The notes beneath the pieces are model-generated. The model was given only the letters and a program-made list of their open reading frames with translations, did no database searches and was not told the DNA's origin. A stretch of 60,554 nucleotides of DNA, filler included. It is 5 parts of 5 records of this genome, joined end to end, with 100 filler letters (N's around TTAATTAATTAA, not from the genome) between each part and the next. Parts side by side here need not be neighbours in the genome. Positions count along the whole stretch, not along the records: positions 39,993 to 52,862 come from SRR31156797_45604; 4 more parts are not named here. One strand, 5' to 3'. The position numbers and the translations under genes were made by a program. Below are positions 1 through 60,554 of the stretch, one piece after another. Position 1 is the first letter of the stretch. Every line of letters starts with the position of its first letter.

Positions 1-913
1 AGTTCCGGTGCAGGCGCCCGTCTTTGCGGGCTTTGTCCAGAGAATCATCGGCCCTGGCGAAATGATCAAGCCCGATCGCCTCGTAGCCGGCTTCGATCAG
101 ACGGGCGGCAGCCGCCTGCGCCTGGCCCCAACGTGCCGCCGAATCGGGAAGAGCGTCCGTATCGATGAGTTTCTGGTGCGCTTTCATCCACGGAACATGC
201 GCGTATCCGAACAGCGCGATGCGCTGGGGATTGAGCTTGACGGCCTGATCGACCGTGGAAACCACGCGTTCCGTCGTCTGATGGGGAAGGCCGTACATGA
301 GATCCATGTTGAGACCGGTAATGCCATGGTCGCGAAGCCAGCCAACGACGCGTTCGGTCGTTTCGAAACTCTGTATGCGATTGACCGCTTTTTGCACCTC
401 GGGATCGAAATCCTGAACCCCGATGCTGGCCCGGTTGACGCCGGCGCCGGCAAGAGCCTGCACATAATCTTCCGTGGTGTCGCGCGGGTCCATTTCGACG
501 GCGATCTCGGCGTCGGAGGCGATGTCGAAATGCCGGCCAATCCAATCCGAGAATTGACGCCAGTCGTCGCCGCTGAGGATGGTCGGGCTGCCGCCGCCCC
601 AATGGATATGAGAGGCCTTCAGGCGGCCAGGCAGGCAGCATGAAACCAAATCAATTTCTTTATTTATTACCTTAATATATTCCGATACCGGTTTGTAATT
701 TCTTATTATTTTAGTATGGCATCCGCAAAACCAGCAAAGGGTGTCACAAAACGGAATGTGGAAATAAAGGGACACATCCTGTGCCGGATCCAAGCCGCCG
801 AGCCATTCGACATAGCGATCCGGACCGACCGCTTCGGTAAAATGCGGTGCGGTTGGATAACTGGTGTAGCGGGGGACCCGCATGTCATATCGTTCGGCGA
901 TATTTACCGTCAT
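1..913 (-). CDS. hemN: Oxygen-independent coproporphyrinogen III oxidase (radical SAM), 3' end runs off window
   Basis: Manual minus-strand translation from ATG at 913: MTVNIAERYDMRVPRYTSYPTAPHF...LYFHIPFCDTLCWFCGC...HWGGGSPT...NRASIGVQDFD...DLMYGLPHQ...LFGYAHVPW...IGLDHFA. Has the CxxxCxxC motif and HemN signatures. Absent from the ORF track because the stop lies outside the window. Confidence 0.95.
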   Translation of the reverse strand, partial: MTVNIAERYDMRVPRYTSYPTAPHFTEAVGPDRYVEWLGGLDPAQDVSLYFHIPFCDTLCWFCGCHTKIIRNYKPVSEYIKVINKEIDLVSCCLPGRLKASHIHWGGGSPTILSGDDWRQFSDWIGRHFDIASDAEIAVEMDPRDTTEDYVQALAGAGVNRASIGVQDFDPEVQKAVNRIQSFETTERVVGWLRDHGITGLNMDLMYGLPHQTTERVVSTVDQAVKLNPQRIALFGYAHVPWMKAHQKLIDTDALPDSAARWGQAQAAAARLIEAGYEAIGLDHFARADDSLDKARKDGRLHRN

Positions 914-1044
914 CTATCAACCAATGCTTCCCGGTTCTTCCGCGCAGTGACGAAGTGCCTGTCAATAGTTAGCGATTTCCGTCCGCCTGTGCCACATCCG
1001 TGGCAACCGATTGTCCATTCATAGGCAATTCCAATGTTGGACAG

Positions 1045-2322
1045 TCACTTCGCGATTTGACAATGGGTTTCGCGCATCAACGCGGCGGCAAGGAAAAAGA
1101 GGATGGAAGACACAACATAGGTCAGGAAGGCTACATCATAGGCCGCAGGAGAATAAACCCGGGCACCGGCCTCCATCCTTCCGTCCCAGTTCTGATCCAG
1201 CAGCCATCCGATGAATGGCTGCAAAGCGGCACTCAATCCCATGGCCCACAAATTGATGAATCCCATGGCAGTGCCCGATATTCCGCGTCCGGCATGTTCC
1301 CGTCCGGCCGCAAAAGATATGACCGAAGAAGCCCCGGCGAAGCCAAGCAGGAAAAGAAGGGCATTCAGGGCCGGCTCGCCTAGGTCCGGAACATAGTTGA
1401 TGCCAAGGATCGCACAGGATGCAACGATGGAACCGACCAGCACCGGGGCCTTTCGGCGCTGGATACGATCGGAAATCCAACCGATCAATGGAGCACCGAC
1501 GGCCCAACCGATCAGTATCAGCGACAGGCTGCCGGCCGCCGTCGTTCGGGTCATCCCGTAGACGGAAACAAGGTAGGGAACCCCCCAAAGGCTGGCGAAG
1601 GTTAAAAGCGGGACGCCGCCCATCGCAACGACCGCAGCATTGACCCAGACCTGTGGCTTTGCGGCCAATTGGCCGATATCAACCCAAACCGACGACCTGG
1701 ACGACTGGTTCGCGGCATTCGAAACACCGCTTGCCGGATCGCGAATGACCCACCAGAAAAAAGCGGCCAACAACGCTCCGTAGATCGATGCGGCGAACAT
1801 GGTTTCGCGCCATCCGAACCGGTCGATAAGGGTAGCCAACGGGGCCAAACCGCCGACCGCTCCGGTCATGCCGATCATCGCCGTAAGGCCAGCGACCAGG
1901 GCAAACCGCTTTGGCGGAAACCAGATTGAGATCAAGGTCAACGTGCCGATCCAGGCAAAGGCCGAACCGGCGCCAATCATGGCGCGGCCAAGATAGGCCA
2001 TGGTCAGGGTGCCGGCGGAAGCGAACAGGATGGTTCCGACCGAGCAAAACAGTGCCGCCAGCGTCAGAACGCGACGCGGCCCCCAGCGATCGAGCATCAA
2101 ACCGAGCGGAATCTGCAACGCCGTGTAGGTATAGAAATAGAACGCCGACAACGTGCCCAGAATGGCGCCGCCCACCGCGAATTCGCCCATGAGATCGTTG
2201 CCCATGACATTGGGCGTCACCCGATGGAAAAACGAATAAAAGAAAAACAGGGCACCGGCGGCCCAAACGATCCATGGGTATGCCGGGCTTCCGCGCCATC
2301 CTGAAATGCCGGATTTGGTCAT
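1045..2322 (-). CDS. MFS transporter
   Basis: About 12 hydrophobic segments; motif A-like GLMLDRWGPRR and GWISDRIQRRK. Start placed at MTKSG (2322). Confidence 0.9.
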   Translation of the reverse strand: MTKSGISGWRGSPAYPWIVWAAGALFFFYSFFHRVTPNVMGNDLMGEFAVGGAILGTLSAFYFYTYTALQIPLGLMLDRWGPRRVLTLAALFCSVGTILFASAGTLTMAYLGRAMIGAGSAFAWIGTLTLISIWFPPKRFALVAGLTAMIGMTGAVGGLAPLATLIDRFGWRETMFAASIYGALLAAFFWWVIRDPASGVSNAANQSSRSSVWVDIGQLAAKPQVWVNAAVVAMGGVPLLTFASLWGVPYLVSVYGMTRTTAAGSLSLILIGWAVGAPLIGWISDRIQRRKAPVLVGSIVASCAILGINYVPDLGEPALNALLFLLGFAGASSVISFAAGREHAGRGISGTAMGFINLWAMGLSAALQPFIGWLLDQNWDGRMEAGARVYSPAAYDVAFLTYVVSSILFFLAAALMRETHCQIAK

Positions 2323-2714
2323 TTTTTCTGGTTTCCTCAGCCGTCGATCCGGCTGACAGAGCATTACAGCACGCCCGCGACCATGTCACGAATATGCTTG
2401 GCGTTGTTCTCGATACTGATCTCCATCGATATCCGTCTTGCGCCGCCGACCGGGTAAGCCGGAGTTTTCCCATTTGCCGCAAAATGATAGAATTGATGCC
2501 GGTAAAGGATGCGGCTCATTCGGGTGGCCGGAGCCAAGCAGCGAACCGGCCGTCACCAATCGGTTGATCCGCCAATACCCCCGATGATGGGAACGACATT
2601 GGCCGGTCCCACCAGACGCCGCCAACACAAAACAACAGATCGACCGGACCTCGGTCCTTGACGGCCCGGTCCGCCGCCTTTGCCCCGCCACCCCGACAGA
2701 AACGGGAGGGCAGC

Positions 2715-3185
2715 ATGACGATTGCGAAAAAAGTCGACGATTTCATGGCCGACTCGGGCATTGAATTCGATCTGGTGTCCCACGAACGCACAGAATCCAG
2801 CAGTCGCACGGCGAGTGCCGCCCATGTCAAGGGTGAGCACCTGGCAAAATCAGTCGTTCTTCACGATGGCGAACGGTATGTGCTTGGGGTTGTTCCCAGC
2901 ACGCACCGTATCGAATTGGATACGCTTGGCGAAATGCTCAAACGGCGACTGACGTTGGCGAGCGAAGCCGAGATAGCACGCCTGTTCGAGGATTGTGCGA
3001 TCGGAGCCGACCCGCCGTTAGGTGGCGCTTACGGCCTGTCTGTCGTGGTTGACGACGCGCTAATGGAAAAGGACGATGTCTACTTCGAAGGCGGCGACCA
3101 CGAGACTCTGGTTCACGTTACCGCCAGCGGATTCGAAAGGTTGATGCGCAACGCCGAACGGGGCCGTTTCAGCCACCACGTTTGA
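2715..3185 (+). CDS. YbaK/ProX-family aminoacyl-tRNA deacylase
   Basis: LAKSVVL, LASEAEI, DCAIGADPPLG and YFEGGDH motifs; GGAGGG RBS before ATG 2715. Confidence 0.85.
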   Translation: MTIAKKVDDFMADSGIEFDLVSHERTESSSRTASAAHVKGEHLAKSVVLHDGERYVLGVVPSTHRIELDTLGEMLKRRLTLASEAEIARLFEDCAIGADPPLGGAYGLSVVVDDALMEKDDVYFEGGDHETLVHVTASGFERLMRNAERGRFSHHV

Positions 3186-3254
3186 GCGGGCCGGGACCGG
3201 CACAGCAGATCCCGGTTGTGCGAGACAGCCGGGCAGTTCCGGCTTTCGACTGAG

Positions 3255-3647
3255 CTAGGCTTTGGTTAGGCGATCATGCAGGGATTGGACATATTTCCGA
3301 TCCATATCCGTGAAATCGCCTTCGTTGATGTCGTCACGGTACATCTCGAGTTCTTCTCGCATGTCGTCGGACAGGTCCGATTTGGCCAAAAGGCCTTCAA
3401 TCAACCTGAGAGCTTCCTGGTCGTCCGGTGGCGGCGATTTCGAGCCGGAGGACGATACCGGTTCATCCGACTCGGAAGTGCTGCTCTCGGCATCGGAATC
3501 CGGCACCAGGAGATCATTCCAATTGGTTCCGGCTTCGTTGACTTTGCTATCGATTTCCCGAGCCGCCGAAAGAACGACCTCGTCATTCTCGGCCCCAAGA
3601 TTTGAAAGCAGTTGAATCAGTTCTTCACGGTTCAACGAATTCGCCAT
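3255..3647 (-). CDS. Hypothetical acidic protein
   Basis: 130-aa ORF with GAGG RBS; two helical blocks joined by a Ser/Glu linker; no function recognised. Confidence 0.65.
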   Translation of the reverse strand: MANSLNREELIQLLSNLGAENDEVVLSAAREIDSKVNEAGTNWNDLLVPDSDAESSTSESDEPVSSSGSKSPPPDDQEALRLIEGLLAKSDLSDDMREELEMYRDDINEGDFTDMDRKYVQSLHDRLTKA

Positions 3648-3924
3648 TTTTTCCTCGTTCGAAATGCCGGCCCCTAGAGTACGGGGCGAAAACTAGACCA
3701 TTTCCCATCGAAGCGCCAGTTTCGCGCAAAATCCTGGGCCAGGTCTCCATGAATCGAGAAATGCTGAAATAAGCCTTTCGAATCATTCGACTTTTTACTT
3801 CAGCAACCAGAAATGTTGACCGAATCGCGCAAAACCATAAGCTTAGACCTGTCCAGGAAGAACCGATTGAACAGGACAATGACGCCGGAGATCCGGCGCC
3901 GGGATCGGGAGGAGACCAGGAATC

Positions 3925-5250
3925 ATGGCAATCAGCATTGCCATCGTCGGCGCCGGCCCAAGCGGTTTCTACGCCGCACAGGCCCTGATCGACCGCGGAC
4001 AGGATTGCGAAATCGACCTGATCGACACCTTGCCGACACCTTACGGCCTGATTCGCGGCGGCGTCGCACCCGACCATCAGCATACGAAACGGGTGATCCG
4101 CAACTACGAGGAGACGGCCCAGGTCAATCAGGTTCATTTCTACGGAAATGTCGAAGCCGGGCGGGATATCAGCATCCTTGAACTGCGATCGCTTTACGAT
4201 GCCGTCATTCTTGCCATCGGCATGCCCATGGACCGGGGGCTCAATCTGCTTGGCGGTCCGATGGCCGGTGTCTACGGCGCGGCCGAGTTCGTCGGCTGGT
4301 ACAACGGCCATCCGGCCCATCGTGAATTGAACCCCGGCCTCAACCACAAACGCATCGCCGTCATCGGCAATGGCAATGTGGCCCTGGACGTTGGCCGCCT
4401 TCTGGCCAAATCTCGGGAAGAGATGGCGATAACCGACATGCCGGACTACGCCATCGACGCCATTCAGAATTCTCCAATCGAGGATATTTACATATTCGGC
4501 CGACGCGGACCGGCCGAAGCGAAATTCACCAATGTCGAATTGCGCGAAATCGGCAGGCTTTCAGAATGCGCCCCGATCGTCGATGCGGAGGAACTTCCGG
4601 ACGAGATTACCGGAGAAATGTCGGATCGCGACCGGCGTCTTCGGGCGAAAAATATCGAGACGTTCCGGGCGTTTTCCGAAATGGATCCGACCGGAAAAAA
4701 GAAACGCCTTCATTTCTGTTTCCGATCCATGCCTCTGGAGATTCTGGGCAAGGAACGGGTCGAAGGGCTGCGCCTTCAGAGAACCGAGATCGAAGACGGC
4801 GAAGCGATGGGAACGGGACGCTATTACGACGTCCTGTGCGGCGCCATCATTGCCGCCATCGGATACCGCATGGGGCCGCTGGAAGGCGTTCCGCTGGATG
4901 GCCGGCGCGGTACCGTCGTCAATGACGACGGCCGAGTCGGGAACGGTTTCTATGCCGTCGGCTGGGCAAAAAGGGGACCGGTCGGGGTCATTTCGAGCAA
5001 CAAGCCGGATGGCGAGCATGTTGCCGAACAGGTCGAAGAGGATTTTACGTCGGGCGAAAAACCAGGCCGGCAGGCGTTCGAGGAACATCTGACAGCCCGC
5101 GGCGTGCGGTGGGTCACCTTCGACGATTGGAAATTCATCGATGAAGCGGAAATCGCGGCCGCCGACGACGGCGCGCCAAGAAGAAAGTTCGTCAGCGTCG
5201 ACGACATGATTTCGTTTATCGACGAGGAAAAACGGAAATCGGACACCTGA
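3925..5250 (+). CDS. Ferredoxin--NADP+ reductase, adrenodoxin-reductase/FprA type
   Basis: GAGPSG FAD motif, PYGLIRGGVAPDH, VGWYNGHP, IGNGNVALDV, GRRGP, GWAKRGPVGVI. Confidence 0.92.
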   Translation: MAISIAIVGAGPSGFYAAQALIDRGQDCEIDLIDTLPTPYGLIRGGVAPDHQHTKRVIRNYEETAQVNQVHFYGNVEAGRDISILELRSLYDAVILAIGMPMDRGLNLLGGPMAGVYGAAEFVGWYNGHPAHRELNPGLNHKRIAVIGNGNVALDVGRLLAKSREEMAITDMPDYAIDAIQNSPIEDIYIFGRRGPAEAKFTNVELREIGRLSECAPIVDAEELPDEITGEMSDRDRRLRAKNIETFRAFSEMDPTGKKKRLHFCFRSMPLEILGKERVEGLRLQRTEIEDGEAMGTGRYYDVLCGAIIAAIGYRMGPLEGVPLDGRRGTVVNDDGRVGNGFYAVGWAKRGPVGVISSNKPDGEHVAEQVEEDFTSGEKPGRQAFEEHLTARGVRWVTFDDWKFIDEAEIAAADDGAPRRKFVSVDDMISFIDEEKRKSDT

Positions 5251-5348
5251 TTGTTTCGGTTTCTTCGCAGGAACGCCGGAAAGTTTCCGCAATCAAAACC
5301 GGCGCCACAAGGGCGCCGGTTGATTATTAAAGGGGCAGGGGAAGCGTT

Positions 5349-6203
5349 TCAGTTCACATCTTCCCAGGCCACGACATCCTGGCGCTGTTCACCCAGGCCC
5401 TCGACCCCCAACCGCATGACGTCGCCTGCCTTCAGGAAGATCGGTGGGTTGTAACCGAGTCCGACACCGGGCGGTGTTCCGGTGGTTATGACGTCACCGG
5501 GCAAAAGGGACATGAACCTGCTGACGTAGCTGATCAGGTGGGCAACGCCGAAAATCATCGTCGAGGTGTTACCGGTTTGCCGGCGTTCGCCGTTGACTTC
5601 CAACCAAAGGTTCAACTTCTGGGGATTTGGAATTTCGTCACGGGTGACAAGCCACGGCCCAAGCGGCGCCGAGGTATCGAAGCTTTTTCCCTTGACCCAT
5701 TGACCGCCCATCTCGAGCTGGTAGGCACGTTCGGATACATCGTTCATGACGGCATAACCGGCGACGTATTCAAGCGCTTCGGATTCCTCGACATACTGCG
5801 CCTTGCGTCCGATGACGACGGCCAGTTCCACCTCCCAGTCGGATTTCGCCGACCCCTTCGGCATAACAACGCGATCGTTGGGACCATTCAACGCCGTAAC
5901 CGCCTTGGAGAACATGACCGGCTCGGTCGGAAGTTCCATGCCGGATTCCTTCGCGTGTTCGGAATAGTTCAGGCCGATGGCGACGATCTTGCCTATCCCG
6001 GCAACCGGAACCCCAATCCTCGGCGATCCTTCGACTGCCGGCAGAGTGGCGGCGTCGATGCCCGACAACGCGCTCAACCGTTCCGGCGACAACGTCGCGG
6101 CGTCAATATCCGAAACATGATTGGAAAGATCACGAATGCGCCCTGAATCATCAAGAATTCCGGGCTTTTCCTCCCCCTGAGGACCAAAACGAAGCAGCTT
6201 CAT
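5349..6203 (-). CDS. Fumarylacetoacetate hydrolase family protein
   Basis: IGLNYSEH, DWEVEL, NDVSER, KGKSFD and TGTPPGVG motifs; start at MKLLRFG. Confidence 0.92.
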   Translation of the reverse strand: MKLLRFGPQGEEKPGILDDSGRIRDLSNHVSDIDAATLSPERLSALSGIDAATLPAVEGSPRIGVPVAGIGKIVAIGLNYSEHAKESGMELPTEPVMFSKAVTALNGPNDRVVMPKGSAKSDWEVELAVVIGRKAQYVEESEALEYVAGYAVMNDVSERAYQLEMGGQWVKGKSFDTSAPLGPWLVTRDEIPNPQKLNLWLEVNGERRQTGNTSTMIFGVAHLISYVSRFMSLLPGDVITTGTPPGVGLGYNPPIFLKAGDVMRLGVEGLGEQRQDVVAWEDVN

Positions 6204-6560
6204 ATTATTCTCCCGCTTGTGCCAGAAATGATTGGCCAGCGACTTGCGCATCCAATCATATCACCGGCCCGGCCATTAAAACGGCCTGACGCGGGCTGAA
6301 GAATGGCGCAATTTTATTGAAAATCACACAAAATTTTTTTTAAATAAACAGTAAATAAAAAATAAATAAAAAGTCCTGAATTTCCCTTTTGCATAATAAA
6401 TTGCAAGTCAAAATAAAATATTGTATTATGCAGAGTTGGGTTGTCCTGGCGTGCGGCGCTTGCACATGATTTCGGTTCGTTTAACGGCATCGGCGTTCGT
6501 CATTGAATTTGTGTTAACGACCGGGATGAAGTCAATCCGACCAGCAATGTAGATGGCGGT

Positions 6561-7142
6561 ATGAAAAACCCATTGTCGAAGCTGCGAAGAGTCATCGCCG
6601 ACAGGTCCGGTTCGACGGCGGTCGAGTTTGCGTTGGTGATAACGCCGCTGTCGGTCCTGATGGTCGGGATCATCGAATTCGGAATGATCATGTTTGCCGG
6701 GATTCTGATGGAAAGCGGTCTGCGCGACGCTTCCAGGTTCGGGATCACGGGATTCGAAGAGCCGGGAGCCAGTCGCTTGGAACGCATCGTTCAGATCGTT
6801 TCCGAGCACACGCTTGGCCTCGTCGACATGTCCTCGGCAAAGTTTGAAGTCCTGGTTTACCCCAATTTCGCCGATATCGGACAAGGCGAGGCGTTCGTCG
6901 ACGGCAACGGCAACAGTACCTACGACGTCGGCGAAACATTCACCGACGAAAACGGAAACGGAAGTTGGGATTCGGATGTCGGCACCCCGGGTGCCGGCGA
7001 TTCCGGCGACATCGTCGTTTACCGCATCGAATATGACTGGCCTCTTTTGACACCGTTCGCCGGAACCTTCATCGGAACCGACGGCACGTTTCCGGTACGT
7101 GCTTCGATTGCGGTACGAAATGAACCCTGGGAAACAAGCTGA
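6561..7142 (+). CDS. TadE/TadG-family pseudopilin
   Basis: Prepilin motif DRSG|STAVEFAL followed by a hydrophobic helix; C-terminal RNEPW. Confidence 0.88.
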   Translation: MKNPLSKLRRVIADRSGSTAVEFALVITPLSVLMVGIIEFGMIMFAGILMESGLRDASRFGITGFEEPGASRLERIVQIVSEHTLGLVDMSSAKFEVLVYPNFADIGQGEAFVDGNGNSTYDVGETFTDENGNGSWDSDVGTPGAGDSGDIVVYRIEYDWPLLTPFAGTFIGTDGTFPVRASIAVRNEPWETS

Positions 7143-7172
7143 TCAGGGCCTGAAGACATCGGGAATAGCATT

Positions 7173-7724
7173 ATGATCGGCCAATGGATCCGACGATTTA
7201 TGAAAGACCGGCGAGGCACCCTCGCCATCGAAACGGCAATGGCCATCCCTGTGTTGGCAACGCTTGTCCTGTCCGGGATCGAGGTAACGAGATACGTCCT
7301 GCTCAATCAAAAGATCGAACGTGCCTCGGCGACCATGGCCGATCTCGTTTCACAGGCAGAAACCCTGGGTGAAGCCGACCTTGTCAGCCTCTTCAACGCA
7401 ACCGGCTTTGTGGTCGATCCGTTCGACCTTGCCGCCGACGGCCGGATTATCGTCTCCTCGATCAGCAGAACGGGTACCGCATCGGCGCACGTCAACTGGC
7501 AGCGCGGGTTCGGCGGCGGTAGCGGCAGCAGTACATTTGGCGTTGAAGGCGGCAATGCCGTGCTTCCTTCAGGATTCGTCGTCCGTACCGGCGAGAGCAT
7601 AGTCGTCGGGGAGGCCTTTTTCGATTTTACGCCCCTCTTCACCGACGGTGTCGTCGGCAATACCACCGTTTACAGTTCCGCCGTCCTGCGCCCACGTTTC
7701 GGCACCTTGACCAGCCTGAACTGA
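7173..7724 (+). CDS. TadE/TadF-like pseudopilin
   Basis: DRRG|TLAIETAM prepilin motif; ADLVSQ and C-terminal RPR, typical of CpaJ/K-like pseudopilins. Confidence 0.88.
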   Translation: MIGQWIRRFMKDRRGTLAIETAMAIPVLATLVLSGIEVTRYVLLNQKIERASATMADLVSQAETLGEADLVSLFNATGFVVDPFDLAADGRIIVSSISRTGTASAHVNWQRGFGGGSGSSTFGVEGGNAVLPSGFVVRTGESIVVGEAFFDFTPLFTDGVVGNTTVYSSAVLRPRFGTLTSLN

Positions 7725-7807
7725 TCACCCCCATCCGTTCTTGGAGCAGCACAGAAATGCCGAGCCGCGTCCGGTATCGGCGGATTCCTGTAACGCAGGG
7801 TATCGGG

Positions 7808-9283
7808 CTATTTCGATAGGCGCAGTTCGGACAAATGATTGGCAATTTCGTGGAATACGGCAGCCAGGGCATCGCCGTCCGGTGCGTAATGATAGAAGGG
7901 GGAATCAGGGCCGCTGGCGGCCTGCCGCAACAGGGTTTGCAGGGCGGTACCGTCATTGGCGAATTGAATGACATAGACGATGACCCCGTCGGCCTTGATG
8001 TTCCCGGCAAGTTCAAGGAGTCTCGCGTCCATATCCGGCCGGGCGGCACCACCGAGACCGAACGTGGTTTTATACCCATCTCCGGACCCGCCGTAGTTCT
8101 CGCCATCGGTCAAAAGGACAATGGCTTGCTGGCGCGGAATACCTGGATCGGGATCGGCTTCGGTGAAGGGCGCGTCGGGCGTAAGCACGCGCCAGGCCCA
8201 GCCAAGACCTTGCGGAATGTTTGTGGTTCCGGTTGGATATTGCAGGTCGTTGATGGCATCGACGATGGTTTGCTTGGTCTTTTGCAGCGCCGTGATGCCG
8301 TGATCCAGGCATTGCCGGCATTCGCTGCCGTCGACGGCCAGCGTGCATTGCGCGGTTCCCGGCACCGGTTCGCCTTCCGGCCCGATCGGTTGCCAGGCCG
8401 GCCAGTCCGCGCCGGTAAGCAGAACCGGGCCGTGGAGCGTATCGGCGTCTGAATTCGGATCGCCGTCATCGATAAAACGTGAAAATACGCAACCCTGCCA
8501 ATCGGCCGGCGGCGAGGCCAAAAGCGGAACCGGCGAATTGTTAGCGTAGTAGATGTCGTTTTGCCCGCCGCCCGTTTCCGGATTGGTGAAAGCAGCGACC
8601 GGCTGGGTGGAGGTCAGCGTGTCATCAAAGACCGTCCCGTCCCGGGTGACATTGACCTTCCCATTCCACGGCACCAATCCGATCTGCAGCAGATCCTTTG
8701 TCCCGTCATGACCGAACAGAATATCGACAAGAATGTTTGCCGCGTCGCGCGCCGCGGCGATGCGGCTGGTGCCGCTTCCCGAGGACGAACTCATCGACCC
8801 GGACATGTCCATGGCCAAAACCACGTCCAACATTTCCATCTGGCGGGTGATCTCGGCGACCGCCGATACGGTGATGGTATCGAACCCGAACAGCCTCATG
8901 AACGCGGTCGGCACCGTCGCCGAAGCCGATATCTCGATGGTTTCGTTTCCCTCGTCGACCGTAAAGTTCGGCCCGCTGACAGACGCCCCCATAAAACCCG
9001 TTGGAAAATTCGCATTGAAGAACATGACGATATCTTCGTCGCGGGTGTCGGAAAAGAAGGCGCGTCCGCCGGCAAGTCCGGCCGCGTCGACGGCCGACGA
9101 CAGGCGCGATTTCACCATGAAGGCACGGGCTGAATCCGTGCCGATACCGACGAAGCCGACAAGCGGCACTATTGCAAAGGCAACGAACACGGCAACGGCG
9201 CCCCGTCGATCATCAAATAGACGACCGGCACCCGAAGAAAACTGTCGAAAGAAACCGAAAATAGCGGCAAGCGTTTGACGCAT
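7808..9283 (-). CDS. TadG-like pilus protein with von Willebrand A domain
   Basis: DRRG|AVAVFVA N-terminus, AVDAAGLAG, and MIDAS elements DMSGSM, GTTN, LLTDGEN. Confidence 0.9.
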   Translation of the reverse strand: MRQTLAAIFGFFRQFSSGAGRLFDDRRGAVAVFVAFAIVPLVGFVGIGTDSARAFMVKSRLSSAVDAAGLAGGRAFFSDTRDEDIVMFFNANFPTGFMGASVSGPNFTVDEGNETIEISASATVPTAFMRLFGFDTITVSAVAEITRQMEMLDVVLAMDMSGSMSSSSGSGTSRIAAARDAANILVDILFGHDGTKDLLQIGLVPWNGKVNVTRDGTVFDDTLTSTQPVAAFTNPETGGGQNDIYYANNSPVPLLASPPADWQGCVFSRFIDDGDPNSDADTLHGPVLLTGADWPAWQPIGPEGEPVPGTAQCTLAVDGSECRQCLDHGITALQKTKQTIVDAINDLQYPTGTTNIPQGLGWAWRVLTPDAPFTEADPDPGIPRQQAIVLLTDGENYGGSGDGYKTTFGLGGAARPDMDARLLELAGNIKADGVIVYVIQFANDGTALQTLLRQAASGPDSPFYHYAPDGDALAAVFHEIANHLSELRLSK

Positions 9284-9546
9284 GGCCTAGCGGCCTCCAT
9301 CCGGAAACACTCCTTATAAATATACATAGTATTAATTGGTGAAACAAATTTTTTATTTGATATCAAATCAATAAAACAATGATTAAGTGCTTATTGTTAT
9401 TTAAATAAAATTTTATCTATTTTGATAAATTGCACCGAGACAAATTACCGAAATTTTGACGGTAAATTTGTCGGAATTTTCAGAAAAACTTCCCTTAAAT
9501 AAAAAAGATTATATAAACAAATAAAAAATCTAAAAATTTATGATGT

Positions 9547-9562
9547 TGTGACAACCGTCACA
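9547..9562. promoter_or_regulatory. CRP/Clr-type palindromic operator upstream of flp
   Basis: TGTGA-CAACCG-TCACA is an exact TGTGA-N6-TCACA match in the AT-rich divergent tadG/flp intergenic region. Confidence 0.55.
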
Positions 9563-9637
9563 GTATTAATTCAATAAAGAAATAAATAATAATAGTGACA
9601 GAGTTTCACACTTCCTAAGTTTGAAAGGGATGTTGCA

Positions 9638-9829
9638 ATGATTATCGAAACCGTCCGAAAAGTTATCAAGGACGAGTCCGGAGCAACGGCCATCGAATAT
9701 GGCTTGATCGCGGCCCTCGTTTCCGTCGCGGCGATCGCCGCTCTGACCACCATGGGCGATACACTGAGGCAGATGTTCGAAGCTGTTTCCGCAGCTTTGG
9801 CAGGTGCCATCGCTGGTGCCGGCGGCTGA
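9638..9829 (+). CDS. flp: Flp/PilA type IV (Tad) pilin
   Basis: KDESG|ATAIEYGLIAALVSVA, the canonical Flp motif. Confidence 0.95.
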   Translation: MIIETVRKVIKDESGATAIEYGLIAALVSVAAIAALTTMGDTLRQMFEAVSAALAGAIAGAGG

Positions 9830-9988
9830 GCACCTTACCCCACACCTGTGTCCTGCGTCCTTTGCCTTCGGGTGAAGGAGCGTCCTTCCCCGGGCTGTTC
9901 CCACCGACGGCTCGGGGAGGGGCGGAACCCTCAAAAAAACCAGGATATTTACCGATATTGGCCCCGTCACATTCCGAAAGAGCCCCCG

Positions 9989-10492
9989 ATGCTTCCGGTT
10001 TTGACCCATCATTCTTTAATTACTTTCGCTTTTGTGGTCCTGCTCGTTTGGGCCGCCGCCAGCGACCTGGCCACCATGCGAATATCGAATCGCATTCCCT
10101 TGGCCATCACCGCCCTCTTTGTTGGTCATGCTTTGACCGATCCTTCTGAAACAAACCTCATCGGAGGATTGATCACGGGGGCCTCGATTTTCCTCGTCGG
10201 CATCGTTTTGTTTGCATCCCGCGCCATGGGAGGCGGCGACGTCAAATTGATGGCCGCCGTCGGATTTTGGGCCGGTCCTGATTTGGTCATCGGTTTTCTC
10301 ATCGTTACCAGCTTGGCCGGAGGTCTCATGGCATTGATTTCAATTACGCCGCTCCGGTTTATCGTCGCTTATGCCCAAACCGCCCTTATGCCCGGGTTTG
10401 CACCTGCACCGAGCTTGAAAGGGCAACTTCCCTATGGATTGGCGATTGCAGCCGGTGGGTTTTTCGTGGCCGCCGGTTTGCTCCAACTCTGA
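9989..10492 (+). CDS. cpaA: Prepilin peptidase (A24)
   Basis: SDLATMRISN, MGGGDVKL and LPYGLAI motifs; directly downstream of flp. Confidence 0.9.
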   Translation: MLPVLTHHSLITFAFVVLLVWAAASDLATMRISNRIPLAITALFVGHALTDPSETNLIGGLITGASIFLVGIVLFASRAMGGGDVKLMAAVGFWAGPDLVIGFLIVTSLAGGLMALISITPLRFIVAYAQTALMPGFAPAPSLKGQLPYGLAIAAGGFFVAAGLLQL

Positions 10493-10516
10493 TCCTGGGT
10501 ATAGGAGGCCTTTACC

Positions 10517-11422
10517 ATGATGTCCGTGCGAACCGTTCTTTTACTCCTGGTAGCCGTAGCCACGGCGACGGTGACCGCACTTTACGCCCGCAACTGGCTC
10601 GACACCGAGCGCGCGGCGATGCTGGCCAACGCACCCGCGGAAGCGGTCGTCGCCCCGGCCAAAAAGGTTCTGGTCGCCAAGATCGATCTAACTGCCGGCA
10701 GCTTCGTATCCAAAGAAGACCTGGAATGGCGACCCTGGCCGGAAGAGGGGATCATCGAATCCTACGCGGTTCAGGGCGAACGGGAATCCGCTGATTTCAT
10801 CGGAACGGTCGTTCGAACAGCCATGATTGCGGGCCAGCCGCTGACCGATGCCCGTGTCGTGTATCCCGGCGATCGCGGTTTTCTTGCAGCCGTCCTCGAC
10901 CCCGGCAAGCGCGCCGTATCAGTGCCGGTCAATGCCACTTCGGGCATCGCTGGATTCGTTTTTCCCGGCGATTGGGTCGATGTCATCCTGACCGTCCGCT
11001 TCCGTGTCGAAGACGAGAACGGGAAAAACAAAAACCGCTATTTCAGCGAGACCCTGTTGTCGGATGTCCGCGTCCTGGCGATCGATCAGGCCGTGGACAA
11101 CGAGGAAGCCGAGGTCGCCGTCGCCAAGACAGCGACCCTCGAAGTCACCCCCAAACATGCCGAAAAAATCGCCATCGGCCTGGAAATGGGTAGCCTTTCG
11201 CTCAGCCTCCACAGCCTCGCGAGAACCCAGGACCGGTTTTCGAAGGTGGCCCGCACGATCGGCGCCGATCCGGACGAAACCGGCAATTCCCGCAGCTACA
11301 CAATGGATTTCGACGTCTACTACATGCGGGACGATCTTTTTGCCGACACCGGTACCGAGTCCCGGCGCAAACAGCAGGTCAACGTGTTGCGGGGCGGCGA
11401 CGCGGAGACTGCGGTCTTTTAA
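10517..11422 (+). CDS. cpaB: Flp pilus assembly protein CpaB/RcpC
   Basis: SAF-like region, GKRAVSVPV, GFVFPGDWVDV, VRVLAIDQ, TLEVTP. Confidence 0.93.
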   Translation: MMSVRTVLLLLVAVATATVTALYARNWLDTERAAMLANAPAEAVVAPAKKVLVAKIDLTAGSFVSKEDLEWRPWPEEGIIESYAVQGERESADFIGTVVRTAMIAGQPLTDARVVYPGDRGFLAAVLDPGKRAVSVPVNATSGIAGFVFPGDWVDVILTVRFRVEDENGKNKNRYFSETLLSDVRVLAIDQAVDNEEAEVAVAKTATLEVTPKHAEKIAIGLEMGSLSLSLHSLARTQDRFSKVARTIGADPDETGNSRSYTMDFDVYYMRDDLFADTGTESRRKQQVNVLRGGDAETAVF

Positions 11423-11438
11423 TGTGGGGAACCCGGCC

Positions 11439-12851
11439 ATGATGGAACGACGCCGAATATTCACGGAGAAAAAAATCTGGCATCGCCTGCTTGCGGTCGC
11501 CGTTGTCGTGTCGGTGGCGTTCGCCATTCTGTCGGCCTGGCCGGCCAGCGGGTTTGAGATCGTCGGCAATGCCGGCGCCAGCCTTTCCTTGGAAATAAAC
11601 CAGGGCCGTCTGGTCCGCCTCGACCGCCCAGCCGCCACGGTCTTCGTCGCCAACCCGGAAATTGCCGATATCCAGGTCAAGTCGCCAAGCCTGATCTATC
11701 TGATGGCCAAGCAGCCGGGCCTGACGACACTGTTCGCGGTCGACGAAGCCGAGGACGTTCTGGCCAATATCGATGTTTCGGTTACCCACAGTCTTGGACG
11801 GTTGCGCCACGCCGTAAATCAGCTGCACGCGGACGAGAACATCCGTGTCGCCAGCGTCAACGGATCGATCGTCATCGACGGCATCGTCGAAACAGCCACG
11901 GTTGCCGAAAATGTGCGAAAACTGGCCGAACGCCTGGCCGGATCGGAAGAGGCCGTAATCAATCGCTTGGGCGTAACAGCGCCGAGCCAGGTCAATCTTC
12001 GTGTCCGGGTAGCCGAGGTTTCCCGCGAAGTCGACAAGCAATTCGGTTTCAACTGGAATATCGTCGGGGCCCTCGGCGGTATCTCCATCGGGATGACGAC
12101 GGCCAACCCGTTTGCCGCCAATGTCACCCAGGGGACCCTCAGCCTCGGCGCCAGCCCGGGCAGCAATTGGGACCTCAACGCCGTCGTCGACGCTCTCGAA
12201 GAGGAAGGCCTGGTCCAGGTCCTGGCCGAACCGAACCTGACCGCGCTTTCCGGCGAAACGGCAAGTTTCCTGGCCGGTGGCGAGTTTCCCATCCTGGTAC
12301 CCGACTCGAACGGCCGGGTGACCATCGAGTGGAAAAAATACGGTGTTTCCCTGGCCTTCACCCCGACCCTGATCGGCGACGGCCGGGTCAATCTTCACGT
12401 CCGGCCCGAGGTCAGTCAGACGTCAAGCACCAACGCCGTCGTTCTGAACAATTTCGAGGTTCCCTCGTTGGTCACCCGCCGGGCCGAAACGACGGTGGAA
12501 CTGGGAAGCGGACAAAGCTTTGCCATCGCCGGCCTGCTTCAGAACAACGTCATACATGACATCAGCAAATTTCCGGGTCTCGGCGACGTGCCGGTATTGG
12601 GCGCTTTGTTTAAATCCGACCGCTTCCAGCGCGAGGAAAGTGAGCTCGTCATCATCGTGACGCCTTACGTCGTCAAACCGGCCAGCAAAGCGAAACTGGC
12701 AGCACCGACCGATGGCCTGCTTCCGCCGAACGACTATGAACGGATCGTTACCGGCGGCACCAATCGCCGCAATCCCGAAGCCGGCCCGAAGCGCACCGTG
12801 GCAGCCGACGGTTCGACGCTGATCGGTCCCGTCGGCTTCCAGTTGGATTGA
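11439..12851 (+). CDS. cpaC: Tad secretin CpaC/RcpA
   Basis: QVNLRVRVAEVSR, LAEPNLTALSGETASFLAGGEFP, PGLGDVPVLGALF, ELVIIVTPY. Start at MMERR, not at 11004. Confidence 0.93.
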   Translation: MMERRRIFTEKKIWHRLLAVAVVVSVAFAILSAWPASGFEIVGNAGASLSLEINQGRLVRLDRPAATVFVANPEIADIQVKSPSLIYLMAKQPGLTTLFAVDEAEDVLANIDVSVTHSLGRLRHAVNQLHADENIRVASVNGSIVIDGIVETATVAENVRKLAERLAGSEEAVINRLGVTAPSQVNLRVRVAEVSREVDKQFGFNWNIVGALGGISIGMTTANPFAANVTQGTLSLGASPGSNWDLNAVVDALEEEGLVQVLAEPNLTALSGETASFLAGGEFPILVPDSNGRVTIEWKKYGVSLAFTPTLIGDGRVNLHVRPEVSQTSSTNAVVLNNFEVPSLVTRRAETTVELGSGQSFAIAGLLQNNVIHDISKFPGLGDVPVLGALFKSDRFQREESELVIIVTPYVVKPASKAKLAAPTDGLLPPNDYERIVTGGTNRRNPEAGPKRTVAADGSTLIGPVGFQLD

Positions 12852-12862
12852 GGAAAACAGCG

Positions 12863-13576
12863 ATGCATACCGATGACCGTATTACGCCGTGTATTGTTTG
12901 GAGTTTTATCGCGCTGCTGTTTTTGCTGTTTCTTTCCGGTTGTCATACCGTTCGCGAGGACTGGGTGAATGTGCCGAAGAAACGCGACCCTGCAACCAAC
13001 CTGGTTCAGTACGTGCACGCCGTGTCTTTCGCCGAAGGTTCCGAGCGCCTGGCAAATGGCGAACGGAATCGGCTCGACGAATTTTTGACACATCACCGGG
13101 TCGGTAAGCCGGATTCCGTCATGTTGGTTCCGTCCGACGGTGCCAATAAATCAGCCACACGAAGAACGGAAACCGTCCGGGCCTACTTGGCGCACCGCCG
13201 CATTTCAGCACGCACGGCAATTGATGGATTCGGAATCGTGGCTCCGGAACCGAACACAGTATCGGTAGTCATGAGACGGCATGTCGTCACGCTACCGGGC
13301 TGTCCGGACTGGACCGATCGTCCGGGCATCACCTGGAACAATACGACCACCAGCAACTGGGGATGCGCCACTGCCGTCAATCTTGGACTGATGGTGGCCA
13401 ATCCGGCAGACCTTTCCGATCCGCGCACTCCCGGACCGATCGATGGCGAATTTGCGGTTCTGGCAATCCAGCGCTATCGGGCCGGCGAAACGAAGCCCCT
13501 GGAACCGGAGGACGTCGGCACCACTCAAGCGCAGCAAAAACAGGGCGGAAGCGGCGGTGGAGGCAGCGGGGACTGA
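12863..13576 (+). CDS. cpaD: CpaD pilus biogenesis lipoprotein
   Basis: Lipobox LSGC, CPDW and NWGCATAVNLGLMVANPADL. Confidence 0.9.
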   Translation: MHTDDRITPCIVWSFIALLFLLFLSGCHTVREDWVNVPKKRDPATNLVQYVHAVSFAEGSERLANGERNRLDEFLTHHRVGKPDSVMLVPSDGANKSATRRTETVRAYLAHRRISARTAIDGFGIVAPEPNTVSVVMRRHVVTLPGCPDWTDRPGITWNNTTTSNWGCATAVNLGLMVANPADLSDPRTPGPIDGEFAVLAIQRYRAGETKPLEPEDVGTTQAQQKQGGSGGGGSGD

Positions 13577-14799
13577 TGGCCATGCCGATGATCGCCGAGA
13601 ACCTGTCAATGTCGGAAGCCGGCCGCGAACCCATCGGCGCCTTCGTCTGCGATGAAATCACCCGGGTCACGGCCGAACGCGCCGCCGCCGACAATGGATG
13701 GACCGATATTCAAGTCCTGGAAGGTGGAATCGCCAAGGCGCTGGCGGTGTTGCCGAATATTCCGACGCCACGGTTCCTGATCGTCGATTTTTCCGAATCT
13801 AACGATCCTGCTGCCGAAGCCGAGAGCTTGGCGCTCGTTTGTGACGAAAATACGCGCGTCATTGCATTGGGCACGGTCAACGACATCGAGCTTTTTCGAC
13901 AATTCATCGAATTGGGGGTCGAAGACTATCTGCTGAAGCCGGTATCGGCCGAAACCCTGTCGGCGGCAATGGCACGTGATGTTGCCGAACCGACGGTAAC
14001 GGAGGCAGCGGCTCATCAAGGACGTCTGGTGACGGTAATCGGGGCGAGGGGAGGCATCGGCGCCACTTCCGTTGCGGTCAATACGGCTTGGTTGATGGCG
14101 CACGAACAGGACATCCGGGTCGCGTTGGTCGACCTGGACCTGCATTTCGGGACGGTCGCCTTGTCGTTGGATGTCGAGCCCGGTCGCGGTTTCACGGAAG
14201 CGATCGAAACTCCCAGCCGTATCGATGGCCTGTTCATCGAGCGGGCAATGACGCGGGCCGCCAAAAATCTTTTTGTATTGGGGACGGAGCGTCGGCTGGA
14301 CCAGATTCCTCATCCCACGGCCCAAGCCATCGATCCGCTTCTGGCGCGCCTGCGAAGCGATTTCGACAATATCGTCGTCGATGTACCGCGTCGCGTCGCC
14401 TTGACCATTCCGGATCTTTTGGCCGAATCGCAAACTGTCATCCTGGTTAGCGATCTCTCTCTCGCCGGAATGCGCGATGCTCTTCGAATTGCCGAATTCG
14501 TCCGTTCGGCCGCACCCAAGGCGGAACTCAGGATCGCGGTCAATCGGGCCGGGCAGATGAAAAGGGCGGAACTCGACAGTCGGGAGTTCGAACGCAATGT
14601 CGAAGCTCCGATCGCCGCCCTGCTTCCCGACGATCCGAAAACTACCGCAAAAAGTGCCGGTCTGGGACGCCCGCTCGTCGCCGTCGCTCCGAAGGGACGC
14701 TACGCGGCGGCACTGCGTCCACTGAGCCGCGAAACAAGCGGCGTCAAAATTCCTGAAAAAACGTCCTTGTGGAAAAAACTGGCAAGGAAAAAACGCTGA
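13576..14799 (+). CDS. cpaE: CpaE/TadZ (REC-like + MinD-like ATPase)
   Basis: N-terminal receiver-like domain (NDIELFR...DYLLKP), deviant Walker GARGGIGATS, VDLDLHFG; ATG overlaps the cpaD stop. Confidence 0.9.
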   Translation: MAMPMIAENLSMSEAGREPIGAFVCDEITRVTAERAAADNGWTDIQVLEGGIAKALAVLPNIPTPRFLIVDFSESNDPAAEAESLALVCDENTRVIALGTVNDIELFRQFIELGVEDYLLKPVSAETLSAAMARDVAEPTVTEAAAHQGRLVTVIGARGGIGATSVAVNTAWLMAHEQDIRVALVDLDLHFGTVALSLDVEPGRGFTEAIETPSRIDGLFIERAMTRAAKNLFVLGTERRLDQIPHPTAQAIDPLLARLRSDFDNIVVDVPRRVALTIPDLLAESQTVILVSDLSLAGMRDALRIAEFVRSAAPKAELRIAVNRAGQMKRAELDSREFERNVEAPIAALLPDDPKTTAKSAGLGRPLVAVAPKGRYAAALRPLSRETSGVKIPEKTSLWKKLARKKR

Positions 14800-16314
14800 T
14801 GTTCGGACAACGGCAAAGTGCAGTCCAAAAGGTTATCGCTTTTCCCGAGGCGACCGATAAAGACACCCTCGCCGATTGGCAGCCGGTTGCCGATTTGTCG
14901 TTGGAAACCGCAAGAGAGCCTTCCGACAGCGAGGCCATCGAGCGTCTGGTCGAACTGGCCGGACCGATTGTTGCCGAACGTGTCGATGCTCTGGAGGGCG
15001 CGACCATGGACCGCGGCCTGTTGGCAGACACCATAGGCCATATCGTCGACGAGGGGGCGACGAACGCTGGCATTATCGTGGAAGACCATGACCGCCGTGA
15101 CGCAATCACCGTTCTCTTAAACGATTTTCTGCTCAACGCCCGCCGGAACTATCCTGAGATTGTGCCGACGCTGGCACCTGCGAGCGGTTCCAACGCCTGC
15201 CGCGACAGCATCATCGCCGCAAAGAACCGGCTTCAGCCGATCCTGATGGAACAAATCGATCTGACAAAGGCATCGGCCCTGCCACGTAACGAACTTGCCC
15301 AGCAAATCGGCGATCTGGTCGGCGAAATCCTTGCCGAAGAGCGGATGCAGATCAATCAGCTCGAACAGCGCGATCTGATCACGTCACTCTTGAACGACAT
15401 GTTGGGACTGGGACCGTTGGAACCGCTTTTGGCCGACGACAAAGTCACCGACATCATGGTCAATGGGCCGAAGCAGGTCTATGTCGAGCGAGGAGGGAAG
15501 CTGGATCTGTCCGACGTCACCTTCGCCGACGATGCCCATGTGATGAACATCGCGACACGGATTGTCACCCTGGTCGGACGCCGCATCGATGAATCGACAC
15601 CGTTGGTCGACGCCCGCCTCGCCGACGGATCACGCGTCAACATCATCGTTCCGCCTCTGGCTATCGACGGCCCAACCATTTCGATCCGGAAATTTGCCAA
15701 ACAGAAAATCACGCTGGATGTGATGGAGCGCCAGAAAAACCTGTCGCCCGAAATGGCGAAGGTGCTCAAAATAGCTTCGCGTTGCCGATTGAATATCCTG
15801 ATTTCGGGCGGCACCGGATCCGGCAAAACGACGCTTCTCAATGCCATGTCGCGAATGATCGACCACGGCGAACGCATTGTAACCATCGAAGATGCCGCCG
15901 AACTGCAGCTGCAACAGCCGCATGTCGTTCGGCTTGAAACGCGTCCGCCCAACCTTGAGGGTGGCGGCGAAATCACCCAACGCGAACTGGTTAAAAACAC
16001 GCTTCGCATGCGCCCGGACCGCATCATCCTGGGCGAAATCCGGGCCGGCGAGGCATTGGACATGCTTCAGGCCATGAACACCGGCCACGACGGATCGATG
16101 TGCACCATCCACGCCAACCGGCCGCGTGAGGCCCTGGTCCGTTTGGAAAACATGGTGGCGATGGCCGGTGTCAAGCTTCCCAACGAAGCCGTACGGTCGC
16201 AGATTGCCGGCGCCGTCAATCTGGTCGTACAGATTTCCCGAATGCGCGACGGCGTACGCCGCATCACCCAAATTTCCGAAGTCATCGGCATGGAAGGCGA
16301 CGTCGTGACCATGC
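14799..16314 (+). CDS. cpaF: CpaF/TadA secretion ATPase, truncated at contig end
   Basis: [38 protein letters not shown]. Confidence 0.95.
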
Positions 16315-16414
16315 NNNNNNNNNNNNNNNNNNNNNNNNNNNNNNNNNNNNNNNNNNNNTTAATTAATTAANNNNNNNNNNNNNNNNNNNNNNNNNNNNNN
16401 NNNNNNNNNNNNNN
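16315..16414. other. Artificial contig spacer
   Basis: N-run + TTAATTAATTAA (stops in all six frames) + N-run; composition and gene content change across it. Confidence 0.98.
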
Positions 16415-16716
16415 TCGCAATGATCGTTGTGCAGATGGGTGTGGATGATGATATCAATATCTTCAGGCTTGAGACCGTATTTCGCCAGCCCCTCCTCAAA
16501 AGTATAAATTTTGCCCCCAATGGATTTTTCCCGTTCATCCGAAATAATCGGGTGCATTTCACCCGTATCCACCAGAATTTTTTTATCTCCACCTTCTATA
16601 TACCAAGCATATATAGGGATAGTATACGGAGTGCCGTACCCCTGCTGGTACGTCATCATTCCCTTGTCAAATACCTTGGTTCCCATGACTATGGGATGAA
16701 TGGTGTATGTGCTCAT
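16415..16716 (-). CDS. Metallo-beta-lactamase fold, N-acyl homoserine lactonase-like; truncated
   Basis: ILVDTG and HTHLHNDH metal-binding motif. Confidence 0.85.
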
Positions 16717-17026
16717 AATTATAACTCCCTTTTCTCTGCTGTCTCAACGTATGAACGAGCCTGCAATTTTGTCAAGCGACAGGGCCGTTCCCGACATTAC
16801 TTGATCTCTGAACAGGTCATCTTTAACGAGAAAAATTTCACACGGGGCATTATTTCTCACTATACACGTCTTGACCGCTTTTACCGAAGCCGGTAGGTAA
16901 TTGAAATACGAGGATTTAATATCTCGTTTCCATTGGATAACCTGCGCAACCTTTGTTAAACCATTTCAAACGGTTGTATCGCAAAGATTGTGTGACCGCG
17001 AATATGATTCTTCAAGGAGAATAAGC

Positions 17027-17485
17027 ATGGATGTTAAACTGGCAAAGCCCTTCATAAAAGCAGCCGTTGATGTACTGTCCACCATGGCGTTCATCAAACC
17101 CGAGGTTGGCAAGCCCTACGTCAAAAAAAACAATGTCGCGGCGGGTGACGTCTCCGGCATGGTAGGCATCACCGGTGAAAAGAACGGTAGCGTTTCCCTC
17201 TCTTTCTCAAAAGGGTGTGCCGTAGCCATCGTCAAAAACATGCTTGGAGACGAAATTGATGATATTATGCAGGACGTTAAGGACGCAGTCGGCGAATTGA
17301 CCAACATGATTTCCGGTCAAGCCCGAGCTGGGCTTGCCGAAAGCGGCCTTGTTTTTCAGGGATCAACTCCAACAGTCGTCATGGGAGACAATCATACTAT
17401 CTCCCACATGGCGAAATCGCCCATCATGGCTATCCCCTTCACAACGAAGGACGGGGACTTCACCATTGAATTCTGCTTCGAGTAA
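17027..17485 (+). CDS. cheX: Chemotaxis phosphatase CheX
   Basis: DVSGMVGITG, DAVGELTNMISG (ExxN); AAGGAG RBS before ATG 17027. Confidence 0.92.
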   Translation: MDVKLAKPFIKAAVDVLSTMAFIKPEVGKPYVKKNNVAAGDVSGMVGITGEKNGSVSLSFSKGCAVAIVKNMLGDEIDDIMQDVKDAVGELTNMISGQARAGLAESGLVFQGSTPTVVMGDNHTISHMAKSPIMAIPFTTKDGDFTIEFCFE

Positions 17486-17515
17486 ACCGACGACAATGTA
17501 AGATGTGGAGAGACC

Positions 17516-19099
17516 ATGCCAATGCTTGACAATTTTAGAGACAAGGAATTTCTGGATCAAATAACGATCCTCAATGAAATTTCAGGAAGCAAGAACCCGG
17601 ATGCCCTCCCCGGCCTTCTGGAACTTCTCAAAAACCCGGTGGGAGACACTTCCATCGACTATATGGTAGTCAACGCCCTCAACGCAGTCCTGTCCAGCAA
17701 CGAAGATGAGGTTGTTGCAGGCTTGAATGACTCCCATGACGGATACAAAATCCTCTGCATTCGAGTTGCAGGCGAATATGCCATCAAAAGAGCGGCCCAT
17801 CCTTTGGTTGCCCTTGCCGAAGTTGAGACTGACCTTGACCGTCTCATGGAAATACTCACTTCGCTTGCTCGCATTGCTGACGATTCAGCCTTACCCATAT
17901 TCAGAAAATTCCTGAGCCATGAAGATGCTTTCATCCAATCTTCCTGCATCGAAGCACTTGGTAAGCTAAAAGACACCGAGTCTGTTACACATCTCAAGGC
18001 CATGATTACCGAAAGCGAAGCCCCGGATCGCTTTGAAGTCTGCGATATTACCACATGGAAGGCCGTGGACGCTCTGGCGACATATGACTCGGACGACACC
18101 ATCGCATTTCTGGTGGAAAAGCTGCACCACAACAACCCCACAGTCAGACGCATTATCACCGACGCCCTGATTTCCATCGGCGCCCAATGCATTCCCATGC
18201 TTCTGTCCGCATTCGAAGCAGGTGACACTGACAACAAAATTCTGGCAGCCAACGTTCTTGGCTTCCTGCGTAACAAACTGGGCGCAGACGGACTGGTCGC
18301 AGCTTTTGACAAAGGCTTGGCTGAAGACGAAAACGTCCGTTATGCCGTTTATGAGGCCCTTGGTCGCATCGGCACAATGAAGGGCATCATTTGTTTGGTA
18401 GACGGCCTTTCCGAAACCGAAGAATTGATTCTCATGGCTGTCATCGGAGGTCTGGAAAAACACGTCAACCCTGGCATGATTTCTACATTGACCTCAATGA
18501 TCATCAGGGCAGACGACCAGGCAGACAGACTTGCCCGAGGCGTTATCTCCTCCAAGGCTACCGCCATTTTTGATGCTCTTTACGAGACTCAAGGCGCTGC
18601 AGATGCTCTGATGGACGCACTGGCCGAATCCAATGACCCAGAAATCATCGAAGAATTCCGTGTTGTGCTTAATGAAATCGGTGGCTCACGCGCTGAACAA
18701 GACATCCAGAGACTGCCTCAGGTCTCCACGGGGTCCAAGAAAGCACTGGCCGCAGATGACTCACGATCCATGTGTGCCATGCACCGTGCCATCCTGACGG
18801 ACCTTGGCTTTGAACCGTTCATGGCCACCAATGGCGAAGAAGCCTACGAGTTTATTGAGCAGGGAGAAGAATTCGAAATCATCATCACTGATATGAACAT
18901 GCCCGTCATGGACGGCATGGAACTGGTGGGCAAGGTTCGATCCACACCAGGGCTGGAAGACATCCCTATCATCATGGTAACCACCGAATCAGAAGCATCC
19001 CAACAAAATCTGGCCACAAAAGCCGGAGTCACAGCCTTCATCACCAAGCCGTTCAAACCGGACGAGCTTAAAGCAAAAATCGCTGAGATTACTTCATAA
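17516..19099 (+). CDS. HEAT-repeat protein with C-terminal CheY-like receiver domain
   Basis: Repeated EALG/ALxxIG helices; REC motifs ADDS, TDMNMPVMDG, MVTTE, KPF. Confidence 0.88.
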   Translation: MPMLDNFRDKEFLDQITILNEISGSKNPDALPGLLELLKNPVGDTSIDYMVVNALNAVLSSNEDEVVAGLNDSHDGYKILCIRVAGEYAIKRAAHPLVALAEVETDLDRLMEILTSLARIADDSALPIFRKFLSHEDAFIQSSCIEALGKLKDTESVTHLKAMITESEAPDRFEVCDITTWKAVDALATYDSDDTIAFLVEKLHHNNPTVRRIITDALISIGAQCIPMLLSAFEAGDTDNKILAANVLGFLRNKLGADGLVAAFDKGLAEDENVRYAVYEALGRIGTMKGIICLVDGLSETEELILMAVIGGLEKHVNPGMISTLTSMIIRADDQADRLARGVISSKATAIFDALYETQGAADALMDALAESNDPEIIEEFRVVLNEIGGSRAEQDIQRLPQVSTGSKKALAADDSRSMCAMHRAILTDLGFEPFMATNGEEAYEFIEQGEEFEIIITDMNMPVMDGMELVGKVRSTPGLEDIPIIMVTTESEASQQNLATKAGVTAFITKPFKPDELKAKIAEITS

Positions 19100-19133
19100 A
19101 TAAAAAAGGCCTCGTTAAGAGGCCTTTTTTATT
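19099..19133. terminator. Bidirectional intrinsic terminator
   Basis: AATAAAAAAGGCCTC-gttaa-GAGGCCTTTTTTATT between convergent genes. Confidence 0.88.
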
Positions 19134-19151
19134 GCAAACCAAAACACAAAA

Positions 19152-19979
19152 TCATTCTGTTTTCGATGCCCGGAGAAACTCGATAGCCATTTCAGCCACC
19201 TCTTCAGAAAAAAGCATCCACACGTGACTCATGGGGGAACAGATTTGTTCCTGCCATCCGGCTCTCCCTGTGCGAAGCATATCCAAAGGGAAAACATAAT
19301 CATCTGTCAGCGTATAAATACCGAGTCGAGGACAATTCGGGTCCGGTGTCCCCTCCACTTTTTGCGCAATATATCTGCCCGGAATAAGAGAACGAGCCAT
19401 ACGGTTACTTCCAAGCCACGCCAGATCACTGCCTTTATGCGGTGATCCCAAAGTGATCAAAGCAGCCACCCGATCTTGATACTCAGTTTTTCCCGCAACG
19501 CAACGAGACACCAAACCTCCGAGACTATGGCCTATAAGTATAACCTTGCCGTCAGAACTCTGAGCAAGCAATTGATTGAGCTTCGCCTCCATCCCGGCCA
19601 ATGCCATATCGAAATCCTTGGTAAAACTATTGTATTGATACGTGTGCAAGTTAGAAAAACCAGCCTGCTTGAGTCGACGCCGAAACACGGTCCATGCAGA
19701 TTTGTTATGATATAAACCGTGTACCATCAGTATGGGGGTTCCCGGTGCGTATTCATCCCGATCTGGAAGCAGGGCAAGCAAACTGGTCGGAAGTACGATA
19801 CAGTCAGCAGCAACAGACGTAAGCACCCCCTTCCCGACCGCCCTATCCATTTGACCGGTACCTTCACGAATTTCGGCTAATTGCCCGGCGATGCCGTTGG
19901 AAAGAATGAACGCTCCATACCGCAACACGGACAGGACCACGATAATAAAAACCATAAGGGAAAGGATAAATATCAGCAT
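19152..19979 (-). CDS. Membrane-anchored alpha/beta hydrolase (lipase/esterase)
   Basis: MVHGL, GHSLGG nucleophile elbow, TLGSPHKG; N-terminal hydrophobic helix. Confidence 0.85.
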   Translation of the reverse strand: MLIFILSLMVFIIVVLSVLRYGAFILSNGIAGQLAEIREGTGQMDRAVGKGVLTSVAADCIVLPTSLLALLPDRDEYAPGTPILMVHGLYHNKSAWTVFRRRLKQAGFSNLHTYQYNSFTKDFDMALAGMEAKLNQLLAQSSDGKVILIGHSLGGLVSRCVAGKTEYQDRVAALITLGSPHKGSDLAWLGSNRMARSLIPGRYIAQKVEGTPDPNCPRLGIYTLTDDYVFPLDMLRTGRAGWQEQICSPMSHVWMLFSEEVAEMAIEFLRASKTE

Positions 19980-20091
19980 GACGGCACAATGACGGCAGAG
20001 CGAGTCGGTGTCAACTTGGTACCATAGTGACACATCTTGCCCTTTGGACAATTCCGGGTGTATCTCCTTACCAAACAAAAAGGAGATCAAC

Positions 20092-21135
20092 GTGGGAAAC
20101 ACCACTCTCTGTCTCGATATCGGTAGCGGCACTCAAGATGTACTGCTGTATTCTCCCAATATAGAAATCGAAAACTGTCCAAAATTCGTCATTCCATCCC
20201 CGGCCCTTCAAATTGGTCGAAGGATTGAGAATCTGCGTATGCAGGGACAGAACATATGGCTCCATGACCGCAATATGGGTGGAGGTGTGACAAGGTTCAT
20301 CCGCGCTCACCAGAAAGCCGGACTCAAGGTTGCCGCCAGCCGAAGTGCCGCATATACCATGGCTGACGACCTCACTCGTGTCACTGACATGGGAATCGAG
20401 CTAACCGATACATGCCCAGAAGGATTCGAACCTGTCCGTCTCACAGACTTTGACGAGGACTGGTGGCGTAATTTCCTTGAAGCAGCCGAGCTCCCATGGC
20501 CCGATCACATTGCAGCCTGTGCTCAGGATCACGGATTTCACCCCGGTGAATCCAACCGACGAGGCCGATTCAAACTCTGGCAGACATTCCTGACAGAAGG
20601 CGAAGGTCGTCCCGAGTCACTGGTCTACCAGACGCCGCCCGAAATGCTGACTCGCCTGCACGACCTGCAGGAAGACATCGCGGGAGGCGTGGTCGCTGAC
20701 ACCGGCGCGGCTGCCGTACTCGGCGCACTCTATGTCGACGAAATCGAAGAACTCAGTTTCAAGCAGGGCATTACCCTGGTCAACATAGGCAACTCACACC
20801 TTATTGCGTTCCTTCTGTTCAAAGGCCAGATACACGGCGTGTATGAGCAACACACAGGTTGCGTGACCGGCGAAAAACTCTGGGCCGACCTAGAACAATT
20901 CCGCTGTGGATGCCTTCCTTTCGAACAAGTCTTTGAAGAACGAGGACACGGCTGTCTGACCAGAGAGCTGCCAGAAGGGGCCAAAGGGTTCAAGCCAACC
21001 TTTGTTCTCGGACCGCGCAGGGCCATGTTGGAAGGGTATGATGTCTCATTCCCGGCACCGGGTGGAGACATGATGCTTGCCGGATGTTTCGGTCTTATTA
21101 AAGGTATAGCGCTAGCTCAAAAAAATCAGACATAA
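20092..21135 (+). CDS. DUF1786 family protein
   Basis: LDIGSGTQDVL, AQDHG, DTGAAA, NIGNSH, EQHTG, GDMMLAGCFGL; GTG start after AGGAG. Confidence 0.85.
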   Translation: MGNTTLCLDIGSGTQDVLLYSPNIEIENCPKFVIPSPALQIGRRIENLRMQGQNIWLHDRNMGGGVTRFIRAHQKAGLKVAASRSAAYTMADDLTRVTDMGIELTDTCPEGFEPVRLTDFDEDWWRNFLEAAELPWPDHIAACAQDHGFHPGESNRRGRFKLWQTFLTEGEGRPESLVYQTPPEMLTRLHDLQEDIAGGVVADTGAAAVLGALYVDEIEELSFKQGITLVNIGNSHLIAFLLFKGQIHGVYEQHTGCVTGEKLWADLEQFRCGCLPFEQVFEERGHGCLTRELPEGAKGFKPTFVLGPRRAMLEGYDVSFPAPGGDMMLAGCFGLIKGIALAQKNQT

Positions 21136-21193
21136 ACTTATACTTATATGATCGTTGACGGAAACATATGAGTATGGCTACTAGAGTACGACT

Positions 21194-24100
21194 ATGCATA
21201 AAAATCGACTCATCGCCGCCATACTCTGTGTTCTCCTGTTTTCGGCCACCGCCCATGCAGGCACCCTGTTCGTCAATGAAAAAGTCGCTCAACCCGGCAA
21301 CGGAAGTTCTTGGGCAACGGCATTCAAGACACTGACTCTCGCTCTTGAAACGGCTCAAAGCGGTGATCAAATATGGGTTGCCGAGGGCATGTATACGCCC
21401 ACAACTACCAATGACAGAAGCGCCTCCTTCCACCTCAAATCCGGGGTGGAAGTGATTGGCGGATTTTCCGGCACTGAAACGGAACTCAAAAAACGAGACG
21501 TCAAAAAACATCCGACCATTCTATCCGGCGATATTGGCCAACTTGGCACCCCTGATGACAACGTGTTTCACGTCGTTGTCGGCACAGACAAGGCGATACT
21601 GGATGGGTTTACCATTACTGGTGGATATAGCCTCAACACGGCGTGGACCGGTGGGAAGAAGCTGACAGCGCAGACATTGACGGCTGGCCCCCAACCGGGA
21701 TTCGGTGCAGGCATACTCAACTATCAAGCTGCACCTGAAATACGCAACTGCACCTTTCAAGACAACCACGCTCTTATGGGCGGTGCAGCATACAACATGA
21801 CCGCCACTTCCGACAATCCCACGGCCAAGCCTTCGGCCTCTCCAAAATTCTCGGATTGTACTTTCTGGCAAAACTCGGCACTGGCCCACGGTGGTGGTGT
21901 CGTCAATGAAATGCAAACGGCTCCCCTGTTCGTTTCCTGTGTCTTCGATTCCAATATCGCAGACATCTCAGGTGGCGGCATGTTCAATGACTTCGGAGCC
22001 GCTCCCATGTTGCTCAACTCCATTTTCCGCAACAACGAAGCGGAGAACGGCGGCGGCATGGCCAATGAAGGCGGTTCAACGCCGATTACATACTATTCGA
22101 CATTTACCGGTAACCGATCATTAAAAAATGGCCCGGCCATTTATCAAGGAGTCGGAGCACCCAATACAACCGTCCTGACAAAGTCAGTTGTCTGGGACAA
22201 CGAGTGTGAATGCGAAGACACTCGTTTTTTCAATGGAGGCACATCCGTTGTAAGAGTTCAAGATTCAGTCATCCAGAATGGCTACAAGGGAAAATCCGTT
22301 TTTCGGGCTAACCCCGGTCTGGACCGAAAATCCGAAACCATGCTGAACGTGGGTTACAAAACCAACGGACATCGTTTCCGTGCATCCAAGCTCGAATACC
22401 GGATCAAGGACATAGATCGATTCGAAGTTATCAAGAATCTGCCACCCTATGAAGCCAAATACACGGCATCCGTCGACCAGAAACTGCTCGACACCATGAA
22501 CGCCCCTGTTGCCACACCCGCTCCCCAAATTGCTGCGACTCCGGCACCAAAACCAATGGCCGAACCTGTCATAACAGCTCCGGCACCCAAGGCGGCCCCG
22601 ACCCCGACCCCGACCCCGACCCCGAAATCCGTAACAAAAGCACCAGCTACACCAGCAGCAAAAGTCGCACCCGCCGCCATGGCCCCGGTGGCAGCCACTC
22701 CAAGCGCAACTTCAAAATCAACCGCTCCAGCTCAAGGAAAGAAAGCGGCACCTGTTGCTCCTCAAAAAGAACCAGAAAATCTAGCTTTGCTTGCCCCAAC
22801 GCCCTCGATATTGGACACACATCCAACGCCAGCCAAACCGAGCCGGAAACCCAATATTGAAGCACTCATGCTGAGCATGGACATGGACGGCAATGGCTGC
22901 ATTACCGTCAATGAGGCAACCGGTGAAATGCAACAAAAATTCTGGCGTATGGACCTCAATGGAGACAATTGCCTGTCCAAAAAAGAAATAGCCAGAGCAT
23001 CGGGTCAGACGAAACGCCCACAACAACCAGTCGCACAGGCCGTGGCACCCACCCAGACTTCAACAGCGGCCTTGGTTCCGGCCAAAGCCCCGACCCCGCA
23101 AACCTCAAAGGTTGCTTCGGCTCCAGTCATCGCTCCCAAGCAAACCACGCAAGCCGCAACTGATTCCAACGGATACACCCTGTTCGCCCCCATGGGTTCC
23201 AAAGACACTCTTCTGGTGGACATGCAGGGGAAAACCGTCAAGACATGGCATGGCAAGGATCAATCGTCCGGTGCAGTCTATCTGCTCAATAACGGCAACC
23301 TGCTTCGATGTGTATCTCCGGGCAAAGGAGAAGTCCGTACCCCATTCATCGGCAAAGATGTTTCCGGCGGCATTATTCAGGAAGTCTCACCTCGGGGCCA
23401 AATTGTCTGGGAATACACTTATGTTTCAAACAAAGTCCGACAGCACCACGATATCGCCCCACTTCCCAACGGCAATGTGCTGCTTCTGGCTTGGGAACTA
23501 AAAAACGAATCGGACATCGAAGCCGTCGGCGGCTCAATACGTAACCACCCGGACGGAAAAATCTGGGCCGAACATATAGTGGAAGTCCGTAAATCAGGAC
23601 CCCGCAGTGGTTATATTGTCTGGGAATGGCATGCCTGGGACCATTTGATACAAAATGCTGATCAGTCTGCCCCGAACTTCGCCAATCCAGTTCGTCTTCC
23701 GCAACGCATAGACATCAATTACAATCCCTCACGCCGCCCGGAATGGCTCCACGCCAATTCCATCGATTATAACCCACAACTCAGACAGATCGTGCTGAGT
23801 CTCCGTAATACAGGTGAAGTTTGGATAATCGACCACTCCACGAGCACCAGTCAGGCCGCGTCCACAACCGGTGGCATCATGCACAGGGGAGGCGACATCC
23901 TGTTCCGGTGGGGCAATCCACAGGCATACGGCGCTTCAGGTCGTCCTGAACTTGTCGATCAACGTGATGCCCGATGGGTAAAAGGGGCAAAACCCGGTAA
24001 AGAACATATTCTCATCTTCAACAATGGAAACCGACAGACCCAACGGTCCGATGTCCTAGAGATCCTTCCAGAGTACTACTTCAAATCGACTCGTCTGAAC

Positions 24101-24364
24101 GCCAAGGTAGTATGGTCGTACAATGAAAAAGGCGGCAAGCGCTTCTTTGCGGAACAGGCATCCGGGGCACAACGGTTGGCAAACGGGCACACTCTCATCA
24201 GTAATGGCCCGGCAGGACGCATTCTCGAAGTTTCTGCCAATGCCAAACCCGTCTGGGAATACACGTATACCGGCTCCAACAGCACTTCAAGCCACAAAAT
24301 ATTCCGTGCCACACGAATTCCCCCTCAGCATCCAGGGCTAAAACGCCTCTCGATCAACAAGTAA
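21194..24364 (+). CDS. Secreted multidomain protein: right-handed beta-helix + Pro/Ala linker + EF-hand pair + arylsulfotransferase-like domain
   Basis: Signal peptide (AHA|G); GSSWATAF/IWVAEG and GGGMxN repeats; DMDGNGCITVNE and DLNGDNCLSKKE; QHHD, WEWHAWDH, WLHANSIDY, AQRLANGHTLI. Confidence 0.82.
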   Translation: MHKNRLIAAILCVLLFSATAHAGTLFVNEKVAQPGNGSSWATAFKTLTLALETAQSGDQIWVAEGMYTPTTTNDRSASFHLKSGVEVIGGFSGTETELKKRDVKKHPTILSGDIGQLGTPDDNVFHVVVGTDKAILDGFTITGGYSLNTAWTGGKKLTAQTLTAGPQPGFGAGILNYQAAPEIRNCTFQDNHALMGGAAYNMTATSDNPTAKPSASPKFSDCTFWQNSALAHGGGVVNEMQTAPLFVSCVFDSNIADISGGGMFNDFGAAPMLLNSIFRNNEAENGGGMANEGGSTPITYYSTFTGNRSLKNGPAIYQGVGAPNTTVLTKSVVWDNECECEDTRFFNGGTSVVRVQDSVIQNGYKGKSVFRANPGLDRKSETMLNVGYKTNGHRFRASKLEYRIKDIDRFEVIKNLPPYEAKYTASVDQKLLDTMNAPVATPAPQIAATPAPKPMAEPVITAPAPKAAPTPTPTPTPKSVTKAPATPAAKVAPAAMAPVAATPSATSKSTAPAQGKKAAPVAPQKEPENLALLAPTPSILDTHPTPAKPSRKPNIEALMLSMDMDGNGCITVNEATGEMQQKFWRMDLNGDNCLSKKEIARASGQTKRPQQPVAQAVAPTQTSTAALVPAKAPTPQTSKVASAPVIAPKQTTQAATDSNGYTLFAPMGSKDTLLVDMQGKTVKTWHGKDQSSGAVYLLNNGNLLRCVSPGKGEVRTPFIGKDVSGGIIQEVSPRGQIVWEYTYVSNKVRQHHDIAPLPNGNVLLLAWELKNESDIEAVGGSIRNHPDGKIWAEHIVEVRKSGPRSGYIVWEWHAWDHLIQNADQSAPNFANPVRLPQRIDINYNPSRRPEWLHANSIDYNPQLRQIVLSLRNTGEVWIIDHSTSTSQAASTTGGIMHRGGDILFRWGNPQAYGASGRPELVDQRDARWVKGAKPGKEHILIFNNGNRQTQRSDVLEILPEYYFKSTRLNAKVVWSYNEKGGKRFFAEQASGAQRLANGHTLISNGPAGRILEVSANAKPVWEYTYTGSNSTSSHKIFRATRIPPQHPGLKRLSINK
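22596..22625 (+). repeat. (CCCCGA)5 in-frame tandem repeat encoding Pro-Thr
   Basis: Five perfect hexamer copies read directly from the sequence. Confidence 0.9.
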
Positions 24365-24370
24365 AATCCT

Positions 24371-24400
24371 AATGAGCGGTCTCCGGGCCGCTCATTTCTT
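24371..24400 (+). terminator. Intrinsic terminator
   Basis: AATGAGCGG-tctccggg-CCGCTCATT followed by TCTT, just after the stop at 24364. Confidence 0.7.
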
Positions 24401-24487
24401 GTGATAATCATTCCTCTCCCCTAGGCAGAGGCCGCGCCACGTGGTATACTTTCAAGTAAACAATTATTTTTACAAGAAGGAGCACCC

Positions 24488-25183
24488 ATGAGGCTTATAC
24501 TCCATCTCCCAATGTCCTTATTTCTATCGATGACACTCCTTGTTCTGCCCGGAATGGCAGGATGGGGAGACTCTCTCAAAGAAATGGGAGACGCCGGATC
24601 CAAAGCGATAGGACTGCCTTACACACCGACGGAAGCCGACGCCGGCATTCGTGAGGTCCTGCATATGGGAACCGACTATGCAGTTGCAGAACTTGGAAAA
24701 GACGGTGGTTTCGCAGCTAATCCAGCCGCATCAATCCCACTCCCCGACATGCTTTCATCCATGATCGGCGAATCAGGACTGCTTTCTTCATTCAACACAG
24801 CAGCAGAAAATTCAGTCGAACCCATTGGTGGTCTCTTCCACAAAACCATCGATACCATGGACATAGGGAACCCTGCATCCATGATCAGCGGCAGCGATAC
24901 GTCCATTACGGATTACTTTGAAGAAACGGCACGTCCTACACTCAAGGAACTCGCTCGGCCTGTTGTCGAACAACAACTGGAAACAGCGGGCCTTGGAGCT
25001 TACACAAACGCCATCTCAGCAGCCCAGCTCATGTCCAATGCCTCCGGCTCTCCCTTTAATCCAACGGATTACGTGACAGACAAAGCTCTTGATGCCATGT
25101 TCATGTATATTGGTGATCAGGAAAAAGATTTACGATCCAATGGTGCAGCCAATGCAAGCGAACTTCTTAAAAAACTCTTTTAG
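24488..25183 (+). CDS. DUF4197 family exported protein
   Basis: Signal peptide; GIREVL...LGKDGGF, NTAAE, TDYVTDKALDAMF...EKDLR. Confidence 0.8.
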   Translation: MRLILHLPMSLFLSMTLLVLPGMAGWGDSLKEMGDAGSKAIGLPYTPTEADAGIREVLHMGTDYAVAELGKDGGFAANPAASIPLPDMLSSMIGESGLLSSFNTAAENSVEPIGGLFHKTIDTMDIGNPASMISGSDTSITDYFEETARPTLKELARPVVEQQLETAGLGAYTNAISAAQLMSNASGSPFNPTDYVTDKALDAMFMYIGDQEKDLRSNGAANASELLKKLF

Positions 25184-25192
25184 GAGCAACTA

Positions 25193-27226
25193 ATGAACAA
25201 ACTGCTAAAGATCCTCCTGATAGCAGCAGGGACCATCTTGTCCCTCTTCATCATCGCGGTCATTATCCTTGTAACAACGGTCGACCCGAATGAGTACAAA
25301 GGAGAAATTTCTCAGGCTGTAAAGGAACAAACCGGTCGTGATCTCACTTTTGAAGGAGACATCGGCTTTACCTTCTTCCCGACCCTCGGTCTCGAAGTCG
25401 GCTCCATGGCTCTTGGCAACGCAAAAGGTTTCAGTCCTGCCGAGATGGTGCGCATCAACAAAGCGGAAGCCTCTATCCGTATCCTTCCGCTTTTCTCGGG
25501 CAATGCCACCATCGGCATGGTCGTATTAGACGGACTGACCCTCAACCTGACCAAAAACACAAAAGGCATCACCAACTGGGATGACCTCGTCAAAGACACG
25601 GACAAAACCCAATCAGAACAAAAAACTGCAACAAAAGAATCCAAAGGCAAAGAAACAAAAGTTGAGAGTCTCTCTGTACAGGGCGTTGAAATCACCAATG
25701 CCAATATTATCTTTGAAGACCAACAAGCAGGCAGCACAAACTCATTGAGCAACTTAAATCTTATTATTGGAGAAGTGGGAGATGCAGTTCGTTTCCCATT
25801 CGAGTTGCGCTTTGATCTCAAACTTGACTCTCCCAAGATTGAAACTCGTCCTACCCTCACTGGATTCGCGAAGTTTGACCAAAAAGCAGGGACTTTCGAA
25901 ATTGACGAAATGCTTTTCAAAGCCCTCAATCTTGCACTGTCAGGAAACTTCTTCGCAAAGTCGACAGCAGGGGAAAATGCTTTTTCCGGAGAACTTTCAT
26001 TGGCCGAAGCCTCCATCAAAAAACTGATGCAGGAAATCGGTATGGAGCCACTGAAAACAGCAGATTCAAAGGCTCTGGAAAAACTGACATTCGACTTAAA
26101 GTACAACGGCTCTGACAACGCAGTATCTTTGGAAAACATGACTGTAAAATTGGATGACACCACCATTACAGCCACCGGCTCGGTCAAGAACTTTGCCAAA
26201 CCGGCCATCGCTTTTGCCGTTAACGTCGACGACATTGATGCTGACAGGTACATGCCGCCCAAATCAGACGGGGCTAAAACGCAGGCGCAGCCAGCTACTT
26301 CCGGCACAGACACAGGTCCGGCTCAGGAACCTGACCTCAGCGCACTCAAGGAACTAAATCTGACCGGTAAGATGACCATCGGAAAGCTCAAGGCCATGAA
26401 CTTGCGGATATCCGACATCCTTTGCGAATTGAAAGCAAAAGACGGTGTTGTCACGATCAAGCCTTTTTCCGCAAACCTCTACGAGGGAAACCTTATAGCG
26501 CACTCGGTACTCAACGCCAACACAAAAATCGCAAGCTGGACCGAATCTGCGGATCTCAAAGGCGTCCAGGCTGGACCATTGCTCAAAGATCTAACAGGCA
26601 AGGACCATGTGCTCGGCACCACTGTCGTTAAATACGACCTCAAGGGCATGGGCCTGACTCCTCCCAACATCAAACAGACGATTACCGGCACTGCGTCCTT
26701 TGCCTTTACAGACGGAGCCATCAACGGTGTAAACGTAGCAAAAATGCTCCGCGACGGTTGGAACAAAATCAAAGGCAAATCCGCCAGCTCCGACGAACCT
26801 GCCCGGACAGACTTTGCTGAATTGCTCGGTTCCGCAGTCCTCAAAAATGGTCACATAACCAATAATGACCTGCTGATGAAATCCCCTCTCTTGCGAGTCA
26901 CGGGAAAGGGATGGGCCAACTTACCCAAAAATAACACTGACTATACGGCCACAGTGACTGTTGTCGGTACACTCAAGGGACAGGATGGTGCGTCAATGGA
27001 AGACCTCAAAGGCCTCCCTCTCCCCATCAATGTCAAGGGAGACCTGAACGATCCTTCTATCAGCCTCGACATGAAAGCAATGGCAGAAGCGCTGCTCAAA
27101 GGTAAGTTCAAACAAGGTACTAAAGGTTTGGAAGACAAACTGAAAAAAGATATCCTTGGTGGTTCAAAGACTGACACAACCGACAAGCCGACAAATCCTT
27201 TCGGTGGTCTGCTTAAAAAGAAGTAA
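25193..27226 (+). CDS. asmA: AsmA family protein
   Basis: N-terminal TM, DPNEYK...EQTGRDL, NWDDL, DGAINGVN, RTDFAEL, SPLLRVTGKG. Confidence 0.88.
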   Translation: MNKLLKILLIAAGTILSLFIIAVIILVTTVDPNEYKGEISQAVKEQTGRDLTFEGDIGFTFFPTLGLEVGSMALGNAKGFSPAEMVRINKAEASIRILPLFSGNATIGMVVLDGLTLNLTKNTKGITNWDDLVKDTDKTQSEQKTATKESKGKETKVESLSVQGVEITNANIIFEDQQAGSTNSLSNLNLIIGEVGDAVRFPFELRFDLKLDSPKIETRPTLTGFAKFDQKAGTFEIDEMLFKALNLALSGNFFAKSTAGENAFSGELSLAEASIKKLMQEIGMEPLKTADSKALEKLTFDLKYNGSDNAVSLENMTVKLDDTTITATGSVKNFAKPAIAFAVNVDDIDADRYMPPKSDGAKTQAQPATSGTDTGPAQEPDLSALKELNLTGKMTIGKLKAMNLRISDILCELKAKDGVVTIKPFSANLYEGNLIAHSVLNANTKIASWTESADLKGVQAGPLLKDLTGKDHVLGTTVVKYDLKGMGLTPPNIKQTITGTASFAFTDGAINGVNVAKMLRDGWNKIKGKSASSDEPARTDFAELLGSAVLKNGHITNNDLLMKSPLLRVTGKGWANLPKNNTDYTATVTVVGTLKGQDGASMEDLKGLPLPINVKGDLNDPSISLDMKAMAEALLKGKFKQGTKGLEDKLKKDILGGSKTDTTDKPTNPFGGLLKKK

Positions 27227-27301
27227 TTCATCCAAAATCCAGTTCGGTGGTCAAAAATAACCTTCATCATTATTTACCTCCGCACTAAAAACACACAACG
27301 T

Positions 27302-27337
27302 AAAAAAGGCCACTCGGTAATCCGAGCGGCCTTTTTT
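27302..27337. terminator. Bidirectional intrinsic terminator
   Basis: AAAAAAGGCCACTCGG-taat-CCGAGCGGCCTTTTTT between convergent genes. Confidence 0.85.
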
Positions 27338-27349
27338 GTTGGGAAAAAG

Positions 27350-28108
27350 CTAGAAGCGAAGTGATAAACACGTCAGCCCGCCGTCGAGCTTGCGGTATTC
27401 TGAGACATCAAGGACGACCGTCTCAACTCCTGTGCCACGAACTTTAGCAAGCGTTTGAGGAAACCCATCAGGCACAATGACCGTACCATTAATAAAAAGA
27501 CAATTCCGAGCATAGGCCTCATCATCTTCAACGACTATTCGATCAAAGTGGGCCAACTCTTCCATATCCTCGCAACACGGCGAAACCAAAATGGTATTAT
27601 TACCGATAAAATTCACATCCGTCTTAAAATGAAGACTTGGACAACAGGCCATTTCTTTCCATTTATATCCAAACGGTTCCACGGCAGCACCCAAGGCCAC
27701 AGCACCTTCATGGTTTGTCCTGTCAGAAAGACCGATATAAAACGTATCGTCGACCTGCAACACATCGCCCCCTTCAATATGGGCTGGCGAAGATATTCTG
27801 ACAACCGGCTTGAACCGGGCAAGAATGGGCTCAATGCTCTCCTGTTCTCCTTGCCGAGAAGGCGCCCCCAACGGCGTAACAACAGCTACTTCCTCACAAA
27901 CCACGGCAGTATCTTCCACAAAACAACAGTCAGGAAATCCTGGCTCTGCATCAAGCACTGTCACATCGAGGCCAAGATGAATAAGCACCTGACAATAGGC
28001 CTCATGCTGCTTCAAAGCGAGCTGAAAATCAGGTTTACCAAGACTGGCGGAGGTAATGCCGTTAACCATCTCTTCAGACGGACGGCGAGTGATTGCATGG
28101 GTGAACAT
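27350..28108 (-). CDS. N(G),N(G)-dimethylarginine dimethylaminohydrolase (amidinotransferase fold)
   Basis: FPDCCFVEDTA, EGGDV, LHFKT and DGGLTCLSLRF (Cys-His-Glu catalytic set). Confidence 0.9.
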   Translation of the reverse strand: MFTHAITRRPSEEMVNGITSASLGKPDFQLALKQHEAYCQVLIHLGLDVTVLDAEPGFPDCCFVEDTAVVCEEVAVVTPLGAPSRQGEQESIEPILARFKPVVRISSPAHIEGGDVLQVDDTFYIGLSDRTNHEGAVALGAAVEPFGYKWKEMACCPSLHFKTDVNFIGNNTILVSPCCEDMEELAHFDRIVVEDDEAYARNCLFINGTVIVPDGFPQTLAKVRGTGVETVVLDVSEYRKLDGGLTCLSLRF

Positions 28109-28423
28109 ATCTTCTCTCCTCAAATGACTTCTCTATTAAAAGAAGAATGCAGACTTCACGCAAAATGGTCAAGGTCTCGCTCACACACAAAAAACCTGAC
28201 TCGGGGTGAGTCAGGGTTTTTAAAATATCTTGATAGTAACTGAGTGGTTCCAAGACTTGGTTGGTGGTTGTGTTCTTCCCCGGATTTAAGCTTGAGTTGA
28301 AGTCGGAGTTTACCTGGAACAGCGGGAAGGCGCTGTTGGTCTGGCCGGGGTTGGCGTAGTGCGGCTATCGGGTGTTGTTTCCGTAGAACGCAAAAAAGCC
28401 CTGATTCATATGAATCAGGGCTT

Positions 28424-28523
28424 NNNNNNNNNNNNNNNNNNNNNNNNNNNNNNNNNNNNNNNNNNNNTTAATTAATTAANNNNNNNNNNNNNNNNNNNNN
28501 NNNNNNNNNNNNNNNNNNNNNNN
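28424..28523. other. Artificial contig spacer
   Basis: N-run + TTAATTAATTAA + N-run. Confidence 0.98.
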
Positions 28524-29201
28524 AACAGTTTCTAATGAATCTGCAGGAACGTTCATCATAAGATAGCGTTTTCCCTTTGCCCTGAGCACACTTTCCACAG
28601 CAGTCTGGATCTGCCCGATCTTGCCGTTGTCCGCATTTGTCTTTTTGTTGGCAATAAGATAAACTGATGATGTGAATACCTTCTCTATCATCTTGAGATG
28701 GTTGGTGACAAGAGTAGTGCCTGAGCTGGAAATGTCAACGATCGCATCAGCAATCCCTACGTGAGGTGTCATTTCGCATGCACCGCTTACCTTTACGACT
28801 TCAATGTTGACTCCTAGGTTCTTGAAGTACTTGGCAGTGATATTTGGGAACTCTGTTGCGACGCGCATCCCTTCAAGGTCCTTTGCAGAAGCTATGGATG
28901 ATTCTTCCGGCACGGCCAGAACAAGGTTTGCTCCACCGAACTTCAGGTCAAGCAATATCTCTACATCGGACTCCGTTTCATCTATAAGATCAAGGCCTGT
29001 AATGCCCACATCTGCGGCACCGTCCTGGACATATTCGGGGATATCTGCTGCCCTTGCAAAGAGATACGTGATCTCAGGGTCAGTGGTCTTGGCAAAAAGT
29101 TTCCTTCCTCCTCCTTCAAGTACGGGGAGACCTGCCTTTTTGAGTAGGGCTACAGTGGGCTCGTGCAGACGCCCTTTATTAGGTATTGCAATACGTATCA
29201 T
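28524..29201 (-). CDS. hisG: ATP phosphoribosyltransferase, truncated at contig edge
   Basis: MIRIAIPNKGRL, RAADIP, GITGLD, ATEFP, DAIVDISSSGTTL. Confidence 0.95.
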
Positions 29202-29466
29202 GTGGATCCTTCTATAGAAATTGGTATCAGTATCAATTGAATGTTCTTTCAAAGACTTTTATAGCATATAGATTTCACGCTGATCATAAGTTTCTCTAGA
29301 TTTGTCTGTTGAAACTCATTAAATAACCGTTGGTAATATTCAGGATGGGAAATATTATATAGCTTATGGCTAGTCTGTATAGCGAAGGATACATAATAAA
29401 CCTTAATTATCTATTCTTACCTTTCATTTGTCACTTAGTGATTTCCAGAGGATTAAGAGGATTAAT

Positions 29467-30663
29467 ATGATTCGAAACATCAAAGTCGAACACCTGATTG
29501 AAACGCCGGTAGAAAAACAGCAGATCGAGCTTGTTGAGAGAAAGGGTGTAGGTCACCCTGATAGTATCTCTGATGGTCTTGCAGAGGCTGTAAGCCGTGC
29601 ATTGTGCAAGGAATATGTAGAAAAATGCGGTGTGGTTCTCCACCATAATACTGATGAGACTCAAATAGTGGCAGGTCGTTCCAATCCGCAATTCGGAGGC
29701 GGAGAGGTTACTCAGCCTATATATACCCTGCTTGTGGGAAGGGCAACCAAGGAGTTCGAAGGTGTGGAGATCCCTGCAGAATCCGTTGCTCTTAGGGCAG
29801 CAAGGGATTATATCAGGAACACTATCGTAGATATCGACCTTGAAAGCGATATCATAGTCGACTGTAAGCTTGGTACCGGTTCATCTGATCTCAGGGATGT
29901 TTTCCAGAGAGACAGGGTCCCTGTGGCAAACGACACATCCTTTGGTGTAGGTCATGCTCCTTTCTCAGAACTCGAACAGATCGTCCATGAGTCAGAGAGA
30001 CAGCTTATCACTGACCTCAAGAAGAAGATTCCAGGTATCGGCACTGATATCAAGGTCATGGGTCTGAGGGACAATGATGATATCAATCTTACAATATGCT
30101 GTGGTATGGTCGGCAGGCATGTGGATGATATGGACCACTACATCAATATCAAGGAAGATATGGCAGATTACGTGACTGATCTTGCTCTTAAGCGTACAGA
30201 CCGTAATGTAAAAGCTTTCGTCAATGCAGCTGACAATGAGAAATGCAATTCCGTGTTCCTGACTGTTACCGGAACATCTGCTGAGATGGGCGACGATGGT
30301 TCTGTTGGCAGAGGTAACCGTTGCAATGGTCTGATTACTCCTAACAGGCCAATGAGCATGGAAGCTACCAGCGGTAAGAATCCTATCAACCATATTGGTA
30401 AGATATACAACCTGCTCTCTACCCAGATGGCAAGAGATGTCGTAAAGGCTGTTCCAGAGGCCCAGGATGTTTATATCAAGCTTCTTTCACAGATCGGTCA
30501 GCCAATAGACCAGCCACTCGTTGCAAGTGCTCAGATCATCCCTGAAGATGGTGCGAACTTTGCTTCTGTCAGGGCTGAGGCAGAAGTTGTTATCGATGAC
30601 TGGCTTGCTGATATTACCAAGATAACCAAGATGGTTATCGCTGGCGAACTCGATACATTCTGA
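29467..30663 (+). CDS. mat: Archaeal S-adenosylmethionine synthetase
   Basis: [45 protein letters not shown]. Confidence 0.95.
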
Positions 30664-30906
30664 TTCTTTCTACTCCGGCTGCCCCAACTTTGGGGTTGCC
30701 ACTGTTATTTTTTAGATTTTCTTCTTGTTTTCTGTCTGTTTTAGCGACGGGACTTCCCTTTTGTTGTATAGTTCTGCTGCTCTTTGTTCTTCTATTTATA
30801 TGTACTTCTGTCTGGATCTTCTTTTCGGCGAAAGAGCTAAGTATGATTGTGCGTATTCAAGTGTTGCATCGCACGGCAACGTCGTGCGGAAGCATGATTT
30901 GTAAGA

Positions 30907-31015
30907 CCCGCTTTAACTCAGTTGGTAGAGTGCGCGGCTGTAGTTTGATTCATGTGACATGATCACATTACGCGCAGGCACCGCGATGTCCCCGGTTCGA
31001 GTCTGGGAGGCGGGA
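30907..31015 (+). tRNA. tRNA-Tyr(GTA) with 36-nt intron at position 37/38 (30944-30979)
   Basis: CCCGCTT/AGGCGGG acceptor stem with C1:G72, D-arm, CGCGG-CT-GTA-G|intron|A-CCGCG, TTCGAGT T-loop. Confidence 0.92.
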
Positions 31016-31029
31016 CTTTCAAAATCATG

Positions 31030-31044
31030 AAAAGCTTTATATAT
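31030..31044 (+). promoter_or_regulatory. Archaeal BRE/TATA promoter for tRNA-Asp
   Basis: Purine-rich AAAAG followed by CTTTATATAT, about 50 nt upstream of the tRNA. Confidence 0.65.
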
Positions 31045-31091
31045 GAGCCCTTCCTTTTAGGGGTGCTCAAAGGCGTAATTCATCCGCAAGT

Positions 31092-31164
31092 GTCCGAATA
31101 GTGTAGAGGCCTATCATGGAGCCCTGTCGAGGCTCCGACCCGGGTTCGAATCCCGGTTCGGGCG
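31092..31164 (+). tRNA. tRNA-Asp(GTC)
   Basis: GTCCGAA/TTCGGGC acceptor stem, GAGCC-CTGTCGA-GGCTC anticodon arm, CCGGG-TTCGAAT-CCCGG T-arm. Confidence 0.95.
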
Positions 31165-31368
31165 CTAAATCTTTTTTCCCGGATTTTCCGGGTATATTCT
31201 TCTTAATCATAATAAAATAGCTTTTGCAATTGTTGATTTAAATACTGTTTGTTTTATTAATGATCACATAAGAACCTAAAATGTATTAGTTGTAAACGAC
31301 TGTTTTTACACTTTACATACGCATATCTGGTAATAGGTGCAGCTACAACATACTGTGTAGAGTTCCAT

Positions 31369-31987
31369 CCCAAGTTTGACAGTTTTATTTTTAATCAACT
31401 GAATAGGTCTCTTTTTAGTTTCTATTCTAATCTATGTGTATCTTTATTCTTCTAGTCGATTGCTGGCATTTTTTCTTTCTTCCATACTTGTTTTTATAAT
31501 TTCATCCATTTTTCACCCCACTAATTTGACAGTACCCCATGAGTCATTAGATTGTGTTTTTTCTGATTTTTGCCCATTTTTTGGGTAACGAATTTGACAG
31601 CATTGCCGAATCTTCTAAATAAGCCTCTCAAATTGATCTCATTTTGTTTTCACGCAAGAAATATCCAAAAATAACTTAATGGAATTTGACAGATGAGCAT
31701 TATTCTTTTGAAAATAAGGGTTCAACGAGTAAATTTAGGCCAAATTTGCTGGAAATTGCATCAATTTTAAAGGAAAAACGATAAAATCGGAGATTTTTGC
31801 ATGAAATTGTTTGAACTGTCAAATAGGGTGTCCTGACAAAAAAACGAAAACGTGGGTGGAAGAGAAGACATTTTCTTATCAAAATTTGGAAACTGTCAAA
31901 CTTGGGTTCCATGGGTTTATTCAAAGAACCTTACATTCATTTAAAGTTTTAATAGTAACTCTTTTAACACAAATTAAAGTTTGACAG
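31369..31987. repeat. Seven dispersed TTTGACAG copies, two extended into a 17-bp inverted repeat
   Basis: Forward copies at 31375, 31525, 31593, 31685, 31980; reverse copies at 31816, 31893. CCCAAGTTTGACAGTTT (31369-31385) is the reverse complement of 31890-31906. Confidence 0.85.
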
Positions 31988-32580
31988 TGATTAAATACTT
32001 GTAAGTGAATAGGGCCAGTGCAAAGCCAATACCCCCACCAACCACCTTTTCAGTTACAGGTAGCTATCTTAGTATCTGTTTTACTGATAATTTGGCTTTG
32101 CATTGTCTCCTTTCCTGAATAACCAGGTGTGTACTACTTTTTTTACTAGTATCAATGTGCTACATTAAATCTTAATTCGAAATATCCTGCTACTTTTATC
32201 AAAGTCTTTCCTTATATTTTCAAAGTTCATAATATTTCGAAATCTATTTAAAGCACTTGTATGTTTTTAGAAACTGTTATGTTTGGAAATGCAAAAAAAT
32301 CAGTTTATACAAAACTTATCCTTTTGGTATCTTTATATGTAGCTATGATGCTGTCCTTTGCTATGTTTTCAGCACTTGTCAGATAATTTTCTAAGCATTC
32401 TACGTCCTTATATTCAGGCATAACCCAAGGCAGAACAGTCAACTTACATTAGCATAGCATGGGCACTGCTCGTACTTAGTCTGAATTTCCAATCATTATG
32501 TGCCCTTTTATGATTGCCAAATTGGTGTCTGATAATTTGAAGAAAAAGTTGTCGGGACAAATCAAAGAAAATGGTGGAAA

Positions 32581-32639
32581 TCCCGTTTTTCGGTTCGTTT
32601 TTGATCTCGTTTTTCGGTTTCGTTTTTTGATCCCGTTTT
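32581..32639. repeat. Imperfect ~25-bp tandem repeat (2 copies + partial)
   Basis: TCCCGTTTTTCGGTTCGTTTTTGA / TCTCGTTTTTCGGTTTCGTTTTTTGA / TCCCGTTTT. Confidence 0.75.
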
Positions 32640-32651
32640 ACCCTGGTTTGA

Positions 32652-33041
32652 TTAAATGGTCACTGTACGGATTACCTGCAACAGGCTGCATTCCATGAAG
32701 ATGACCATCAGATTGTTCACCACCAGAAACAATCCTACAAGCGCAATACCTTTTCTGGAGCCTATCCACAGAAGATCTGTCCATTCTGAATCTGAATCCC
32801 TGAGCATTCTGTAATTCCAGTAAACAATTACGAGGAATATCACTTTCAATATAAGCAGAGAGCCAACACCATAGTTCTGCATCACTGCTGCAAGGAAATC
32901 ATTTTCTTCGAACCCGTATTTCAGTGCATGGGCGGTAGTCAGAAAGTCTCCCAGTACGTAAAATACAATAATATACTTTATATCTCTGAAGAAATCAGAG
33001 AGACTTGTAAATTGTGTATCGTACCAGTTTGCGCTGTGCAT
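32652..33041 (-). CDS. DUF5658-like small membrane protein
   Basis: GDFLTT...GFEEN...ILKV...VVNN pattern with three to four hydrophobic helices. Confidence 0.7.
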   Translation of the reverse strand: MHSANWYDTQFTSLSDFFRDIKYIIVFYVLGDFLTTAHALKYGFEENDFLAAVMQNYGVGSLLILKVIFLVIVYWNYRMLRDSDSEWTDLLWIGSRKGIALVGLFLVVNNLMVIFMECSLLQVIRTVTI

Positions 33042-33256
33042 AATAGTTGCTTCATATGGAGTGCTATATAACTGGAATGTGAATGTATCTGCAAAACATG
33101 GTCATGGTTCTAGCTTTGATGTAGTAATATATGATTGTTTATGTGCACAAATATTCTTGATATATGTGATACTATGAACATGCCATGATGTCCAGTTGCG
33201 ATTTTCAGGAGATTGATTTGATAACAATTTTGTACTAGTAACTACTAGATACTAGT

Positions 33257-34432
33257 ATGGCCTCATCACTAGTTCCCATTGATATTTCCGAATCACTGGA
33301 AAAGCACAGGTCAGATGTATATCTGATGGTAGGGAATTCGAACAATGCAGATATCTTTTATGCGACACGTTTCTTTGCTTCCGACCAGTTTGCATATTTC
33401 CACACAAAAAACGGAGCAGAAGCAGTTCTGATCTCTGACATGGAAAAAGGAAGGGCCGAACTGGAATCAAGGGTGTCTGATGTCCGTACACTACAGGATT
33501 GTGACTACAGGTCAAAAGTAAAGGAAAGACAGGATCCTTCACTTGCTTATTGCGACTGTATTGCTGAGGTATTGCAAAAAGAAGGAGCAAAAAGAGTAGC
33601 AGTCCCAAGGGACTTTCCATATCATATCGCTCAGACCTTAAAAGAAGAAGGTTTTTCCATTGAAGCAGTCAAAAGTCCCTTTGCCAGTATACGTTCTAAA
33701 AAGGATACTACTGAGATCAAAATCATAAAACAGGTTCAAGATGCCTGCAATACTTCTATGAAGGCTGCTGTTGAAATGATTCATAAGTCTGAAAATATTG
33801 ATGGAATTCTTCATCACCGTGGGTTTGCCCTGACATCAGAGATGGTACGCAAGGAAATAGACATGACTCTCCTTGAGCATGGTTGTGAATCTGATAGTAC
33901 GATAGTTGCCGGAGGGACTGGCTCTGCAAATCCTCATTGGGAAGGAAGCGGTCCGCTAAAGGCAGACGAACCCATTGTCATTGATATCTTCCCGCGAAGC
34001 AAAAAAGAAAGGTATTTTGCTGATATGACCAGAACAGTCCTGAAAGGCGAAGCATCTGAAAAACTTAAAGGTATGTATGATGCCGTGCTTGCAGCACAGA
34101 AAGCCGGAATTGATATGGTAAAACCAGGTATCAAATGCGGCGATATACACAATAAAGTATGTGATGTATTTGTGGAGAAAGGTTATGATACCATCAGGGA
34201 AGGATCAAATGTAGGCTTCATTCACTCTACAGGGCATGGAGTTGGACTTGAGATTCATGAGCTTCCATTTGTAGGCAACAGTGATGTTGAACTTGAAGAG
34301 GGGAATGTCATAACTATTGAGCCCGGTTTATACTATCCGGATGTAGGTGGAATACGCCTGGAGGATCTGATCCTTGTGACAGAAGATGGCCATGAAAACC
34401 TCACAGAAATGGAAAAAAATTTTTTATGTTAA
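33257..34432 (+). CDS. Xaa-Pro aminopeptidase (M24B)
   Basis: IDIFP, ADMTRT, HSTGHGVGLEIHE, TIEPGLY, GIRLED. Confidence 0.93.
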   Translation: MASSLVPIDISESLEKHRSDVYLMVGNSNNADIFYATRFFASDQFAYFHTKNGAEAVLISDMEKGRAELESRVSDVRTLQDCDYRSKVKERQDPSLAYCDCIAEVLQKEGAKRVAVPRDFPYHIAQTLKEEGFSIEAVKSPFASIRSKKDTTEIKIIKQVQDACNTSMKAAVEMIHKSENIDGILHHRGFALTSEMVRKEIDMTLLEHGCESDSTIVAGGTGSANPHWEGSGPLKADEPIVIDIFPRSKKERYFADMTRTVLKGEASEKLKGMYDAVLAAQKAGIDMVKPGIKCGDIHNKVCDVFVEKGYDTIREGSNVGFIHSTGHGVGLEIHELPFVGNSDVELEEGNVITIEPGLYYPDVGGIRLEDLILVTEDGHENLTEMEKNFLC

Positions 34433-34469
34433 TTTAGTTCCGGATTACGGCTTATACAGGAGATATAAA

Positions 34470-35366
34470 ATGGTGGACAAAGTTCAGGAGATAGAAGAGA
34501 TTATTGATAAATATCTCAAAGCAGGAAAGATACTCTCGCAGGTAAGAAGTGAAGCAAGGGATCGTATCAAGGTAGGCGTGAATCTTTTAGAGATTGCAGA
34601 ATTCGTAGAAAACAGAGCAGTTGAGCTTGGAGCCGATGGTTCTGCGTTCCCTTGCAATATTTCCCGTAATGATGAAGCAGCTCATGCAACTCCTCTTGAA
34701 GGGGATGAAACTGTTTTTGGTGAAGATGTAATAAAACTTGATCTTGGTGTTCATGTAGACGGTTATATTGCAGATTCTGCCATAACAATAGATCTTTCAG
34801 GTAATTATTCTGAGCTTGTCAAAGCATCTGAGGCCGGACTTGAAGCTGCCATTGATACTGTTAAAAATGGTGTAAATACAGCAGATATCGGTGCTGCAAT
34901 TGAAGATGAAATCACGTCCCATGGTTTTAAGCCAATAGGCAATCTTTCCGGGCACGGGCTTGCACAGTATATCCCTCATGCGCATCCAAGTATTCCCAAC
35001 AGGAAAATGAGTAATGGGGTAGAACTTAAAACAGGGGATTTCATTGCAATAGAACCATTTGCCACAGATGGAGTTGGAAAGGTTGTTGACGGTACTTTGA
35101 CTGAGATATTTCAGGTAATCAAGAAAAAGCCGGTACGTTTACCTGCTGCCAGGGCTCTTCTTAAAGAACTCGAGCAACACAAGACACTTCCTTTTGCAAA
35201 AAGATGGCTTAAGAGTCCGCAACTTGATTTTGCCCTCATGCAACTTGAAAAATCAGGGATAGTACATTCTTATCCTGTACTCAAAGAAGTTGGCGGGGGC
35301 ATGGTTTCCCAGGCTGAACACACGGTGATCGTCACAGACGATGGCTGTGAGGTCACAACCAGGTAA
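34470..35366 (+). CDS. map: Methionine aminopeptidase type II
   Basis: AFPCNIS, AAHATP, KLDLGVHVDGYIADSA, NLSGHG, AIEPF, SQAEHT. Confidence 0.95.
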   Translation: MVDKVQEIEEIIDKYLKAGKILSQVRSEARDRIKVGVNLLEIAEFVENRAVELGADGSAFPCNISRNDEAAHATPLEGDETVFGEDVIKLDLGVHVDGYIADSAITIDLSGNYSELVKASEAGLEAAIDTVKNGVNTADIGAAIEDEITSHGFKPIGNLSGHGLAQYIPHAHPSIPNRKMSNGVELKTGDFIAIEPFATDGVGKVVDGTLTEIFQVIKKKPVRLPAARALLKELEQHKTLPFAKRWLKSPQLDFALMQLEKSGIVHSYPVLKEVGGGMVSQAEHTVIVTDDGCEVTTR

Positions 35367-35405
35367 GTACACAAAAAACATGAAAAACAGATGGTGGTGC
35401 ATTAA

Positions 35406-36182
35406 TTGCAAACATGGGTTTTGTTACTGGCAGCTTTGTTCTTATTAGTTTTATCTTCCCCGGCAAATGCTGGCTATGATTGGGATAACCGGATAACTCT
35501 GAACAAGGATAGTATGACATGGGACTACACTGAAAAGTATTCTGATAACGGAACACTTGTATTCAAGGCTTATATTGACGGTAAATTCGGAGATGACGAA
35601 GGTTTTGTCAGTGCATGGGAATTAATGAAAACCAATGTGGAGGCAAGCGAATTTTTTTACATGTTTATAGAAGATGACATGGATGTAAAGGTAGGCAATT
35701 CTTCAGATAATATTGTTCTTCTTAGTGTCGATTCTGATATTTCCCGCGAACTTATCGGGTCTGTTAATGAATCAAAGGACATAGTCAATTATTATCATGT
35801 ATTTTATCAGTTCAAGGAGCCACTGAATGAATCAAATTCACATATATGGCTCCAGGGAGAACCTGAAACAAATGTCACATTGAACCTGGGCCCTGAGATA
35901 AGGATGATGTCTATAGATGGTATAGAGAACAGATCTGTGTCTGTGGACCAAAACGGGACAACTATTTCAGGAAAGTTTGATCTCGATGGTGCAGCAACAA
36001 TGGAGTTCTCATTAAGGGATGTTCCTGTAATTCCTCAAGAGGAGATTAATGCTACCAGGTCACTGCCTGATGAAGCTCCGCCTGCCAGCAACGGACTGGC
36101 TTCATTATTCGCAAAGCTGTTTCCAGGAGTAACTCCAAATCTATTCGGGGAACTTAAACTCAAAATATTTAATAACCCTTAA
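35406..36182 (+). CDS. Hypothetical secreted/surface protein
   Basis: Signal peptide (ANA|G), acidic, several N-x-S/T sequons; TTG start uncertain. Confidence 0.7.
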   Translation: MQTWVLLLAALFLLVLSSPANAGYDWDNRITLNKDSMTWDYTEKYSDNGTLVFKAYIDGKFGDDEGFVSAWELMKTNVEASEFFYMFIEDDMDVKVGNSSDNIVLLSVDSDISRELIGSVNESKDIVNYYHVFYQFKEPLNESNSHIWLQGEPETNVTLNLGPEIRMMSIDGIENRSVSVDQNGTTISGKFDLDGAATMEFSLRDVPVIPQEEINATRSLPDEAPPASNGLASLFAKLFPGVTPNLFGELKLKIFNNP

Positions 36183-36208
36183 ACCCACTACAGAACTGGT
36201 GATTATCA

Positions 36209-36496
36209 ATGCTGTCAGAGATAATAAAACTTGAAAAAGGTTGCGCCATGGGTTTGAGTTTCCAGATGCAAACTGCTCCTTTGCTTGTAATCAGGGCAGA
36301 CAAAGGCTTTGTGATGTGCGGTTATCTTGATCTGGACACAGCAGATGTGCTGGGAGATGTTGCAGTTAAGGTCAAAGGTGTCAGTACTTTTGAAGATGTT
36401 CTGAAGGCACCCGTGGTCGGCGCCAGCCAGGAGGCTGTAAATCTTGGAATTAAAGCAGGGATGACCGGGAAAGAGGCACTTGAGCTGATGTTTTGA
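36209..36496 (+). CDS. YunC/DUF1805 family protein
   Basis: KGFVMCGYLD, V.GV.TFED.L, LGIKAGMTGKEAL. Confidence 0.88.
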   Translation: MLSEIIKLEKGCAMGLSFQMQTAPLLVIRADKGFVMCGYLDLDTADVLGDVAVKVKGVSTFEDVLKAPVVGASQEAVNLGIKAGMTGKEALELMF

Positions 36497-36588
36497 TCTC
36501 TGAATTCCTGTATCTCTTTATTTTCTTTCAACCGAACCTTTTCATTGAAACGCTTTAAATACTACTTCTATTGTCTATTGCAGTTATC

Positions 36589-37620
36589 ATGCTGTATGCT
36601 TTTGAGTTATCCGGAGAGCACGCTGTACTGCCGTGCAAAGAAGTCTTTGCATGTCTTTCAATGGAAGGACTTGAGTACAGGGAGCATGCCTCCTATGACA
36701 ATTGCCTTGTGCTTGATATAAAAGGCGAGGACATAGATGGCAAGCTCACTTTCATAGCAGGCAGACTAGCAATGTCCCATCACATACTGAAAGTGGTGGG
36801 TATCTGTGAGGTCGAGGCTGATCCTATCATAGATATGTGTGACAGGTCTGATATAACCGCCCATCTTTCAGAAGGGCAGACATTCGTGGTCCGTGCAAAA
36901 AGGGTGCATCACCACGGTGATGTTAAGCGTGAATTCATAGAAGGCAGACTTGGAGGTAGCATTTATCGTAAGGGTTTCAGGGCGAACCTGACGGATCCCG
37001 ATGTTACATTCCGTTTCATAATGACCGATATGGCAGTGCTCGGCTCGGTGGTAGTTTCCGTTGACAGAGGTGCCTATGAACACAGGGCTCCGCACAGAAA
37101 ACCATTTTTCTATCCAGGAGTGCTCATGCCCCGTGTTGCAAGGGCGCTGGTGAACATCTCACAGGTAAGAGATGGAGATGTCCTTTTCGACCCATTCAGT
37201 GGTACTGCAGGTATTCTTGTGGAAGCCGGTCTTATAGGTGCTCATGTGATCGGCACCGAGGTGCGCTATAAGATTTCACACGGCGCCAGGATGAATCTTG
37301 ATGAGTACAATGCCGATTATTCCCTTCTGGTAGGCGATGCTTGCCGTGTTCCTCTTAAAACCTCATCCGTGGATGCGATCGTCACAGATCCGCCGTATGG
37401 TCGCTCGGCAGCTATCAGGGCAGAGTCACTGCACCATCTTTACACTGACTCCTTCGCAGAGATGTACCGTGTGCTCAAACAGGGTAAGCTCGCAGTGGTG
37501 GTCTCAGAACTAAAGGTAGAGGAATTTGCAGAAAAGGCAGGTTTTACGGTGGCAGATGTCTTCACCCAGAAGGTCCACAAGAGTCTGACAAGGACGTTTA
37601 CTGTTCTTTACAAGGACTGA
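36589..37620 (+). CDS. THUMP-domain tRNA (guanine-10-N2) methyltransferase (Trm11/TIGR01177 type)
   Basis: FELSGEH, KPFFYPG...ARALVN, DPFSGTAG, TDPPYG. Confidence 0.88.
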   Translation: MLYAFELSGEHAVLPCKEVFACLSMEGLEYREHASYDNCLVLDIKGEDIDGKLTFIAGRLAMSHHILKVVGICEVEADPIIDMCDRSDITAHLSEGQTFVVRAKRVHHHGDVKREFIEGRLGGSIYRKGFRANLTDPDVTFRFIMTDMAVLGSVVVSVDRGAYEHRAPHRKPFFYPGVLMPRVARALVNISQVRDGDVLFDPFSGTAGILVEAGLIGAHVIGTEVRYKISHGARMNLDEYNADYSLLVGDACRVPLKTSSVDAIVTDPPYGRSAAIRAESLHHLYTDSFAEMYRVLKQGKLAVVVSELKVEEFAEKAGFTVADVFTQKVHKSLTRTFTVLYKD

Positions 37621-38183
37621 CTTACATATTGTTCCTGTATCAGTGACCAGTATGCTGCAAGCATGTTTTCGGATTCCTTGTAGTTAGGATAACGCGTCAT
37701 GATATGGTTCCAGAATCTCTGGCTATGGTTTAGCTCTATGAGGTGCACCATCTCATGGAATACAATATACTCTATCATATTAACCGGCAGATGCCTCATG
37801 TAGCTGTTGAAGTTCAGGTTCCCCTTTGAACTGCAGCTTCCCCATTTTGTTTTCATCCTGCGAAAACCTATTTTTTTAGGTTTCACATGGAGTTCCTTTC
37901 CGGCTTTTTCAACAAAAGAGTATACCAGTTCCTTCAATTGAGCAACTGGCCTGTCTGCTACAAGTTCTACGTCCCTGGATATCTCCGTTAGTTTTTGCAT
38001 CCTGGTGAATCTGTTATAGATCCATCTGCGATGCCTGTGAATGATCGTCTCATGGTCCTGGTGAGAATGCGGGATTATCAGGTATAATCTTCCTTCCCTG
38101 AACTCAAGTCTGGGATTCTTAATGTTTCTGCGGATAAGCTCATAGTCTATGACCATATCCTTTATGCTTACCTGACACTGCAT
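37608..38183 (-). CDS. YgjP/DUF45 metallopeptidase-like protein
   Basis: KTKWGSCS and HEMVHLIELNHSQRFW. Confidence 0.88.
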   Translation of the reverse strand: MQCQVSIKDMVIDYELIRRNIKNPRLEFREGRLYLIIPHSHQDHETIIHRHRRWIYNRFTRMQKLTEISRDVELVADRPVAQLKELVYSFVEKAGKELHVKPKKIGFRRMKTKWGSCSSKGNLNFNSYMRHLPVNMIEYIVFHEMVHLIELNHSQRFWNHIMTRYPNYKESENMLAAYWSLIQEQYVSQSL

Positions 38184-38207
38184 TCTTATTAAAAAAAGTA
38201 AAATATC

Positions 38208-39023
38208 TTATCTTTCTTCTCTTGGAACAAGGCTTTCCATAACTTCTGCCATGACCCTGTGGCGTACCAGATAGTCATGAACGTTCTCATCGGCCCTGCG
38301 TATGGCGTAACCGTCCTCGCACCAGTCAATAGGTTCGGGATATTTTATCTTCATGAGGGTAAGCCCGTAAGCTGCAGCAGGTTCCAGTCCTTCCTCGTAT
38401 GACTCGGGGTCAAGCATCTGGTTCAGCCATTCCTCGTCCCTTACTCCGCTTCCAACCATTGTAAGGGCAGTTACTATCTTCCTCACCATGTTCCAGAGGA
38501 AGCTGTTGGCCTGTATGTCGATCTTTGTAAGTGTACCGCTGACACGTACATCTATCCTTTCCACATTCCTGACCGAGCTTTTATCCTCGTCCTTTGTGCA
38601 GAAATTCGCAAAATCATGTTCGCCCACAAGGATGTTTGAAGCAGACCTTATCCTGGAGATGTCGTATTGCTCCCCGCTCATGATGTATCTGTACTTGCGG
38701 CTGACAGCCCATCTCCTTGGGTCGAAATCGTCCGGTACCTCTGCGTGTGCCCAGGCCCAGATGGAATTCGGGAGTTTGGAATTGATCACCCTTGGTATGG
38801 CAAGGTTAGGTTTGTCGGTATCGAATGCCACTACCTGTTCCCTTGCATGTACTCCAGCATCGGTTCGCCCTGAACTTGAAAAACGTGCAGACTTTGGATT
38901 TTCTATTATCTCAAGGTCTGTGAGCGCATTGAACAATTCGCCTTCTATTGTTGCAACATCAGGCTGAACCTGTGATCCATGGTAACCTGTGCCAACGTAT
39001 GCTACTTTCAGAGCAACTCTCAT
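38208..39023 (-). CDS. truA: tRNA pseudouridine(38-40) synthase
   Basis: GSQVQP, GRTDAGVHA, GEHDFANF, SFLWNMVRKIV. Confidence 0.95.
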   Translation of the reverse strand: MRVALKVAYVGTGYHGSQVQPDVATIEGELFNALTDLEIIENPKSARFSSSGRTDAGVHAREQVVAFDTDKPNLAIPRVINSKLPNSIWAWAHAEVPDDFDPRRWAVSRKYRYIMSGEQYDISRIRSASNILVGEHDFANFCTKDEDKSSVRNVERIDVRVSGTLTKIDIQANSFLWNMVRKIVTALTMVGSGVRDEEWLNQMLDPESYEEGLEPAAAYGLTLMKIKYPEPIDWCEDGYAIRRADENVHDYLVRHRVMAEVMESLVPREER

Positions 39024-39039
39024 ACAATTCACTCTGGCT

Positions 39040-39892
39040 TCATATGTTCTTTTTTCTATAATACATTTCTCTTACGAAAAGCAGCGTGATCACAAACAGA
39101 CATCCGAAAAAGAACCACACGCTGACGTGGGACAGGATCCCGTCAGGGAACATTCCTCCCATGGGTTCTGGCATGGGGCTCATATTATCGGTAAGGGTTT
39201 GTGACATTGATTGTGTCTGGTTCCCTGTGGCAGCATTCATCCCTTCTCTTACCATGTCTGCTCCTGCCTCTGCCCCGTCAAAGGTGGAAGACTCAAGCAT
39301 TTCAGGGCTCACATCGTCAACACCGGACATTCCATCTGAAACTGCTGCTTCCTCAGGCATTTCATATTCTGCAGTATCGGTTTGCAAAAACTCCTCTTCT
39401 TCCATAAGGGCTTCATCCACAATTTCTTCATCTGTGATTGTTCCCGTCATTTCATCAGATTCCATTTCTGGCCACTCTTCGACTGCTTCTGCGCTTTCTT
39501 CCGGGATTACTTCCTCTGTTAAAATCTCGTCTGAAGTAAGATCCGCTTCAGCAACATCACCTGCATCTGTTTCTGTGGCTTTCTCGAGTACGTCTGCACC
39601 TTCCATCGTCTCCTCAGCGGTGTCCTCCAGGGCGGCTTCTTTGCTCATGGCTTCCATTGCTTCGTCTTCTGCAAAGAGCGGAGCAGTTGCCGCATCATTT
39701 GATATTGCGGATTTTCCTCCAAGACTTCTGGTTAAGGCTTCAAGTCCGGTTGCGGCAAAAACAGCGCCGGCAACAAGCCCAAGATACTTCTTCAACATCC
39801 CGATGATAGATGACCTGTCATCTTTCGTGCTCCCCGGGGCAACGACGATGAATTTCTGGACAGGTTCGTATATCTTTATCTGCCTGCCCTTT
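39040..39892 (-). CDS. Partial membrane-associated protein with acidic linker, probably an archaeal wHTH regulator missing its N-terminus
   Basis: Frame stays open to the contig edge (KGRQIKIYEPVQKFIVVAPG, resembles a wHTH wing), then a hydrophobic segment, a long Glu/Asp-rich region and a C-terminal TM with basic tail. Confidence 0.6.
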
Positions 39893-39992
39893 NNNNNNNN
39901 NNNNNNNNNNNNNNNNNNNNNNNNNNNNNNNNNNNNTTAATTAATTAANNNNNNNNNNNNNNNNNNNNNNNNNNNNNNNNNNNNNNNNNNNN
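39893..39992. other. Artificial contig spacer
   Basis: N-run + TTAATTAATTAA + N-run. Confidence 0.98.
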
Positions 39993-40000
39993 CTTAAAGA

Positions 40001-40021
40001 TAAGTAAGGTGTCCCCAGATT
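40001..40021. repeat. REP-like end motif, left copy
   Basis: TAAGTAAGGTGTCCCCAGATT; inverted partner at 40683-40704, sharing GGTGTCCCCAGA exactly. Confidence 0.7.
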
Positions 40022-40022
40022 T

Positions 40023-40099
40023 GGCACTCCACCAGACGCCTGACAGCCCTGCCGGTTTAGCGACGTCTGTCAAAGGCGCTGGTGAGCTTGTCGTTCTGG
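40023..40099 (+). mobile_element. Truncated integron attC-like site
   Basis: CTC(C)ACCAG(A)CGCC pairs with GGCGCTGGTGAG leaving two unpaired bases (G and T on the bottom strand); inner TGACAG/CTGTCA pairing; ends in an R'-like GTTCTGG. The R'' box is missing. Confidence 0.7.
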
Positions 40100-40109
40100 T
40101 TTTATAAAC

Positions 40110-40138
40110 TTGACAAAGCGTACGATATAACGTACATT
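40110..40138 (+). promoter_or_regulatory. sigma70 promoter overlapped by a YefM-type operator
   Basis: TTGACA-N17-TACATT; GTAC-N8-GTAC palindrome at 40120-40135. Confidence 0.8.
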
Positions 40139-40162
40139 ATGAAAAAATATTTGAGGTGCGAA

Positions 40163-40405
40163 ATGCCTACATTATCAGCGACCGAGGCAAGAACCAAACT
40201 ATACCGCCTTATCGATCAAGCATCTTTGTCGCATGAACCTATTGTTATCACAGGCAAACGGGGCAATGCGGTTCTAATATCTGAAGATGACTGGCGTTCA
40301 ATTCAAGAAACCCTTTATCTTTTGAACATTCCGGGTATGCGTGAGTCCATCCATAAAGGTTTAGCGACCCCTATAGAGGATTGTACAGAGGAAATTGACT
40401 GGTGA
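40163..40405 (+). CDS. yefM: Phd/YefM antitoxin
   Basis: SATEARTKLYRLID...EPIVIT...AVLISEDDW...QETLYLL. Confidence 0.93.
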   Translation: MPTLSATEARTKLYRLIDQASLSHEPIVITGKRGNAVLISEDDWRSIQETLYLLNIPGMRESIHKGLATPIEDCTEEIDW

Positions 40406-40665
40406 GTTGGAAAGTAGTTTTTACTAAACAAGCCAGAAAAGATGCGAAGAAATTAACTGCTTCAGGGCTCAAAGGAAAAGCTGAGGCAATAATTGAGATC
40501 CTGCGTGAGAATCCATCCCAAGCGCCCCCTGCATATGAAAAACTCGTGGGAGATTTGTCAGGCGCATATTCACGACGCATAAATATTCAACACAGAATTG
40601 TTTATCAAATCCTTGAAGATGAAAAGACTGTCAAAGTTGTTCGTATGTGGACACACTATGAATAG
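40402..40665 (+). CDS. yoeB: Txe/YoeB toxin
   Basis: EKLVGDLSGAYSRRINIQHRIVY...WTHYE; overlaps the antitoxin stop. Confidence 0.93.
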   Translation: MSWKVVFTKQARKDAKKLTASGLKGKAEAIIEILRENPSQAPPAYEKLVGDLSGAYSRRINIQHRIVYQILEDEKTVKVVRMWTHYE

Positions 40666-40682
40666 CTGAGCAGAACATCCGC

Positions 40683-40704
40683 AATTCTGGGGACACCATA
40701 TTTA
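40683..40704. repeat. REP-like end motif, right copy (inverted)
   Basis: AATTCTGGGGACACCATATTTA, 6 nt after an R''-like GCAGAAC (40670-40676). Confidence 0.7.
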
Positions 40705-40778
40705 ATTCGGTCGAGATTGGGGAGCTTGGGATGGACCAATGTTAAATGTTGTAATGTTTTGATTCTATATAATGGAAA

Positions 40779-40820
40779 TTGACGTTGGCCACTAGATGTA
40801 TTACTATTACCAGTATTACT
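40779..40820 (+). promoter_or_regulatory. sigma70 promoter with repeated GTATTACT operator-like motif
   Basis: TTGACG-N17-TACTAT; GTATTACT at 40798 and 40813; GGAGG RBS follows. Confidence 0.7.
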
Positions 40821-40839
40821 GCATACTGGAGGTCAAATC

Positions 40840-41064
40840 ATGAGAGTAACCACAAAAGGTCAAGTAACAATACCCCAACACATTCGCGAAAAATTAGGGA
40901 TTACCCCTGCAACAGAAGTCGATTTCATCGAGAAAGAAGGGCACGTCGTTCTAGTTAAATTGAAACGGAAAAAAGCCGCGACCCGCAAATTCGCAAAACT
41001 ACGCGGAGTTGCAGATGTCAAAATGACAACCGATGAGATTATGGCGTTAACGAGGGCGGATTGA
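40840..41064 (+). CDS. AbrB/MazE/SpoVT-family antitoxin (VapB-type)
   Basis: MRVTTKGQVTIPQHIREKLGI...MTTDEIMALTR. Confidence 0.92.
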   Translation: MRVTTKGQVTIPQHIREKLGITPATEVDFIEKEGHVVLVKLKRKKAATRKFAKLRGVADVKMTTDEIMALTRAD

Positions 41065-41471
41065 TGAAGGGACTTCTCGTTGACTCAAACGTCATTTTGG
41101 ATATTTTTCTTGACGATCCCAATTGGGCTGAATGGTCTGAATCAACGCTTGCAAATCATAGCATTTACACAACACTATATATTAACTCAATAGTGTACAC
41201 CGAAGTCTCAGTTGGCTTTGGCAGAATTGAAGCATTGGAGTCAGCCCTCCGGAAAGGGGGATTCCAGATGCTGGAAATCCCAAAGGAGGCACTGTTTTTG
41301 GCGGGTAAATCCTATCTTAAGTATAGAGAGAATAAAGGGATTAAGAGATCGCCGTTGCCAGATTTCCATATTGGTGCACAAGCTGCGGTTCTAGGCTTGG
41401 ATTTAATTACACGGGATGTGAACAGATACCAAACATATTTTCCAACCGTCAGGCTGATCCATCCGGAATGA
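41064..41471 (+). CDS. vapC: PIN-domain toxin
   Basis: LVDSNVILD, YTEVS, LPDFHIGAQA, LITRD acidic tetrad. Confidence 0.92.
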   Translation: MKGLLVDSNVILDIFLDDPNWAEWSESTLANHSIYTTLYINSIVYTEVSVGFGRIEALESALRKGGFQMLEIPKEALFLAGKSYLKYRENKGIKRSPLPDFHIGAQAAVLGLDLITRDVNRYQTYFPTVRLIHPE

Positions 41472-41481
41472 CCATAGACCC

Positions 41482-41570
41482 GATCATCGTCTCGTTTATG
41501 TGGATCTGAACATGGTACGCGCCGGAGTCGTGAAGCATCCTGTGGAGTGGCCTTATAGTGGGTACATGGG
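41482..41570 (+). pseudogene. Fragment of a REP-associated (RAYT / Y1 HUH) tyrosine transposase
   Basis: Manual translation from 41491: LVYVDLNMVRAGVVKHPVEWPYSGY, matching the catalytic-Tyr region YIxxNPVRAGxVxxPxxWxxSS. No start codon or HUH motif remains. Confidence 0.75.
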
Positions 41571-41623
41571 TGGTGCACTCTTTGAAGGCCTGATCATCAG
41601 CGAACCAAGGGATTGAAAAAAAT

Positions 41624-44600
41624 TCAGGAATCCTTTTTGGCCTCCTTGGCCCGGGTCTGGTCTTCGCGCAGCCAACTGGTCAAGAGATAAACAATATTCT
41701 TGTAAAGGGCGGGATACTCCTCAAGGATCTCCTGGAAGTCGTTACTGGTAATCATCAGCATTCGACATTCCTCCACGCATTTGGCGGTGGCGGAGCGGCC
41801 TTTCTTGTCCAGGACGGCCACTTCGCCGAAGCAGTCGGGAGGCCCGATGGTGACCAGAAGTTTGTCATTTTCATTGACGATATCCACCCTGCCTTCCAAT
41901 ATGAGATAGAGGGCATTGCCCGGGTCCCCCACCCTGAAAAGGACATGACCCGCCTCAAAACCGACCTCTTGCGCAATCTGGGCCATAATGATCATGTCCG
42001 TAATGGAAAACCCCTTGAAAAGCGAAACCTTTCTCAAAAAATGAATTTTTTCCAGTACCGGTATCATATCTTCAATCTCCTCCAAAACCGGCATGAACCG
42101 CTTTTGCATATCCGGCGGCACATCCAGTATGGCCGACACCTCCAGCCAATGGTTGCTTTGCATCAAAATCCGTTCATAGACGTCCTCGATGGTCAGGTGA
42201 CGACCGGGTAAATAATCCACATCCAAAAGGAATCCGTCCTCGAATGAAACCGCGTCCAGCAGTCGCAGAAATGCCGCGTGTTCATCCCTCTTGCCTTGAA
42301 CCAGGCTATCCAGATATTCAATGGATTTGCCTTTCACATGGTCTATATTCCCCGACGTGGTATGGGTAATCCGGTAGTAAGAATCAAATATTCCCTGATC
42401 AGGATAGAAGATATCCAGGATTTTAAAAACACACCACACCCGGTGTTCAATGTTCCGGGCCAGTTCGATCAACAGCAGGCTGTCCCGGTTCCACATTTTA
42501 ACCACCGAATAATAACGGCAGTATTCCGTACATAAATCAATCTCCTTGGGCAGATCTGCCCAGAGCGTGCCACAATCCAAATGCGATTCGGTTTTACGGA
42601 TCTTCCCCATAACATTCAGGGCTTCCTCCCTGATCCGGGGAACATTCAGATTTCCCAGCATATGGAGCAAAAAATCTATGGTTTCGGGCGATGGGATGGC
42701 CTGAAGGCTTCTCAGGCATTTCCGTAATTCAAAATGGGATTTGGAATCAATGATGGATGCGATCATTTTGGAGATAATGGGATAAGCGGCTTTCTCCAGA
42801 AAGGCCAGGTTCTCATTGAACCTTTCAAAATCGGTAATCCGGTTGAACCCCACCCTCTCCAGATATGCGCTGAACAGACGCGCATCCCCCAGCTTACCCA
42901 ACGCCCTCAATATAACGTCAAAGGCGCCTGCGGGGGGCAGATCAAAATGCGCCGCCACATCATTCTTCAGTTGCCGGAGGCCTAAACGGCCGGTCAGCCA
43001 GATCCCCGCAAGCACATTTTCCGTTGTGTCCGAATGGATGAGAGAAACCGTTTCATGAACCACCGACCGTTTTAATGCATCGTTTCCGCTTTTATGGGCA
43101 ATGGCCAGGATATAACGCCTGTAGACAATTGGGAGCACTGAATCCATCCACCGCAAAATGACGCTTTCGTGGGAGATGCCCCAGCGGGCAATGACCTTGA
43201 GACAGGCCAGTTTCAGGGCTTTATCGGTTTCCGCTTCAAATAAACCCTCCAAACGGGCAATCAAGGGCGCAATACCCCGAGATCCGATAACGGAAACGGC
43301 TTCCAGCCGAACGTCCCGGTCATGGTTATCCAGAAGTTCCAGCAAAATAAAGTTCAAATCCGATGAATAATTGTTGCCGATGATGTCAAGAATATAAAGG
43401 TACCCGTATCGATCGTCTGTTCCCGAAACCGCCTTCTCATACTGATCAATAATATATTTGACCTCCATCCTCACCAGCGAACTTTCAGCACCGGAAAGGG
43501 ACAAACGCCTCAAAACCGACGTTCTGAGGGAAGAGATGTAGTGCCCGGGGATTCGAGACACCACACCGATCATCACCATCAGGAATGCCATGATCAGAAA
43601 ACAGTACAGGGGCACCACATTCTGCTGGGGGGGCAACACCACAAAAAAGAGACAGATAAGGATTACCACCACAGGCTTGATCAGAAGCTTGGAATAGAGC
43701 CTCAGAGCGTTGGAGAGTCTTTCCGGAACTGAAAACATGAGCACCTGGTAGGCCGCATCAAAAATGATGCGCCTGATCAGTTCATTGACGCCGCACGCCA
43801 CAACGGTCCCCCAGAATAGAAAGTCTTCATAACCGGGACCGCGCATGAAATAAGCCCACAGGAGAAGTCCAAGGTTCGGGATCAAGAGGAAAGGATAGGA
43901 AAAAAGGATACGGCCGTTGAACCACAACCGTGTAAAGAAATAGATGAAAACAAGTTGAAACACTACTTGAAAAGAACTGATAAAGGCCTTGTAATCTCCT
44001 ATAAATTCCGTTTTTGGATCCGGTTGGTCAGAACCATGGAATATGACCGTTTCCATGGTTGAATCGACGGGAAATCTCTCATTTAGCTGGGTATCGAAAA
44101 GGACCTTGAAAAAGAGGTTAAATACGCCGATCAGGATGGTGAGGTAAATGATGGATCGCATGACCCGGTATTTTTTCTGGGACGTAAAGAGGGCGCCGAA
44201 TCCCACCCGCTCACCGGTTTCGTTTCTGAGTATGCGCGATCGATGAATGGAAAAAATGTAGGAAACAATCAGGTAGCTGACGCTGGAAATGACCATGGTC
44301 AAAATCAGAAACCCCAAAGGGTTATCGGCCGGGATCAAAGGGACCACGCATCTTCCCGACAGAAAGGCGGCGATTCCGCCGGAAAAAAGAAACAGGTTCT
44401 GAATCTTCCTTGATTCCCGAATATCAATACAGTAGTTGATCAGGGTCCAGGTCTGAACAATGATGAAATCATCCAGGATGTCATAAATAACAAAGTAAAA
44501 TGATGCCGGGAAAAACTTCTGCTGAAAACCGGGCAGGAACAGGGGCACCAGATAAAGTACCAGTGAGCATCCGATCAGAAAAAGGATATCCCTTTTGATT

Positions 44601-44896
44601 CGATACTCAAATGAAATCTTCGGGTTTAGGACATGGTACAGAAAATAGAAAAGAATAAAGCCCAAGCCCGCAAATCCATATAGGAAAAAATAGGGCCGTT
44701 GGTTGAACCCCTCCTGAAAGCCCGGGGTCATTTGAATGGCCGTCAGAAAGTTACTTTTGGTATAGGAAGTAATAACGGTGAAACATGAAATGTTAAAAAA
44801 GACAAACAGGCATAGCCCGATAATCAACTGAACATGATTGCGGTTGGCATCCGTTCGATTCCACATGGCGGTCGATTCGGTTCTTAAAAGAAGCAA
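41624..44896 (-). CDS. NTT/TLC-like nucleotide transporter fused to HEAT repeats and a C-terminal cNMP-binding domain
   Basis: About 12 TM N-terminal half (QTWTLIN...RESRK), HEAT-like VRLEAVSVIG/RALGKLGD, and LEKIHFLRKVSLF...GEVAVLD...RSATA. True start may be ATG 44866. Confidence 0.8.
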   Translation of the reverse strand: MLLLRTESTAMWNRTDANRNHVQLIIGLCLFVFFNISCFTVITSYTKSNFLTAIQMTPGFQEGFNQRPYFFLYGFAGLGFILFYFLYHVLNPKISFEYRIKRDILFLIGCSLVLYLVPLFLPGFQQKFFPASFYFVIYDILDDFIIVQTWTLINYCIDIRESRKIQNLFLFSGGIAAFLSGRCVVPLIPADNPLGFLILTMVISSVSYLIVSYIFSIHRSRILRNETGERVGFGALFTSQKKYRVMRSIIYLTILIGVFNLFFKVLFDTQLNERFPVDSTMETVIFHGSDQPDPKTEFIGDYKAFISSFQVVFQLVFIYFFTRLWFNGRILFSYPFLLIPNLGLLLWAYFMRGPGYEDFLFWGTVVACGVNELIRRIIFDAAYQVLMFSVPERLSNALRLYSKLLIKPVVVILICLFFVVLPPQQNVVPLYCFLIMAFLMVMIGVVSRIPGHYISSLRTSVLRRLSLSGAESSLVRMEVKYIIDQYEKAVSGTDDRYGYLYILDIIGNNYSSDLNFILLELLDNHDRDVRLEAVSVIGSRGIAPLIARLEGLFEAETDKALKLACLKVIARWGISHESVILRWMDSVLPIVYRRYILAIAHKSGNDALKRSVVHETVSLIHSDTTENVLAGIWLTGRLGLRQLKNDVAAHFDLPPAGAFDVILRALGKLGDARLFSAYLERVGFNRITDFERFNENLAFLEKAAYPIISKMIASIIDSKSHFELRKCLRSLQAIPSPETIDFLLHMLGNLNVPRIREEALNVMGKIRKTESHLDCGTLWADLPKEIDLCTEYCRYYSVVKMWNRDSLLLIELARNIEHRVWCVFKILDIFYPDQGIFDSYYRITHTTSGNIDHVKGKSIEYLDSLVQGKRDEHAAFLRLLDAVSFEDGFLLDVDYLPGRHLTIEDVYERILMQSNHWLEVSAILDVPPDMQKRFMPVLEEIEDMIPVLEKIHFLRKVSLFKGFSITDMIIMAQIAQEVGFEAGHVLFRVGDPGNALYLILEGRVDIVNENDKLLVTIGPPDCFGEVAVLDKKGRSATAKCVEECRMLMITSNDFQEILEEYPALYKNIVYLLTSWLREDQTRAKEAKKDS

Positions 44897-44960
44897 TTAG
44901 CGGTTAGCCGTTAGCTATTAGATAATGGTTAAGCTAATTGCTAAGAGCTAAAAGCTAACA
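44897..44960. repeat. Heptamer array forming an inverted repeat
   Basis: TTAGCGG TTAGCCG TTAGCTA TTAGATA, 8-nt spacer, GCTAATT GCTAAGA GCTAAAA GCTAACA. Confidence 0.85.
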
Positions 44961-44967
44961 GCAGAAT

Positions 44968-46629
44968 TCACTTTTTATCCAGCTTCAAGACCTTTCGGTT
45001 ATGATCGTAGGTGCTGCTGATGCGGCGCAACTCCCTCACAAAAGGGATGGGCATGCGGTTGTAAAACTGAATGGTCTCGGGCGTATGGTCTGCCTCGTAA
45101 AGGGGAATGTTTTCAAAGGTTTCACCCTTGTAGGCACTTTTTCTGACAAACCTGGACGTGGGCGCCCGGTCAAAAACAAGCCTTCCGTCCGCATCATAGC
45201 GGTAACCGTTCACATAAAGCCACTTATAAAAAGACTTTCTGTCAGCCGCGGCCCTCCTTTTGTACGGTTTTTTCCTTTTAAGGGAATAGGCGTGGAAGTA
45301 TTTAACGCCCATCACTTCGGGTTTTCCGTCCCCATCAATATCAAACACATCAAAATGGTTGGATTTATTTCGGTACGTCACCACCTTGGGCAGCAATTTC
45401 TCATCCGATGGGAGCATCTGCCGCAATTCGGAAATATGCCCGGCATTCACATGGGTACACCCGTGGGACATGGGGCCCCGGCTGAGCAACCATAACCGGG
45501 GGTACGGTTTCCCGGTGCGACTCTCCTTTGTATTCTCTTTCCATTCTTTGGGAATGAAAGTGTTTTTCCGTACATCATTATCAAACCACAGGGTGTGAAA
45601 CGAATTGTGCAGCGTTTTTCCCACGTGCATATAGGGAATCCAGGGGAGATATCCGTAGCAAACCTTGTCCGGTATGTGATCCACCACCTTGGTGCGCTGA
45701 TGTTCAATGAGGTTGCGCTTTCCGGGGCAGGGATAAAGGGGAATATTTTGGCCATCGTATTTGGCGAATTGATTGAGGGTTCCAACGGGATAAACGGCCG
45801 TGAATTCATAAAAATCGAGCATCTTCCCATTTAACGGGTAAATGCCGTTGGTGGCGGCTTTAAACAGGTTCACGGCAGCGCGGTAAACCGACTTCCAGGC
45901 CATTTCGCTCTTTAGATCCTCCTCGTAAATACCATAGAGGGTAATGGCATTTCGCAGTTGATCTTTCAATCGCCACGGTAATTCGGTGACCCATATGCGC
46001 GTGGGCAACATGTTGTTAATGAGGACCAGGCTCTCCTGGATCGAGGGCTCTTTGTGGAGAAATGGCGCCAGCTGACTTGACCATCGGCGCATTTGACCAT
46101 CAAAATCGATTTTAATATGGAAAACCCTTCCGGGGTTCAGCTTTTCAAGAATTTCAAGGCTGATTTTCCGGTACTCCGCCGGATCCATACGGCTTTTCCC
46201 GGCGGCCAGACTCAGGATGTTTTCTTTTGAAAGAATCCGGCTGAATTTTTCAAAACCCAAGTTCTGAGTCAGCTTGATCTTTGATTTTTTGATCAACTCT
46301 TCGTAGACCCTATATCTCAAAGCAAGATCCGGAAGATACGAATCAATGACCCGGTTTGAGAGGATCAGGGTAACGCGAACCTGGTTGCCGCGTCCCAGAT
46401 GGATGTGGATATTTTTGGGTTCCTGGCATCGCGGCGCGAATCCCGTATAGAATGACGGTTCTATGCGGTAATAAAATACCCCTTGGGGCTCGGTTTTCGC
46501 ATCATTCCGATCTCGGGATTGATTCTTCGCGTCTCCGGCGGCCTGAACGTTGAAGGCCGATACCAGGAATACGGCCGCAAGGATTGTTCTGAAAGCATAT
46601 AAAAGTCTTATATCGAATCGGTTTTTCAT
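44968..46629 (-). CDS. Exported basic protein with an L,D-transpeptidase-like SHGC motif
   Basis: Signal peptide (VQA|A); SRGPMSHGCTHV resembles the YkuD SHGCxR motif; the remainder is unrecognised. Confidence 0.6.
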   Translation of the reverse strand: MKNRFDIRLLYAFRTILAAVFLVSAFNVQAAGDAKNQSRDRNDAKTEPQGVFYYRIEPSFYTGFAPRCQEPKNIHIHLGRGNQVRVTLILSNRVIDSYLPDLALRYRVYEELIKKSKIKLTQNLGFEKFSRILSKENILSLAAGKSRMDPAEYRKISLEILEKLNPGRVFHIKIDFDGQMRRWSSQLAPFLHKEPSIQESLVLINNMLPTRIWVTELPWRLKDQLRNAITLYGIYEEDLKSEMAWKSVYRAAVNLFKAATNGIYPLNGKMLDFYEFTAVYPVGTLNQFAKYDGQNIPLYPCPGKRNLIEHQRTKVVDHIPDKVCYGYLPWIPYMHVGKTLHNSFHTLWFDNDVRKNTFIPKEWKENTKESRTGKPYPRLWLLSRGPMSHGCTHVNAGHISELRQMLPSDEKLLPKVVTYRNKSNHFDVFDIDGDGKPEVMGVKYFHAYSLKRKKPYKRRAAADRKSFYKWLYVNGYRYDADGRLVFDRAPTSRFVRKSAYKGETFENIPLYEADHTPETIQFYNRMPIPFVRELRRISSTYDHNRKVLKLDKK

Positions 46630-46663
46630 TAAATGGTTATCCTATGTTGTGTGGGGCAAATCA

Positions 46664-47959
46664 TCATTCTCCCGGACTTGCGCTCTCACGTTTTTTGTAT
46701 TCTCTGATCAGTAATGGAACAATGAGGATCCAAATGATAATCAACCCGATCACCATGTAATTGATCCGGAGGGCCGTGACCGCCATAACCGCCTGCATGC
46801 CGATGATAACCGCACCGATACCCCCTTTGGCAAAGCGGTATATGAACATGTCGATAACCGCCTTTCCCTTGTATTTTTCAATATAACTCAACGGGATGTA
46901 AAGGATTTCCTTGGCCGAACGGAAGATGGAATAGGAGAGGCTCTTGTTGGCCAGACGCGTACCGAACAAAACGCCCATGGTCGGCGCAAAGAAGAAGGCA
47001 AAAGATCCGGCGCCCATGATGGCCGGCACCAGTACCAACGACAGCAACAGCCCCAGGAAATGGAGCATGGGTGCACTGATCCCGAACTGGAGAACCAGTG
47101 AAATCACATTGGTTGCACCATAGAATCTGGCCAGGTACGCGGTCCTCAGATCCAGTTCGGTGACCTGGACTTCCAGCACCTGGTTGAACTGCAGCCCGAT
47201 GAGCGCCGTCACAAACTGGCTCAACATGAGCATGACGCAGATCAAAATCAAATATTTTGATTTCAACACCACGTCAAAGCCGCCCCAGATACTCCCTGTT
47301 CTCTCTTTTTCCGGAACATTTCCAGCCCCTTTTTTGCGGGCCCGGGCCAGTATCTCGCCCCCCTTCCGGTTGGCATATGTAAACAACCATACCCCCAGCA
47401 GCAGCGCCCCGCACCCCACGAATATGAGGTTTTTGGATCCCATAACGGACGCCAGTTCGGAGGTCAGGACACTGGCCACGATACCACCGATGGAACATCC
47501 CCCCGCCAGAAATCCATAGAGGATCTTGGCCCGCCTTTCAGAGAATGTGGTATCACAAAAAGTCCATAATTGCTCAATAAGGATAACCACATAGATGTCT
47601 TTTACAATGAAAGCCATCAGGGAAAACCCTCTGTTTTTGGCTGAAAAATAGAGATAGAACAGGAGAAAAAAAGCCACCGCCAGAAAATTGCTCACCGCAA
47701 AAAGTCCGGCGGGTCTGGCGGAAACCACGAATCTATTATAAACCCAGACCACCAACGCCGTGGCCAGGGCCGATATGATCCACACATGGGGCATTTTGGA
47801 AGCCCCCCATGATGACAGGAAGAGGGACTCACAAACCGGTCGGATAAAACTGTAGCTGAACAAGACCAGGAAAAAGCAGCCGAAAAGCGGCAGAAAAAGG
47901 CCTTTGTTTTCTCCGGCTGCCGCGAAAAAATTTTCAACCAATCGTTTTATGGGAGCCAT
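46664..47959 (-). CDS. NTT/TLC (Npt1/Npt2-like) MFS nucleotide transporter
   Basis: YSFIRPVCESLF, LWTF...RAKILYG, YSIFRSAKEILYIPL...KYKGKAVID.F.YRFAK; the last is an NTT-family hallmark. Confidence 0.88.
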   Translation of the reverse strand: MAPIKRLVENFFAAAGENKGLFLPLFGCFFLVLFSYSFIRPVCESLFLSSWGASKMPHVWIISALATALVVWVYNRFVVSARPAGLFAVSNFLAVAFFLLFYLYFSAKNRGFSLMAFIVKDIYVVILIEQLWTFCDTTFSERRAKILYGFLAGGCSIGGIVASVLTSELASVMGSKNLIFVGCGALLLGVWLFTYANRKGGEILARARKKGAGNVPEKERTGSIWGGFDVVLKSKYLILICVMLMLSQFVTALIGLQFNQVLEVQVTELDLRTAYLARFYGATNVISLVLQFGISAPMLHFLGLLLSLVLVPAIMGAGSFAFFFAPTMGVLFGTRLANKSLSYSIFRSAKEILYIPLSYIEKYKGKAVIDMFIYRFAKGGIGAVIIGMQAVMAVTALRINYMVIGLIIIWILIVPLLIREYKKRESASPGE

Positions 47960-47978
47960 TTTCAATCCTCAAAAATAA

Positions 47979-48010
47979 CCATCCCGCCATTGGGCAAAAT
48001 GGCGGGATGG
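47979..48010 (-). terminator. 13-bp hairpin with U-rich tail inside the putative operon
   Basis: CCATCCCGCCATT/AATGGCGGGATGG perfect stem; on the minus strand followed by TTATTTTT, then the GAGGA RBS of the NTT gene. Confidence 0.65.
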
Positions 48011-48079
48011 TCGGGAGAAAAATGCGCGGAGCGGCTATAAACTAAATTTTTTTCAAACAATATGGTTTCATGCAATGAA

Positions 48080-51000
48080 TCACTGCTGCCACTTGACTTT
48101 TGCATCCAGGGAAAAAGGTTCACCTTCTTTCTCTTTAACCCCCTCGTCCAGTGCTGCAAGGGCCGGCAGGTTCCTTAGGTCACTATTCCCCACAAAGGGT
48201 CGCGTTTGAAACAGATAGAGTTTTCCGCCCGTAAAACCATACTCAATATCCCAGGGCAACGGATCGCCGTCGGCACCCTTTTCAGGGGTAAATTCCCTCT
48301 TTATTTTCTCGGCGGACATCACCAGAGCGCTCAGTTCCTCATCCGTCAAAACCCGTTCATTACCGGTGGCGGGGACCATTCGGCTCCCCCCCTTCCCTTC
48401 AAGAATCAGCATCCGACGGGTGGGAGACTTGAACTGATTTAACAAAATGGTCTCGTTGGGGCTGTAGAGCAGGGTCTCGGCGGGTGATCCGTCCACCGTA
48501 CCGCCGACCCCCTCCGCCGTGGCAATGGTCATTTTGGCGGTATCCCCCGTGTCCACATCCGCCGTAATCAATACACCGGATTTCTCGGAAGGCACCGACT
48601 CCAGCACAACAATGGACGGAAACACCAGGTTCGGATCACTGATGACCGTCTGCCGCCATGAAAATGACCGGTAGGTAAAAGGCGAGGCCCAAACCCTTTT
48701 GACGCCTTTCAATACGTCTTGAAAGGTCATGAGATTGAAAATGGTCAGATTAAGTCCCGCCCCGTTAAAATTGGGCATGTCTTCCACATTGGTGTCGGAG
48801 CGTACAAAAACGCCGCGTAAACGGTCCCTTCCGGGCCCCGCGAAAATCCCCTGGGCCGCAATCTCTTCCCCTAGGGCCTTCACAAAGGACGGGTCCAGGT
48901 CGATTTTTCCGATGGAATACCGAATGACTTCCAACCTGGGACGTATCCATTGCGCCAGCTCCGCGGACGATATGTCGGGATCCTTTAACAAGCGGTTGAA
49001 AAAGGTATCATAGGTGCGCCTCACGAATTTATCCAGGGGCTCCCCTTCCCCGGCAATCCCCTTAAGTTTTTTGGGCAGTACCACGGTGGCTTTCTGAAAA
49101 TGGGCATTATAAATGCCGAAAGGGATGACCACCCCCCGCGCCACATTCTTTGGAAAATGGTATTTCAATTCTCCCAGGAAAGCCGCTTTGGGCCCGCATA
49201 CGCTTCCGGAATCCTTCCGTCTCAAATCGTCCAGGCCCAGGACCCGGGTTTCCTTGAGATTCAGCCGCTCGGCATCTATGGACAATTTACTCGATTGACC
49301 TTTAATCTCCGCGTCGGCGGTCCGTTTGATATTTTTTTCATATTCCGAAAGGATCAGTCTGTCCACCCGGTCCATCTTATCCGCTTCCTTAAGGATAATG
49401 CGACCCACCGGCGTAACGGCATAAAAGAGGGGCTTCCCCTTAACCGGGGGCAGACGTCTGTATAGCGCATCCAGGAAAACCGCATTGGGAACCCCAAGGG
49501 CCCGGGCCAGCAACTGCACGTGGGACACCACGTTCCCCTCATCCTTGGTGATAATCCCCGAGACGGGTTCCAGTTCGGCGTTGGTGGTCTCCAGGGCCAG
49601 GATATTATCACGGGTGTAACGCTGATCTTCATGGAAAAAAGCCAACGGTCCCAGGGCCAATCCCGGATTCAGGGCCCTGACCCCTTCCACGTAGGTCTTC
49701 CCCAGGATATGGTGCTTAAGGTCCAGTTTACTCAGCAGATGGCCGCGTAGGGATTTGACAATGTTGGCGTAGGCCATAAGGGGGGAAGAGCGGATGATAT
49801 CGTCATTGATCCACTGGACTTCCGGAATAAGATATACCCAAGGCTCCCACACTTCGGAAAATGCCGTTCGGATGGAAGCCTGGGCCCATTCCACGGCCAG
49901 ACCGGCGCGGTTGAGGGATCGATTTGCAATTCCCAGGGTCAAATTCTTGTTGTTGAGCAGTTTGTTCAAAGCCAGGATACCGGTTTCATATTCCCGATGG
50001 CTCATGAGCCCGGCCCCGTAACTGCCGGCAAGGGTATCCTTTAAAATACCGATGAGTTCCCGGACCGTCCAATCCCGATCCAATTCCATGAGCCGGTTGG
50101 TGGTCATAAGGATGAGTAAATTGGCGGACACATTCAGGTTGATGAGGGTTACGGCCTCCTCGGGCTTAATCTCCTTGGCCGCCACCGTTTCCCGGGACGC
50201 CACCACCAGATCCGCCAGATTGTGAAGGAGCCGTAAGGGGGCATTCTTGGGAATGTTCAATATATTCTTCACCAGGTTGCGGATGCCGGGTTCCGAAATA
50301 TCCGGCAGATACTCTTTCAACTGACTTTGATCCACATGGGTGAGGCTCCGGATCATTTTAATCAACCGTTCATATTTTTTAGCGTTTTTACGATCCCGGG
50401 GATGTTTTTTCTGAAAATCTTGGATGAGCGGCACCAACCCCGGAGAGAGGCGGTTGTGCACCAGATCTTTCACCGGCTTGAAGGGTTTGTAGTTGCGATA
50501 GATGACCAGGGAGAGGTTTCTGATATCGTTTACCAGGCTCAAATTGCATTTACAGAAAAAACGCCTCTGTAATTCATATTGAAGCAGGTAATTGTGGAAA
50601 TCCTTCCAGTCGGCGAGGGCATAGTATTTGGCAAAAAAGATGGGTGCGTATTTGACTTCAAACTCGGTGCCGGAGATGCCCCCGTAGGCCCGGGCCATGG
50701 TCAGTTTGCTTTCCGGGTGGGTTTCCATGTAATATTTTTCCAGGATAAACCCTTTCACCAGACGGTGATGGTCCGGATTTTCATCCCATAAAAATACCTC
50801 ATTTGAAAAAATATTCCCAACATAGACGCCGTTTCGGGCAAGGGTTTTACCGAATTTGTTTCGGTAAGCCGAACAGAAAAGCTGCCCCACCCCCTGCAAT
50901 TCCCGGCAGGGATTGGGACGGACGCGCATGTTTTTATCGGCCACCCGCGCCAGTTTACCGTTGGTGCAGGTGCAGGTATTCATGTCGAAAGGTCCCTTTC

Positions 51001-51127
51001 GCTTGCCCAGGATGGTCTTGTAGGCATTCTTTAATGATTTTTTTTCCTTTGGGGAAAGTTCAGCCCATCCGGGATCGCAAAAAAACAACGCACATAACGG
51101 TATCAGCACCCACCATAATTTTTTCAT
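48080..51127 (-). CDS. Signal-peptide-bearing PEP-synthase/PPDK-superfamily dikinase-like protein
   Basis: MKKLWWVLIPLCALFFCDPGWA|E; phospho-His swivel motif EGNVVSHVQLLARALGVPN; ATP-grasp motifs GPKAAFLGEL, VRSDTNVED...AGL, SEKSGV, DIEYG...FQTRP. Confidence 0.85.
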   Translation of the reverse strand: MKKLWWVLIPLCALFFCDPGWAELSPKEKKSLKNAYKTILGKRKGPFDMNTCTCTNGKLARVADKNMRVRPNPCRELQGVGQLFCSAYRNKFGKTLARNGVYVGNIFSNEVFLWDENPDHHRLVKGFILEKYYMETHPESKLTMARAYGGISGTEFEVKYAPIFFAKYYALADWKDFHNYLLQYELQRRFFCKCNLSLVNDIRNLSLVIYRNYKPFKPVKDLVHNRLSPGLVPLIQDFQKKHPRDRKNAKKYERLIKMIRSLTHVDQSQLKEYLPDISEPGIRNLVKNILNIPKNAPLRLLHNLADLVVASRETVAAKEIKPEEAVTLINLNVSANLLILMTTNRLMELDRDWTVRELIGILKDTLAGSYGAGLMSHREYETGILALNKLLNNKNLTLGIANRSLNRAGLAVEWAQASIRTAFSEVWEPWVYLIPEVQWINDDIIRSSPLMAYANIVKSLRGHLLSKLDLKHHILGKTYVEGVRALNPGLALGPLAFFHEDQRYTRDNILALETTNAELEPVSGIITKDEGNVVSHVQLLARALGVPNAVFLDALYRRLPPVKGKPLFYAVTPVGRIILKEADKMDRVDRLILSEYEKNIKRTADAEIKGQSSKLSIDAERLNLKETRVLGLDDLRRKDSGSVCGPKAAFLGELKYHFPKNVARGVVIPFGIYNAHFQKATVVLPKKLKGIAGEGEPLDKFVRRTYDTFFNRLLKDPDISSAELAQWIRPRLEVIRYSIGKIDLDPSFVKALGEEIAAQGIFAGPGRDRLRGVFVRSDTNVEDMPNFNGAGLNLTIFNLMTFQDVLKGVKRVWASPFTYRSFSWRQTVISDPNLVFPSIVVLESVPSEKSGVLITADVDTGDTAKMTIATAEGVGGTVDGSPAETLLYSPNETILLNQFKSPTRRMLILEGKGGSRMVPATGNERVLTDEELSALVMSAEKIKREFTPEKGADGDPLPWDIEYGFTGGKLYLFQTRPFVGNSDLRNLPALAALDEGVKEKEGEPFSLDAKVKWQQ

Positions 51128-51250
51128 TGATCACCCTTTTAAAAAAGATATACACTTTAATGAATCCGCCGATAAACGTGCGGATTATAGCATTGGCAAT
51201 ATTCCAATTGCAACCCCAACAAAGGCCCAAAAAAAATGACCTTCATCCCC

Positions 51251-52862
51251 ATGAAGAACCGGAAAACCGCCATAAGGATCGGGTTTCTACTGGCCATACT
51301 CCTCACTTTTTCATATGGGTACGGTGCCCCTCAAAAACATGAACCGTCAAAAACCTCACCGCTTCATCACCTCACAGTCCTGTATACCAACGACGTTCAC
51401 GGACATCCGGTCAAGTTTTCAAACCTCTCCGTGCCGGATGTGGGCGGCCTTCCCGCCCGGGCCACCCTCGTAAAGGAAATCAGAAGCGAAAACAAGAACG
51501 TGCTCCTTCTGGATGCGGGAGATCTTAACACCGGGCAAGCGGCATCCAATTTTTTCAAGGCAAAACCGGACATTCTCGGATATAACTTCATGGGATATGA
51601 CGCAATGGTTCTTGGAAACCACGAATTCGATAACCCCACCCATATCCTGAGGGAACAGATGGACCTGGCACGGTTTCCCTTCCTTTCCGCCAATGTGAAG
51701 ACCCGCAACGGTGATCATTTGGCGATCCCCTACATTATTAAACAATATAACGGCTTCAAGGTCGCCGTTTTCGGGCTCACCACAACCGAGGCGCAGATTA
51801 CCGCAAACCCGGACCATATCAAAGATCTTATTTTTGAAGATGAAATTGAAACGGCGAAAAAACTGGTGCCGTATCTCAGAAAACGGGCGGATGTGATCAT
51901 TGCCCTCACCCATCTGGGGATTTATGAAGGTTTGAATCGGGGCTCCAAACGGTTGGCCACCCGGGTCAGGGGAATCGATCTCATCGTCGACGGCAATACG
52001 GATACAAAACTGGAGATCCCCCTGATCATCAATTATCCCGGTTCCACCCACCGGACTTTGATCGTTCAGGCGTGGCACTGGGGGCTGGTTCTGGGAAGGA
52101 TCGATCTGTGGATCCGGGACAAAAGGATCGTTGATTTCCACATGGAATTGATCCCCATCAACCTGAAACGGATCGTCAGAAAACCCAACGGGGAAAAAAC
52201 CTTTCATATGGTGGGAAAACCCATAAAAGAAGATCCGGAACTCCTGGCATTGCTCCAACCTTACGCGGATAAAGTGGATCGATTCCTTTCCGAAACAATC
52301 GGATATTCCCAAGGGCCCTTTGGAAATGATGATGGAAGATACCGGGAGACGGCCCTGGGAGATCTGGTTTCCGACGCCATGCGTTGGTATTTAAGGCGTT
52401 TCAACCCTGATTTTGCCTTGACCAACAGCGGTGCCATCCGAGCCGGTCTTCCTGAAGGATCACTGGTCCGGGAATCCATCTACAACATCCTTCCATTTGA
52501 CAGTTCCCTGGTTTTTCTGAACTTGACGGGCGCCCAGGTTCAAGCCCTGTTTGACTACATGGGAACGGTTCAGCCGGGCGAAGGCGCCTTTCCACAGGTC
52601 TCGGACGGCATCCGTTTTACAATGGATCCAAAAAAGAAAATCTGCAAGGATATTCTCATCAACGGCAACCCCATTGATCATAAAAAAACATACGGAATTG
52701 TAACCAATTCCTACCTGGCAAAGGGAGGAGACGGTTATGTCGTATTTCTTCAAGCCGTCGACCCATTTGATTCATCCATTTTCCAAAGAGACGCCCTGAT
52801 CGCCTATATCAAACATTTGGGAGGGAATCTTGTACCGAAAATCAACAATAGGATTACGATCA
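51251..52862 (+). CDS. Exported bifunctional metallophosphatase/5'-nucleotidase (UshA family), stop beyond contig edge
   Basis: TNDVHG, DAGD, GNHEFD, LSANV, THLG; C-terminal NSGAIR, LPF, FPQVS, YLAKGGDGY. Confidence 0.9.
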
Positions 52863-52962
52863 NNNNNNNNNNNNNNNNNNNNNNNNNNNNNNNNNNNNNN
52901 NNNNNNTTAATTAATTAANNNNNNNNNNNNNNNNNNNNNNNNNNNNNNNNNNNNNNNNNNNN
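52863..52962. other. Artificial contig spacer
   Basis: N-run + TTAATTAATTAA + N-run. Confidence 0.98.
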
Positions 52963-54471
52963 TATTCCGATTTACCGGACAACAATGATTTTCTTATAGC
53001 TCTTGTAGCTGCACTGTTTTTTGCATCATGCTCTGATGAAGAGACAGAAGAAACAACTGCTGATATTGATAAAACAGTAGAAGAAGCTTTAGAGGCAGAA
53101 TATTCTACAGAGGATCCTGCAACATCTAAAGATAATATCGAAGAGTCTGCGATTGCATTAGTTGGCAATCTTGAAGCATTAGAGAAGGAAGAGGCTATTG
53201 ACGTAATGATCGGAATGGTTGACTTTATGAGTTTCTTCGGAGAGGATTCATATGAGCCTATTGCTGCAATCAATGTACCTCTTAAATCGGCACTTGCTAT
53301 CTCTAATGGCAACACTGTTGAGGTTTACAATGTGCTTAAATCTGCTACTGAGGATGAAGGAGGTTTACTAGCAATGTATGATGCCTTTAAAGGTACTTAC
53401 GATTACAACTCCACAACCGAGGAATTTGATGTCACTGAAAATATTGATGCTATTGTATTCAAATTCCCAGGTAAAGAAGGAGATGAAACTAATACTGCTG
53501 AGCTTAAGGTAAGCGGATTTCAAGTTCAGACTATTTCCAATCCTCGCGATGAATTTGAAATGATTGGTTCTGCTGAAGCTCCAACCGCATTAAAAGTGAC
53601 ATTAAAGTATAGCGGTAAAGAAATCATGACCTATACATTATCTGCTAGCTATATGAATGATGGTACCCCAACTTCTTTATCAAATATTTTAACTATTGGT
53701 AGTTTTGTTTTCTCACAACAATTAACTCACTCCAATTATTCTGAGGCTAGTTTTGATTACTCATTTAAAAATGGAGATAATGTAATAATTGCATTTGGTG
53801 CAGAAGCAAAAGGAAACTGGAGTGAAGAAAACATTGACGCCAACACCTACGAAGAAAGCGAAACTTATAATTGGTGGGACTGGGAATACAACGAATCAAC
53901 TGGTCAGTACGAAGAGGTAGAAAGAACAGAGACTGAAACCTGGACAGAAACTGATTTTGAGGAAGTAATTACCAATTCAAATGCCTATGTTCAATTTATG
54001 AACCTAAAAGCTGTTGGTAAAGTAAACATTAAGGCAATGGTTGATGGCGAGCAAGCTTTTGATGTAGCGCACGAAAACGACAGAGATGAGTATGGAGATT
54101 ACCCGGACAACATTAAAGAAGCTGAAACTGATAATTTAGTTACCTTGGCTGAACAACATGTAAATCTGGTATTAACCTACGTTGATAAAAATGTTTTAAT
54201 TGCTGCAATTGAACCTTATAAAGTTCATGAAACGGATTCATATACAGACTGGAATGGCGATACTTATACATATAATGATTACTATCTGGATTTCAGAATG
54301 ATTTTTAATGATGGTACTCCTGTTTCAATGGAAACATTTGTTGGAGATGAGCTTTCTGGTTTCTTTGATGCACTAAACGATTTTATTGGTACATTAAATA
54401 CCACATACAATATGAATATGGATGAAGTTAATCCTGTGGATGACAATGACCAAAGTCCATCTGAAGTGTAG
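52963..54471 (+). CDS. Acidic Bacteroidota-type lipoprotein, N-terminus incomplete
   Basis: Frame is open 81 codons upstream of the track's start and contains FLIALVAALFFAS|C-SDEETEE (lipobox + acidic export-signal-like stretch). Confidence 0.75.
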   Translation, partial: YSDLPDNNDFLIALVAALFFASCSDEETEETTADIDKTVEEALEAEYSTEDPATSKDNIEESAIALVGNLEALEKEEAIDVMIGMVDFMSFFGEDSYEPIAAINVPLKSALAISNGNTVEVYNVLKSATEDEGGLLAMYDAFKGTYDYNSTTEEFDVTENIDAIVFKFPGKEGDETNTAELKVSGFQVQTISNPRDEFEMIGSAEAPTALKVTLKYSGKEIMTYTLSASYMNDGTPTSLSNILTIGSFVFSQQLTHSNYSEASFDYSFKNGDNVIIAFGAEAKGNWSEENIDANTYEESETYNWWDWEYNESTGQYEEVERTETETWTETDFEEVITNSNAYVQFMNLKAVGKVNIKAMVDGEQAFDVAHENDRDEYGDYPDNIKEAETDNLVTLAEQHVNLVLTYVDKNVLIAAIEPYKVHETDSYTDWNGDTYTYNDYYLDFRMIFNDGTPVSMETFVGDELSGFFDALNDFIGTLNTTYNMNMDEVNPVDDNDQSPSEV

Positions 54472-54502
54472 TATTCTTTAAACAACTTACAAAATAAATT
54501 AC

Positions 54503-54534
54503 AAAGTGAGCTTCGTTTGAGGCTCACTTTTTTT
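54503..54534. terminator. Intrinsic terminator between convergent genes
   Basis: AAAGTGAGCTTC-gttt-GAGGCTCACTTTTTTT. Confidence 0.85.
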
Positions 54535-55684
54535 ATACTATACTCAGTAGTTCGCAAATCAAAAACCCTAAATAATTACCAATAGCATAACCTATTACAC
54601 CTATTGTAATTCCTGGGATGATAATTTCTTTGTTTTTTAATGTTCCGGCCAGAACCGGAACAAATGGAGGACTGCAGATTAGTGCAGTTGAAGTGATAAT
54701 AACAGTATCGGCATCTACTTTAAAAATACGAGCAAATAAAGTATGGACAAATAATGATAAAAACAGTACAAATGTCACAAATAAAAACAAGCTGATATCC
54801 ACATTCAATAGTTGCTGAAAACTTAGTTTTGATGCCACAACAACACTAAATATCAGTATAAAATACATTCCTAAATCAAAAGATTTGGGTATGGTTTTTA
54901 TTTTATTATTAAAAGAAGCCAATATTGAAAATGTAGTAATGGATAATATAAAAACTGCCATTTTAGATTTTTCAGCTACCAGAAACATAACACCTATTCC
55001 TAACGCTACAATAAGAATAGCCAAGCCTAATGCTTTAATCAAGTGGGTTCTATTTTCCTTCTTCAATAATCCCCAATACAACTCCTCCTGATTATTAGCT
55101 TCTATTTGTTGGGAAGTCTTGTTATTTCTCTTAAACTTTGGTAAAATCCATTCAAATACCTTTTTACCAAACGACAATAAAAAAAACAAATACACTGTTG
55201 ATAACAGCATGTCGTAGGTATGCACTTTTATATAGGTGAGTTCATCTACATCCAATATCATTTTTAAAGCAGCCATATTTGGCGTACCTCCGGTATACAC
55301 ACCCACAAGCATTCCTGCTACCTTTTTTAAAGGATAGTGTGCACTACCTTCAAAAATAAAATAGCCAATAATTACAACAGATATAACTCCAATTAAAGCC
55401 GAAAGCAACGAAATAAAAGCTCCTCTAGCTAGAAAAATAGTCTTTTTTAAGTCTGAAGAAAAGAGTAGCAATGGTATACCAAGTGGAATACAAAGCGACA
55501 TTAATATTTCTTGTATTTCTTCGATGCTATTGTTAGCCAATACCCCAGATGCAGAGAGAAGAATTCCTGTTATATATGCCAGTAAAATGGCGCCTATTTT
55601 GTTAAAAAATTGATACCGGTAACATAAATATAAAATCCCGAGTGGAGAAAAAATATAAAATAAAATCAAAAGTGCGTTTAGCAT
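54533..55684 (-). CDS. DUF819 family membrane protein
   Basis: IPLLLF, GVYTGGTPNM, ALICSPPFVP, GYAIGNYLG. Confidence 0.82.
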   Translation of the reverse strand: MLNALLILFYIFSPLGILYLCYRYQFFNKIGAILLAYITGILLSASGVLANNSIEEIQEILMSLCIPLGIPLLLFSSDLKKTIFLARGAFISLLSALIGVISVVIIGYFIFEGSAHYPLKKVAGMLVGVYTGGTPNMAALKMILDVDELTYIKVHTYDMLLSTVYLFFLLSFGKKVFEWILPKFKRNNKTSQQIEANNQEELYWGLLKKENRTHLIKALGLAILIVALGIGVMFLVAEKSKMAVFILSITTFSILASFNNKIKTIPKSFDLGMYFILIFSVVVASKLSFQQLLNVDISLFLFVTFVLFLSLFVHTLFARIFKVDADTVIITSTALICSPPFVPVLAGTLKNKEIIIPGITIGVIGYAIGNYLGFLICELLSIV

Positions 55685-55693
55685 ATGGTTGCT

Positions 55694-57073
55694 CTAATTT
55701 TGAAGCACAAATTTAGTTATAAAATCATTCATTTCATCACGCACTATTTTTGTACTCACTATGTAATGATTAGCAATCATACAAAAGGCATACGAATTCC
55801 CTTTTGAAGTTGTTAGATAACCACAATAACCCAGAACACTATCCATTGATCCACTTTTTCCGTAAATCTTGCCTTTCAATTGAGGATGTTTAAAAACACT
55901 TCGCAAGGTTCCGCTTTTTCCACCTTCGGCCAGCGAATTCTTGAAAAAGGAAAAGTACGGACTATTTTGTTCCATCCAGTTTAAAAGCTGAACCATCCCC
56001 TTGGGACTGACCAAGTTTTTGGGTGATAAACCACTACCATCTTTCAATTTAAAATGAGATTGGTAATCAATTCGATCTTTCCAATACTCTTCAAAAACAC
56101 AGCGCCCTAAATCCCAATCAGCCTTGCCTTTCATTGTCTTTGCCAAGGTAAGCCAAAGTTGATCTGCAAAAAGATTATTGCTTTTATGATTGATTACTTT
56201 TATGATTTCAGCTAGACTAGGTGAGTAATGATTATGGATAAGATGAACTTCTGATTCTCGTTCAATATCCTGGTTATGTACTTCAATTCCCTCCTCTTCT
56301 AATTTCTTAGTCAGATGTTTTACAAACACCAATTGAGGATTTGGCATTGCCGCTTTAATTTTAAAAGTATTTCTATTTTCAGGAATAGAACCTTCTATCC
56401 ACCATTCCTGAACACTTCCAACTCCATAAACGTAAGCACTATCTTTTTTGTGATTTGCTGCCAACACTCTGCAATCTAGCTGAAAAGGGTCAAATTCAGG
56501 ATAAGTAGACGCCACCTTACACTTAGTACCTGCCTGTCCGGACTTAAGGTAAACGTTAATTGTATTATCCATATAATTAAAACCGTGTGGAGAAGCACCA
56601 TAATAATTTCCCATATCTTCCCATAAACGAGGTGCAGCATACGAAACGGTATCGGCATTAACTATTATTTTCCCTAGTATACGCTTTATTGCTTTAGATT
56701 GAATTGCTTCTGTAATTTTATTTAATAATAGTTCTGGTTTGGTACCAGAACAAAAAGAAGATCCCAATGTTGGATCTCCATCTGAATTAATTATTAAATT
56801 TCCTGTAAGTTCTCCATCCTGAATCGTTCCACTATAAGAAATGCTGGTTTTATAAGTGAAATCTGGACCTAACAACTGAAGTGCTGTTGCCGTAGTTACT
56901 ATTTTTGTTAACGATGCCGGAGTTAACCTTAATTGATTATTGTATTGTTCCTGATTTCCAATTTTGTTTGGACTAAATTCATAAGCAAAGTACGCTCCGG
57001 AGTCTTTTAGCTTAATTTGACTATTAAGTCCTGAATAAAAGACAATCAAAATCAGTAATATAAAATTTCTCAT
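55694..57073 (-). CDS. dacB: D-Ala-D-Ala carboxypeptidase/endopeptidase PBP4 (peptidase S13)
   Basis: PASLTK (SxxK), GDPTLG, SNN (SxN), DGSGLS, KSG. Confidence 0.93.
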   Translation of the reverse strand: MRNFILLILIVFYSGLNSQIKLKDSGAYFAYEFSPNKIGNQEQYNNQLRLTPASLTKIVTTATALQLLGPDFTYKTSISYSGTIQDGELTGNLIINSDGDPTLGSSFCSGTKPELLLNKITEAIQSKAIKRILGKIIVNADTVSYAAPRLWEDMGNYYGASPHGFNYMDNTINVYLKSGQAGTKCKVASTYPEFDPFQLDCRVLAANHKKDSAYVYGVGSVQEWWIEGSIPENRNTFKIKAAMPNPQLVFVKHLTKKLEEEGIEVHNQDIERESEVHLIHNHYSPSLAEIIKVINHKSNNLFADQLWLTLAKTMKGKADWDLGRCVFEEYWKDRIDYQSHFKLKDGSGLSPKNLVSPKGMVQLLNWMEQNSPYFSFFKNSLAEGGKSGTLRSVFKHPQLKGKIYGKSGSMDSVLGYCGYLTTSKGNSYAFCMIANHYIVSTKIVRDEMNDFITKFVLQN

Positions 57074-57099
57074 CTCACTTTTTGAATTAGAAAGTAGTA

Positions 57100-58140
57100 T
57101 TACTCAATTATGCCTACTTGCTCTTTTAATGCTTTCATTTGCTTTAAACGTTCCCCAATCATTTTCATATAACTAAGCAACCTAGCCTTATCCATAGCAT
57201 ACCAGTCTTCATTAACTTCTTCAAATTCTTTAATTCCTTCACCTAACCAATACAAAGAAGACTTATAATCACCATATATTTCTGCCGCCAACGCCAAATT
57301 ATAACAAGCTCTTACCTTTGTCATTTTTTTAGAATTGTCATAAATATATTTCCACATTTTTATGGCCTCTCCCCACTTCTCCTGCCTAACAAATTCGCCT
57401 GCTTGTGTAAACTGGTATTTTCCTGAAGTATAAAAGCCTCTTTTCTGTGTTTCCCATCTTGGTGCCATCAGGTTTGTTGCTTCTGCACCCATATAAGCAC
57501 ACAAATCTTTAATTGATTCCTTTATCCCGGGCAATTTCTGACCAATTCCTCTAATCGATTCATCTATGGCATCCCAAGAAATAGTATCAATATGTGCATC
57601 CTGTAAAACAACCTCTTTTTTATAATTATCGTAAACTCGCCATAAAATAATACTGGAAGCATTAAGATATCCATAAAGTAATCCAATATCGTAATGTGAA
57701 ACATCAATATCAGTATGATAAGCGTATTGTTCTAAGGAAACAACTGCATCTGCATTATATTTTTTGCATATGGTATCCACCTGAGGCCAACTCAAAGCCC
57801 TGTTCTTTAAATTTCGTTCTGTTTTTAAAGGCTCCTGATGCCAGTATACAGTATCAAAAAACTGACGATAAGTTAATTCTTCATTTAGCACACTTAAGGT
57901 TGTTTTAGAAAATTCGTCATACCAAATGGAATCAACAGAAAACTTTTCGGTGAGTGTCCTTACTTTATGAACATCTTTACCTCGATATGGAACTGAATTA
58001 TCAACAATTACAACAGACTTTATCTCTGGTTGAATAGAATGTTTGGCAGGAATCAGTACATCAATATTCATTGATTTATATGTCGTACATGCCGAAAACA
58101 ATACAAAACCAATAATGAAAACAATAAAACGGTTCAACAT
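57100..58140 (-). CDS. Lipoprotein with C-terminal TPR-like helices (DUF6340-like)
   Basis: Lipobox FSA|C, WRVYD, PRWET..R, ACYNLALAAE. Confidence 0.7.
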   Translation of the reverse strand: MLNRFIVFIIGFVLFSACTTYKSMNIDVLIPAKHSIQPEIKSVVIVDNSVPYRGKDVHKVRTLTEKFSVDSIWYDEFSKTTLSVLNEELTYRQFFDTVYWHQEPLKTERNLKNRALSWPQVDTICKKYNADAVVSLEQYAYHTDIDVSHYDIGLLYGYLNASSIILWRVYDNYKKEVVLQDAHIDTISWDAIDESIRGIGQKLPGIKESIKDLCAYMGAEATNLMAPRWETQKRGFYTSGKYQFTQAGEFVRQEKWGEAIKMWKYIYDNSKKMTKVRACYNLALAAEIYGDYKSSLYWLGEGIKEFEEVNEDWYAMDKARLLSYMKMIGERLKQMKALKEQVGIIE

Positions 58141-58280
58141 AGTAAATTAATAAGGGTAAACGCATTTACCTTTGTAACAAAAAAAATGCCCAAAATTGTT
58201 TTAAATGGATTTGAGCATTTTTTAAACCATATTTTAAATAATTGACTGATAGAAGAAAGCTCTTCTAGTCAATCAACAAA

Positions 58281-59444
58281 TTATTTACTTAATTCAAGAA
58301 TTTGCGTAACGGCAGCATCATTTAATCTTCTGAAATATCCTATAGGTCCAAACAAGCAGGCTTTTTTACCCATTTCCTCAAAATGCTCATTAGTGATATT
58401 CACTTCGCTTAATGTTGCCGGCATATCCAAACTATTAAAGAAATTACGGATGGCTTTTATTGTTTCTTTAGCCGCTTCTACCTCATCATCAATTTTAACA
58501 TCAAACACGTTACGTCCAAGTCGGGCAAATTTAAAAGCATTTCGTTCATTTAAAACAAAATTCATCCAATTGGGAAATAAAATAGCCAAACCTACTCCAT
58601 GCGTTAAGTCGTTATAAGCACTTAACTCATGTTCAATACCATGAGTAGCCCAATCTCCCATCATTTTACCTGTAGCAGTAAGTCCGTTTAATGCCAAACT
58701 TGAAGCCCACATTAAGTTAGCTCTTGCTTCATAATTTTCAGGTTCTTTTATGGCAATTGGACCATATTTTATACAAGTTTTTAAAATGGCTTCGGCAATA
58801 CTATCTTGTATCTCAGTACCCATATCTGGTGTAAAATATTGCTCAAAAATATGACTCATAATATCTACTGTACCTGCTGCTGTTTGCAATTTATTAACAG
58901 TAAACGTAAGCTTTGGATCAAGAACAGAAAATTTAGGTCGTAAAATATCTCCTCCCATAGCCAACTTCTGTTTTGTCTCCTCATTGCTTATTACAGCATT
59001 TCCATTCATTTCAGATCCGGTAGCTGCAAGGGTTAATATAGCACCTGTTGGTAAAGCACTTTCTAATTTTGCTTTTCGGGTGCAAAAATCCCAAACATCA
59101 CCTTCGTATTTAACTCCTGCTGCAATTGCTTTAGTTGCATCGATTATACTTCCTCCTCCTAGCGCTAAAATAAAATCAATTTTTTGATCTCTGCAGATTG
59201 CAATACCTTCTTTAACGCTTGACAACCTTGGATTAGGCTGTATACCACTTAGCTCTGCTATATAAATATCCTTTTCCTCAAGCTTGGCTTTTACCTTATC
59301 CAATACTCCGTTTTTTACGACAGATCCTTTTCCGTAAGTAATTAAAACCCGGTTTCCATATGCCAATATTTCATCCGCTAATTCGTTAATTTTATTTTTA
59401 CCAAATAATATTTTAGTCCCGGCCTGAAAATTAAAGTTCTTCAT
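58281..59444 (-). CDS. Iron-containing alcohol dehydrogenase (BdhA/YqhD-like)
   Basis: LGGGSIIDATK, TLAATGSEMN, DIMSHIFEQYF, HGIEHELS, HGVGLA. Confidence 0.93.
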   Translation of the reverse strand: MKNFNFQAGTKILFGKNKINELADEILAYGNRVLITYGKGSVVKNGVLDKVKAKLEEKDIYIAELSGIQPNPRLSSVKEGIAICRDQKIDFILALGGGSIIDATKAIAAGVKYEGDVWDFCTRKAKLESALPTGAILTLAATGSEMNGNAVISNEETKQKLAMGGDILRPKFSVLDPKLTFTVNKLQTAAGTVDIMSHIFEQYFTPDMGTEIQDSIAEAILKTCIKYGPIAIKEPENYEARANLMWASSLALNGLTATGKMMGDWATHGIEHELSAYNDLTHGVGLAILFPNWMNFVLNERNAFKFARLGRNVFDVKIDDEVEAAKETIKAIRNFFNSLDMPATLSEVNITNEHFEEMGKKACLFGPIGYFRRLNDAAVTQILELSK

Positions 59445-59655
59445 TTCTTATGTTTTTATATTGAAACCAATATTGAGAATTCCTGAAATTCTCTGCTTCA
59501 AATTATATACAGTTTAGATTATAATACTTCAAAAAAATATTTCTCTAAAATAAGGATACTACATGGGATATTAAAATCTTTAAAACCGAAATAGGATAAA
59601 ACGTAAAAAAGACCATATGAAATACATATAGCCTTTATCTGAAGTGTAAAAAATC

Positions 59656-60102
59656 TTATTTAAATAGATACATCATTCTTCTTTGTGTATCAGGAATGCC
59701 AATAATATTATTCAAAAAGTCCTCTTTAAACGATAGTGTTCCTTTTTGAATATATCCTTGTCCATAAGGCATTTTACATCCCCACGAACCTGACATTACA
59801 CTTTTTCCGAAGTTGGTAACTTTGGCTATGGTATGTGTACCCACCGTAATAATACATGTTTTATACCCCGCAGCTTCTGTAATAGACTGTGCCATATTTT
59901 CCTTTGTAATAACAATGGACTTTTCTGCCTGACTATAAGCCACTTTGTTAAAACTGGCAATTGGAGAATGTTCATTTAATTCTCCTTCCTCGAAACTCAC
60001 CACTCCTGCCGTAAACTCCTTTATAACAACATCTTTTGATTGTTGCGCCATTCCTGAAACAGCTATTAAACTGATCCATAAAAATGTAAAGATTGATCTC
60101 AT
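59656..60102 (-). CDS. Hypothetical exported protein
   Basis: Signal peptide ending GMA|Q; no recognised domain. Confidence 0.7.
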   Translation of the reverse strand: MRSIFTFLWISLIAVSGMAQQSKDVVIKEFTAGVVSFEEGELNEHSPIASFNKVAYSQAEKSIVITKENMAQSITEAAGYKTCIITVGTHTIAKVTNFGKSVMSGSWGCKMPYGQGYIQKGTLSFKEDFLNNIIGIPDTQRRMMYLFK

Positions 60103-60221
60103 AACTTTTGTTATTTTATACGTTTATGACCCTAACGAATTTTCCAAATTGAAGTTACGTTTTTTTCTTTGAATGACAATATACGATCCTATTCTACCAG
60201 AGAATTCGCTTTTAAGAAATA

Positions 60222-60308
60222 ATTGCCCTCGTCTACCTCTAAATATCCTTGTAGGAGTCCTGGTACACTGCTACTTAATAGCAAAACCAAAGAGTGTGTG
60301 AGAGCAAT
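60222..60308 (-). ncRNA. Candidate structured RNA (unassigned)
   Basis: On the minus strand, a 9-bp closing stem ATTGCTCTC/GAGGGCAAT encloses TTTGGT/ACCAGG, TTGCTA/TAGCAG and TCCT/AGGA stems. Confidence 0.4.
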
Positions 60309-60554
60309 AAATTAGCCTTATATAGTTAAAATCAATTTCCCTGCTCAGCTATTCCAATAACTACCTAAATACTGTCTATCGATATCTACTTTGTAATTAC
60401 ATACTTCTAAAAACAGCGCCTCTCTTTAAGCTTCTTTAATCACAAATATTTAAAAGTGCTTCGTAGCAGTGTTATGACACTGTTATATATCTCTATCAAA
60501 ATTATAAGTCAGATACTTCACTTCTTCTTCACTATTCCTTCACTATTGCTTCAC

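Follow-up and report, generated by a model that had tools for sequence, protein, structure and literature searches.

In RPH (PDB 5HV1) and in PEPS/PPDK the ATP domain comes first, and these enzymes are cytoplasmic. Potato GWD1 contains a central all-alpha domain of 20 helices, which is followed by the His domain and by an ATP domain for which RPH is the closest match (PMC13553574, in its account of the GWD1 architecture). A precedent for the enzyme considered here comes from Gram-negative bacteria, in which an enzyme belonging to an ATP-dependent family is exported (bioRxiv 10.64898/2026.03.22.713542). Among carriers, fusions with the NTT-HEAT-cNBD architecture have been described in free-living bacteria (Major, Embley and Williams 2017, PMC5381601). 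The passages of that work dealing with the fusions leave their function open and mention no dikinase or exported partners; the characterised NTTs appear there as importers for the owning cell. A literature search gave no published description of a module such as the one reported below.

Gene content of the locus

The window, i.e. the whole analysed stretch of 60,554 nucleotides, consists of five contigs joined via N44-TTAATTAATTAA-N44 spacers. The locus lies within the piece 39993-52862, which is one 12.9-kb contig; the genes past position 52963 are not its neighbours. The host is a sediment-type bacterium. An earlier note had described four co-oriented genes with a divergent nucleotidase gene about 120 bp upstream. 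All five genes are real and were found at the positions given there, four on the minus strand and the nucleotidase gene on the plus strand, but the divergent intergenic region measures 108 bp (51128..51235) and the contig ends within the nucleotidase gene.

The open reading frame 48080..51127 (minus strand) encodes a protein of 1015 aa. It comprises a signal peptide (residues 1-22), a small beta domain with the invariant cysteines C52, C54, C74 and C85, an all-alpha domain (approximately 91-470), a His-swivel domain (472-600) and an ATP-grasp domain (620-980). Pfam PPDK_N is matched with an E value of 7.6e-27 over residues 726-982, and the match to the PEP-utilizers His domain, over residues 518-550, is weak; both families match 17 of 17 homologues. 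The ATP-grasp domain (PF01326) and the mobile phosphohistidine domain with its conserved catalytic histidine place the protein in the PPDK/PEP-utilising superfamily. The residues invariant in the homologue alignment include K647, R776, D778, E782 and E962, as well as H536 in GNVVSHVQLLAR, and the nucleotide-binding and phosphohistidine motifs are all intact. By its sequence, the protein is a His-swivel/ATP-grasp dikinase with predicted catalytic activity.

The gene 46664..47965 (minus strand) encodes a short carrier of 433 aa. It matches Pfam TLC with an E value of 1.6e-18 and a score of 67.2 bits (cut-off 21), has about 11 membrane helices predicted from hydropathy, and belongs to the TLC family (PF03219, TC 2.A.12). 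With the NCBIfam model of NTP/NDP exchange transporters (TIGR00769) it gave an E value of 2.4e-10 and 40 bits, which is below the cut-off of 387. The gene 41624..44896 (minus strand) encodes a long carrier of 1090 aa, in which a divergent NTT-like membrane domain (residues 1-450 approximately, about 10 predicted helices) is followed by HEAT repeats (HEAT_2, E 4.8e-8) and a cNMP-binding domain at residues 980-1061 (cNMP_binding, E 4.4e-20). The earlier note had called this product an NTT-HEAT-cNMP protein. The HEAT and cNMP parts were confirmed, and hhalign linked the protein to an NTT profile built here (probability 95.4%, E 1.8e-8, 297 columns), but neither Pfam nor NCBIfam detects TLC in the membrane domain. 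The short carrier scores far below the NCBIfam cut-off for exchangers and the long one is not recognised by Pfam as TLC, and we therefore infer the nucleotide cargo of both from distant family membership.

The product of the gene 44968..46629 (minus strand), termed the SHGC protein, is 553 aa long and matches no Pfam or NCBIfam family. Searches for homologues gave 730 matches, with 291 representatives among 1.84 billion. In alignment A2 the residues H310, Q311, R312, H318, H335, H341, H345, S388, G390, C391 and H393 are invariant; within the motif SRGPMSHGCTHV, S388, G390 and C391 are retained across 23 sequences and H389 nearly so, giving an (S/T)HGC loop. As in L,D-transpeptidases (YkuD, PF03734), this catalytic loop is followed by a helix, and both align with 14 true YkuD domains. 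Sub-threshold Pfam YkuD matches occur in the family (2/23, best E 0.39; 4/15, best E 0.021; cut-off 23.4 bits), one UniRef record labels a family member as a YkuD domain protein, and YkuD clusters take ranks two and three in the ESM Atlas (0.85). The window protein has no Pfam YkuD match and so falls outside the family profile. Profile-profile comparison with YkuD by hhalign was not significant (9% probability over 28 columns), and a PF03734 search of the G001 genome returned 21 YkuD genes, the SHGC gene not being among them. In contrast to YkuD enzymes, the SHGC protein lacks an upstream histidine at the canonical spacing from the cysteine, and it is about 550 aa long with a large helical N-terminal half. 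In the structural model, pLDDT is below 50 over residues 300-402, the catalytic region, and neither Foldseek nor VIA-align returned an informative match.

The divergent gene 51236..52862 (plus strand) encodes an exported UshA-like 5′-nucleotidase/UDP-sugar hydrolase with Pfam Metallophos (E 1.8e-12) and 5_nucleotid_C (E 8.6e-33) domains behind an N-terminal signal. With 542 aa present and the C-terminus lost at the contig end (52862; the spacer starts at 52863), it scores E 7.4e-102 and 342 bits with the NCBIfam UshA model (NF007109), whose equivalog cut-off is 600.

A consensus scan revealed a terminator- or attenuator-like hairpin between the dikinase and short carrier genes (47977..48012, minus strand). 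Its stem of 15 bp and its U tract are retained in five of seven aligned close relatives, where informative covariation is absent. In the intergenic region 51128..51235 a sigma-70-like site directed toward the dikinase gene was seen at 51213-51184 (TTGCAA, 18 nt, TATAAT with TG) by consensus scan only; the number of such sites in this region is not above that in shuffles.

Export was called by a hydropathy heuristic, which passed 0/8 cytoplasmic and 2/2 exported controls, combined with alignment reading. Signal-peptide-like N-terminal segments were detected in the dikinase, the SHGC protein and the nucleotidase. The dikinase signal peptide is conserved, so that this refuting condition of the earlier note does not apply: 99 of 114 full-length homologues pass the strict heuristic, most of the other 15 still being hydrophobic at this position, and so do 20 of the 21 dikinases of the distant clade B. 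For the SHGC protein the figure is 102/110. UshA and the class-A-beta-lactamase-like families are periplasmic types.

Neighbourhood of the dikinase gene across genomes

The loci of the best 80 of 579 dikinase matches were surveyed, 59 from clade A and 21 from clade B. Near-duplicate lineages are included, and the counts represent loci and not independent events. A locus is regarded as well-flanked where 8 kb or more is available on each side (29 loci, 22 from clade A and 7 from clade B). In this set of the best 80 of 579 matches, the SHGC gene adjoins the dikinase gene in 54/59 clade-A loci and in 22/22 well-flanked clade-A loci. An NTT-family match is present in 36 of the 80 loci and lies within 10 kb in 21 of the 29 well-flanked ones (16/22 in clade A, 5/7 in clade B); 19 loci contain two NTT-type genes, and the pairing of a short carrier with a long one (HEAT plus cNMP-binding) beside the dikinase is very frequent. 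Both recurrent partners for which the earlier note proposed a survey were borne out, and the association of the gene set is far above chance. The arrangement of NTT and dikinase genes varies, with at least six gene orders among Desulfobacterota, Myxococcota, Binatia, Alpha- and Gammaproteobacteria and Gemmatimonadota. Of five genomes checked, three (G007, G009, G010) have all their NTT-family matches inside the dikinase locus.

It is the SHGC protein, and not the NTT, that is the invariable partner of the dikinase. An NTT was found in eight of ten dikinase genomes. Searches with Pfam TLC, the NTT profile and two long-form queries detected none in G001, an isolate assembly, and in G003, both of which contain the dikinase and the SHGC protein, and in G002 a stop codon interrupts the NTT gene next to the dikinase gene. 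The carriers are therefore not obligatory. Conversely, NTT genes without SHGC are present in 24 genomes out of 200 others sampled from the G006 phylum, so NTTs have other roles as well. The nucleotidase gene was found in 5/80 loci (best 80 of 579 matches), all from close relatives, and is a lineage-specific add-on.

In 31/59 clade-A and 18/21 clade-B loci (best 80 of 579) the dikinase gene is flanked by genes for exported proteins in which SxxK, SxN and K(S/T)G motifs are invariant. The occurrence of these class-A-beta-lactamase-like enzymes in most other lineages points to a cell-wall or peptide substrate. In seven loci the SHGC gene is adjacent to another transporter gene, whose product is a fusion of a sodium:dicarboxylate-symporter (SDF) family protein and a family-3 solute-binding domain.

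The reading of the locus as an ATP-utilising system, put forward in the earlier note, holds with respect to gene linkage and the conserved export signal. It is weakened by the two NTT-less genomes among ten and by the rarity of the nucleotidase among the best 80 of 579 matches. The reading as a whole is partly supported, and the idea of ATP export has the support of gene context only. The invariability of the SHGC protein and the SxxK/SxN/KTG serine enzymes of most other lineages had not been seen in that note.

A possible extracytoplasmic phosphotransfer module

We tentatively propose, at somewhat short of an even chance, that the region is a conserved extracytoplasmic phosphotransfer module, with ATP delivery by the carriers, envelope phosphorylation, SHGC action and AMP removal. 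The presence of the gene set across many phyla suggests that cells may feed ATP into the periplasm. Both carriers would bring cytoplasmic ATP into the periplasm, with AMP or ADP as the probable counter-substrate, and the cytoplasmic HEAT-cNMP tail of the long carrier would gate the flux. The beta-phosphate of ATP would be transferred to H536 of the dikinase with release of AMP and Pi. From there it would pass to an envelope substrate bound by the all-alpha domain, by analogy with GWD and starch. The SHGC protein, as a putative Cys/His enzyme, may act on the substrate of the dikinase, as may the SxxK class-A-beta-lactamase-like enzymes in other lineages; the most likely candidates for this substrate are structures of the peptidoglycan type or other D-amino-acid peptides. 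In the lineage of the window, AMP would be cleared by the UshA-like nucleotidase.

The same genes could also form a nucleotide salvage and import module, in which the NTTs take up periplasmic nucleotides, the UshA-like enzyme trims those that cannot be imported, and the dikinase and the SHGC protein act elsewhere with another phosphoryl donor route. This would agree with the import function of characterised NTTs as presented in PMC5381601, with the adjacent nucleotidase gene in the window, with the dikinase and SHGC protein of the NTT-less G001 and G003, and with the NTT genes of the 24 SHGC-less genomes. We nevertheless regard salvage as unlikely, since it leaves unexplained why NTT and dikinase genes stay close together in six or more gene orders and in two dikinase clades (30-37% identity to the window enzyme), as well as the three genomes whose only NTT genes sit in the dikinase locus, and since the dikinase, exported and with its ATP site intact, would be left without ATP. 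A slightly smaller chance is given to a non-adenylate cargo within the same pathway, such as another nucleotide, a cofactor or the product that the dikinase has phosphorylated; in that case the NTT link would reflect substrate or product traffic and not energy supply. The great distance of the carriers from assayed NTTs and the SDF-type transporter beside SHGC in seven loci speak for such a cargo. However, the SDF-type transporter and an NTT occur together in L013 and L018, so the former is no replacement for the latter, and all characterised members of the NTT family carry, to our knowledge, nucleotides or dinucleotides.

Whether the dikinase is outside the cytoplasm at all depends on its N-terminus. 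If this were a membrane anchor, or if the start were mis-called, the enzyme would work on the cytoplasmic face, supplied with cytoplasmic ATP; the heuristic nature of the export call gives this some room. We consider it highly improbable: a basic n-region precedes the hydrophobic stretch, predicting an N-in orientation with the bulk of the protein outside, a small-residue cleavage motif and directly thereafter the four invariant cysteines follow, all enzyme partners have signal peptides too, and the feature recurs in 99/114 and 20/21 homologues although the sequence itself is not conserved.

The broader form of the proposed phosphotransfer module is somewhat more doubtful than the module itself. 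It holds that many free-living Gram-negatives energise the periplasm through NTT-family ATP export, gated by cyclic nucleotides via the HEAT arm, and that an exported dikinase of GWD domain order phosphorylates an envelope polymer such as the cell wall, thereby priming it for the SHGC and SxxK enzymes.

Comparison with known dikinases and carriers

The order of all-alpha, His-swivel and C-terminal ATP-grasp domains, derived from AF2 secondary structure and domain matches, is that of GWD. Similar to the plastid enzymes GWD1 and PWD, an all-alpha domain with about 20 helices on the acceptor side is followed by the phosphohistidine domain and the C-terminal ATP-binding domain, and RPH is the nearest resemblance of the ATP domain in both the window enzyme and GWD1 (PMC13553574, for the plastid side of the comparison). 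The chemistry, ATP + acceptor + H2O → AMP + Pi + phospho-acceptor, would likewise correspond to that of GWD. No sequence link between the central domain and GWD is detectable, and GWD1_pHisD (PF22973) matches one of 17 homologues only, with an E value of 0.2, which places the dikinase outside GWD by sequence. Pfam searches (E up to 5) found no CBM45 or CBM20 starch-binding modules in the window dikinase or 17 homologues, and the GWD lead in the ESM Atlas scores only 0.84 and 0.81. Unlike GWD, the window dikinase is an exported bacterial protein with a four-cysteine N-domain, partnered by the SHGC protein and SxxK enzymes and not by amylases. It differs from RPH and PEPS/PPDK in its export and the C-terminal position of the ATP domain; the PEP/pyruvate TIM-barrel and rifampin-binding domains are absent from it. 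We know of no carrier linked to the exported ATP-dependent-family enzyme that serves as precedent. The fold of that enzyme is unrelated to that of the dikinase.

The long carrier has the same architecture as the NTT-HEAT-cNBD fusions in PMC5381601, and the separate adjacent cNBD gene of clade-B loci is also among the arrangements described there. The carriers of the present locus are coupled genomically to exported enzymes, and the membrane domain of the long one is too divergent for Pfam. If the broader form of the proposed module holds, the periplasm would not be free of ATP, and the pairing of NTT and glucan dikinase in plastids would have a counterpart in the bacterial envelope.

Genes of the dikinase locus

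The window contains four spacers of the form N44-TTAATTAATTAA-N44, at 16315-16414, 28424-28523, 39893-39992 and 52863-52962. The G+C content of its pieces ranges from 33% to 60%, with about 58% in the first piece and about 33% in the last one. Because of the spacers and this spread, the window is regarded as five contigs glued together, and the G+C drop from the first to the last piece may mean that they come from more than one organism. The genes of the dikinase locus are confined to the piece 39993-52862. Therefore, the genes past position 52963, which encode a DUF819 protein, an S13 peptidase and others on a separate piece, are not their neighbours. Other separate pieces encode an archaeal-type S-adenosylmethionine synthetase (29428-30663; PF01941, E 8e-180) and a 1056-aa protein (21194-24364) with a beta-helix/DUF1565 N-terminal part and an arylsulfotransferase (ASST) domain. 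The gene of the latter adjoins DUF4197 and AsmA-family genes.

The five-gene set described in the earlier note was confirmed, and re-derivation of the ORF positions gave the same coordinates and strands. Four genes lie on the minus strand: those of the long NTT carrier (41624-44896, 1090 aa), the SHGC protein (44968-46629, 553 aa), the short NTT carrier (46664-47965, 433 aa) and the dikinase (48080-51127, 1015 aa). The gaps between them are 71, 34 and 114 bp. The dikinase matches PPDK_N at its C-terminus (E 7.6e-27) and shows a weak PEP-utilizers match at residues 518-550. The short carrier clears the Pfam TLC cut-off of 21 bits with a score of 67; on the NCBIfam model for NTP/NDP exchangers, where the cut-off is 387, it reaches just 40 bits. 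The long carrier contains the Pfam domains HEAT_2 and cNMP_binding. Its membrane domain has a TLC match in neither the Pfam nor the NCBIfam library; the profile of this domain aligns to the NTT profile with a probability of 95.4% (E 1.8e-8, 297 columns). The SHGC protein belongs to no Pfam or NCBIfam family. Divergently from the dikinase gene, and separated from it by 108 bp, the nucleotidase gene lies on the plus strand (51236-52862). Its product is UshA-like (E 7e-102, under the equivalog cut-off). The gene starts at 51236 and is cut at 52862 by the contig end, and only the 542 aa present are therefore real.

A hairpin with a 15-bp stem and a U tract is located between the dikinase and the short carrier genes (47977-48012, minus strand). 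It is retained in five of seven close relatives (the window and the loci L001, L003, L004 and L055) and could set a lower expression of the downstream carrier and SHGC genes. A promoter scan gave no more sites than shuffled sequence, and an Rfam search of the contig piece 39993-52862 returned a chance-level match only. Toxin-antitoxin genes, encoding a Phd/YefM-YoeB/ParE pair and a PIN-domain protein, are found just downstream of the operon at 40082-40665 and 41061-41471.

Gene neighbourhoods of dikinase relatives

An alignment-based scan of genome contigs identified at least 579 dikinase relatives among the 600 pattern matches listed, and the 80 best loci were taken further. Profiles made from the window proteins, and others made from clusters of recurrent neighbours, were run against every stop-to-stop ORF in these loci. 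Shadow ORFs were removed, since long antisense ORFs in G+C-rich loci merge families under greedy longest-ORF calling. An identity of 40% with the dikinase of the window was used to divide the loci into clade A (59 loci) and the distant clade B (21 loci), of which 22 and 7, respectively, are well flanked, with at least 8 kb on both sides.

Among these best 80 of at least 579 loci, the SHGC gene accompanies the dikinase gene in 54 of the 59 clade-A loci and in all 22 well-flanked ones, and in 1/21 (well-flanked 1/7) of clade B. NTT-family genes are present in 28/59 loci of clade A (well-flanked 16/22) and 8/21 of clade B (5/7), and genes for class-A-beta-lactamase-like proteins in 31/59 (12/22) and 18/21 (5/7). 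Of the five clade-A loci that lack SHGC, four are nearly unflanked on one side or both, and the fifth, L030, has flanks of just 3.7 and 5.4 kb. Many of the best 80 loci carry two SHGC paralogues, and 19 carry two NTT-type genes, often a short and a long one in tandem. The beta-lactamase-like partners match class-A beta-lactamase weakly; their SxxK, SxN and K(S/T)G motifs are invariant and their N-termini are hydrophobic. Judged by record titles, clade B comprises mainly Gemmatimonadota and Acidobacteriota. In this clade (L057-L080) the SHGC gene is missing in 20/21 loci, two tandem class-A-beta-lactamase-like genes (SxxK, SxN, KTG) follow the dikinase gene (e.g. L073:12790-15282 and L060:12811-15073), and a long NTT gene, together with a separate cNMP-binding gene, is found upstream of it in divergent orientation.

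The survey, which the earlier note had proposed, thus found NTT and SHGC genes recurring beside dikinase homologues. The counts are of loci and not of independent events, and the best 80 of at least 579 are the closest relatives. A better argument for selection on the linkage is the variety of gene orders. With D for the dikinase, n and N for the short and long NTT, S for SHGC, c for a cNMP-binding protein, B and b for two beta-lactamase-like types, (-) for the opposite strand and a slash dividing divergent genes, the orders are D-n-S-N (the window type), n(-)...S-D, D-S...n, n-N-B(-)/D-S-S, B(-)/D-S-S-N(-)-n(-), c(-)-N(-)/D-b-B and D-b-n. The linkage of the dikinase to SHGC, SxxK enzymes and NTT carriers is recurrent and tight.

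The nucleotidase had been regarded as a member of the same set. It stands beside the dikinase in the window, but it is peripheral, being encoded in 5/59 loci of clade A and 0/21 of clade B (5 of the best 80 of at least 579), all of them close relatives. In two of them a second SHGC paralogue is encoded directly downstream of the UshA-like gene (L005:2953-6509 and L006:5585-9038), with a 4-nt overlap in L005. This arrangement ties the nucleotidase to the module in those loci. The window contig stops before the corresponding position.

Distribution of the carriers, predicted export and proposed route

In three dikinase-bearing genomes (G007, G009 and G010) all NTT-family matches fall within the dikinase locus. 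Chance adjacency was rejected in view of this confinement, the recurrent linkage across the best 80 loci and the varied gene orders. G006 gave three matches with A3, an NTT profile built in this analysis, one in the dikinase locus and two elsewhere; the long carrier linked to its dikinase brings the NTT-type genes to four and was matched by the window query only. Four NTT-family matches were obtained in G008. Five further genomes (G001-G005) were chosen for a dikinase locus in which the NTT gene is absent or broken. G004 and G005, the latter an unpublished genome, encode the carrier pair away from this locus. In G002 the NTT gene beside the dikinase (L012:8547-9596; G002:C27:66258-66740) lies in two overlapping frames with an internal TAG stop, a possible sign of decay in that lineage. 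In G001 (Microbaculum sp. FT89 by its record title) and G003, no NTT was found with the Pfam TLC profile, the NTT profile, the window long-form membrane domain or a Binatia-type long form; positive controls worked. In seven loci (L013, L015, L017, L018, L033, L034 and L036; e.g. L017:15248-17629), the dikinase-SHGC pair adjoins a gene for a fusion of a sodium:dicarboxylate-symporter-family protein with a family-3 solute-binding domain; two of these loci are those whose genomes are without NTT. In total, NTT is present in 8/10 dikinase genomes and in 24/200 further genomes from the phylum to which G006 belongs. SHGC was found in 0/200 of the latter genomes sampled, and for this reason phylum-wide co-occurrence is uninformative about the module. 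The link between carriers and module is strong, although the module can exist without them and they also occur outside it. The carriers might instead serve import or salvage, or move another cargo.

A further rival reading places the dikinase in the cytoplasm. Export was scored by a heuristic requiring an 11-residue window of mean hydropathy of at least 1.9 within the first 70 residues, preceded by K or R. It was passed by 99/114 full-length dikinase homologues, 102/110 SHGC homologues and 2/2 exported controls, and by 0/8 cytoplasmic control proteins from the window. Of the distant-clade dikinases, scored on the hydropathy criterion alone, 20/21 passed. Of the 12 listed dikinase failures, out of 15, most are still hydrophobic and have no K or R, which suggests mis-called starts. 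The N-terminal segment is conserved in character and not in sequence, as is typical of signal peptides. The signal peptide that the earlier note assigned to the dikinase is thus upheld as a conserved predicted export signal, and such predicted signals are shared by its enzyme partners. The dikinase was rejected as a lipoprotein, since position 17, a cysteine in the window protein, varies among homologues.

We propose that the carriers would deliver ATP into the periplasm and bring back AMP or ADP, with the flux regulated by the cytoplasmic HEAT-cNMP tail. The dikinase would phosphorylate an envelope substrate, and the SHGC and SxxK enzymes would process the same substrate. The folds of these partners suggest that it may be a peptidoglycan-type or D-amino-acid peptide structure. 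In the window lineage, the UshA-like enzyme would clear AMP. Taken as a whole, this reading of a periplasmic ATP supply coupled to a dikinase is tentative, and we consider it possible rather than probable. The similar interpretation in the earlier note is supported in part: the linkage and the predicted export signals hold, and the nucleotidase proved peripheral. The reverse reaction, formation of ATP from AMP in the periplasm, was rejected because the dikinase has no PEP-type high-energy donor domain; phosphoester products would also be unable to drive ATP formation.

Relation to known systems

The periplasm is held in textbooks to lack ATP, and envelope processes are thought to draw their power from the cytoplasm or from energy stored in bonds. 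With an exported ATP-grasp dikinase paired to nucleotide carriers, a widespread module of this kind would open the assumption of an ATP-free periplasm to a direct test. It would also hint at an as yet undescribed phosphorylation of a cell-wall-type substrate and delimit two exported enzyme families that are so far uncharacterised, the dikinase of about 1000 aa and the SHGC protein. NTT-HEAT-cNBD fusions of free-living bacteria are published (PMC5381601), and their function has been left open since 2017; for these and for the NTT carriers of such bacteria the module would supply the first functional context. Lig E, which is reported to be exported although its enzyme family depends on ATP, offers a precedent. 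The literature search found no paper linking an exported dikinase to NTT carriers, although supplementary neighbourhood tables may hold such cases. As far as this search reached, the module is without a described counterpart.

The SHGC family is small and self-contained. A word-indexed search gave 730 matches, all named hypothetical except for one UniRef entry named YkuD domain, and 291 representatives were found at E ≤0.001 among 1.84 billion proteins. The invariant residues include H310, Q311, R312, H318, H335, H341, H345, S388, G390, C391 and H393. The loop and the next helix can be aligned to true YkuD domains, but the profile comparison (hhalign) is not significant (probability 9%, 28 columns), and Pfam YkuD matches are sub-threshold only, in 2/23 and 4/15 members. 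The AF2 model (pLDDT 69) is unreliable precisely over residues 300-402. Fold searches gave no informative match, and the sequence has no meaningful match among solved structures. Because of the weak YkuD profile evidence and the unreliable model over this region, the SHGC protein is described as a Cys/His enzyme, predicted to be exported, whose catalytic loop resembles that of YkuD, and not as an L,D-transpeptidase.

In an alignment of 17 dikinase homologues with 44-83% identity to the window protein, the family's nucleotide-binding motifs (GPKAAxLGEL, FVRSDTNVED, FNGAGLNLT, WDIEYGF and LFQxRP) are retained, as are H536 within GNVVSHVQLLAR and the cysteines C52, C54, C74 and C85 directly after the signal peptide. 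Judged by these conserved motifs, the predicted catalytic apparatus is intact. Structure searches with the helical domain returned generic helical bundles only as best matches, the GWD1 central-domain entries 9HA9 and 9QVI being absent from the PDB matches, and a complex prediction for the N-terminal half and SHGC scored 0.00, which speaks neither for nor against binding. In contrast to glucan,water dikinase (GWD), the window dikinase has no CBM module, and its family lacks a significant GWD1_pHisD match (1/17 homologues, E 0.2). These two differences place it outside the GWD family. Its AF2 model (pLDDT 79, pTM 0.75) runs from a small beta domain through an all-alpha domain of about 21 helices (91-470) and a His domain (472-600) to the ATP-grasp domain (620-980). 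Potato GWD1 (PMC13553574) has, in order, an all-alpha acceptor-side domain, a His domain and a C-terminal ATP domain closest to rifampin phosphotransferase (RPH). By the AF2 model and the domain matches, the domain order is the same in both proteins, with the ATP domain closest to RPH in each, and the window dikinase, though not a GWD family member, is predicted to act like a GWD-type dikinase.
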